Source: a virus (taxonomy: Duplodnaviria; Caudoviricetes). Taken from it: 35,981 nt of DNA. Below are positions 1 to 35,981 of this stretch, one piece after another. How positions within the stretch are numbered: position 1 is the first letter of the stretch; every line of letters starts with the position of its first letter. Below the pieces are notes generated by a model. That model saw only the letters and a list, made by a program, of their open reading frames with translations, was not told the origin of the DNA and made no database searches. The position numbers were made by a program, and so were the translations under genes. The stretch covers positions 1 to 35,981 of the IMG/VR virus record IMGVR_UViG_3300027887_000031. The stretch is one strand, 5' to 3'.

Positions 1-776
1 GTGTTAGACACAACCACGACATACTCTCCAACTCCAGCTACATCATCCGCGTTCTCTGTTGTGAGCAACGTGTCAACGTCGTGCGCTCTCCATGTTGCTC
101 CACCATCAAGCGAGAACAACACATCAGGCGACGTTCCAGGGCTTCCACCAGCCGCGTCAGTCACGGCAAATATCTTCTGGCAACCATTTGATTCGGTTGC
201 GCAAGATCCGCACGAAGCGGTATCGATAACGGCAATTGCATTAACGTGATTGATTATGATATCTCCGGCTCTCGCTGTGAAAGAGAGAGGAAGAATTTCA
301 TAGTAATCTTTTGCTGAAATATCTGCGGTTTCGTTAACAACCGCGTTCTCGCCGGACTCCAAAGCACCAAGGTCTTCTGTCGAATGATTGGTAATTACCG
401 AATCTTCCGAGATAATAGCTTTGGTGAATACGTTGAAGTTAGACGGATCGGTGCATTCTCCCATATGTACCTGAACATCAACAGGGCAACCATTCCGAGC
501 AAGTTCGAGCATTCTGCTTTTTACAGCAACAGCGAATCTTCCCATAAGGGTAAATGTCGCTCTCTCAACTGCACCGCGAATTCTATCAACCTCCATGTAC
601 TTCCCATACTCATTCGGATCAGGAATTTCAATCTTTGTAATATCACCAAAGGATTGTGCAATCCCGCCCATCTTTAAGTTCGAGTAATACTCAGGCCGAT
701 GATCGCCTCTAGCGCGTCCAGCTATAATAAACACACGAGTAAAACCAGTCTGTAATGGTTTATTTGATGCTGTCAT
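1..776 (-). CDS. Virion structural protein, probable tail tube/major tail protein with a C-terminal Asp-box (BNR) beta-propeller; runs off the window edge
   Basis: Absent from the ORF track; translated by hand from ATG at 776 (GAGGAG upstream): MTASNKPLQTGFTRVFIIAGRARG...VVFSLDGGATW..., open to base 1. SxDGGxTW is an Asp-box. The tail-tube call rests on position only. Confidence 0.6.
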   Translation of the reverse strand, partial: MTASNKPLQTGFTRVFIIAGRARGDHRPEYYSNLKMGGIAQSFGDITKIEIPDPNEYGKYMEVDRIRGAVERATFTLMGRFAVAVKSRMLELARNGCPVDVQVHMGECTDPSNFNVFTKAIISEDSVITNHSTEDLGALESGENAVVNETADISAKDYYEILPLSFTARAGDIIINHVNAIAVIDTASCGSCATESNGCQKIFAVTDAAGGSPGTSPDVLFSLDGGATWRAHDVDTLLTTENADDVAGVGEYVVVVSN

Positions 777-1059
777 TTTTATTAGACTCCTCTAGTTTAT
801 ACGCTTCGACAATTTTCCTTCTCAAGATATTTATGAGCGCACTCGACACCCCGTTTGGCTCTTTCATTAAATCCTGATAGGTAATCAAACCTTGCGAAAC
901 AAGCTCATTTCTCAAATCCACTCCGGCTTCACACAAGATCCTCTCGATGGGCGGCGGCTCCAGTGGGATACCAATTTGCGGCATAGATTCATTATCATTA
1001 TCTCGCAATAAAGAACAACGGAATACTCCATTGTTATCTTTCCAAACAACTCTTTTCAT
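760..1059 (-). CDS. Hypothetical protein (99 aa), head-tail region
   Basis: ORF coupled to the upstream stop (TAATG overlap) and overlapping the downstream start. Confidence 0.75.
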   Translation of the reverse strand: MKRVVWKDNNGVFRCSLLRDNDNESMPQIGIPLEPPPIERILCEAGVDLRNELVSQGLITYQDLMKEPNGVSSALINILRRKIVEAYKLEESNKNDSIK

Positions 1060-2303
1060 TATACGGTTGCTCCAGAACTGCTGTTCGACGTTTTATATCT
1101 GCTCATAAGTTGCCAAGCTTTATACTCGCCAACTTTAGATCCAAACGGATTGCTGTCAACTCCACGCCTAAGCCCCTTGAAGGTTCCCTGTCCTGATACC
1201 AAGTAATCATCTCTTAACTCTGTAGCAAGTGATGTTGCATTATTATTCGCATAAAAAACTCTTTCGAGTCTCGCGGTAGCCATATATGCTATCGCTCTTG
1301 CAAAATCATTTGGCATATAGTCGTCAAATGAATAGCTTGAACCAAAGTGTTGTCTCATACCTGAATAATACCACAAATCAACATAATCAGGGACTATGCA
1401 TTGCGCATATACACGAACCCATGACTGAGTTGCAAGATCATAATCTCCCTGAACGGGGCAAACATAATCCTGATCCTTAGAATATACAAATCCGTTCTGC
1501 CAGTAAGGATATCCATCGCTTACATCATTTGTTATGAATACCGCATGTGGTTGAGTTGTGTCTGTATATTCTCTATATATATCTACAGTACCAACAAAAT
1601 TTGTATCGTCGTAAAAGTCAATCGAGTTATTCGCATCAGACATCGGAAATACTTCATAGAGATCAGGCTCGACCATCTGCCAAGTATTATACTTAAACGC
1701 AATCACGCCAGCATTTAATGTTTTTGACTTTGGCTCACGTATTTCATAAGATGGATCTCCACCGTGACCGACAAAATAACACTTTACTTCAATTGGATCT
1801 TCAAGAGTTGCAATTGTTATTGTTGCAATTTCTTTCCATCCATCTCCATCGTCATCTGTATAATTTACAGCAACAGTTGGAGACAATATGCTTGCTGTTC
1901 TACGTCCACCGGATATGAAGTATCCATGCTTGATCTTTATTTCAAAGTCCAATCCAGATACATCATAAAGCAAATTATTTCCTCTATATTCTGGCCTCAG
2001 ATATTTTGGTGTATTATATCTCTCTTTCGCCGTCCACATTGGAACAGGTGAATATCCAAGATAATTAATAATCTCATTTTCGGCAACGCTTATATGTTCA
2101 GCAAGATCCTCTCTACTTATTTGATCATTCTGTTGCCACGAGTATTGATGCCAGATATTGTTTTGAGCATTATCAATTGGAAATAAAACGTTACCAGTTG
2201 GTAAGTTTATTTGATCTCCGCCGTTAAAGAATACGGGATTGATTCCCATAATCTTAGCATACCTGTCAAGGCTTAGTAATGTTCTTATGCTAGTTCTCGC
2301 CAT
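1059..2303 (-). CDS. Probable head-tail connector/adaptor protein (414 aa)
   Basis: Long ORF between capsid and tail genes; helical segments 'DLAEHISVAENEIINYLGY' and 'MPNDFARAIAYMATARL' are reminiscent of gp6/gp15-type adaptors (inference). Confidence 0.5.
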   Translation of the reverse strand: MARTSIRTLLSLDRYAKIMGINPVFFNGGDQINLPTGNVLFPIDNAQNNIWHQYSWQQNDQISREDLAEHISVAENEIINYLGYSPVPMWTAKERYNTPKYLRPEYRGNNLLYDVSGLDFEIKIKHGYFISGGRRTASILSPTVAVNYTDDDGDGWKEIATITIATLEDPIEVKCYFVGHGGDPSYEIREPKSKTLNAGVIAFKYNTWQMVEPDLYEVFPMSDANNSIDFYDDTNFVGTVDIYREYTDTTQPHAVFITNDVSDGYPYWQNGFVYSKDQDYVCPVQGDYDLATQSWVRVYAQCIVPDYVDLWYYSGMRQHFGSSYSFDDYMPNDFARAIAYMATARLERVFYANNNATSLATELRDDYLVSGQGTFKGLRRGVDSNPFGSKVGEYKAWQLMSRYKTSNSSSGATV

Positions 2304-2619
2304 TTATAATTCCTTCAACTATGATTACAATAGTTGAAACGCATAAGGCAAGATAGAACCATTCCAAAATATTTCTTGATGCTGGTATAACCATGATCAT
2401 AGAGAACCACATTGAGTTGCACCAGATACAAACTATCCCATCGTTGAGCGTTTCAAATATTCTTCTAAATGAATTATACAATGTTCTCGTATAAATATAT
2501 TTACGAATATTAGAAAACATCTTGAACGGGCCGTCCTCCCTGGCAAACAAGCTTGATAGTCGCCAAGTCGCCAGGGAGATAATAATCACTTTTAGAATAA
2601 ACTCAAACGTGTCACTCAT
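2290..2619 (-). CDS. DUF1360-like small membrane protein
   Basis: LATWRLSSLFAREDGPF...CIWCNSMW pattern with hydrophobic segments. Confidence 0.75.
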   Translation of the reverse strand: MSDTFEFILKVIIISLATWRLSSLFAREDGPFKMFSNIRKYIYTRTLYNSFRRIFETLNDGIVCIWCNSMWFSMIMVIPASRNILEWFYLALCVSTIVIIVEGIINGEN

Positions 2620-5563
2620 TCATTTCCTGAACAATCGACATAATGACTTTTGCTCTCACAACAGAAATACCGTCTATGTCCTTGAGTTCTTCTTCTGTCA
2701 AAGCCTTAAACTTTTCCTCATCATTAAATCCAGCCTCTGTAAGCTTCTTCGCTATCGAAGGAGTTATGCCAGGGACAAGATTGATATCAAAAACTTTTGG
2801 CTTAGGAGCGGCAATCGGTGTCGGTTCTGGAGTATTTTGAACTCCACCAACCGGAGCGATTAGATCATTCGCCAACCCACCGTTTACTCTATCGTTCACA
2901 ATAAACAGCATAGGCATAAGCTCTATGTCTTTTTTGTGAACAAGGAAGCTATCTCCACCTGATCGGTATCCGTATCTTATTCCCGTTGATGGGCCGATAA
3001 CAGAGTGATCACCTTTATTCGGGTGATTATAAACAGCAAGAACATAATCACCATCTCCACCGGATGCGTTTTGACTTGACATTAGTGCCTCTATTTGTGC
3101 CTGGGTTCTCTGCCCTCCGCACGTTGTACAGTTAGCCATTTTAATTCCTTTGTATTTCGTTTTCATATACGAAAGCAATGACTTCGCAGTATCGAGATTT
3201 GTATCTGGATTTGCGGCATTCCTTCTATTGCCAGTGTCGAAGCGATAAGCTACAAGCGGATCATCGATCTTCGAATAGCAATATCCATTATGACTCATTC
3301 TCCAATGATAGTCAACATCCTCCCAACTTTTCATTGTCTCGTCGAACCCACCAATCGCTTTATGATATTCTCTTGGGATCAAGCACGAGACAATGCACCA
3401 ATGATAGAGAGGATCGTTCGGCTGTTCCTGCGCTCTCTTGCAATCGTATTCTTCTGCCCTATGTAGAATTTTCGCTTTATGATTCTTTGGATTATAATCG
3501 ACGAGCCTGTCACCAAGTTTATTGAGATAATCCTCATCCTCAATCGTTGCAATTCCATAGTAATTTGAGTAAACAATAGACTTTGATATATTCCATTGAG
3601 ATAGCATAATCTCGAGCGCATTCGGAGCGATCCAATCATCGGCATCTAAGAAGAATAAAAATCTTCCTCTGGCTATAAGCTCTCCCATATTTCTAGCAAC
3701 GCCAGGGCCGCTCTTTGGCTTACGAGTTTCTATGTATCTTACAAATGGATATGGAGTTATATCAATTGGAGTTCCAGAATCATTGACAAGAATAAGTTCC
3801 CATCGTTTAAGAGTTTGTCCCTCTACACTATCGATTGCCTCAAATATTTTATCTTCATGTCCAGGCCCAACAGGAATAATAACACTAACAACAGGATGAT
3901 CGTACTGATATACGTTATGAGATTGTCCCATTCTCGGTGATGCATAACTAGCGAATGGGTGAAGGCCAGTTTGTATATATCCATTCCATCCCAACCAATC
4001 CACTTCTCTGTAAGTCTTATCTCCGCTTACATTTCCCTGTCCTACTGAATATATAAACAAAGCGTCTTTTGTAACGCGCCTTGCTTTCATCCCAAGAGAT
4101 CCTGCGCGTGTCCACAAATCAGCATCTTCGGATCCAGCGCCGTTCGGAGCATATCTCTGCCTGAACCCACCAGTACGCTCGATAACTTCTCTGCGCATAA
4201 CATTGCAAGTAGGAACTTGATTTTTACGCTTTAGTTGCTCATCAAAATGCCAATCAGCGGGCCAAGCCGAAACTCCAGTGTTGCCATCTTTGTCAATCCA
4301 CTTGAGGGAAGTGTATGCAATATATAAAGATGGATCTCCCTCAAGATCGCTTACGCATACTCTGAGGAAATCCTTATCTATCGCATCATCGGGATCGAGA
4401 AAGCAAAGGTACTTTCCCGATGATCGCTTTGCGCCAAGATTGCGCGCTGTTGCAACTCCACCATTATCTTTGCGTATATATTTAGCATTAAATCTTTCAC
4501 ACGCTTCTTTTGTTAGCTCGGCGTGTTCCTGAGTCGATCCATCGTCCACCACAATAACTTCACTCGCCGGAAGTGTTTGAGAATACACGCTTGTTAATGC
4601 TCTATCAATTTTATCTCCATAATTATAAGTTGGAATAATAACTGATACGGAGACTTTTCTTTCTCTTTTCTCAAGCGCATATTCAAATACGGATCTTAGT
4701 TTGCGTATAGAGTTTTGCCAACTCCATTGCTCACTTGTGAGTTTTGCATTGTCATGTAATGTTTTTCTATATTTAAATATATACCGCAACCCATTTAATA
4801 GATCATCGTAATTTCCAGGTTCAGCCAAGTACCCATTAATACCATGACTAATAATGTCAACATTTCCGCCACTACGCCAACCAAGCACAGGAACACCAGA
4901 AGCAAGAGCCTCCAAAACACCGATGCCAAAAGTTTCTTTAGTGACCGATAAATATACAGCACTTTTCTGGACTGCATTCTTCATTTCTCCATGTGGCAAT
5001 ACGCCAGTTACAATAACGTTGCTTGGTCTTGACTTTGAAAACGTGGATATAAAAGTAATATCTCCAGCCATCTCCGCAATCCTATCGACCTGTGACGAAT
5101 CGCATACATCAAATCCATCTCTATTTTTATTATAAAGAACATAACCATTATCTTGATAGTCATGATCCCATTCCTTATAATCAATTCCATGAGGAACAAC
5201 AAAAGGATTAATATGCATATCTCGTTGTATAATCTCTGCGACCCATGACGAAGGAACAGTAATTGCTTTCGCAGACCTTACGGAGTCGACTATTCGATTA
5301 TTAATAATATACTCATGGTTTGATGCTTTGTAATCTCCGGTAAAGTACAATCCATGCAGTATGGATACATCGCACTCGGATCCGGTTATGCCAGCATGAG
5401 ACGCTACTAGATCGTACTCATCATAATCGCCAACAAACTTAATGCCAACGGTGGGTGCGTACTTGTAGTAATTTTCTATTACTCTTGATATTCCATTTGG
5501 TTCACCAGAGGATTCTATCCCTGGTATCATCAGGACTTTAATTTCTTTCTTCGAGTTCGACAT
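2612..5563 (-). CDS. Multidomain glycosyltransferase: GT4 (GT-B) + GT2 + GT2 + C-terminal CxxC/helix-hairpin-helix region
   Basis: GT4 motif ETFGIGVLEALASGVPV. GT2 motifs VSVIIPTYN...VVDDGS...FLDPDD and VSVIIPVG...LVNDSG...FLDADD. HhH-like VPGITPSIAKKL and IDGISVVRA. Start set at ATG 5563 (GGGA upstream); the ORF is open from 5608. Confidence 0.92.
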   Translation of the reverse strand: MSNSKKEIKVLMIPGIESSGEPNGISRVIENYYKYAPTVGIKFVGDYDEYDLVASHAGITGSECDVSILHGLYFTGDYKASNHEYIINNRIVDSVRSAKAITVPSSWVAEIIQRDMHINPFVVPHGIDYKEWDHDYQDNGYVLYNKNRDGFDVCDSSQVDRIAEMAGDITFISTFSKSRPSNVIVTGVLPHGEMKNAVQKSAVYLSVTKETFGIGVLEALASGVPVLGWRSGGNVDIISHGINGYLAEPGNYDDLLNGLRYIFKYRKTLHDNAKLTSEQWSWQNSIRKLRSVFEYALEKRERKVSVSVIIPTYNYGDKIDRALTSVYSQTLPASEVIVVDDGSTQEHAELTKEACERFNAKYIRKDNGGVATARNLGAKRSSGKYLCFLDPDDAIDKDFLRVCVSDLEGDPSLYIAYTSLKWIDKDGNTGVSAWPADWHFDEQLKRKNQVPTCNVMRREVIERTGGFRQRYAPNGAGSEDADLWTRAGSLGMKARRVTKDALFIYSVGQGNVSGDKTYREVDWLGWNGYIQTGLHPFASYASPRMGQSHNVYQYDHPVVSVIIPVGPGHEDKIFEAIDSVEGQTLKRWELILVNDSGTPIDITPYPFVRYIETRKPKSGPGVARNMGELIARGRFLFFLDADDWIAPNALEIMLSQWNISKSIVYSNYYGIATIEDEDYLNKLGDRLVDYNPKNHKAKILHRAEEYDCKRAQEQPNDPLYHWCIVSCLIPREYHKAIGGFDETMKSWEDVDYHWRMSHNGYCYSKIDDPLVAYRFDTGNRRNAANPDTNLDTAKSLLSYMKTKYKGIKMANCTTCGGQRTQAQIEALMSSQNASGGDGDYVLAVYNHPNKGDHSVIGPSTGIRYGYRSGGDSFLVHKKDIELMPMLFIVNDRVNGGLANDLIAPVGGVQNTPEPTPIAAPKPKVFDINLVPGITPSIAKKLTEAGFNDEEKFKALTEEELKDIDGISVVRAKVIMSIVQEMNE

Positions 5564-5870
5564 ATTTCCCAATCTTCTCCAGATAATCGTAAGCGGCCCA
5601 TCTTGCATAACTTTCAGAGAACCTCATTATTTTAATTCTCGCATCTGGAAAGTCCTCATCATTAATCATAAACTCAGGAACACAATAAGTTATGTCACAA
5701 AAGTACATTCGTATAACTATTGTGAGCCTATCAACCTCAACGCTTTTGAGAACATCTTCTTGACACCCGTATCTTCGGAGTATTGCTTCGGATATCATTA
5801 TCATTCGCTCCGAAAGCGAATCAGCATATTCTTTTACAGTTGGCTTCGTCTTATCAACACTATTAAACAT
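5538..5870 (-). CDS. Hypothetical protein (110 aa)
   Basis: ORF fills the gap and overlaps both neighbours in the operon. Confidence 0.65.
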   Translation of the reverse strand: MFNSVDKTKPTVKEYADSLSERMIMISEAILRRYGCQEDVLKSVEVDRLTIVIRMYFCDITYCVPEFMINDEDFPDARIKIMRFSESYARWAAYDYLEKIGKYVELEERN

Positions 5871-6594
5871 TATTGTTTTTTAATTCTTCTGGCAACCATA
5901 CGCTAATCGCCTTGAAGTCTTCATCCTTGAGTTTCGGAATTTCGTTCCAATCAAGCTTCCCCTTGAGAAGTCCATTCGAGTATCTGATTGGACTTTGCCT
6001 AGTACCGAGAACGCGCATCTTACTTCCATGCTTGTTTACTATCGTGGTTCCCTCAAGTTCTACTTCCCATGCCGATCTATGGTTTTCGTCAAGAGATTTT
6101 ATTACAGAAAGATATTTTTCTCTATCCATAAGACATGCTTGATGAGACATCTGATACGGACTCCCTGGAGCCTCAATGATATCAATTCTACCAAGATAAT
6201 CTACATCTCGCATTCCGCCAGCATAAAGCCTATCCGTCGTGAGATCGATCCTCAAAATGTTTTCATCTCTATTCATGTAGTCATCCAACATATAAATAGC
6301 TTCTTTGTCTGGAGGGCGCACCATCCAATAATCTTCATGCATAAGAATAAACCGTTTTTCAGAATACTCATCTAAGAATTTTATTGCGGCATCAACCCAC
6401 TTCGTTGCTGGATACTCATCAACAGAAACAGAATAGAAGTAAAAATTTCTAGGCAATGCAAACTTTGGCTCATTAAACCCAACGATAATAACGGTATCGT
6501 CGGTTCCCCAATACTTATTAAATAACCAAGCAAAAGGTTGAACGGCCCACAAATGCTTATCGCAAGTAAATACAACAACATCCTGTTTCATCAC
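5863..6594 (-). CDS. Putative GT-A-fold glycosyltransferase-like protein (243 aa)
   Basis: N-terminal strand VVVFTCD, DxD-like FILMHEDYW, later AWEVE motif; family call is tentative. Confidence 0.5.
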   Translation of the reverse strand: MMKQDVVVFTCDKHLWAVQPFAWLFNKYWGTDDTVIIVGFNEPKFALPRNFYFYSVSVDEYPATKWVDAAIKFLDEYSEKRFILMHEDYWMVRPPDKEAIYMLDDYMNRDENILRIDLTTDRLYAGGMRDVDYLGRIDIIEAPGSPYQMSHQACLMDREKYLSVIKSLDENHRSAWEVELEGTTIVNKHGSKMRVLGTRQSPIRYSNGLLKGKLDWNEIPKLKDEDFKAISVWLPEELKNNNV

Positions 6595-7862
6595 TCTAAC
6601 TCCGGCTTTAATCCAGCATCACTAAATCTCTGCAAGGATACAGCTACCCAGGTTGGATCATTCTCCATAGCATAACAAATCCTACCATATTGCTCTGCGG
6701 CTATAATCTGAGTTCCAGATCCAGAGAAAGGATCAAGACATATATCTCCAGCGTCCGTATGATTTTTCATTGGAATGCTGTAAAGCTCAACAGGCTTCTG
6801 CATTGGATGTAAGTATTCGGACAAGTTTATCTTATCGATTGACCATACCGAAAATTGGTTCCTTCCACCATTCCAGATATGCCTCTGGCCTTCAAGATAT
6901 CCATACCAGCAGTTCTCATGCATCCACTGATAATCAGATTGACCCATCGAAGGTCTGTTCTTGGCCCACACAATTTGAGACTGAATATGGATACCAGCAT
7001 TCTTCATAGCATGAAACATAGCAAAAGATTCCTCCATCGCGGCTGTCCATATATAAAACGAAGACCTTGGATCCATTTTCTTTATCCAGATATTCAACAC
7101 ATATCCGAGCCAAACCCGAAGATCGTCACCGGATACGGTATCTCCTTTTATTCCAGCCCATTCTTTTGCAACTGGATTACACTTCGTTTTTGAGAAATCT
7201 ATTCCATACGGAGGATCAGTCACCATGAGAACAGACTTTGTACCGTCTATGAGTTCGTGTACAATAGCTTCGTCATCGCTACTTCCGCAAACAAGTTTAT
7301 GAACTCCACCATTTCTGCTTGTTATGTTCCAAACCTGTCCGTCCTCAACTCCCCACTTGTCCTTAACTTCATTAAGTTCTTCTTCTTCAAGCAGTCGCTT
7401 TTCTTCGCGCTTCTGTTTGTGGTTATCCTCAACTCCTTCTGGAGTAAATTCAAGCCTGTTCCTTTTTGCGACGCGAGATACCAGATCGGATACACGGTCA
7501 TTCTTATTATTGAGCGTTTCAAGAAGTTTCTGTAATCTTCCCTTATCCTCTTTCGCGAAGCTCGTGATAGGATCGAACGTCGCAAGTATTTTGTTTTCTT
7601 CTTCCTTGGTAAGATTGACATAAACAACTGGTATCTCTTTTTCACCATTCGCAATTGCTTCCTCAACTCGCATCTGTCCATCAACAAGATTTCCGGTTGT
7701 TGTATTTATGACTATAGGAGCAACCCAACCAATATCATCGAGAACACCGTCGATCAACTTTCGTTGAAGTTCAGGATGTTCTCGATAATTATTTTCGTTA
7801 TACTTTACTTTCTTTGGATCTAAGTTATCGTACTTAACTATTCTGTTTTGCCAGTTAGACAT
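6591..7862 (-). CDS. ParB-like N-terminal domain fused to an N4-C/N6-A DNA methyltransferase (beta class)
   Basis: ParB-like GWVAPIVIN...LVDGQMR; catalytic TDPPYG precedes SAM-binding LDPFSGSGT; HPMQKP motif. Confidence 0.92.
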   Translation of the reverse strand: MSNWQNRIVKYDNLDPKKVKYNENNYREHPELQRKLIDGVLDDIGWVAPIVINTTTGNLVDGQMRVEEAIANGEKEIPVVYVNLTKEEENKILATFDPITSFAKEDKGRLQKLLETLNNKNDRVSDLVSRVAKRNRLEFTPEGVEDNHKQKREEKRLLEEEELNEVKDKWGVEDGQVWNITSRNGGVHKLVCGSSDDEAIVHELIDGTKSVLMVTDPPYGIDFSKTKCNPVAKEWAGIKGDTVSGDDLRVWLGYVLNIWIKKMDPRSSFYIWTAAMEESFAMFHAMKNAGIHIQSQIVWAKNRPSMGQSDYQWMHENCWYGYLEGQRHIWNGGRNQFSVWSIDKINLSEYLHPMQKPVELYSIPMKNHTDAGDICLDPFSGSGTQIIAAEQYGRICYAMENDPTWVAVSLQRFSDAGLKPELE

Positions 7863-7866
7863 TACA

Positions 7867-8817
7867 CTAATTCCTCAAAATGTTTTTGCTTTTCTCTTTC
7901 GAGAGTTCTGTTTTCTTCTTTCTTGATAAAGCGCCACAGCTATTGCATCTCATTGATTCGTACTTATTCGCAGTTGTGTAATAATATCCATTGCTTGAAA
8001 GATCACCGGATCCGCAGTTCGGACACTCTTTGTAATCATTATCTGAATATAGGCCAAGATTAGGATGACCCTTGATGAACGCTCTAAGATTATAGTAAAG
8101 TTCCTCTACGGATAACACATCGCCCTCACAGTAATCAATCATATCGCGCAATGCTTTTATCTCACCATTCATGCAGTCTTTCCAAAGAGAAAATCCACTT
8201 GTTTCAATTTTCTGCTTAATTCCTAACTGTTTATTTATAAACGATAACTTATTACTTGCGAAAGCAAAATATTGCCGCGAAACAAGAAGCGTATCGATTA
8301 CATTGTTAGAAGATATCGGAGGAAGACCATGTTTCAGAAATCTTGTATTCATTTCTTTGATATCGAAGTCTTTGATATTATGACCGACGAGAATGTCTGC
8401 CGAGTTTAGTGTTTCCCATAAACTTTTTACAACTCTATAGTCATCGCCCATGATTGCTTCGTGTTCCGTAACAACATCTTTGAAAACAACAGAGTCATTT
8501 AATTCTTTAGCGGCCCAACAAATAATTGATTTCTCTCGTATTACTTTATCTGGACTTATGTTATTCCATATATCAAACGTGTAAGCAATCATCGGGCTTA
8601 CTTCGATATCAAAACAAATTATCTTCGCAGGAGTTGTCGGTTTCGATTTGCTGTAATCTTTTATCTCAACACGAGCTTTCTTCCGCGCTCTTTTGAATTG
8701 TGACCGTATAGCTTCTCCACTTACGTATCCAAACTTGTTTGCCAATTCCCCCCAAGACGAAAAGTTCCCTTGTCTCGTAAAATACAACATGCAGGTGTCG
8801 TACACCACTTTATCCAT
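7867..8817 (-). CDS. DEDD/DnaQ-like (RNase H fold) 3'-5' exonuclease with C-terminal zinc ribbon
   Basis: ExoI FDIE, ExoII GHNIKDFD, ExoIII YCEGDV; CPNC...CNSC; possible N-terminal HTH. Confidence 0.85.
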   Translation of the reverse strand: MDKVVYDTCMLYFTRQGNFSSWGELANKFGYVSGEAIRSQFKRARKKARVEIKDYSKSKPTTPAKIICFDIEVSPMIAYTFDIWNNISPDKVIREKSIICWAAKELNDSVVFKDVVTEHEAIMGDDYRVVKSLWETLNSADILVGHNIKDFDIKEMNTRFLKHGLPPISSNNVIDTLLVSRQYFAFASNKLSFINKQLGIKQKIETSGFSLWKDCMNGEIKALRDMIDYCEGDVLSVEELYYNLRAFIKGHPNLGLYSDNDYKECPNCGSGDLSSNGYYYTTANKYESMRCNSCGALSRKKKTELSKEKSKNILRN

Positions 8818-8839
8818 ACTATCTCCAAACTAAAATTTA

Positions 8840-8867
8840 ATCTTATATATTATACACTACTTGTCAA
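8840..8867 (-). promoter_or_regulatory. Sigma70-type promoter for the exonuclease/MTase/GT cassette
   Basis: Minus strand TTGACA-N16-TAAGAT, with an overlapping TTGTTG-N17-TATAAT, immediately after the capsid terminator. Confidence 0.65.
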
Positions 8868-8878
8868 TAGGCAACAAG

Positions 8879-8913
8879 AAAAAGAGGATGGAGAAATTCT
8901 CCATCCTCTTTTT
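8879..8913 (-). terminator. Rho-independent terminator after the major capsid gene (symmetric, possibly bidirectional)
   Basis: AAAAAGAGGATGGAGAA-a-TTCTCCATCCTCTTTTT perfect inverted repeat with A and T tracts. Confidence 0.9.
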
Positions 8914-8930
8914 GGTTCATACCACTAATC

Positions 8931-10325
8931 TTACCAAACCGAGTTAGGTCTTGTCCACCCTCTAAGTGAAACGCCACCGTCAGCAAAGTACGGAGAAGCA
9001 GGATCATCAGAGCGCAGATGCTGTAACGGGCTGTACTTAACTCTCTGGAGTTTACCAGCAAGCTGAGGAACACGTAACACGACACGCTGTTCAGTTCTCA
9101 AGGAAAGCTTGTAGCACCATTTGTTATTCTCGATAGCCCATGAGAAAATTCCACCATCTGTCCAGAATGTATTCATACCATTCAGGAGAGCTTCATTCTG
9201 CGCGCCTTGAGTGTAATCAAGATACTCGCGATACACAGCGGGGAAGTTTCCAGCAACTGTTAGAGGAAGAACATAAATGCTCGATGCATAAGTCCCTGCG
9301 GCTAGATTTGCGTTATTGATGTTGTTATGCTCGAAGATACCAGTGTCAAGAACAACATTGTATCTTTTACCGTTGATGTCGATAAACAGACCCTGGCGCA
9401 TTGCATCTCTATCAGCCACATTATCGCGTCCATCAACAAAGACGGTTGCTTTTGTAGGAGTAGAATTTGCTCTGCTTGTGTTGTAAACTACGGGCCAAAC
9501 GGCACTTAGCTCACCCCACAATTCGGGGCGCATAACAATTGCGAACTCAGCGGGATCGAGTCCCATTGTCATTGCATTGTATTCAAGATAATAAACGAGC
9601 ATTGACAGATACTCAACAATGTCATTTCCGGTTCCGCCTACCAAATGGTAGTTGAAATCTTTCACATCACTGTCAAGAGCGGGGCAAGCCACGCCACTAT
9701 CGGCATCTTTCTGACCAGTTGCGATCTGCACATCGAGGCCAGGGAAGTTTCCAGCGGTTGCTGTAGTACCCTGCCACATCTGCTTATTCAGTTCGCGCTC
9801 GGTATAAATACCAGCCGTGAGCATTTCGGACTTTGTTAGAATATCGAGTACGCCTTCCTCAGTCACGGATGCCGGAGATAGGTTCGATAATCCCAACAGT
9901 CTTCCTCTCAAAACGAGGTCTGTCATATCGCCACGATTGACTCTGCGGAATGTCTGCGAGATATCAATTGTGTTTGTATCAGCGCGGAAGATACCAAATC
10001 TTGCAGTCAGGTTACAACCCTTCATGAATGCTTTAGGAGCATCATCGCAGGGAGCGGCTGGCTGAGTTCCGGTTGCGGCTGTAAAGCCAGTAATGGAACC
10101 AAATCTCGGATCTTCGTTTACTGATGGAAACGCGGGTAAAATTGACGAAACACCATAAGGTCTGACGTGAGCAGTTAAAATATCTCTTTCAAGCCCTGGA
10201 GTCGAGAATAACCCGTTTATGCCATGTAACTTGTTAGCATTCTGCGAAGATGCGACTGTCTTTTCGTCCAGATCCTCATCCCCAAAAACTTCTACAAGTT
10301 TTTCTAACAAATCTTTCTTATTCAT
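8931..10325 (-). CDS. Major capsid protein (464 aa)
   Basis: Directly follows the protease/scaffold gene and is followed by a strong terminator; ELNKQMWQG and AIVMRPELW segments fit an HK97 fold. Confidence 0.8.
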   Translation of the reverse strand: MNKKDLLEKLVEVFGDEDLDEKTVASSQNANKLHGINGLFSTPGLERDILTAHVRPYGVSSILPAFPSVNEDPRFGSITGFTAATGTQPAAPCDDAPKAFMKGCNLTARFGIFRADTNTIDISQTFRRVNRGDMTDLVLRGRLLGLSNLSPASVTEEGVLDILTKSEMLTAGIYTERELNKQMWQGTTATAGNFPGLDVQIATGQKDADSGVACPALDSDVKDFNYHLVGGTGNDIVEYLSMLVYYLEYNAMTMGLDPAEFAIVMRPELWGELSAVWPVVYNTSRANSTPTKATVFVDGRDNVADRDAMRQGLFIDINGKRYNVVLDTGIFEHNNINNANLAAGTYASSIYVLPLTVAGNFPAVYREYLDYTQGAQNEALLNGMNTFWTDGGIFSWAIENNKWCYKLSLRTEQRVVLRVPQLAGKLQRVKYSPLQHLRSDDPASPYFADGGVSLRGWTRPNSVW

Positions 10326-10331
10326 TCTAAA

Positions 10332-11774
10332 TTAACTCCTTCCAAGTAATCTCGACACTACACCGTCAAGAACTGGATTTCCACTATTGATTATGCTATC
10401 TTCCTGCGCGGGTGTTTCGTCAGGCCCACTCTTAGCCAGAGTGGTGTTCTTTGCTACAGTTGTTTCTTTTGCGCCGACAACGGACAATCGCTTAGAAATG
10501 TGCGCGGCAAGCGAGGCAGTCGGAACCTTACTAAAAGATTCCTCCATATCCTGCGTCTGCTTCGCTTTCACTTCGTCTAGTCCAGACGCAATTTCGGTTT
10601 TGATCTGCTTTAAAGCATCAGCAATCGAGTCGGTCAGTAGCTTCACAACATCTTCGAATTCTTCTTTTGTGACAAAATCGCCAGCCACAACTTCTGTTTC
10701 CTTTTCGGTAACAGGTTCAGTAACTTCGGTATTATCCTCAGTAGTTTCCTCTGTTACAGGTTCAGTTGTTTCCGCATTCGCTTCCTTAGATTCAATTCCT
10801 TCATCTTTCGCAAGTTTCGCGGCAGAAGCATTCCCTTCCTCAATATCATTGATTTCTTGTTCACTTAGACCAATCCGAGCAAGATAATCTTTCTTATGAC
10901 TAGGAATACTCATTTCACTCTCCTTAATAATTGTGAATGAAGTCAGCTTATTTGCCGCCGCCCAAAGAGGCAAATCGCTTATTTCTTTTGTAATGTGGTA
11001 CGTGATGACACTCTTATCGTCATCATCGTACCGAATAGACGAAGATGGCATTCCATGAGATACACCTATTTCTTCGTCAATGTTTGCTAATGCTTCGGCT
11101 TCTTTCTCGTGACCAGCCAGGACTATTCCAGCCGCTAAAGCTATGCCACTATCCTCATCAAAAGCAACCCATTCTGCTTGGCCCCACTTCGTTCCTTTTG
11201 TATGCCAATGCCATAACTCAGGAAGTGGAACTGCGCCTTTATCGACCATATCGACAAAATTTATATGAGATTGTTTTGATATGATTTCGCTCGGATTGTC
11301 ATCGTCGCGGAAATTATTTGAGTATCTTGCGAACCACCGATAAGTTCCATCTTCATCTTTCCACACAGAAAGGCCAGATTCTTTAATCTTAGGTTTGTGT
11401 CCACTCTTTTCTAAACGCGACTTTAAACCAATCTTGGATTTGAAATCATTGAATAAAGCCTTTACTTTATCAAGCATGGTTTCCTGTTCTTTTGTGGTTT
11501 CTCCACTGGACTCATCAAGTATCGCATTTGCCATATCAAAATATTCTTTTACGAGCGTTTTGGCACTCGCAATTTTGTCTGGAGAATAATCCATTATATT
11601 ATAGATCATCATTTGAGAAATTGAATGGAGCATCGATAAGTCTTCAACCGCATCACCACTCTTGTCTACTTTTTCAAGATCAGAGAATGTCATTACGGTA
11701 TATGGATTCTCAACGGTATCCATAAACATCTCTCTTAATTCATCATTTATTGACTTAACACTTAAATCTGTCAT
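10332..11774 (-). CDS. Prohead protease-scaffold fusion (480 aa)
   Basis: HK97-protease-like motifs (SNNFRD..EII, ELWHWH, GVSHG, EISDLPLWAAAN) followed by an acidic, helical C-terminal scaffold-like region. Confidence 0.7.
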   Translation of the reverse strand: MTDLSVKSINDELREMFMDTVENPYTVMTFSDLEKVDKSGDAVEDLSMLHSISQMMIYNIMDYSPDKIASAKTLVKEYFDMANAILDESSGETTKEQETMLDKVKALFNDFKSKIGLKSRLEKSGHKPKIKESGLSVWKDEDGTYRWFARYSNNFRDDDNPSEIISKQSHINFVDMVDKGAVPLPELWHWHTKGTKWGQAEWVAFDEDSGIALAAGIVLAGHEKEAEALANIDEEIGVSHGMPSSSIRYDDDDKSVITYHITKEISDLPLWAAANKLTSFTIIKESEMSIPSHKKDYLARIGLSEQEINDIEEGNASAAKLAKDEGIESKEANAETTEPVTEETTEDNTEVTEPVTEKETEVVAGDFVTKEEFEDVVKLLTDSIADALKQIKTEIASGLDEVKAKQTQDMEESFSKVPTASLAAHISKRLSVVGAKETTVAKNTTLAKSGPDETPAQEDSIINSGNPVLDGVVSRLLGRS

Positions 11775-11790
11775 TGTATCTCCAAAAATA

Positions 11791-11840
11791 ATTTTACCAT
11801 AATATTATGAGAATAATATAGTGCGTATATCAAATCTCAA
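11791..11840 (-). promoter_or_regulatory. Possible internal promoter for the protease/capsid genes
   Basis: AT-rich gap containing TTGAGA and an extended -10-like TGGTAAAAT; spacing is not canonical. Confidence 0.3.
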
Positions 11841-11842
11841 GT

Positions 11843-14800
11843 CTACAGCCACTTTTTTAGCTTATTTCTGCGCAATGGTCTTCTTAAGCATCTAAATGCT
11901 TGAACCGCACTCGGACTTGGGCTTACAGATGCACTTGAGCTACTCGATGGAGAAACACTACGACTTGGACTTATTGACGCAGAAGTGCTTCCAGAAGGAG
12001 ATAAACTCGCAGATGGACTAATACTTGCGGATACACTTGGGCTTACGCTTGGACTCACACTTGGGCTAACAGATGGGCTAACACTAGCGCTTGGACTTAA
12101 TGATCTACTAGCACTTGAGCTTTCACTTGGCGAAACAGAACTAGATGGACTAAGTGATGACGATGGACTAAGTGATGCGCAAACACTTGGGCTAACACTC
12201 GGAGAGACTGATGCACTTGGACTTTGGCTTCTACTAGAACTACTTGATACACTAGGACTTACGCTAGGGCTTACGCTTGGCGACGCGCTAGGAGACGAGC
12301 TTGAGCTTTGACTTGTACTTCTACTTTCGCTAGACGATGGTGATATAGATGGACTATTAGAGCTTGATGGACTTGCTGATCTTGATGCACTTGAGCTTAC
12401 CGAAGACGAGGGGCTTATCGAACTAGACGGACTTCCAAGAGACAAACTTGAACTTGCGCTACTAGATGGGCTTGTACTCGGTGATGCAGATGTACTATTA
12501 CTTGATGAAGGGCTAACACTCTGGCTCGTACTACTCGATGGAGAAACACTTGCGCTTGGGCTAACTGATGGAGATACGCTTGAACTCGGACTCAGCGATG
12601 TAGACGGAGATGTCGATCTACTTCCAGATGATGATGGAGAAGTTGACGCGCTTGGAGAAACGCTTGGGCTTGCCGAAGATGATGGGCTTACGCTTGTACT
12701 AGGACTAACCGAAGGAGATCCACTAGAAGAAGGGCTTACTGACGCAGAAGGACTTGTGCTTCTACTCCCTGAGCTTGACGGGCTTGTACTCGCGCTAGGA
12801 GATACTGATGGACTGTTGCTACTAGACGGACTTGTACTTCTACTTGGGCTTGTCGATGCCGATCCACTTGAACTTGGACTTGTGGATGCAGATGGACTTA
12901 CGGACGGGCTTACAGAAGATGATGGGGATGTCGATCTACTAGGAGAAAGCGAGCTTGACGGACTTCCAGCAGACGGACTTGGGCTTGAACTCGGACTTGT
13001 GGATGCGCTACCACTACTACTCGGAGATATACTGGCGCTCGGACTTACGCTAGGACTATTTGAGCTAGACGGAGAAACACTTGCGCTTGGGCTTACCGAA
13101 GGTGAATTACTCGACGACGGACTAACCGAAGATGAAGGGCTTACGCTTGGACTATTCGAACTGGATGGGCTTGTGCTTCTACTCGGAGATACAGATGCTG
13201 ATCCACTGGAACTCGGACTTAGCGATGCCGAAGGAGATGTAGACCTGCTGGATGAGCTTGATGGGCTAACACTTGAACTCGGACTTACCGAAGGCGAGTT
13301 ACTCGATGATGGACTAACAGAAGCCGACGGACTTGTACTTCGACTTGCAGAACTCGACGGGCTAACAGATGCGCTAGGAGATACCGAGGGACTTGCCGAT
13401 GATGATGGTGATACACTTGCGGATGGAGATACAGAAGGAGATACGCTCGACGAAGGCGACACGCTACTCGACGGCGACACGCTAGGACTTACTGAACTGG
13501 ATGGGCTTACGGAAGGGCTTGGAGATAATGACGCAGACGGACTTCCTGTAAGTGACAGGTACATATAATCAAGATGAAGATTATGTGTAATATTGCCAGG
13601 ACTTGTATGCGTTATTCTTACTCTCACAATTCCTGCGGAAAGATAATTCGCATTAGAAATAAGAGTGAATTGATATCCTTGCTCTCCTGTAGCATCTGGC
13701 AAGTCAGTTGTATTAGCGGTTATATTAACCCACGAAGACGAGTTGTAATTCCACTCTTGAATTTTTACATTGTGTGCGCTTGTGCCATCGTACCAGCCAC
13801 GAATATTCAAGTATAAATTCGGAGTTGAAACACTTTCGCTTTCTCCAAACAGGAAATCGTATGTGAACCCAGGAGTTCCGGCTATCTCGTTGAGAACTAA
13901 CTCGCTGCCATCATCGGATTGCAAGCTCCATATATCTCCAGATTCAACCGATCCAACCGGAGTGCTATACGAACTTACCTTATACCAGGGTATATTTCCA
14001 ACGGAGAAACTTGGACTAACGCTTGGGCTTGTGCTTGGACTAACACTCGAAGATGGAGAAACAGACGAACTCGGACTTACGCTTGGGCTGTTGCTCGATG
14101 ACGGACTTGGACTTGAGCTTGGGCTAACACTTGGGCTGTTCGATGAAGACGGGCTTACGCTTGCGCTCGGAGATACGCTAGGGCTATTTGATGATGACGG
14201 ACTTACACTTGCAGATGGGCTTGTGCTTCTGCTTGCACTTGAGCTTGGGCTAGTGCTACTGGATGGGCTTACGCTCGGCGATACAGAGCTTGATGGACTT
14301 ACGCTTGGGCTTGCAGACGCACTAGCACTAGACGAGGGAGAAGTAGAAGCCGAATTACTACTAGAAGGACTAACAGAACTAGAAGGACTAACACTTGGAC
14401 TCCCTGACGAGCTTGGACTTATGCTTGCTGATGGACTTACACTTGCGCTACCAGAACTTGACGGACTTAGAGATGCAGATGGCGATCCGCCTATTCTCAA
14501 CACAATGTCTTCTACGTGTATGGTTGCCGCATTGCTAGGACTATCACTTGCGCTAGGACTTATGCTTCTGCTAGAACTTGAGCTAGGACTTACGCTTGAA
14601 CTAGGACTTATGCTTGGGCTAGAACTTGAACTAGGACTTGTACTTCTGCTAGAGCTACTTGATGGAGATGTTGATGATGATGGGGACTCTGATAACGATG
14701 GAGATAATGACGGACTTCCAACAAACTCTCCAATCTCATCTCCCGTATCATTGGCAACGATCTCGTCAAAATATATTATTCCTGTTGTGTCTGCCAAAAC

Positions 14801-16276
14801 ACTGTCAATTACGCCAAAATTAAATATACTTACGTTATTGAATGTATCGTAATTATCGTATCCAGTAAATGGAGTTTGCTCTATCCCATCTATCCACCAC
14901 TGTAATGATCCATCGGATGAAGTAGAGTTTGTTGCTCTAGTGAGCATAATCTCAAACATGTGAGGCGTTGCATCCGACAAAGTGAATCCGTTTGGATAAA
15001 CTTCTCCAACATCTGTATTAACCCCAAACTGGTAATCCCAATGTCCATCATCGGTATCGTGAACTCCAAATCCAAGCATAAAAAGAAATACAGGAGTGCT
15101 ATTCCATACTTTTGCAATTACAAATAAATCGCTTGTTCCTTGTAAAGTTGTATTGGGGTCAAAATAGAAACGAACTCTAACTATTCCGGTTGTGGATGGA
15201 GATGCAAGAGTCTTTCTTGCGTATCTTACGGCTCCGTTAATATCAACTTGCATTCCTCCAGAAGTTCCAGCAAGTCCAGCGCCTGACTGCCAAGTTATGT
15301 GGCTACCAGGATCTGAAAATGACGACCATTCAGAAAGGTCTGACTTCATTTGAATATTGAATAATTCGCCACCGGAAGATGGACTTGCGGAATATGAAGG
15401 ACTTACACTTCCAGATGGACTTAAGCTTGGACTGTCACTTGATGATGGACTGACACTTGAAGACGGGCTTACGCTCTGGCTGTTTGAGCTAGACGGGCTA
15501 ACAGAAGAAGACGGGCTTACGGACGGACTAGTCGAGTTCGATGGAGATATGGACGCTGATGGGCTTGTCGATCTGCTGTTTGAGCTACTTGGACTTGTGG
15601 ATGCAGAGTTACTACTCGATGGTGAAGTAGACGCACTTACAGAACTGCTAGGACTCGTAGATGCAGAACCACTACTCGATGGCGAAGTTGATGCGCTTTG
15701 CGAACTGGATGGGCTTTGACTTGCAGACGGACTCACAGAAGGAGATACAGATGAACTTGTATCCGTAACAGTTATCTGAGGTGTTTGCGTATAAGCGGCA
15801 ATTGCGCTCGATCCGTTATATACCCGAAGATAGATTGAGTTTCCATTTGATACTTGCGATGCCGCAAGTTGCAAACACCACTCCAACTCGAAGTAGTTAC
15901 CAGCCGATCCGGTATTGGTAGCACCTCCAGTTGACTCCTTCATACCGTTGTTATCGGTTAGGAATGCTCCAGATCCTCCTGTAAGTTGAGATGTCGTGTC
16001 TGTTCCGTCTGTAAAGTTACTTGATAGCGAGAATTGAACTGGCGTAGATCCTGTAACGGCAGAGTAGTTTGTTCCGTCTGTCGAGTAATACAGGTTCCAT
16101 GTAACACTTGTCCATGCTCTAGACGCTGTTTCATCAATGAGAAAACGAACCCTAAAGTTTACAGATGGAGCCTGACTCCAGTTTGTGCTTTGGTTCGCAA
16201 TCCATGTAGCGGTTGTTTCAGAACCGTTATCATTTCTCCCGCGAAAGGCAACTTGCGTAAATGCAGGATTAGTCAT
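11843..16276 (-). CDS. Mucin-like Ser/Pro-repeat protein (1477 aa) with three beta-rich globular islands; probable virion fibre/decoration protein
   Basis: About 910 aa of SPSxSx/SPSV repeats in three tracts. Unique domains at about aa 1-173, 302-520 (LamG/ConA-like: LQWWIDG, YFDEIV) and 759-911. Basic C-terminus; no signal peptide or TM helix seen. Confidence 0.9.
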   Translation of the reverse strand: MTNPAFTQVAFRGRNDNGSETTATWIANQSTNWSQAPSVNFRVRFLIDETASRAWTSVTWNLYYSTDGTNYSAVTGSTPVQFSLSSNFTDGTDTTSQLTGGSGAFLTDNNGMKESTGGATNTGSAGNYFELEWCLQLAASQVSNGNSIYLRVYNGSSAIAAYTQTPQITVTDTSSSVSPSVSPSASQSPSSSQSASTSPSSSGSASTSPSSSVSASTSPSSSNSASTSPSSSNSRSTSPSASISPSNSTSPSVSPSSSVSPSSSNSQSVSPSSSVSPSSSDSPSLSPSGSVSPSYSASPSSGGELFNIQMKSDLSEWSSFSDPGSHITWQSGAGLAGTSGGMQVDINGAVRYARKTLASPSTTGIVRVRFYFDPNTTLQGTSDLFVIAKVWNSTPVFLFMLGFGVHDTDDGHWDYQFGVNTDVGEVYPNGFTLSDATPHMFEIMLTRATNSTSSDGSLQWWIDGIEQTPFTGYDNYDTFNNVSIFNFGVIDSVLADTTGIIYFDEIVANDTGDEIGEFVGSPSLSPSLSESPSSSTSPSSSSSRSTSPSSSSSPSISPSSSVSPSSSSSRSISPSASDSPSNAATIHVEDIVLRIGGSPSASLSPSSSGSASVSPSASISPSSSGSPSVSPSSSVSPSSSNSASTSPSSSASASASPSVSPSSSVSPSVSPSSSTSPSSSASRSTSPSASVSPSSSNSPSVSPSASVSPSSSNSPSVSPSSSPSPSSSNSPSVSPSSSVSPSSSVSPSTSPSVSPSFSVGNIPWYKVSSYSTPVGSVESGDIWSLQSDDGSELVLNEIAGTPGFTYDFLFGESESVSTPNLYLNIRGWYDGTSAHNVKIQEWNYNSSSWVNITANTTDLPDATGEQGYQFTLISNANYLSAGIVRVRITHTSPGNITHNLHLDYMYLSLTGSPSASLSPSPSVSPSSSVSPSVSPSSSVSPSSSVSPSVSPSASVSPSSSASPSVSPSASVSPSSSASRSTSPSASVSPSSSNSPSVSPSSSVSPSSSSSRSTSPSASLSPSSSGSASVSPSRSTSPSSSNSPSVSPSSSVSPSSSNSPSVSPSASVSPSSSNSPSVSPSASISPSSSGSASTSPSSSPSPSAGSPSSSLSPSRSTSPSSSVSPSVSPSASTSPSSSGSASTSPSRSTSPSSSNSPSVSPSASTSPSSSGSRSTSPSASVSPSSSGSPSVSPSTSVSPSSSASPSVSPSASTSPSSSGSRSTSPSTSLSPSSSVSPSVSPSASVSPSSSTSQSVSPSSSNSTSASPSTSPSSSASSSLSLGSPSSSISPSSSVSSSASRSASPSSSNSPSISPSSSESRSTSQSSSSSPSASPSVSPSVSPSVSSSSSRSQSPSASVSPSVSPSVCASLSPSSSLSPSSSVSPSESSSASRSLSPSASVSPSVSPSVSPSVSPSVSASISPSASLSPSGSTSASISPSRSVSPSSSSSASVSPSPSAVQAFRCLRRPLRRNKLKKWL
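11909..13543 (-). repeat. Coding Ser/Pro repeat tract 3 (545 codons)
   Basis: Degenerate SPSxSx hexamers and SPSV tetramers. Confidence 0.95.
14003..14716 (-). repeat. Coding Ser/Pro repeat tract 2 (238 codons, interrupted by NAATIHVEDIVLRIGG)
   Basis: Direct translation. Confidence 0.95.
15374..15757 (-). repeat. Coding Ser/Pro repeat tract 1 (128 codons)
   Basis: Direct translation. Confidence 0.95.
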
Positions 16277-16574
16277 TCATAGCTTCCTCTCGCGCTTTGG
16301 AATATATCTCGTCAAACAATTTTGTTGGTATTGTTCTTCCGAATAAAACTTTCTTCCAGCCAGAACTCATCAAGTAATCATACAACCCAAACTCGTCAAC
16401 GCCTTCCCATCCCCAACTTTGGAATATATAGAAGTCTCCGGTAATTAGTCTCCATCCTTTCGCATTATCTTCACTTTGAGAAATGACAATAACTCCTTGC
16501 GCTGGAGCATTTTCAGGATAACCACAATACATGCTTTTATCTTCGTAGTAAATTCTGTATGTGCATGGTTTCAT
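16269..16574 (-). CDS. Hypothetical protein (101 aa)
   Basis: Start reassigned to ATG 16574 (MKPCTY), which overlaps the upstream TAA (TAATG). Confidence 0.75.
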   Translation of the reverse strand: MKPCTYRIYYEDKSMYCGYPENAPAQGVIVISQSEDNAKGWRLITGDFYIFQSWGWEGVDEFGLYDYLMSSGWKKVLFGRTIPTKLFDEIYSKAREEAMND

Positions 16575-18919
16575 TATGCTTCTATCCTTACCTGAACATA
16601 GCCAAGCGAAGTGAAAGGAACCGTATATGCGTTCCACGATGCTCCCTGACAGGCCGCTATTGAATTACCGTGCCTGTAGAACAAGCTTGCACCATCTCCG
16701 GCAGCATAAACATTCTGCAACAGCGTTACCGAGAATGCTCCAGTAAGAACAACTTCACTTTCCATATACTCGGCGGAATCAAGATCAACGGCCTCTGCAT
16801 TTCCAGTACCGGAGATGGCTCCTGTACCTGTCCAGTTTCCAGCGAACGTCCTAATATTATCTTCCGTTGCTCCTGTAATATGACCCCAAACGACACTTCC
16901 AACAATTGCAGAAGGACTTGGGCTTGCGCTTGCGCTCGGAGAAATAGATGGAGATACAGATGACGATCCAGACGTTGTGTACTCTACAATAAGTTGTGGT
17001 CGATACGATGCGGTTCCATACTCTCTCAACGCGATATGATTCGAACTTGAGTTTGTCGGCTTTATCAAAAGACCATAGTTAGAGTTAGAGCCTCCAATCC
17101 AGTTCTGAACCGTACTTACACTAAGCTCAACATTGTATATTCCAATTGGCTGACCGCTGAGTGTAAAAGATCCAATTGTGGATGAAGAAATATCTGTTCC
17201 AGTAACTCCACAACCATTTGACCCTCCAGCCCATGCTACCTGAACAGTGTCCGATCCTGTTGATTCTTTTGCATTCCAACAAGGTTCTCCGGATAAAGCT
17301 TGTGTAAGATTTCCTGTTCCTTCGATCCATCCACTATTCGCAGAAAGAACCGCATATATATCTCCATTGCCTCCGCCTTCATACAACCCTAACCGGATAT
17401 AGGCTCTTGTTACTGTAGACCCAGATGGGATAGACGAGATATCAAAATACATCAATCCAAAGTTGTAGCTTCCAAACTGGACTGCGTTATGTACACCACC
17501 GTTCGCCCAACCGCTAAGTGCTGTTTGGTGCAAGTTTACATCTCTGGCGCAATTTGCGGTCAAGATACCAAAACCAGCAGACGGACTTGGAGATGCGCTT
17601 ACCGAAGATGAGGGCGTTATGCTTTGAGATGAACTCGGACTTAGCGATGCACTAGGAGAAACGCTTGGAGACTGACTAATGCTCGATGAAGGGCTTAATG
17701 ACGCTGATGGGCTTACGGATGGGGATACAGATGAGCTTTCTCCAGATTCTTCTTGAACAACCCAATAAGGCCACAATGCTCCAGATACAGTTGCGGAAAA
17801 GTTCTGAGTAAAACCATTCGTGTCAAATGAAACAAAAGATGATTCAAATCTCGCCGCACCGTCATCGTTGTGCAGTATTGAGAGAACATTGTCTGCGGTG
17901 CTTTCTGTATTCGAAGTCGTTACGCCATCATCTGTAGCAACCGCATGAGTATACTGTGCTGAACCATCTGAAACACTAACTCCAATAGCTCCAGCTTTAT
18001 TTGTTGTATCAATCGTATTATCGACATCAACATTCGTCAAGAACTGCATTACAAACTGCGGCTTGAAGCCAGGATCGGCTACTCCAAAGTTTCCTGTGCT
18101 TGCTGGAGTAGTTAATCTTCCTGCGAACGATGAGAAATTCGAAATTCGTAATGCAAGATATCCTAACTGGGCCGCCGTTCCTGTTGTTGAGTTTCTTGTT
18201 GTAACCGTGAAGCCATTTGCGCTATATGCCGTAATCTCTGCGGAGAATTGATTTGCCGCATGAGTTCCGTGTATTGCAACATAAGAGTCGTCTGATGCGG
18301 CTCCAGCGGCTGTTGTTGTAACTCCACTACGATCAGAGTGCCTGACTGCATATTGAACGTCTGATGTTCCATTATGAGCAACACCAAATGAGATATTCGG
18401 ACTTGACGCATGACAACAAATAAGGTCTGTTGGCTCAAACGAAAGGCTTGATACACTTGCAGTACCATCAAGAGTCGTACTGCACGATAACGCTCCTGCC
18501 GTAGCTGATACATCTGTTCCGCCAATAAGCACGACCGTAAGATACATCGCGGAAGGAGGCGGATAAGTGCTGTTATTGTGTAGTCTTACTCCATCCGTAA
18601 TGAATGATACAAAGTCAACATTTATATAGAATGAGCCGCCAGTAGTAAGCCCATAAACTACACTCGATGTACTGAATGTGCTCTGCGCCGCTGTGGTTGT
18701 TAATCCATGTCCAGATACCGTAGATCCCGCCCACTGATTGCTCGAACCCGTAGCGGCCCCCATCCCGATCTTTCTTTCGTCTGCCGTTCCATCGGCTGTA
18801 TTGTAAGACCAGAAAAACATAGCCGCAACAGGAGTGCCAAAACCAGAGATAGTTACATCCCAATTGGTGTTGGCACTCGTGTTCATTGCAACGCGAGTGG
18901 TTTGGATCTTTAATGTCAT
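16574..18919 (-). CDS. Beta-rich virion protein with a DNRLRE/CBM96-like domain and two SPSxSx linkers (781 aa)
   Basis: FDISSIPSGSTVTRAYIRL...VQNWI...NYGLLIK...REYG...RPQLIVEY is the DNRLRE-domain pattern; Ser/Pro linkers flank it. Confidence 0.75.
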   Translation of the reverse strand: MTLKIQTTRVAMNTSANTNWDVTISGFGTPVAAMFFWSYNTADGTADERKIGMGAATGSSNQWAGSTVSGHGLTTTAAQSTFSTSSVVYGLTTGGSFYINVDFVSFITDGVRLHNNSTYPPPSAMYLTVVLIGGTDVSATAGALSCSTTLDGTASVSSLSFEPTDLICCHASSPNISFGVAHNGTSDVQYAVRHSDRSGVTTTAAGAASDDSYVAIHGTHAANQFSAEITAYSANGFTVTTRNSTTGTAAQLGYLALRISNFSSFAGRLTTPASTGNFGVADPGFKPQFVMQFLTNVDVDNTIDTTNKAGAIGVSVSDGSAQYTHAVATDDGVTTSNTESTADNVLSILHNDDGAARFESSFVSFDTNGFTQNFSATVSGALWPYWVVQEESGESSSVSPSVSPSASLSPSSSISQSPSVSPSASLSPSSSQSITPSSSVSASPSPSAGFGILTANCARDVNLHQTALSGWANGGVHNAVQFGSYNFGLMYFDISSIPSGSTVTRAYIRLGLYEGGGNGDIYAVLSANSGWIEGTGNLTQALSGEPCWNAKESTGSDTVQVAWAGGSNGCGVTGTDISSSTIGSFTLSGQPIGIYNVELSVSTVQNWIGGSNSNYGLLIKPTNSSSNHIALREYGTASYRPQLIVEYTTSGSSSVSPSISPSASASPSPSAIVGSVVWGHITGATEDNIRTFAGNWTGTGAISGTGNAEAVDLDSAEYMESEVVLTGAFSVTLLQNVYAAGDGASLFYRHGNSIAACQGASWNAYTVPFTSLGYVQVRIEA

Positions 18920-18923
18920 GCTA

Positions 18924-19283
18924 TTAGCTCGTAATCAACCAATTCCAAACTTGTTCAGGAGTGGAGAAAGCCTGTTTGTTTCTTAACTCATACCACATCA
19001 AAATCGTCTGCCACCAGAGTAATGCTCTATCTCTTGCATTCACATTGCTTGTATTATCTTTCGATGTCATACGAGCAAGCAGATCGTTCCAATCCTGTTC
19101 TTCCTGAGCGGATAAAACCGGATTGATTTGAGCTAACACTGTTTGGTTCGATATGTACCCACCGAGAATACCACTTGCGGCTCCGATAAAATCATGAATT
19201 GGAATATTCAGATTAGAAAGATCATCTTCGTAATCTTGGCATATTCTGTGCATCAATCTATTTGTTCTTACTGTTTGCGCCAT
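18924..19283 (-). CDS. Hypothetical protein (119 aa)
   Basis: ORF with a GAGG SD, tightly packed in the operon. Confidence 0.75.
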   Translation of the reverse strand: MAQTVRTNRLMHRICQDYEDDLSNLNIPIHDFIGAASGILGGYISNQTVLAQINPVLSAQEEQDWNDLLARMTSKDNTSNVNARDRALLWWQTILMWYELRNKQAFSTPEQVWNWLITS

Positions 19284-19284
19284 A

Positions 19285-20877
19285 TTACCTCTCTAAAAGA
19301 TTGAGTGGCTTTCCCCACCCAGGAACCTCATCAGCCTCTTTCCATCCCTTCGCATATTTCTTATTGCGAAAATCGTCAACGCTCCACTTGCTTTTTGTCA
19401 AGTTCGAATCATGACGTATGCAAACGTTTGGAGCTTCTGACTGATACATTTCAGAACCGTACTTTCCGCCTTTGTGATATCCATAAATAGACTGATTGCA
19501 TCCTGGCTCATAATGACCGTCAAAACCTTTCTGCTCAATCTGCTGTATCTTCTTTGTATAGAAGTCAATCAGGAGTTCTCTGTTAGCGCAAATTCCGCTA
19601 ACTTGCTTTAGGTCATCTGTCCATACAGAGTGTCCATCTGGATATCTTGTCTTCCAAACATTCGTGTTGTAATAAAATATATCGTCTTTTTTAGGAGTGA
19701 AAAGAAAATGTGACGGATGGTAAAGAACGTCTGACTCGCACAAGAATACATACTTTGCATCGCTATTCATAAGTCCTTGCAAAATCTGTCTGTGCATCAT
19801 CTCTGGCCCTCTCTGTCCATCCATCCTTAATCTTGTATCTCCAAAATCTATATCTTTATTAAGAGACACGCTGATAATATTGAGTCCAGATTTCTTCAAT
19901 TGTTCTCTACACGCAGTTTCAATGTCAAGACTATGTGTATTGCACGTATAATATATTATATCCTTTTTCGCTGGAATATAATCTTCCCAATCTGGAGGAC
20001 TGAACTTTTTGATAAGCCATTCAAAAGAATATTTTGCGCCTTCCCATTTATTATCAGCAAAAAGCTCTTTCGATTTTTCTCTATTTCGAATAACAAGATT
20101 GCCTGGGTTTGGATACGGAAATCCAAAGTCTCCACCTTTTGTTCTAAACATGTGAGCGTACCAAGTTTTTCTATTTACAAGAACCCTTCCGCCACTTAGC
20201 CATGTTTTACAGGCGACCTCAACCCCTTGCTGGCCCCACGAGTGAAAATCCTTCTCCGAACTGATGTCCAATTCAAAATACTTTTCTCTCGTTAGCATAA
20301 AGCAAGATCCCTGCAAAGACATTGTTTCCGTAAGATCGCCTATTTGCCTGGATCCGAACTCGTTCCAATATTGGAAATGCATATCTCTGTCGAAACGATA
20401 GGCCGTACTCTGCGGATTTGTTTTCGCTATCCATACAACTTCCATCTCTGTTGGTTCACCGCATTCTTCACAAGGCCCACTTATTCCCTGATACCGACGA
20501 TGGTTGTTTTTGCATAGCCAGTTGAATGCATGAAGATTGCGCATCACCGGAGCCATCGTAATATCCGGTTCCATGCTTTCCATCATTGTTACGTCGAAGC
20601 CAGGAGCAAACGCACAATGAGCGTCAACCTTCATGATATACTTAGTTGACGGATCTGTAATTCTTGCTCCTTGATTTGTAGCAGCTCTCTGACCTATCGA
20701 TTCGCTGTTGTGAATGATAATAACATCTTTATGATCTTTTATGCCAGGATCAGGCCAGTATCCATCAAGAACTGCGATTACCTGTGTGCTTCCTTTTTTA
20801 TTATCTAATATATCTTTGATTGTATTCGTGAGAAATATTTCATTTCTTGCTGGAATGATAATAGATAAATCGTACAT
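19285..20877 (-). CDS. Two-domain GT-A glycosyltransferase; N-terminal domain is ppGalNAc-T (GT27)-like
   Basis: SIIIPARNE, MKVDAHC (DxH), WGQQGVEVACKTWLSGG...AHMFR; second domain has VFLCESDVLY. Confidence 0.88.
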   Translation of the reverse strand: MYDLSIIIPARNEIFLTNTIKDILDNKKGSTQVIAVLDGYWPDPGIKDHKDVIIIHNSESIGQRAATNQGARITDPSTKYIMKVDAHCAFAPGFDVTMMESMEPDITMAPVMRNLHAFNWLCKNNHRRYQGISGPCEECGEPTEMEVVWIAKTNPQSTAYRFDRDMHFQYWNEFGSRQIGDLTETMSLQGSCFMLTREKYFELDISSEKDFHSWGQQGVEVACKTWLSGGRVLVNRKTWYAHMFRTKGGDFGFPYPNPGNLVIRNREKSKELFADNKWEGAKYSFEWLIKKFSPPDWEDYIPAKKDIIYYTCNTHSLDIETACREQLKKSGLNIISVSLNKDIDFGDTRLRMDGQRGPEMMHRQILQGLMNSDAKYVFLCESDVLYHPSHFLFTPKKDDIFYYNTNVWKTRYPDGHSVWTDDLKQVSGICANRELLIDFYTKKIQQIEQKGFDGHYEPGCNQSIYGYHKGGKYGSEMYQSEAPNVCIRHDSNLTKSKWSVDDFRNKKYAKGWKEADEVPGWGKPLNLLER

Positions 20878-21446
20878 TATTTCCTCATAATTACGAGACG
20901 ATCATCGAAGTGACGAGCGATTGGAAATGTTATTAATTCAGCATTGTATTGCTTTAGGTATTTCGCAACCTTGTCGCTAACAACATCTTCAACAATATAT
21001 ATTGCACCGTCTTTTAGAAATGGCATAATATCAAGACACGTATTTACTTGAGACTTAAGCGTGTGAAGACCATCGTCAATCACAATATCAACATCGTCTC
21101 CAACGTCAGACATAAGGCGAAACACATCTTCGGTATGCGTTTGATCGCACTCGAATGTTTTTATTCTATCTGCCTCAAACAATATATCTTTATTAATATC
21201 AGCACCGTATATCTGAGCGTTCGGGAAGAAGTCGCGCCACATATACAGGCTCGCTCCGATTGTGTATGTTTTAGGTCGCTCCATTACTGCTGGATATCCA
21301 ACTCCGATCTCAAGAAATTTCTTGACATCATTTCGCATATCCTTAAATAGCTCATAGTAATATGGAGTAAATGGATGTTTTATCTCGTAACACTTATCGG
21401 ATCCATACTTGTATGCAAGATGACATAGCTCAGTCCATAAGTTCAT
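20877..21446 (-). CDS. Class I SAM-dependent methyltransferase, MycE/TylE-like sugar O-methyltransferase type
   Basis: YGSDK...H...YY, LEIGVG, IYGADI, DQ, DIVIDDGLH, YIVED. Start set at ATG 21446 (ATGA overlap with the upstream stop). Confidence 0.85.
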   Translation of the reverse strand: MNLWTELCHLAYKYGSDKCYEIKHPFTPYYYELFKDMRNDVKKFLEIGVGYPAVMERPKTYTIGASLYMWRDFFPNAQIYGADINKDILFEADRIKTFECDQTHTEDVFRLMSDVGDDVDIVIDDGLHTLKSQVNTCLDIMPFLKDGAIYIVEDVVSDKVAKYLKQYNAELITFPIARHFDDRLVIMRK

Positions 21447-22117
21447 TGTTTCGCCCAAAACCAAGATCGAGATGGATCGCGTATTTCTTCACCCGTCTTT
21501 TCCTGCGATCCAAGAATAAACCAGGGCTTGATTGCATAAGCTTTTGTATACCCATCCACAACATACTTCACATGAATTCTGGCTTGCTGTCGATATGTTG
21601 TATAATCGTGTCCAGCAATAATTCCGCCTTTCCTCACCTTGAAAGACCACTCATGAATATCATTCGTGCAATTCTGGAAGTCGTGATTTCCGTCGATATA
21701 AACGAAGTCGAGTGAATTGTCTCCGAACATCTTGATTGCGTTCAAACTCGTGTTTCTGATAATTGTGCTGTTTGGATATCTTGAAAGTATTTTCTTTGCT
21801 TTTTCGTAATACCCTTCATGAAGTCCTTGATCAATCGTAAGACCGTCACCGTCTATGTGAGGTTCACCGTGTTCAAAGTAAGTGCCAGCATACCAGGGAT
21901 CGATGCTGTATATCTTTGCATTCGGATTTTCGTTGCAAAGAACAGCCGAGTATTCACCACTCTTAACACCTATTTCAGCGCCTGTTGAAAACTTCAATTC
22001 ATTGAAAAGAGCGGCGAGATTATTTCGCCCGAAGTTTGGAATCACTACGGGCATTTTTCCTTCGATCTCTTTATGTATACCGAATTTATTTGTGATGTAT
22101 TCAATCGTGTCAATCAT
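21443..22117 (-). CDS. Class I SAM-dependent methyltransferase (Methyltransf_24-like)
   Basis: GAEIGVKSG, IDPW, LDFVYIDGNH, GGIIAGHDY. Confidence 0.9.
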   Translation of the reverse strand: MIDTIEYITNKFGIHKEIEGKMPVVIPNFGRNNLAALFNELKFSTGAEIGVKSGEYSAVLCNENPNAKIYSIDPWYAGTYFEHGEPHIDGDGLTIDQGLHEGYYEKAKKILSRYPNSTIIRNTSLNAIKMFGDNSLDFVYIDGNHDFQNCTNDIHEWSFKVRKGGIIAGHDYTTYRQQARIHVKYVVDGYTKAYAIKPWFILGSQEKTGEEIRDPSRSWFWAKQ

Positions 22118-22995
22118 TTCTTAGAAGCCTTTATTTCTTTCCAGTTTTCGGGCCAATTCGGGAGAGGCCAGAACTTATCAATAAGCCACTCGATATCATG
22201 TATTCTTTCTTCCCATCTGTTGTTCCACCAGAAGTCGAACGAATAAGCATTTCCTCTAAGTCTCTCCGATGATGATAAGAAGTACATTCTTCCGTATTGC
22301 TTTCCTTTATGGAGATGCGCATAGTATGTATTCTTGTTTACCATGACTCTGCCATGCCAGGGGCCAAGTTGTGTCTTAAATCCAATCTCCTGCGGTTCGC
22401 CCATGAATGTCTCGTACCCTATGTTGTCCATTCCTTTAATCCTGTCAACAAAGTGTTCTTTCCACATGAACCAACAACTTCCCTGAAAAGTCATATCTTC
22501 ATATACGGTTTTGTCTTTCAGGAATTCACGGCGCTCGCTCCACGTTCTTCCATGCAAACCAGGATCATGCTCATGCCCTGGAGTAAATGGATAGAAATAA
22601 TACATCGAATCTACTGGAGACTTATCATTCAGCTTCCAGTTCTCTGCATCAAGACTATATCGCCTTGGAATGATAATCTCGTTATCTTCGCAGTCACGCT
22701 GTAGTATCTCGTCAAAACCTGGGCCAAACAAACAATGTGCGTCTGTCTTCATGAGATACTTGCCAGTGGCTATGGATGCCGCTTCGTTAATTGAAGTTCG
22801 CATTCCTTTGGAAACATCATGAACAATTGTTCTAATTCTTTTGTCATCCGGTAAAACTGGATGCTCTGCCCTGTCATAACCATCGAGAACTGGAATCACT
22901 TCAATATCGCCAGTAGCCTTCTCTAAGATGTCCTCTACTGTTTTCTTTAGAAACAGTTCGTTTCTCGACGGTATCAGTATTGATACTCTACTCAT
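22114..22995 (-). CDS. GT-A glycosyltransferase, ppGalNAc-T-like paralog of 19285..20877
   Basis: SILIPSRNE, VLDGY, MKTDAHC, QGSCWFM, EIGFKT...GRVMVNKNTYYAH. Confidence 0.88.
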   Translation of the reverse strand: MSRVSILIPSRNELFLKKTVEDILEKATGDIEVIPVLDGYDRAEHPVLPDDKRIRTIVHDVSKGMRTSINEAASIATGKYLMKTDAHCLFGPGFDEILQRDCEDNEIIIPRRYSLDAENWKLNDKSPVDSMYYFYPFTPGHEHDPGLHGRTWSERREFLKDKTVYEDMTFQGSCWFMWKEHFVDRIKGMDNIGYETFMGEPQEIGFKTQLGPWHGRVMVNKNTYYAHLHKGKQYGRMYFLSSSERLRGNAYSFDFWWNNRWEERIHDIEWLIDKFWPLPNWPENWKEIKASKK

Positions 22996-23013
22996 TCTAT
23001 TCCTCTTTATAAC

Positions 23014-23625
23014 TTATGGTTTTGCCCAAAATACGGTGTACTCTGGCTCTTTATCGACTTTCACAAGATAGTCGCAAATAAAAAACTCGTTGATCTGATG
23101 AGCCTTTGTGTATACATCAACTGCCTCAACAACTCCGGCTCTACTGAAACGGTAATAATCATGTAGTGCAATAATACCGTTTGACTTCACTTTTCTTCCC
23201 AACGAGATAAGATCCTCCATTACGTAATCGAACTCATGGTTCCCATCAATATAAATAAAGTCAAGGCTTTTATCCTTGAATTCGCCAACGGCTTCCATAC
23301 TTGTCTTTCTAAGTATGGTTACTCCGTATGGATCTAATCTTTCATGAGCAAGTTTGAAACAGCGTTCATGCTCATCGGTAGAGTTTTTCCAATGGTATTT
23401 CATATACGGATCGACGCAAGTCAACTTGATCCCGTATATGCTCTGGCATAGCTGTAGTGCGTACAATCCCTGAGCGGTTCCGACTTCGACTCCGTTAAAG
23501 AGCCTAATCTCATTTAGATACTCCGCTAGATTTCTTCTTGTAAATCCTTTGATACGAACCGGAATTGATTGAGAACTTTTCGGATTGAACCTTTCGTGTA
23601 AAACCAAAGGTAAATTATCAGTCAT
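23014..23625 (-). CDS. Class I SAM-dependent methyltransferase (Methyltransf_24-like), paralog of 21443..22117
   Basis: GVEVGTAQG, VDPY, LDFIYIDGNH, GIIALHDY, and a shared C-terminal FWAK. Confidence 0.9.
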   Translation of the reverse strand: MTDNLPLVLHERFNPKSSQSIPVRIKGFTRRNLAEYLNEIRLFNGVEVGTAQGLYALQLCQSIYGIKLTCVDPYMKYHWKNSTDEHERCFKLAHERLDPYGVTILRKTSMEAVGEFKDKSLDFIYIDGNHEFDYVMEDLISLGRKVKSNGIIALHDYYRFSRAGVVEAVDVYTKAHQINEFFICDYLVKVDKEPEYTVFWAKP

Positions 23626-23839
23626 TTCTATCGCCTTCGATAATTACAGCGAGAATTGCGCTTGCGGCATTCTTCGGCTCAATCTTCACCTGTTTCGGAG
23701 AAGTCCATGCTTGCGGAGTTCCTTCGCTGTCAACAAGTATATTGATTGACAAAATCGAAAGCCCTTCGCTTTTTGATACACTCTGTAATCTTCTGATTAC
23801 AGAGAACCATTCTTTTTGTATGTCATCTGGAACTATCAT
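23618..23839 (-). CDS. Hypothetical protein (73 aa)
   Basis: Fills the operon gap and overlaps the next start. Confidence 0.7.
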   Translation of the reverse strand: MIVPDDIQKEWFSVIRRLQSVSKSEGLSILSINILVDSEGTPQAWTSPKQVKIEPKNAASAILAVIIEGDRND

Positions 23840-23845
23840 TATTTA

Positions 23846-24349
23846 TCACCAACCGCGCTCGGTTCTTAACACTCTGCTAACCGCATTCGCTATTTTTGTT
23901 TGAAATTTCTTTCTTCTTTTTTCTTCAAGAGTTTTGATAAAGTTTCTTGGCGCTATTCCTGGCCTTGGCTCTTTTGTGTTTATATACGCAACTCCGTCCA
24001 ATCCTCTTGATTTGAGAGTAAGTTTTCCCGATTCTGATCGAACCTTATAATCTTTATCCATCGTAGCATAACGGACGCTTGTTCCCTGATCTACAAAGTA
24101 GAAATACATATTGTCGATAAATACCTTGACGCTGATAAGATTAGACTTTTCTTCTTCTTCGTACTCAACAACAATTGTCTCAGGAGCCCACCAATCATAA
24201 GTGAGTTTATCTAGTATTCGCTTCTGGATCTGCCCTTCTTCTCTCGTTACCCTCATTATTTCTTTTCTGAGCTTATTCTTTACTACTTGGCTGTCCGTAA
24301 GACCTTCAAACAAAAATGGGCCAACTATTCTTTGAATAACGATATGCAT
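23846..24349 (-). CDS. HK97 gp10-like morphogenesis protein (167 aa)
   Basis: FVDQGT...PGIAPRNF resembles the gp10-family E.GT...PG..P.PF pattern. Confidence 0.5.
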   Translation of the reverse strand: MHIVIQRIVGPFLFEGLTDSQVVKNKLRKEIMRVTREEGQIQKRILDKLTYDWWAPETIVVEYEEEEKSNLISVKVFIDNMYFYFVDQGTSVRYATMDKDYKVRSESGKLTLKSRGLDGVAYINTKEPRPGIAPRNFIKTLEEKRRKKFQTKIANAVSRVLRTERGW

Positions 24350-26052
24350 TATTCCTCCAAGTCTGCTTGCTGATCACCGCGTATAACAACCTCATCTCTA
24401 CCTAATTTTCTGCCAAACCGTTCCTCTTGAGAAGAATTATCATTCCCTGGCTTTGCCGACCCTGATCTCGCCTGACCATCACCTGATGCTTCTCCGGTTG
24501 GCCTGTTGGCCCTTCCGGTAAGAGACTGCATCATAATCTGTTGCTCAAACATTTCCTGTTCCATAAGCGGCTTTTCGTACTTCTGATAAATTGCCGCTAA
24601 TGCTCTGCGAGATTTCTTTACAAGATTAACATCTTTCGAAGTCATGATAATCTTTTGAATATCTGTCTTTTTCTTCTCGAAGTTAGCATCGGTTGTTCCA
24701 GACAAGAGCATCACGTAATCTTTATCTTCGCTTTCAAATAATATTTCGACATCAAGACCGTCCACGAGCCTTCCGTCAGATAACTCAAGTTCTTCGAATT
24801 GTTCCAAAGATATCTCTTTGTTTTCCAACATCAACTGTCTCTCGAGTCTAACATTAGTTACGGAAGTAATCAAGTCCCGCTGGCGAGATTGTGATCGAGT
24901 TGCGCGTATCTCTGCGGCCTGTCTGTCCTGAGCATCATCTTGATAGTCAAACACAAGTTGAAGATACGGAGGAAGCATTTTTGATCCGCATCCTGTCTCT
25001 GTGATCTGGAGGATCTGGCCTGGGCCTTTCCCTCTCTGCTTCATGTGCTGAACGATTGCATCAGCTTTTGAAGCGCCACCCTCCATCATCGGGAATAGCT
25101 CTTTGGCATCCATGCCAAAAGCCATAGCGATTACACTCATGCCGAGTATGGTGGATTCCTTTTCATCAAATCCATCTGGCAGAGAAGCAAGGTCAATTTC
25201 CTCAACTCTTGGATCGAGTATGTTTCTGTTACCCGCAACAATTGTTTTCGAGAATCTAGTAAATCCAGCATTGCTCATAGCCCGTTCTGACATCTGAACC
25301 GCAAGCTGGATATCTTCTGGATCCAACCCGCCTCCAGTGATCATCAGTTTTCTCGGAGGCCGACTGCCAAGTTTTTCCTGCTTATATGTTGAAATGTCAA
25401 TCAGGTTCTGTGTTGAGTTGATTGCCCTACTTGCCGCGCAGAATCCAACTCCACACATCCTAACATCCGTAGATGGTTGCTGTGACGCGAACCAAACACG
25501 CGAGTAATGAAGCTTGTACATCTTCCCTGAAATATCTTCATACACTACCGGATATTCTGGACTTCCTGTTCTTAAGCATCTGGCGGAGTCCATGTGAGCA
25601 ATCGAGATTGGCATTCCTGTAAGCGGGCCATCTTTCTTTCCTGGGCCGATAATTTCAGCGAACGCCCCGTTGTCCTGTGTCAGAAGATCCTCAATAAACT
25701 TTCCGTAGAACGCAACCCATCCTTCGCCGAATTGAGAACCATTGATGATAACATCCGTGAATTCCTCTGCGGCCTTAACGTGAGTTTTGATTGATTTGTC
25801 TTTTGCTTCTACCTTCACCGGAATTGCTGTCATCTTCGCGCACATGTTGAATACAGCACCGGATAGGTGGTCGGATGACTTTGTGAACGATCTAAGCTCC
25901 AAGTCACGCCTTCTACTCCACCAGGGCGCAATAATATCATTAACCTTCGCCAGAAGCATCATCAGCGATATCGGAGCGCCGATCATCTGTCCCTGGCTTG
26001 CGCTTTGTACGCTGTTCGCTAAAGCCTGTTCCATTACCGTATCATTAGGCAT
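24349..26052 (-). CDS. Portal protein (567 aa)
   Basis: Immediately after terL; FIEDLLTQDNGAFAEII and IAMAFGM are portal-like segments. Confidence 0.85.
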   Translation of the reverse strand: MPNDTVMEQALANSVQSASQGQMIGAPISLMMLLAKVNDIIAPWWSRRRDLELRSFTKSSDHLSGAVFNMCAKMTAIPVKVEAKDKSIKTHVKAAEEFTDVIINGSQFGEGWVAFYGKFIEDLLTQDNGAFAEIIGPGKKDGPLTGMPISIAHMDSARCLRTGSPEYPVVYEDISGKMYKLHYSRVWFASQQPSTDVRMCGVGFCAASRAINSTQNLIDISTYKQEKLGSRPPRKLMITGGGLDPEDIQLAVQMSERAMSNAGFTRFSKTIVAGNRNILDPRVEEIDLASLPDGFDEKESTILGMSVIAMAFGMDAKELFPMMEGGASKADAIVQHMKQRGKGPGQILQITETGCGSKMLPPYLQLVFDYQDDAQDRQAAEIRATRSQSRQRDLITSVTNVRLERQLMLENKEISLEQFEELELSDGRLVDGLDVEILFESEDKDYVMLLSGTTDANFEKKKTDIQKIIMTSKDVNLVKKSRRALAAIYQKYEKPLMEQEMFEQQIMMQSLTGRANRPTGEASGDGQARSGSAKPGNDNSSQEERFGRKLGRDEVVIRGDQQADLEE

Positions 26053-27520
26053 TTGTGTCTCCCAAGTTTATAATTTTCATTCTCAAACCAGTACCAGGGC
26101 GAATCGTAGATATTAGATATCTTTCAGCATCAAGCCTATGGAACGTGTTTTTGTTCTCAATATCGGAGATAACATCGCCTTCTTTGTTCCTTTTGCGACG
26201 ATATCTGCCTTTCTCATCCAGTATACCACTTAGATTCTTGAAATATATGACAGAACTCAAATTATGCAATGCGTATACCCGACTGATACCTAAATCAACC
26301 TCATCGGTAAGTGGAGGCATAATCGGAAGCCCATGCTGTCCGAATTCCATTCTCCACTGGTCTTCCGACCTAGCGCCACCATAAGCAACCGGAACTCCGT
26401 TTTCGTATTTCAGGATATCCTTGACGTGCTGTTCTATTGCTTTCCCGCCGCCAAGGTATTCTCTGTAGCAGTACAGCTTTCCGGTTCCAGGTTCCTCAGC
26501 GTAATACATCGCCGCCGTATGAGATCCACCAAAGTCAACACCAAGATAGCGTCTCCACGATTCCGGTATTTCGAACGGAGGGCAAACATGCTTTGTCGGA
26601 TCGAATGTATCGTAGATCAAGAATCTGCGTGATGCCTTTCTTCCACGATAAAACATCTGGAATTCTTCATCAGACAGAAGCTCTTTCTGTTCATTGTACT
26701 CATCCATCGGAAATGCTGGATTGAGGATCGAGTCAAACTGAACCACAATCGTATCACGCTTTACAGAGTCCGTCACTTCAAGTTCCGCACTACCATGCGT
26801 CTCGAATGCCGTGTTTCCTTCCGCAACCGCTGGATCGATCACCTGTTGAGTAAACCATCCAATGTTGTACAGAGTTGTCGTCATGAGCATTCTTCCGCGC
26901 TTCAACGCTATTCTTCTTCGTATAGCCTTGTAAGCATCCAGCGAGAACCGATCCTGACCGCATTCATCCAGCCAAGCCGCTTTTGCAGTAGCAGACTCTA
27001 ACCCGCCGAGTGCATCTGCCGAGCGGAGGATAATTCTCCCCCACATATTATCCGTTGCGCGTTTTGCAAGGAATTTGCCTGTCACCGGATCCGCAAGCTC
27101 AATAATCCTATCTCCGCCCCAAAACCGACCAAGCTGAAATATTCCATCAAACACCGCCAGCATACTCGGAAGCATTTTTAGTTTGAACAAATCAAACGAA
27201 GCTGTTACCGCAATATAATCTCCAGGCCCACGCTTTTCGTAAACTTCCCTAAGTATCCACCACGGCCCCCAAGATGTTTTGCCAGACTGACTGCCAGCGC
27301 TCATCACAACGCTTCTTCGGTCTGCGTCCCAAAGTATGTTCTGCGCCTGATGGAACGGGATCGGCTTAAAATCCTCATCGTGAAGATTCCTATCAGGCCA
27401 TTTTTTCATTTGTTCTGTATAAAAGGTATGTTCTTTACTCGCTTTGTCCTTCAACAAAGCTACCTTCAACGATATCTGCGCTTCCGGTGTCAAGTAATTT
27501 AGTAACGAATTCTTTTCCAA
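26045..27520 (-). CDS. terL: Terminase large subunit
   Basis: Walker A AGSQSGKT, Walker B AWLDE, coupling motif TTT, nuclease LGVDFG and HRLDAERY; TTG start with GGAGG SD. Confidence 0.95.
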   Translation of the reverse strand: MEKNSLLNYLTPEAQISLKVALLKDKASKEHTFYTEQMKKWPDRNLHDEDFKPIPFHQAQNILWDADRRSVVMSAGSQSGKTSWGPWWILREVYEKRGPGDYIAVTASFDLFKLKMLPSMLAVFDGIFQLGRFWGGDRIIELADPVTGKFLAKRATDNMWGRIILRSADALGGLESATAKAAWLDECGQDRFSLDAYKAIRRRIALKRGRMLMTTTLYNIGWFTQQVIDPAVAEGNTAFETHGSAELEVTDSVKRDTIVVQFDSILNPAFPMDEYNEQKELLSDEEFQMFYRGRKASRRFLIYDTFDPTKHVCPPFEIPESWRRYLGVDFGGSHTAAMYYAEEPGTGKLYCYREYLGGGKAIEQHVKDILKYENGVPVAYGGARSEDQWRMEFGQHGLPIMPPLTDEVDLGISRVYALHNLSSVIYFKNLSGILDEKGRYRRKRNKEGDVISDIENKNTFHRLDAERYLISTIRPGTGLRMKIINLGDTNA

Positions 27521-27992
27521 GTTCTTCCTCCGCCTGTTCTCGTGTGACTTTCCCCTGCTTAATCAAGTCTATGATTTCCGAGTGCCAATCACTCACTTCG
27601 ACCTTCGAGTGAACTGGAGCATAAAGGCCAAACAACATCGCCCTCTGATGCATTATCTTTAAAATACGATCCACGTACTTCACATCGCCTTGTAGAGCCT
27701 TCGGCATCAAAGCGGTTTGAAGATCATCGAGCCTGTTCATTTCCAATATGCGCAAGTCATTTGCATTTTCGGACATCTCCTTCTTGATCTTATCAATCTC
27801 AAATTTAACATCACGCCAAACATACCGTTCATCATAACTCGGTGGAAGCATTTCGGCCCCGAACCTGCTAACAACTTCGGTAAATATGCTTCTGTAATCT
27901 AATCCAGCAGAACGAAGTTGCAGAGCATATCTCCGTCTATCGACAGCCGATATATTTCTTTTGCTCATAGCGCCGTAATTATTGTCAGCCAA
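27435..27992 (-). CDS. terS: Terminase small subunit (HTH)
   Basis: Directly upstream of terL; ALQLRSAGLDYRSI HTH and RAMLFGL motif. Start placed at TTG 27992 (GGAG 7 nt upstream); ATG 27968 is an alternative. Confidence 0.75.
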   Translation of the reverse strand: MADNNYGAMSKRNISAVDRRRYALQLRSAGLDYRSIFTEVVSRFGAEMLPPSYDERYVWRDVKFEIDKIKKEMSENANDLRILEMNRLDDLQTALMPKALQGDVKYVDRILKIMHQRAMLFGLYAPVHSKVEVSDWHSEIIDLIKQGKVTREQAEEELGKEFVTKLLDTGSADIVEGSFVEGQSE

Positions 27993-28040
27993 AATTATTC
28001 TCCAGGGCCAATCCAAACTTTTGTGTACATATTTTGTGTA

Positions 28041-28049
28041 ATTATATCA
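28041..28049 (-). promoter_or_regulatory. Extended -10 promoter for the virion operon
   Basis: TGATATAAT on the minus strand about 50 bp upstream of terS; poor -35. Confidence 0.55.
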
Positions 28050-28399
28050 TCTTTTCTCTTTGCCGACTATGCCGGAGATGCTTTGCGAGCCAAAAACAGA
28101 GCATTTCTTTGTCCTATTTATAGGACGTTTGTAAAGTAACTCCCCAGTAATACGTATTACTAATCAAACTTTTTCTATATTTAAATATGCGTCACAACGA
28201 TTCCCTTTCATCACTTCACCTTCGCATTACCGGCTATGCGCCTGATTTCATCTCTACTTCCATATCATTTCCTATCTACATACGCCCTACTTCCTATCCA
28301 CATGCTATATACATTACAATTTTTCACTCCGATTAGGACGATGATTTTCAAAAATTGAGCTACGTTTCGGAGAGGATCTTTTACATGAGCGCCAAAAAT

Positions 28400-28669
28400 T
28401 TAGGTAAACCTAACCTTTTTTTTAGCCCAGCCTAAAACTCAATTTAGGCTCACCTAAAACTCAATTTAGGCTCACCTAAATTTGAATTTAGGCTCACCTA
28501 AAAACTAAGTTAGCCTATACTAACTTAATATATTAATATACACTAACTCATTGAGATAGCCTGCATTGAGATGTTTTGTTAGTGCAGACTCCTATGCCCA
28601 TTTAGGCTATCCTAACTTACTATTTAGCCCAGCCTAAGTATTAAGCCAATTAAGATTAGGCCGACCTAA
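28400..28669. repeat. Array of 14-bp palindromes TTAG(G/C)-N4-(C/A)CTAA, mostly at a 22-bp period
   Basis: Copies start at 28400, 28422, 28444, 28466, 28488, 28510, (28533 degenerate), 28602, 28624 and 28656. Confidence 0.92.
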
Positions 28670-28676
28670 AACTCAT

Positions 28677-28704
28677 TGCAACGAATCTGCAACGGAACTG
28701 CAAC
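28677..28704 (+). repeat. Three TGCAAC direct repeats at an 11-bp period just upstream of a -35 box
   Basis: Copies at 28677, 28688 and 28699. Confidence 0.7.
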
Positions 28705-28713
28705 ACAACTCAC

Positions 28714-28742
28714 TTGACTTAAGACATGACTTAAGCGATAAT
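28714..28742 (+). promoter_or_regulatory. Sigma70-type promoter of the plus-strand (putative early) region
   Basis: TTGACT-N17-GATAAT, overlapped by a TGACTTAAG direct repeat. Confidence 0.7.
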
Positions 28743-28793
28743 ATATTCACGCCAGCGGTTTGGCTGGCCCAACCAATTTTAGGGAGATTCGAA

Positions 28794-29453
28794 ATGACAG
28801 CCGTTTTGATCAGCAAAGACGTTGTTGGTGAAAATCATGGCAACTCAGCCATGACAGCCGTTTTCAACCATGTGACCGCGCTTAATCTGGATCCTGAAAC
28901 CGAGTTGAATTTGTGGGATTCTGGTTGGACTCTGCTGGCGAAGTCGATTTGCCATGATGCGAAAGGTGGCTGGAATGGCACGTTTAGAACCAGACTCCCC
29001 AAAGCAATTAGGGGTGACTCGCAGGATGCGCCAGCCAGCCAGCCAGCCAGCCAGGATGCGCCTAAGACAGCGCCAGCGAAGAAATCATCGGTCGCGGTCG
29101 AGTTGTCGCTGTATGATGGTACGGTGCGCTTAAGCGCGGAAAAATGTTTCGCAATCATCGCGGTCGACGGATCCGTCTTCATGTCACCTGGGGCCAGCCC
29201 GCTGTTACGGAAGATCGACTCGGCTTTGACCGACATTGTAAAATTCGTCCGCGAAAACGTCCGTCGAGACAATGAATTCGACTTAGGCGGAATTAAGATT
29301 TGTGCGCAGGATTCGGAAACCGCTAAGAAAGTCATCCGCCAGCGCCTGTTCGATGCTGGGGAATACGAGACACTGGCGAAGATCGGCAAACTTGAACCCA
29401 CCGCCAGCCCGTCTTTGGTGGATGCCTGGATCAGCAAATATCATCCACAGTAA
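28794..29453 (+). CDS. Hypothetical protein (219 aa), probable paralog of 33114..33986
   Basis: GGGAG SD; shares NGxFRTRL and other motifs with the 33114 protein. Confidence 0.85.
   Translation: MTAVLISKDVVGENHGNSAMTAVFNHVTALNLDPETELNLWDSGWTLLAKSICHDAKGGWNGTFRTRLPKAIRGDSQDAPASQPASQDAPKTAPAKKSSVAVELSLYDGTVRLSAEKCFAIIAVDGSVFMSPGASPLLRKIDSALTDIVKFVRENVRRDNEFDLGGIKICAQDSETAKKVIRQRLFDAGEYETLAKIGKLEPTASPSLVDAWISKYHPQ
29030..29053 (+). repeat. (GCCA)6 microsatellite inside the CDS
   Basis: Six perfect units flanked by a CAGGATGCGCC direct repeat. Confidence 0.9.
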
Positions 29454-29471
29454 GCCAGCCAGCACCAAACT

Positions 29472-29497
29472 TAACCCCCATCTTAAGATGGGGGTTA
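29472..29497 (+). terminator. Perfect 26-bp palindrome after the gene; terminator or processing hairpin
   Basis: TAACCCCCATCTTAAGATGGGGGTTA followed by a weak T tract. Confidence 0.55.
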
Positions 29498-29571
29498 TTC
29501 GCTTTAAGTAGAACGGATAATGTACGAGACAGCCAGCCAGCCAGGTGAGTGATCACTTAGCCAGCCAGCCA

Positions 29572-30031
29572 GCATGGTCGAGCAGATAGCGTCCTACACT
29601 TGATGGTGTAATCGCCAACAGATAACATGCGTCTCGGAACAATAGCGTATGCGGGAATGCGAGTAGGCGCGTATGGTGCAGTATCCACATCGAGATGCGG
29701 GGCGGCACGATGACGGTGCTGGCGAGTAGGTGATCGTCGGGAGACGATATGGGCCAGCATAAACTTGTTCAGACATCTGATCTAACGTCATCTGATTGAG
29801 ATAACGACTCACGCCGGACATCTTAGGCACAACCACCATCAAGATACGACGATAGCGCTACACGCTGGAATGCAGAGGCAATATGGGATCTTCGTTTAGC
29901 CAGCTACTAAGTCCCGCTGGCGAGTGATAGGCGTTACCTATCAGCGTCTCCGATACAGGCCAGCACGAGCGACTGCGGATGGATGAGCGAGCGTGGGTAC
30001 AAACCACAGCACTCACCAGATCCGTTCCATG
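29572..30031 (+). ncRNA. Candidate large structured non-coding RNA (family unassigned, strand assumed)
   Basis: No credible ORF with an SD; long-range pairing 29599-29608/29834-29843; two GCTGGCGAGT...GGCCAGCA stem modules. Confidence 0.4.
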
Positions 30032-30128
30032 CCGGAGATGGGTTGTGTGATTGTCTTACTGGATATCAGGATCTTGTCTTGATATCCGGTGCGGTTTACA
30101 CAACCATATTCTTAGACCAGGGAGATAC

Positions 30129-30536
30129 ATGATGCGTAAAGTAGTGTTCGTCTTAGTTGTGGCTGTTCTGCTCATTGCGCGGCCCGTCAATGCTGGCTTA
30201 CCGACGATATGTGTAGCCAACGAAGATGATTGGTGCGAGCAGATGCAGGGTGGTGATGAGTATTGGGAAACTGCGGATGAGAGTTTCCTGAATGCGATTG
30301 CGCTCAACGGGTACGAAGATGAGCGTGGTGGTCGCTGGATGATGAGCGACTCCGATGGGGATGGGGATGCGGATCTGATCGAGAGTGATGAAGTGTGTAC
30401 GAACTCGTACATGGCGATGGGTGATCAAACCAAGATGCTCATCGGTCAGGCGATCAACGTCCACATGAGCGGGAAATGGTTCTGCGGGTACTTCGAAAGA
30501 CAGGCAGTTTATATGCCGATGATGATCAACGACTAA
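30129..30536 (+). CDS. Exported protein with signal peptide, Dx[DN]xDG motif and C-terminal VYMPMM motif
   Basis: GGGAG SD; MMRKVVFVLVVAVLLIARPVNA signal peptide; DSDGDGDAD; ends QAVYMPMMIND. Confidence 0.8.
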   Translation: MMRKVVFVLVVAVLLIARPVNAGLPTICVANEDDWCEQMQGGDEYWETADESFLNAIALNGYEDERGGRWMMSDSDGDGDADLIESDEVCTNSYMAMGDQTKMLIGQAINVHMSGKWFCGYFERQAVYMPMMIND

Positions 30537-30626
30537 GTGGTCTGCATCCTGATCAGGTAGAGATATCTGATCAGGCTATAGCTCACTTGGGCTATAACCA
30601 ACCAACCAGATAAAGGGAGATGTACA

Positions 30627-31103
30627 ATGGAATTCAACAGTAACTCAGTATGGATCGGCGAGTTTCTCGGCAACAACGATGTTTGGCATTGGATCGTCTT
30701 TGACAAAGAACGGGATGATCTCATCAACCGCAACACTGTTGACAACAATCTCGGTTATGATGGTCAGCCGATCAGGGTGAGCGATGCGATGAAACTCACC
30801 GGACTATCCGCCGAGCAGATCATCGAGAAATGCTATCCTGGTAAAACTCCAGGCGATATGCCAGGGCATTATTACTTACGGATGTACGCGGGAGAGGGAA
30901 CGGGCATCTTCCATCGTGGCAAAGTGGCTCACGAATACAGGATGATGCACTCGCCAGCGGGTGTCGAGATCGTGGTCACAACTCATGGGGCATTCCCCAT
31001 TTACCCATACGAGACGATGTTCGACTCTAGCGCAGATGCATGGGACTTCCTGAGCAAGCATCTGGACGATCTTAACGCGCTGGCGTTGCCAGCCGCGAGT
31101 TAG
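30627..31103 (+). CDS. Hypothetical protein (158 aa)
   Basis: AAGGGAG SD with the conserved leader. Confidence 0.85.
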   Translation: MEFNSNSVWIGEFLGNNDVWHWIVFDKERDDLINRNTVDNNLGYDGQPIRVSDAMKLTGLSAEQIIEKCYPGKTPGDMPGHYYLRMYAGEGTGIFHRGKVAHEYRMMHSPAGVEIVVTTHGAFPIYPYETMFDSSADAWDFLSKHLDDLNALALPAAS

Positions 31104-31183
31104 GGAATAGCTTGCTGATCACCAGGGCAACTTGGTGGTCGGCGGGGAGTTCATAACTCTAAACCAACCAACAGGAGACAGCA

Positions 31184-31540
31184 ATGAACAAGAAAACCTA
31201 TGTAGTAAGATGCAGGGAACCAATTGCCATCGAGATGGCTCGATATGAGGGCAATACGATCATCAGCAAGCGCGATGAACTCATCGATCCAAGGATCCCG
31301 ATCCCCGCGTACAACACTTGGGAGTTCAAGATTAGCGGATCCCCGAATGCGAGACGCTGGATGAGCTTTGGCGTGTTCATGAACCAAGCCAAGGTGAGAT
31401 TGGTGGACACCAAAACGGGCGAGATATACATCGAGAAAGGCGAATGGGTTGACTCCGAGACAGGCAAATTATACGCCAGAAACTCGGAAGTGAGCGAGGA
31501 CAAAGCGTTATCATTCCCGCTTAAGAACAGCTTCCGGTAA
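31184..31540 (+). CDS. Hypothetical protein (118 aa)
   Basis: AGGAG SD with the conserved leader. Confidence 0.85.
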   Translation: MNKKTYVVRCREPIAIEMARYEGNTIISKRDELIDPRIPIPAYNTWEFKISGSPNARRWMSFGVFMNQAKVRLVDTKTGEIYIEKGEWVDSETGKLYARNSEVSEDKALSFPLKNSFR

Positions 31541-31679
31541 TTCAAAATCGAGATGCAGACTCAGCCACAATCTGCATCTCCCATAACTCACATGCGCTAC
31601 TCAACCAGGGCGGATAGGGTAGCGCATGAGCGTTATGGCAATCTTGCCATATCAACCAACCAAGATAAGGAGATATACA

Positions 31680-31991
31680 ATGTACGAAATCTTTTGCGCG
31701 AGAATGTACCTATCTTTGAAATCTGCATGGATCCATGCTTTCGGAGACAACGATGGAACGATTGGTACTCTCGATAGAAAAGTGGGCGACCAGATCCGCA
31801 GAGTTGGCGACAAATTCGAGATATGCGACTGCGAAGAACGTGTCAACATCGAGTTATATGCGGATGGAAACTCGTTCAATGCTCGGCACGATACAACCGA
31901 GACATTCGTCAATCCGAAAGTTCTGATGGGGATCGTTGAGCGGGCGCTGGATCTCATCGGTGATAACCAGCGCGAGATGTTTGACCTATAG
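31680..31991 (+). CDS. Hypothetical protein (103 aa)
   Basis: Start reassigned to MYEIF after TAAGGAG. Confidence 0.8.
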   Translation: MYEIFCARMYLSLKSAWIHAFGDNDGTIGTLDRKVGDQIRRVGDKFEICDCEERVNIELYADGNSFNARHDTTETFVNPKVLMGIVERALDLIGDNQREMFDL

Positions 31992-32089
31992 TTGCTGATC
32001 GCTTGCTGGACATCAGCCTTCGAGTTGGTGTCCGGCGGGGAGTTAGCAACTCGGCTAATTCTTAACCCAACCACTTAAGGAGTAATACA

Positions 32090-32323
32090 ATGCGCAACAA
32101 TAGCCCTATCTCGGAAGCGTACAAATCAGAACGAAGATATAATTCTATGCTTTCACGCATGGAGTTCGTTATCTTCATCCTGGCTGTATTGATAATCTCA
32201 TACATTATCATGCTCGGCATCAATCCACTCACCATCATCGGGAATGAGTTGGAACGGATAGCGCCGATGCCTTGGGAGTACGCGAACATCGCTCGATGGA
32301 TCCTGGCTCTGTGCGGTAACTAG
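32090..32323 (+). CDS. Small membrane protein (77 aa)
   Basis: TAAGGAG SD; hydrophobic FVIFILAVLIISYIIMLGI. Confidence 0.75.
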   Translation: MRNNSPISEAYKSERRYNSMLSRMEFVIFILAVLIISYIIMLGINPLTIIGNELERIAPMPWEYANIARWILALCGN

Positions 32324-32409
32324 ATACACCAAAACTCATGCCCTGTACTCGATGTGGTATAGGGCGAGCGTTGTGGTATATCCCACAAAATACAATAAAG
32401 GAGATCAGA

Positions 32410-32838
32410 ATGGATAAGAAAGTGTACACGCTGGACATCGGCATGAGTTACAAAGAAAGTGACTTTATGCCCAGGATGATGAGCAACAGTGAACTCTCGG
32501 ATGCGATCAGGGATCTCGTCTGCGTCGGCATTGACTTGCATACGCACGTCAACTTCTATCTTGCTCGCGGCATGATCCATGACTGCGGAGTTGTCATATC
32601 GTTCTTTAACGAGACTAACTGCAATTGCGGATGCGAGCTTGATTTATCCGAGTATGATCCCATCATCGTAAAGACGTACTACGGAAGGCCAGAGTACATC
32701 GCAACGCTTGAACGCGAGTTCCTGTGCAATAACGTAAACCGTCTCGCCGAGATGCTGGATATCGATATCGCCTATATGGAAGTTCAGGGCTATGAGTTTC
32801 ACGGCATCAAGTTTGGCCTGAATTACTCGAAACAGTAA
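32410..32838 (+). CDS. Hypothetical protein (142 aa)
   Basis: Start reassigned to MDKKVY after AAAGGAG. Confidence 0.8.
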   Translation: MDKKVYTLDIGMSYKESDFMPRMMSNSELSDAIRDLVCVGIDLHTHVNFYLARGMIHDCGVVISFFNETNCNCGCELDLSEYDPIIVKTYYGRPEYIATLEREFLCNNVNRLAEMLDIDIAYMEVQGYEFHGIKFGLNYSKQ

Positions 32839-32846
32839 TTCACAAC

Positions 32847-32882
32847 TCCCGCCTCACTAGAGTAAAATTTAGTGAGGCGGGA
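32847..32882 (+). terminator. Strong hairpin after the gene; possible terminator (no U tract)
   Basis: TCCCGCCTCACTA...TAGTGAGGCGGGA 13-bp stem. Confidence 0.5.
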
Positions 32883-32927
32883 TCACCTTACTGCAAAAAC
32901 CAAGATCCTCAGTTTACCAACTCTGTA

Positions 32928-32956
32928 TTGACAAAATGACCATAATGTAGTACACT
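32928..32956 (+). promoter_or_regulatory. Sigma70-type promoter
   Basis: TTGACA-N17-TACACT. Confidence 0.8.
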
Positions 32957-32988
32957 TGTTCTTCAATTGAATATTGTGTCGATCTTAG

Positions 32989-33049
32989 ATAGGGATGCTC
33001 AACCTTTCGTCTCCCTGGTTGGTTGAAGTTTTCCGTTGAGCATCCCTAT
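32989..33049 (+). ncRNA. Hairpin RNA whose loop is antisense to the shared CCAACCA/SD leader motif; candidate regulatory RNA
   Basis: Perfect 15-bp stem (32989-33003/33035-33049); 31-nt loop contains TTTCGTCTCCCTGGTTGGTTGA. Confidence 0.6.
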
Positions 33050-33113
33050 GTGAGATCGATAGAATCTCACTACCAACTATTCTTGGGTGGCGACCAACGC
33101 CAGGAGATTTGAA

Positions 33114-33986
33114 ATGTCTGAGAAAATGGAAAAACGTGTAGAGATCGAACTCGATCAGGTATGCGGTGAGAAACGCGGCCTGGAAGCGTGTGTCGCTGTG
33201 CGAGATCACGTCCTGGGTGTCTTGAAGCTGTCGGACAAAGATGCGTTAACTCGCGTCTATTACATCAAGTCCGGCTTGGACACGGGCCAGTGGAACGCTC
33301 CGGCGAGCATGACGGTGGAAGGAAAGACCATCAACGGTGGCTTCCGCACCCGTCTCGCATCCGCGCTCAAAGGCCACACGGCTGATGAAGTCAAGGCCGC
33401 TCGTGGTATCGCGCCAGCATCCGGTGAGACGACGATGAGCAAGACGACTGTTCGCCCGATGCGCGGTGTGAAAGTCGGCATCCGCTTGATCATGGACGAG
33501 AATGAGGGCCAGATCGTGTTCCAGGGCGAGCATGTGGACGCTCACTGGACAAGCAAGCAGGGACTCGTCTTCGATGATCTCCAGACGCTGAAAACGTTCT
33601 CCAACGCCTTCTTGCAGTTCGCTGGCTTTCCCCGCGCATTCGTGCTTGGCGCGCCAGAGTATGACGAAGATGGCAATCCGGTTGTGAGCGGCTGGAAGTT
33701 CGGCGGGATCGCTTCGACCAAAGATGAATACACGGATGCGTTGAAAGACATTCTGGCCCAGGCACTCGCGGCCCAGAATTGGGAAGTCTTGGGCCAGGGC
33801 AAAGGTCTGATGGATGGCTCGATCAAGGCCGAGAAAACTGGAGCGAGCATCAAGGATGCGTTCGTGGATCGCTTCTTCCCAATGCCAGAACCCGCTCCCG
33901 CTCCTGTCATCAGCCAGCCCACCGAGACGGTGGATGTCGAGATGATCAAGGAAGCCGAAGCCGCTGGTCGCATCGTTCAGCAGTAA
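33114..33986 (+). CDS. Hypothetical protein (290 aa), probable paralog of 28794..29453
   Basis: Start reassigned to MSEKME after AGGAG. Confidence 0.88.
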   Translation: MSEKMEKRVEIELDQVCGEKRGLEACVAVRDHVLGVLKLSDKDALTRVYYIKSGLDTGQWNAPASMTVEGKTINGGFRTRLASALKGHTADEVKAARGIAPASGETTMSKTTVRPMRGVKVGIRLIMDENEGQIVFQGEHVDAHWTSKQGLVFDDLQTLKTFSNAFLQFAGFPRAFVLGAPEYDEDGNPVVSGWKFGGIASTKDEYTDALKDILAQALAAQNWEVLGQGKGLMDGSIKAEKTGASIKDAFVDRFFPMPEPAPAPVISQPTETVDVEMIKEAEAAGRIVQQ

Positions 33987-34106
33987 GATAACAAGCGCGT
34001 AAATGGTTAGGGCGAGCCGAGATGCTCGCCTTAATCCTAATGCCCATTAGCTTCCGAGTTAGTGGGCATTATGATTTGACTCTAACCAACCAAAAAGGAG
34101 ACGAAA

Positions 34107-34553
34107 ATGTACTACCAGTATGCTTTGTGCTACGAGTACGGCCCGAATGTAGGCGTGAGCAACTTCCACGTTGGTCGCGTCTTTGATGGCCCTGAACTCA
34201 CCCATGTCTGCAAGCAACTCGAAAAACACGGATTTGAAAGCAACGAATTCCTCATGTTCTTCGAGTCCAACGATGAAGAAAACGTTCAGATCAATCTGGA
34301 CAGCGAGTATTGGGTTGGGGATAAGGCGCTCGACCTGCTTAAGAAATTAGGAATGAGCGGTCTTGACTTCGAAACCTATACGCGGATCCACTCAACCATC
34401 GAAGTTATGAGCGCAGTCAGCCCAGGCATTTATCCTGAGTACAACCAGAAAATTGCGCTTAAGATACTCAGCCTGTTTGGTGGAAGATACGACAACTTGA
34501 GGAAGCTCGGACATCTCGCGTTTATCGCGTGGCTCGACAGGGCCAAACTCTAA
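34107..34553 (+). CDS. Hypothetical protein (148 aa)
   Basis: AAGGAG SD with the conserved leader. Confidence 0.85.
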   Translation: MYYQYALCYEYGPNVGVSNFHVGRVFDGPELTHVCKQLEKHGFESNEFLMFFESNDEENVQINLDSEYWVGDKALDLLKKLGMSGLDFETYTRIHSTIEVMSAVSPGIYPEYNQKIALKILSLFGGRYDNLRKLGHLAFIAWLDRAKL

Positions 34554-34645
34554 TTACCTTATGCTGGCTACCGAGTATCACCGGATATTCGGTAGCTGAG
34601 ATAAGGCAATTTTGCTTTATCCTACCAACCAAATAGGAGAGTGAA

Positions 34646-35080
34646 ATGGACGAGAAACAACGGAAAGTGCTGGTCGATGCTTTGCATAAAGCGTCCGAAG
34701 CGTTCAAGGATCTTGACGAAGCCGACACGCATGAGATCAGGGCGGCTTTGTGGATGATTGGATCCGCCAGCCAGATTCTCAAGGGCCAGATCACGGACGC
34801 TCATCGGTTCGCTGGCAGAGCGGTAGGTGAACTCAAACTGGCTATGTACAGGGAAGCGGGATTTGACGCGATCCGCAATCTCAAGCATCTCGAAAAAGGA
34901 ACTCTGGTTGTCATCGAGTACAAATATAACGAGTACGAATGCGTTGTCGAGACAGCCGACAATTGGGGAACACCAGAGAAACCGGACTGGTACATCGAGT
35001 GTCGCGACAGAGACGGAGGCAACTTCCGAAGCTACAAACAATGCTACGATGGTGGCTCGGTTCGGTTGCTCGTCGAATAA
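34646..35080 (+). CDS. Hypothetical protein (144 aa)
   Basis: AGGAG SD with the conserved leader. Confidence 0.85.
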   Translation: MDEKQRKVLVDALHKASEAFKDLDEADTHEIRAALWMIGSASQILKGQITDAHRFAGRAVGELKLAMYREAGFDAIRNLKHLEKGTLVVIEYKYNEYECVVETADNWGTPEKPDWYIECRDRDGGNFRSYKQCYDGGSVRLLVE

Positions 35081-35161
35081 TCTTACGTATCCTGTTCGGC
35101 AAGTTTCTTGCTGGACAGGCTAGATGAGATTATTCATCTACCAACCAAGACAAGGAGGCTT

Positions 35162-35374
35162 ATGGAATATCCTGTTTGTAAGCATGGCAACACGCTCGTC
35201 AATCCAAGCGGCTATCTTTGCTGTGATGCATGTTATCAAGCATTCTGCGAAGAAAGCAACAGGCGTTGGATTGAGTTGCAAAAAGAGATCAGACTCGCAT
35301 ACGCTGGCATCAAGAAATCGTATGCGAAGTATGTCTCGGTGTGTGGTGATCCGGTTCAGAAAGACTATCCATAG
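35162..35374 (+). CDS. Small Cys/His-rich protein (70 aa), possible zinc finger
   Basis: AAGGAGG SD; CKHG...CCDAC. Confidence 0.75.
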   Translation: MEYPVCKHGNTLVNPSGYLCCDACYQAFCEESNRRWIELQKEIRLAYAGIKKSYAKYVSVCGDPVQKDYP

Positions 35375-35381
35375 GAGCGAA

Positions 35382-35807
35382 ATGGTAAACAATAGAGTTT
35401 GGCCCAGAGTTGTATTCTTGGTTCTCTTGATCATCGTGCTGTTTCTCATCATGGCACAGACTCATCGAGCGGGAGGCCAGGACGAAAGCGGATCCGCGAT
35501 CTTCATTCCGGTAGCCATGAGCGGTGGGAAGTGCTACTCCGATGGTCTGCATGTGCTTTGCGTGGACTATGGGAAAATGAAAGATGAAGTGGTCTGCGGA
35601 AAGAGCGTGATCACCGTCTTGAATTCAACCACGAGCGGCTACATCACCAAAGCCGCAACGCTCACCGAAGTCGGTGGTACGCAGGTTCTTACCAAGGTAT
35701 CCGTGATCGAAATCTCACCAGCGAACGTGTGCGAGATCATCGATGGAGATTATCAGTATTTCATCTATCGATTATCCACGAAGACACGGATAACTCGATA
35801 CCAATAA
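35382..35807 (+). CDS. Exported or membrane-anchored protein (141 aa)
   Basis: Start reassigned to MVNNRVW after AGGAG; hydrophobic signal segment followed by AIFIPVAM. Confidence 0.75.
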   Translation: MVNNRVWPRVVFLVLLIIVLFLIMAQTHRAGGQDESGSAIFIPVAMSGGKCYSDGLHVLCVDYGKMKDEVVCGKSVITVLNSTTSGYITKAATLTEVGGTQVLTKVSVIEISPANVCEIIDGDYQYFIYRLSTKTRITRYQ

Positions 35808-35813
35808 TCAGAT

Positions 35814-35841
35814 GCGAGCGTGACCGCATGGTCACGCTCGC
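35814..35841 (+). other. Intergenic 12-bp-stem hairpin (terminator or leader element)
   Basis: GCGAGCGTGACC-gcat-GGTCACGCTCGC; more hairpins follow to about 35900. Confidence 0.6.
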
Positions 35842-35921
35842 TCTCGCATGAATATGCAAAGTTGATCATATTCGTGTGAGAATATTCTCACAAATCAACT
35901 ATAATGGATAAGGAGCATAAA

Positions 35922-35981
35922 ATGAATTTGATCGCCAAGATAATACAGGACGTGAGCAATAACTCGATCAGCGCCAAAACA
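35922..35981 (+). CDS. 5' fragment of a gene running off the window
   Basis: TAAGGAG SD then MNLIAKIIQDVSNNSISAKT. Confidence 0.6.
   Translation, partial: MNLIAKIIQDVSNNSISAKT

What the first reader, a model, noticed from the sequence alone, without database searches (positions are those of the whole stretch)
19285..22995. Two phage glycosyltransferases carry polypeptide GalNAc-transferase (GT27)-like signatures
Seen: both have DAHC in place of a DxD motif. The 530 aa protein also has WGQQGVEVACKTWLSGG...YAHMFR, and the 293 aa paralog has FMGEPQEIGFKTQLG...YAHLH. Established: eukaryotic ppGalNAc-Ts, which initiate mucin O-glycosylation, use a DxH motif plus a WGGEN.E.S.(R/K).W.CGG...VGH.FR motif whose His binds Mn. 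Inference: these enzymes act on protein Ser/Thr rather than being generic GT2s. Some bacterial GT2s also carry DxH, so the motif alone does not prove the acceptor.
Basis: partly seen in the sequence, partly recalled or inferred. Interest (0 to 1): 0.85.

Follow-up and report, generated by a model that had tools for sequence, protein, structure and literature searches.

The report
Phage mucin-type sugar-coating enzyme pair
An uncultured soil/wetland phage carries two soluble enzymes whose closest solved relatives are the animal enzymes that start mucin sugar-coating, and across related viral DNA they sit next to proteins made of serine-proline repeats, so the phage likely sugar-coats its own predicted fibres, although no sugar has been observed and it is probably not the animal one (GalNAc).

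Summary
The motifs are there. Both enzymes are closer to polypeptide GalNAc-transferases (GT27) than to any GT2: Z 26.8 and 26.0 to GalNAc-T1, next family 19.9 and 18.3.

They are two old, distinct paralog classes. The 530-aa class keeps the Mn ligands and the three aromatics of the GALNT Pro-x-Pro peptide pocket, invariant in 153 of 153 domains. It has lost the GalNAc-binding Glu334 and Arg208, and carries a second GT-A-type domain where GALNTs have a lectin. The 293-aa class keeps the Glu but lacks the pocket.

A Ser-Pro repeat protein lies beside the enzymes in 45 of 45 viral loci of 15 kb or more, against 0 of 24 control loci. Six sister phage records (55-80% complete) show neither.

Best reading (0.65): the long enzyme likely primes Ser in the phage's repeat proteins; the other domains and three methyltransferases would extend and cap the glycan. 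Donor unknown; GT27-like, not a shown member.

This scan found the same cassette before on other DNA (8 notes listed). Ten literature searches found no description; Freeman 2023 was unreadable.

The parts
19972..20877 (-). 530-aa enzyme, N-terminal GT27-like domain (residues 1-302): D85-A-H87, H242, W214, R245; pocket aromatics F168, Y170, F244; Q217 in place of GALNT Glu334; Cys-rich insertion C122/H126/C136/C139 (possible zinc site, inferred)
19285..19971 (-). 530-aa enzyme, C-terminal domain (about 303-530): second GT-A / NDP-sugar-type fold with E381-x-D383 and H489 invariant in 95 of 95; no Pfam family; also occurs as a free gene in related loci
   Evidence: (IspD-type chains Z 12.6-12.9 over 302-530; tandem-GT chains 2z86 and 8viw align over 1-507)
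22114..22995 (-). 293-aa GT27-like paralog: D85-A-H87, H227, E200 (equivalent of Glu334), G149/T151/H229 in place of the pocket aromatics
23014..23625 (-). 203-aa SAM methyltransferase (Methyltransf_24), first gene of the cassette
   Evidence: E 1e-15; relatives in 62 of 86 enzyme-anchored viral loci
21443..22117 (-). 224-aa SAM methyltransferase (Methyltransf_24)
   Evidence: E 4.5e-15
20877..21464 (-). 195-aa SAM methyltransferase (weak Methyltransf_24/31; PHROG 21658)
18924..19283 (-). 119-aa protein of no known family; its homolog in L255 also precedes a homolog of the 781-aa protein
16574..18919 (-). 781-aa protein with two Ser-Pro repeat tracts (390-449, 647-672) flanking a DNRLRE domain; candidate acceptor and predicted virion fibre or decoration
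   Evidence: NF033679, 49.5 bits, cut-off 34
16269..16637 (-). 122-aa protein of no known family; its homologs precede repeat-free fibre homologs in L246 and L135
11843..16276 (-). 1477-aa protein, 582 Ser and 161 Pro; repeat tracts 171-303, 518-585, 595-761, 908-1461 (922 residues) between three globular domains; main candidate acceptor
24349..28016 (-). Upstream context: small terminase (inferred from position), large terminase (26045-27520), 567-aa portal (inferred from position and size)
   Evidence: for the large terminase only
8931..11774 (-). Downstream context: 480-aa protease/scaffold and 464-aa major capsid protein (both inferred from position, size and synteny; no family match)

Best explanation
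The two genes belong to a mobile phage cassette (11843-23625) of GT27-like enzymes, methyltransferases and Ser-Pro repeat proteins, which likely makes an O-glycosylated, mucin-like stalk on predicted virion fibres. Shown: fold, motifs, gene order, co-occurrence. Inferred, in order: (1) the soluble enzymes work in the host cytoplasm late in infection; (2) the N-terminal domain of the 530-aa enzyme uses Mn2+ (D85, H87, H242) and a nucleotide sugar to put the first sugar on Ser, reading a Pro three residues downstream through F168/Y170/F244, probably with retention of configuration as in GT27; (3) the 293-aa paralog, which lacks that pocket, and the C-terminal GT-A domain act on already glycosylated repeats, adding neighbouring sugars or extending the chain; (4) the three Methyltransf_24 enzymes O-methylate the sugars; (5) the coated tracts become stiff, protease-resistant spacers between the globular domains. 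The first sugar is probably not plain GalNAc, because two residues that hold its 4- and 6-hydroxyls are replaced.
For: Fold: Z 26.8 (rmsd 2.5, 261 aligned) and 26.0 (rmsd 3.0, 272 aligned) to GalNAc-T1 8v9q; 25.0 and 25.4 to Toxoplasma GalNAc-T3; next family 19.9 and 18.3, of 48,161 chains. Foldseek lists only GALNT chains at the top. Pocket: F168/Y170/F244 align to GalNAc-T1 F265/W267/F346, which are T2 F280/W282/F361, described as recognising Pro-x-Pro, with W282A and F361A almost inactive (PMC4432651, passages). They are among only 27 of 302 columns invariant in 153 long-class domains. Acceptor link: repeat ORF in 76 of 86 enzyme-anchored viral loci, 45 of 45 of those 15 kb or longer, against 1 of 79 control loci (0 of 24 long ones), and that one also holds the enzymes. 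It lies within 1 kb of an enzyme gene in 71 of 76. Sister phages with a 52-72% identical capsid gene have no enzyme match in 6 of 6 records and no repeat in the DNA fetched; in L246 and L255 homologous fibre domains occur without Ser-Pro repeats and without the enzymes. Of three complete genomes sharing one fibre domain, one has both repeat and enzymes and two have neither in what was examined. Register: 139 of 559 Ser/Thr in the repeats have Pro at +3; 4-spaced units also give Pro at -1, the positions GalNAc-T2 favours (bioRxiv 2020.06.25.171371, passages). Both paralog classes are kept together in 78 of 86 loci, short before long in 76 of 78. No hydrophobic anchor in any cassette protein. 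Precedent: Corndog has glycosyltransferases and a methyltransferase between portal and protease (PMC4351075, passages).
Against: No activity, glycan or expression data. The F168/Y170 alignment rests on a moderate-confidence HMM stretch (posterior 5-6) plus a matching hairpin in the model; coordinates could not be inspected. The canonical T/S-P-x-P sequon is rare (Pro spacing of 2 occurs 4 times in the 1477-aa protein), and Pro at +3 follows almost automatically from the even spacing. Acceptors would be Ser (524) rather than Thr (35). In cellular genomes 10 of 44 loci of 15 kb or more have the enzyme but no repeat protein by my criterion. L247 has a repeat without the enzymes, in a fragment 17% complete. 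The loci are not independent: 77 long domains fall into 47 clusters at 70% and 13 at 60% identity, and only the best 80 of 552 were examined. Virion location of the repeat proteins is inferred from gene position only.
Confidence: 0.65

Rival explanations
1. Donor variant of the best reading: these are true UDP-GalNAc:polypeptide transferases, functional GT27 members.
For: GALNTs are the best matches by sequence and fold. W214, H242, F244 and R245 are invariant. 15 viral and 14 cellular loci carry an epimerase whose representative is closer to WbpP (3e-52) than to UDP-xylose synthase (7e-32).
Against: Glu334 and Arg208 bind GalNAc O4 and O6 (PMC4388629, passages). Their equivalents are Gln (146 of 153) and Thr (121 of 153) in the long class, and Arg208 is Ile/Val in the short class; Ala307 and Gly309 are mostly Gln and Ser in both. 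No epimerase gene lies in this window's cassette. Sugar-supply genes vary between cassettes: dehydrogenase-like, heptose-type kinase and isomerase, RGP mutase, aminotransferase.
Confidence: 0.18
2. Both enzymes are glycan-extending transferases that act on a sugar placed on the repeats by another phage or host enzyme; the GT27 likeness reflects ancestry only.
For: The short class lacks the pocket: F361 equivalent is His in 105 of 120 and 25 of 31. The clade that holds GT27 also holds sugar-acceptor GT7 and chondroitin polymerases (PMC7185993). The long enzyme's two-domain layout aligns with tandem-GT polymerases.
Against: Invariance of the three pocket aromatics in the long class. No other candidate initiator is common to the cassettes: after the two enzymes and the methyltransferase the next cluster is in 28 of the 86 viral loci. 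The phage's GT4/GT2 fusion (2612-5608) is kept in sister phages without repeats.
Confidence: 0.12
3. The acceptor is something else: major capsid or tail proteins as in mycobacteriophages, or a host surface polymer, with the repeat proteins only travelling along.
For: Same genomic slot as the Corndog genes. Capsid and tail-tube glycosylation is reported for Che8, Corndog and Myrna (PMC12363180, passages citing Freeman 2023). The family also occurs in Patescibacteria and other assembled genomes, some without a nearby repeat.
Against: The cassette sits on unrelated backbones: only 1 of 86 loci shares this phage's capsid gene or terminase by BLAST, yet the repeats follow the enzymes. Corndog gp36-38 have no DxH; gp37 and gp38 give no significant profile match. 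No membrane anchor.
Confidence: 0.08
4. The enzymes glycosylate phage DNA, as phage hypermodification glycosyltransferases do.
For: Phage DNA glycosyltransferases exist (10.1101/2023.12.21.572611, search listing only). PHROGs labels two of the methyltransferases 'DNA methyltransferase'.
Against: Position among head genes, link to repeat proteins, peptide-pocket conservation. Pfam places those methyltransferases in Methyltransf_24, not a DNA methylase family. No base-hydroxylating gene cluster among the cassette neighbours scanned (20 clusters).
Confidence: 0.02

Closest known systems
Eukaryotic polypeptide N-acetylgalactosaminyltransferases (CAZy GT27; GalNAc-T1 8v9q/1xhb, GalNAc-T2, Toxoplasma GalNAc-T3 8uhv)
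   Same: GT-A catalytic domain along its whole length (Z 25-27), DxH, C-terminal His, Trp331 and Arg362 equivalents and Pro-x-Pro pocket (long class); Ser/Pro-rich candidate acceptors.
   Different: No membrane anchor, no ricin lectin (a second GT-A-type domain instead, or nothing), Glu334 and Arg208 replaced, Cys-rich insertion, 16-21% identity, phage and Patescibacteria genomes, clustered with methyltransferases and its own substrate.
Protist and prokaryotic polypeptide alpha-GlcNAc-transferases (CAZy GT60; Dictyostelium Gnt1, T. cruzi)
   Same: DxH, no lectin domain, soluble cytoplasmic members, Ser/Thr or Hyp acceptors (PMC7185993 and PMC8724618, passages).
   Different: Pfam PF11397 gives no match. 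No GT60 chain appears in the fold lists, so that comparison is open.
Mycobacteriophage virion glycosylation (Corndog gp35-38, Che8 gp110, Myrna; Freeman et al. 2023, seen only as cited in PMC11256854 and PMC12363180)
   Same: Phage-encoded glycosyltransferases plus an O-methyltransferase between portal and head protease; virion proteins as targets.
   Different: No DxH in Corndog gp36-38; no profile match for gp37 or gp38; no full-length match to either enzyme in 50,697 GenBank phage records; reported targets are capsid and tail tube, not a dedicated repeat protein.
Serine-rich repeat glycoproteins of streptococci and staphylococci (Fap1, GspB, PsrP with GtfA/GtfB; recalled, and named in earlier scan notes)
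   Same: Ser-x repeat protein encoded beside its own cytoplasmic glycosyltransferases.
   Different: Those use a GT-B (GT4) initiator, accessory Sec and a wall anchor (recalled). Here the candidate initiator is GT-A/GT27-like, the repeat has regular Pro, and no hydrophobic segment is seen.

Membership tests
GT27 ppGalNAc-T | GT-A fold nearer to GALNT catalytic domains than to other GT-A families | tested here: met
   Z 26.8 and 26.0 against 19.9 and 18.3
GT27 ppGalNAc-T | DxH plus C-terminal His as Mn ligands | tested here: met
   D, H, H in 153 of 153 long; D 151, H 148, H 151 of 151 short
GT27 ppGalNAc-T | Gal/GalNAc-T motif with both Trp331 and Glu334 (T2 numbers) | tested here: not met
   long keeps W (153) but has Q at 334 (146); short keeps E (117 of 120) but mostly F at 331 (83 of 120)
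GT27 ppGalNAc-T | Arg208 binding GalNAc O4 | tested here: not met
   Thr in the long class, Ile/Val in the short class
GT27 ppGalNAc-T | Pro-x-Pro pocket F280/W282/F361, 530-aa enzyme | tested here: met
   F168/Y170/F244 invariant in 153 of 153; by sequence alignment, not by coordinates
GT27 ppGalNAc-T | Pro-x-Pro pocket, 293-aa enzyme | tested here: not met
   G149/T151/H229
GT27 ppGalNAc-T | C-terminal ricin-type lectin domain | tested here: not met
   short enzyme ends with the catalytic domain; long enzyme's second domain is alpha/beta and matches NDP-sugar folds; no ricin family in Pfam
GT27 ppGalNAc-T | N-terminal type II membrane anchor | tested here: not met
   maximum 19-residue hydropathy 0.81 and 0.56; first strand starts at residue 4
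GT27 ppGalNAc-T | Retaining transfer of GalNAc from UDP-GalNAc to Ser/Thr | not testable with these tools
   needs an assay
GT60 pp-alpha-GlcNAc-T | DxH and no lectin domain | tested here: met
   for the definition
GT60 pp-alpha-GlcNAc-T | Match to Pfam PF11397 | tested here: not met
   (0 of 116 short-class members at E<=0.5)
GT60 pp-alpha-GlcNAc-T | Structural or tree placement with GT60 | tested here: inconclusive
   no GT60 chain among the listed fold hits; no GT60 sequence was available for a tree
Generic GT2 | PF00535 match over cut-off | tested here: met
   38.8 and 55.2 bits, N-terminal Rossmann part only
Generic GT2 | Best structural neighbours are GT2s | tested here: not met
Mycobacteriophage virion glycosylation cassette | Glycosyltransferases and O-methyltransferase between portal and head protease | tested here: met
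   portal and protease here are inferred from position
Mycobacteriophage virion glycosylation cassette | Homology to Corndog gp37 or gp38 | tested here: not met
   probabilities 0.1-6%; gp36 was read for DxH only; Che8 and Myrna genes were not fetched
SRRP glycoprotein system | Ser-x repeat protein beside glycosyltransferases | tested here: met
SRRP glycoprotein system | GtfA/GtfB (GT4) initiator, accessory Sec and wall anchor (recalled) | tested here: not met
   no such Pfam family in the cassette; no hydrophobic segment; the window's GT4 domain is unlinked to the repeats

The most novel reading that the evidence does not exclude
Phages and Patescibacteria hold a large, old, lectin-less sister clade of GT27 that performs mucin-type Ser O-glycosylation in the cytoplasm with a division of labour: a proline-pocket initiator, a pocket-less follow-up paralog, a third GT-A domain and methyl caps. 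It travels as a plug-in that converts plain phage fibres into synthetic-mucin-like brushes, and it may mark the prokaryotic or viral stock from which eukaryotic mucin glycosylation arose.
Probability: 0.4. Interest if true: 0.9.

Novelty: new variant of a known kind. Interest (0 to 1): 0.76.

Why it matters
Mucin-type initiation is regarded as a Golgi chemistry of eukaryotes. A soluble, anchor-free and lectin-free relative encoded with its own repeat substrate in hundreds of viral contigs (552 in IMG/VR) would extend it to phages and ultra-small bacteria. It makes the origin of GT27/GT60 testable with a tree, gives a natural set of donor-site and pocket variants for dissecting GALNT specificity, and could supply cytoplasmic enzymes for O-glycosylating repeat proteins in laboratory bacteria. 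It would also be a second, unrelated route to glycosylated virions beside the mycobacteriophage one.

Tried and rejected
Complex prediction of the long N-domain with Mn and 34 repeat residues gave no answer (score 0.02, mark 0.32); it is used neither for nor against.

A collection-wide scan for the repeat itself was not completed, so the reciprocal question (do all repeat proteins have the enzymes?) rests on small sets anchored on terminase and fibre domains.

No RNA holder was listed. PHROGs has no family for either enzyme or for the repeat proteins; NCBIfam gives only weak sub-cut-off GT2 hits for the short enzyme. The 224-aa methyltransferase has no PDB sequence match. MAFFT did not align the short class over columns 162-170; the pairwise and profile alignments were used there. 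The host could not be assigned: no cultured phage matches the capsid gene and homologs carry no informative names. The Pfam scan of all 95 long-class members was over the size limit and not repeated.

Rejected: assembly artefact; recent DNA slippage as source of the repeat (all six Ser and four Pro codons in use, only short weak DNA arrays); the GT4/GT2 fusion at 2612-5608 as part of the system (kept in sister phages without repeats); identity with the Corndog enzymes. No tRNA. Freeman 2023 and its supplements could not be read; they may name GALNT-like phage enzymes.


Full report
OBSERVATION. Both genes and all quoted motifs are present. The window is a 35,981-base virus record, 45% complete by CheckV; runs that hold it are wetland and soil metagenomes, and contigs of four runs cover 18000-24400 without listed base differences, one of them possibly the source. 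On the - strand the order is large terminase, predicted portal, two small genes, methyltransferase, 293-aa enzyme, two methyltransferases, 530-aa enzyme, 119 aa, 781-aa repeat protein, 122 aa, 1477-aa repeat protein, predicted scaffold and capsid. Portal, scaffold and capsid are named from position and synteny only.

FAMILY. Pfam calls both enzymes GT2 on their N-terminal part. All 15 PDB matches of the long enzyme are GALNTs. Profiles give E 3e-11 and 1.5e-8; for the short class a GT2 scores higher but over 84 positions only. AlphaFold models are confident (pLDDT 95.5 and 93.5). Against 48,161 chains they give Z 26.0 and 26.8 to GalNAc-T1 and 25.4 and 25.0 to Toxoplasma GalNAc-T3, with the next family at 18.3 and 19.9; Foldseek agrees. 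Residues 303-530 of the long enzyme form a second alpha/beta domain matching NDP-sugar folds at Z about 12.9, with E381-x-D383 and H489 invariant in 95 of 95, where GALNTs have a lectin. The families are large: 3093 and 6670 hits (the second search scored only its top 7999 candidates), 552 viral stretches, 159 genome stretches, and no full-length match in 50,697 GenBank phage records.

ACTIVE SITE. I mapped residues on GalNAc-T1 through the alignment and converted to T2 numbers by an offset of 15, which reproduces the residue types named in PMC4388629 and PMC4432651 (passages); T2 numbers for the metal ligands follow from that offset. From the 166 enzyme-anchored loci and control locus L104, distinct domains of 230 residues or more were kept: 304 with the two window proteins, 153 long and 151 short, which split with support 1.0. 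Both classes keep D-x-H and the third His. The long class keeps W214, R245 and F168/Y170/F244, equivalent to the Pro-x-Pro pocket; these are among 27 of 302 invariant columns. It replaces Glu334 by Gln (146 of 153) and Arg208 by Thr (121). The short class keeps Glu (117 of 120 in its main group, 22 of 31 in the divergent group), has mostly Phe for Trp331, His for Phe361, and G149/T151 at the hairpin. So peptide recognition points to the long enzyme, and GalNAc as donor is doubtful. The hairpin alignment is of moderate confidence and was not checked on coordinates.

ACCEPTOR. The 1477-aa protein has 922 residues in Ser-Pro tracts with Pro spaced mostly by 6, 4 or 10; 139 of 559 Ser/Thr have Pro at +3. 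Across 112 repeat proteins the 6-unit is P-S-(A/S)-S-(V/I/L/E)-S. All Ser and Pro codons are used and DNA-level arrays are short, so the pattern is kept at protein level. GalNAc-T2 favours Pro at -1 and +3 (bioRxiv 2020.06.25.171371, passages), but the canonical T/S-P-x-P is rare here. A repeat ORF (at least 4 SPS, and 50% Ser+Thr in 40 residues) occurs in 76 of 86 enzyme-anchored viral loci: 45 of 45 at 15 kb or more and 31 of 41 shorter. In 79 control loci (72 anchored on the terminase, 7 on the GT4/GT2 fusion) it occurs once, with the enzymes. Only 1 of the 86 shares this phage's capsid gene or terminase by BLAST, so the link holds across backbones. The loci are related, though: 47 clusters at 70%, 13 at 60%. 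Six sister records have no enzyme match (55-80% complete); in four of them (L088, L090, L091, L093) the slot before the scaffold and capsid genes is seen empty. Among 23 loci anchored on non-repeat fibre domains, 5 had seeded the alignments and were set aside; of the other 18, 1 has both repeat and enzymes, 1 has the repeat only (a 17% fragment), 16 have neither. Against: in cellular genomes 10 of 44 long loci have no repeat protein.

MECHANISM. Shown: fold, motifs, order, co-occurrence, absence of anchors. Inferred: cytoplasmic priming of Ser by the long N-domain, follow-up by the short paralog and the C-domain, methyl capping by the three methyltransferases, and a stiff glycosylated stalk between globular domains, one of them DNRLRE and one with features near polysaccharide-lyase-like or CBM clusters (a lead only). 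Confidence 0.65. Sugar-supply genes differ between cassette copies, which leaves the donor open. A uronic-acid donor would fit Glu-to-Gln beside the invariant R64, but that is speculation.

COMPARISON. It works like GT27 but fails several membership features (motif Glu, Arg208, lectin, anchor), so I file it as GT27-like. GT60 shares DxH and lacks the lectin (PMC7185993, PMC8724618; passages), but PF11397 does not match. Corndog has a cassette in the same slot (PMC4351075, passages) with unrelated enzymes. The SRRP comparison is recalled.

NOVELTY. Ten full-text searches (two of them on GALNT residues) found no paper on phage or Patescibacteria GT27-like enzymes with Ser-Pro repeat substrates. 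The library lacks most subscription journals. Freeman 2023 was seen only as cited and could not be read; I recall, unverified, that a GALNT-like label has been used for a mycobacteriophage enzyme. PMC13738210 and PMC2884959 (passages) added nothing. No supplements were read. This scan noted look-alikes in 23 windows of 21 genomes and listed 8 reports with the same reading; they are not independent support. I had the reading before that call; they gave the leads to Patescibacteria, Corndog, SRRPs and the sequon. What this window adds is the residue-level split between the two paralogs and the sister-phage control. Verdict: real, new variant of a known kind, interest 0.76.

Noticed in passing
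window 2612-5608 (-): 998-aa fusion of a GT4-type domain, two GT2 domains and a C-terminal helix-hairpin-helix, placed among head-tail genes and conserved with its neighbours in six sister phages that lack the GT27-like cassette: a second, independent glycosylation gene. The 243-aa gene at 5863-6594 travels with it.
   Followed up: partly
window 20461-20514 (-), residues 122-139 of the 530-aa enzyme: Cys-rich insertion C122, H126, C136, C139 (C122 and C136 in 153 of 153, C139 in 151), absent from the short class; possible zinc site.
   Followed up: partly
L246:1704-4925 and L255:10001-12124: Homologous fibre domains carry other repeats (about 39-residue VxDxxVxTQVD-type units in L246, Gly/Ala/Thr-rich units in L255) where this phage has Ser-Pro tracts: stalk types appear interchangeable.
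   Followed up: partly
L030:6658-7620, L028:681-1088, L054:6574-6960, L030:9246-10010, L177:9138-9995: Other copies of the cassette carry GHMP kinase, SIS isomerase, cytidylyltransferase-like, a short UDP-sugar dehydrogenase-like protein lacking the C-terminal domain, and an RGP mutase-like protein: phage-borne sugar supply differs between copies.
   Followed up: partly
window 28431-28513: 22-bp direct repeat, about 3.5 copies, in the long non-coding stretch upstream of the terminase genes where GC skew changes sign; possible origin iterons or packaging region.
   Followed up: no
window 6591-8817 (-): A DNA methylase (N6_N4_Mtase, 423 aa) and an RNase H-type exonuclease (316 aa) lie directly behind the predicted capsid gene; same order in L087.
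   Followed up: no
L166-L245: The long enzyme occurs in 159 stretches of species-representative genomes; the 80 shown are largely Patescibacteria by title, with two DPANN archaea and several labelled Gammaproteobacteria. Prophage or chromosomal status was not examined.
   Followed up: partly

Follow-up and report, generated by a model that had tools for sequence, protein, structure and literature searches.

Why would a phage carry, in the loop of a hairpin upstream of one early gene, the reverse complement of the ribosome-binding leader that many of its early genes share? The hairpin lies in a virus record of 35,981 nt, which was analysed over its whole length (hereafter the window) and was present in DNA runs from wetland and soil. 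This record probably covers only part of a larger genome, since its closest relative with flanking DNA (G001, terminase identity 72%) measures 77.6 kb and is rated 68% complete. Among the 15 matches listed, the terminases of cultured phages were at most about 27% identical and pointed to no host. A terminase identity above 70% was found in just 2 of 72 terminase loci, and the comparative evidence on the early region comes from one well-covered relative, G001.

The minus strand up to 28016 encodes a terminase, a methyltransferase, a glycosyltransferase and further large genes. The plus strand from 28794 carries a row of small genes without family matches, which we take to be early from their position and layout. 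The late region holds multiple glycosyltransferase and methyltransferase genes (2612-5608, 6591-7862 and 19285-23625), which suggests modification of the DNA or the capsid. An array of 22-nt palindromic repeats (28398-28675) separates the divergent late and early arms and is a candidate origin or packaging site. Gene 33114, which follows the hairpin, and the first early gene (28794-29453) are paralogs, and each is the first gene behind an early promoter-like site. The 290-aa product of gene 33114 found no relatives as a single query; a profile search with the family recovered 18 representatives at E up to 0.001. The family model contained two confidently modelled domains without a fold match (pTM 0.39 for 33114), and gene 34107 likewise had no family or fold match. 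Searches for loci of the 33114 family returned only G001, the record itself and a contig of 2.1 kb that has about 70 nt upstream.

The hairpin and the leader shared by early genes

The arms of the upper stem (32989-33003 and 33035-33049) are exact reverse complements, so the perfect 15-bp stem with a 31-nt loop described in the earlier note is indeed there (Table 1). The full stem (32973-33065) comprises 31 bp and is 87% complementary. The fold of 32960-33130 had a z-score of -4.85, and 0 of 200 shuffles were as stable. At E up to 5, no Rfam model matched the element. An enclosure as strong as that of the loop was seen for 0 of 3000 random 16-mers from viral loci, with thresholds derived from this hairpin. 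The promoter TTGACA-17-TACACT that had been claimed upstream was found at 32928-32956 and matches 10 of 12 consensus positions, in a sigma-70 consensus scan whose count of promoter-like sites in the record was not above that in shuffles. The loop begins 48 nt behind this site. Transcription would start near 32963-32966, and given the promoter match the hairpin would therefore open a 5' UTR of approximately 150 nt for gene 33114. In a simple scan, no terminator-like site turned up from the hairpin to gene 33114, so a free RNA would need processing. Upstream of the promoter-like site, a further hairpin (32847-32882) is a possible terminator lacking a U-tail.

Table 1. Features of the early region discussed in the text (positions in the window).
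Feature	Position	Strand	Remarks
First early gene, 219 aa, paralog of 33114	28794..29453	+	Behind TTGACT-17-GATAAT (28714-28742)
Hairpin between gene 32410 and promoter, 15 bp	32847..32882	+	No U-tail
Putative sigma-70-like promoter, TTGACA-17-TACACT	32928..32956	+	10/12 consensus match
Long hairpin, 31 bp, perfect 15-bp upper stem	32973..33065	+	From pairing and folding; in a series before early genes
Apical loop, 31 nt	33004..33034	+	Antisense part 33005-33026; opening cost 4.9 kcal/mol
Own leader of gene 33114	33088..33106	+	5-bp stem 33088-33092/33098-33102 around ACCAA, then SD GGAG 33103-33106; poorly accessible
Gene 33114, 290-aa early protein of an unnamed phage family, paralog of 28794-29453	33114..33986	+	No Pfam, PHROG or fold match
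Predicted target, gene 34107 leader	34078..34106	+	Strongest, 24 bp; net -23 to -24 kcal/mol
Predicted target, gene 30627 leader	30599..30622	+	Net about -20 kcal/mol
Predicted target, gene 31184 leader	31162..31179	+	Net about -18 kcal/mol
Predicted target, gene 28794 leader (first early gene, paralog of 33114)	28770..28794	+	Net about -17 kcal/mol
Predicted target, gene 31680 leader	31652..31674	+	Net -14 to -16 kcal/mol
Predicted target, gene 30129 leader	30109..30126	+	Net about -15 kcal/mol
Predicted weaker target, gene 34646 leader	34626..34646	+	Net -10 to -13 kcal/mol
Predicted weaker target, gene 35162 leader	35142..35159	+	Net -11 to -13 kcal/mol

The reverse complement of loop bases 33005-33026 reads TCAACCAACCAGGGAGACGAAA, as had been noted, which makes this part of the loop antisense to the CA-box, the Shine-Dalgarno sequence (SD) and the spacer of the early leaders. 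The leader motif CCAACCA stands 3-7 nt before GGAG in 8 of the 13 plus-strand starts, and no conserved early-leader motif was seen before the 24 late starts listed. The sequence AACCAACCA occurs six times against 0.26 expected, with five copies on the plus strand (in four leaders) and one on the minus strand, in the loop. In addition, the 5' UUUCG of the loop fits YGAAA before the start codon of 5 of the 13 leaders. The leaders quoted in the earlier note as matching the loop were all present, and none is matched exactly over its whole length: the longest exact matches are 10-11 nt and fall on different parts of the loop for different leaders, so the loop reads as a consensus. An unrelated phage (L201, 4981-5030) matches 33082-33102, in the leader of gene 33114, in all 21 bases, the GGGTGGCGACC part of which occurs twice there; both L200 and L201, which came from a search with the leader pattern, were set aside as unrelated phages rather than relatives.

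Hairpins precede other early genes as well. Twelve intergenic stretches of the window were folded, of which 10 had z-scores of -3.75 or lower and the others -2.8 and -2.4. The apical loops of 10 sister hairpins measured 3-6 nt, compared with 31 nt here; the arms of the hairpin at 31581 enclose 18 nt, and the loop-size script left this loop out of the 3-6 nt set. That 18-nt loop (31601-31618, before gene 31680) contains UCAACCAGGG, has a raw duplex energy of -20.7 with the antisense loop and could pair with it loop-to-loop. A CUUA(Y)G / G(A)URAG motif was found in three hairpins of the window and in two of three hairpins of G001. The series may consist of RNase III-like sites.

Predicted pairing and a proposed mechanism

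The mean duplex energy of the loop was -22.7 kcal/mol with the 13 early leaders and -13.1 with 24 late starts, which were taken from the open reading frame list and some of which may be misplaced (P 4.5e-5). None of 1000 base shuffles and none of 200 dinucleotide shuffles (z -5.1) came as low as the early-leader mean. Among 153 CTCC-anchored windows of the plus strand, the loop ranked first (-22.5; mean -10.6, sd 1.9, next -17.0). Raw duplex energy was not selective alone, as GCCA repeats and two coding sites reached -27 to -30. With the opening costs of both RNAs included (RNAup-like script), a net energy of -10 kcal/mol or better was obtained for 8 of 13 early leaders and for 0 of 24 late ones (best -8.9). 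A scan of 28760-35981 placed ribosome-binding sites at all of the top six of 70 sites, and eight of the top 10 were leaders. The six best were, in order, the leaders of genes 34107, 30627, 31184, 28794, 31680 and 30129. All four SD bases were paired in 12 of 13 early leaders. The fit of the loop to the leaders far exceeds what chance would give, and it favours early leaders over late ones. The check proposed in the earlier note, RNAup-type pairing against 5' UTRs with shuffled controls, came out in favour of the early leaders, with a raw energy that beat all shuffles. Its central suggestion, that one RNA could act in trans on the SDs of about eight early genes, holds for the predicted pairing.

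Based on these predictions, we propose that the hairpin gives rise to a trans-acting, multi-target antisense RNA that would bind early ribosome-binding sites and damp their translation, and we put the probability of this reading at roughly 55%. The hairpin would be the 5' leader of early gene 33114, transcribed from the putative promoter at 32928. Either an RNase III-type cut in the stem would free the loop, or the intact 5' UTR would act. Pairing may start at the CA-box and zip over GGAG while the variable spacer bulges out, and about eight early genes would then have their ribosome-binding sites covered by the loop and be translated less. Five of the six best targets, including that of gene 28794, lie upstream of the promoter-like site, which suggests a hand-over between two early units: the second unit (33114 onward) would turn down the first, including the paralog 28794, and would also limit gene 34107 in its own operon, with gene 33114 escaping. 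The complementarity of the loop is real and the mechanism plausible, and the case is weakened by non-conservation at the orthologous site of the relative.

Alternative explanations and the relative G001

An unlikely alternative, yet the one that survives best, is that the loop holds an inverted leftover of a leader, captured in an RNase III-type hairpin during cassette shuffling and without a regulatory role. Such a leftover is possible because leaders are recombination joints in this phage population. In contigs from the same habitat, early cassettes were absent or replaced, with the joint in or near the common leader: positions 34621 and 35138 were joined with a skip of 516 nt in three of four runs (11 letters fit both sides), a skip from 32323 to 32837 was seen in contigs of one run, and foreign sequence was joined at 31640-31683 in contigs of all four runs. 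The orthologous locus of G001 also favours a leftover. G001 carries both the 33114 and the 28794 paralogs, and its 33114 ortholog (29% identical) has a hairpin of this kind and a comparable leader in front of it, but with a loop of 12 nt that is not antisense. Relatives that keep the leaders and lack the antisense loop were what the earlier note had named as counting against its idea, and this is the situation at the orthologous locus. Furthermore, in other viruses 11 of 21 matches to the exact 16-mer of the loop (overlapping loci counted twice) are real leaders, followed by an ATG after 5-7 nt. A compressed leader copy is therefore a natural object, which keeps the leftover explanation alive; the argument that a leader with a 1-nt spacer could not be real was dropped on the same count.

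Several features of the insert speak against a leftover. It occupies precisely the apical loop and stays open, it stops at the start-codon position and lacks an ATG, and no single leader is matched throughout. No strand-changing joint was listed in the contigs of the four runs. Lastly, a similar seed occurs in non-coding DNA of G001, as detailed below. On the minus strand the loop has no ATG at the 4-7 nt spacing of real leaders, so it is not the leader of a gene; a minus-strand gene behind an inverted leader was also considered and dropped, as just a 5-codon TTG frame is present there. An invertible DNA segment was likewise rejected, since contigs in three of four runs spanned the hairpin without differences and without a strand-changing joint; this check covered four runs from two samples, one of them possibly the source of the record, and contigs drop rare variants.

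An unrelated high-GC phage (L216; 7.7-kb record) also has this 16-mer in a hairpin loop (918-1000), on an intergenic stem of 22 bp that lies upstream of its terminase genes; no targets were visible in that record. It was rejected as an independent case since it missed the preset opening threshold, and it lies within chance, as 10 of 3000 random sites passed the relaxed control and L216 was one among 59 non-leader matches. No clear counterpart of this element was seen in 79 terminase relatives of L216.

On the early strand of G001, the best anti-leader window (1 of 166) has a two-part seed, CTCC-N5-GTTGGTTG, which occurs once against 0.01 expected per 20 kb. Of the CTCCT sites on this strand that are neither coding nor in leaders, three of four lie within 470 nt behind a perfect TTGACA-17-TATAAT. 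Seven of the top eight early-region sites for the seed were ribosome-binding sites, with net energies of only -9 to -12 and with the caveat that any CUCCU would favour such sites; a second segment favours three leaders missed by the first. The seed fits the leaders of the window no worse than those of G001 (z -5.3 and -5.8), so there is no phage-specific compensation. Its top target is the orthologous gene itself, and the escape of that gene is therefore not conserved. The anti-leader segments did not fold better than shuffles, and nine other terminase relatives gave one match to the seed pattern, not above a control pattern. As support for the antisense reading, the G001 segments are suggestive only.

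The G001 segments, weaker than the antisense loop, belong to a non-coding cluster at a distance from the orthologous hairpin (44200-44860 on the minus strand, corresponding to L204 1700-2363) behind a perfect TTGACA-17-TATAAT. The cluster contains two tRNA-like pieces in the order T-arm, closed acceptor and D-arm, which are YrlA-like (one at Rfam E 0.26) and flanked by anti-SD segments, with a Ro60/TROVE gene about 4.5 kb downstream and an RNA ligase upstream. Y RNAs can have pyrimidine-rich loops, according to the part of the literature available to us (PMC4201824), and given the YrlA-like pieces near a Ro60 gene, the pyrimidine loops of G001 may be Y-RNA features. A Ro60-Y RNA particle guided to ribosome-binding sites in G001 is a speculative possibility.

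Distinctly improbable is a second alternative, in which the RCCA repeat is a protein-binding site, either a DNA operator or a target of an RNA-binding repressor, and the inverted copy is one more site that takes part in no RNA-RNA pairing. Six GCCAGCCAGCC runs at 29030-29570 (29030-29052 and 29532-29570; 0.01 expected), inside and after the first early gene, and similarly placed runs in G001 (L123, 7375-8175) would agree with such a site, as would the ACCAA enclosed by a small stem that is conserved ahead of gene 33114 and its ortholog. The paper on the SAS repeats of mycobacteriophages, in the part available, leaves RNA or protein binding open (PMC3203893). However, an operator needs no complement of the SD or of the spacer between SD and start, the complement would be unreadable for an RNA-binding protein, and the 33114/28794 family showed no recognisable fold for binding DNA or RNA. 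GCCAGCCAGCC is also the wobble equivalent of the ACCA leader repeat and pairs with the loop.

We also strongly doubt that the loop acts solely in cis or on its near neighbour, through a pseudoknot on its own leader or through a duplex with the gene 34107 leader within one message. The raw duplex with its own leader reaches -22.7, and the best partner, gene 34107, is the next gene on what would be the same transcript. Opening the own leader costs 9-12 kcal/mol, however, which leaves a net energy of only -6 to -8 kcal/mol. Cis repression of gene 33114 is thus unlikely because its leader is sequestered, and the fold-back on its own gene suggested in the earlier note finds no backing in these energies. 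Moreover, five of the six best targets lie upstream of the promoter-like site and would be reachable only in trans. Chance complementarity of a U/G-rich loop, which would pair broadly via wobble, is hardly credible, as composition-keeping shuffles never reached the observed value and the AACCAACCA count far exceeds expectation (6 vs 0.26).

Proposed role and comparison with known systems

If the trans-acting reading is true, one loop that addresses a gene class via a leader tag common to its members would represent a novel form of temporal control. We tentatively extend this reading to a possible design in which a processing hairpin was turned into the precursor of a guide loop. The CA-box leader would be an address tag that puts recombined-in early cassettes under one RNA switch, with the carrier gene escaping. 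The same design would also account for the SAS repeats of mycobacteriophages and the single inverted copy among them, and class-wide antisense shut-off of early translation would then be a general phage strategy, the RNA counterpart of T4 RegB. In the part of a review available to us, phage antisense RNAs act on single phage genes or host genes (PMC12197685); the same review tabulates 38 sRNAs without function, which may bear on novelty. In a literature search judged by titles and the starts of abstracts, with most subscription papers outside its range, no paper described a phage RNA directed against the early leaders of its own genome as a class.

The following comparisons draw on the available portions of the cited papers. 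The C4 RNA of phages P1 and P7 is cut from a longer transcript, and its loops pair over a ribosome-binding site and an upstream specificity part (PMC5320573). Similarly, the duplexes predicted here cover the CA-box and the SD in two-part pairing. C4 is a 77-nt immunity RNA with three stem-loops that is processed by RNase P, whereas the window has a single hairpin with one loop, about eight predicted targets and no Rfam match. GcvB has a G/U-rich seed that, by prediction, masks C/A-rich elements lying shortly before the SD of numerous mRNAs (PMC3879156), and the seed here is likewise G/U-rich, single-stranded and complementary to C/A-rich elements of many leaders. GcvB is a host sRNA with its own gene; the element here would be a phage 5' UTR that covers the SD too and is aimed at the phage's own genes, and unlike GcvB-like sRNAs it has no terminator of its own between the hairpin and gene 33114 in the simple scan. 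T4 RegB inactivates early messages class-wide at GGAG ribosome-binding sites (PMC3014915), but it is a protein endoribonuclease, and the agent here would be RNA pairing. C4, GcvB and RegB are thus similar in working or effect, and the element belongs to none of the three.

The hairpin series resembles the RNase III sites between T7 early genes, such as R1.1 (PMC6121014), in that the early genes are separated by stems of at least about 20 bp that contain internal loops; cleavage here would be RNase III-like. Gene gain and loss at repeated intergenic elements is shared with the PeSL elements (PMC4122927; PMC2839356). Each PeSL copy is a composite of promoter and terminator (PMC4122927), whereas most cassettes here have no promoter-like site in the sigma-70 scan. 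An antisense loop is not described for R1.1 or PeSL in the available parts of these sources (PMC6121014, PMC4122927).

Of the systems compared, the SAS repeats of cluster K mycobacteriophages come nearest to this layout. SAS and ESAS combine a conserved, asymmetric ribosome-binding motif of many non-structural genes, in one orientation, with upstream inverted repeats (cluster K, PMC3203893; cluster EF Microbacterium phages, PMC7302621). The ribosome-binding motif here occurs at 8 of 13 early starts, all on the plus strand, and before none of the 24 late starts. Four cluster K1 phages have a single inverted SAS copy without a gene start (PMC3203893), and the window has a lone opposite copy as well, the minus-strand AACCAACCA in the loop, with no ATG at leader spacing. 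The two systems differ in sequence, with a 13-bp consensus of GGGATAGGAGCCC or GGGAAAGGACCCC there and CCAACCA-N3-7-GGAG here. They also differ in the upstream repeats: those of SAS are shared 17-bp inverted repeats with little hairpin support (PMC3203893), and those here vary in sequence and form stable folds, with z-scores of -3.75 or below in 10 of 12 stretches. As far as the available text of that paper goes, the inverted SAS is not placed in a hairpin loop and no antisense action is proposed (PMC3203893). The function of SAS was given as unknown, with RNA and protein binding both left open (PMC3203893), and was still called unclear in 2020 (PMC7302621); the accessible text of PMC4351075 adds nothing on this point. 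The loop reading would make the function of the SAS repeats, open since 2011, directly testable in cultured cluster K phages.
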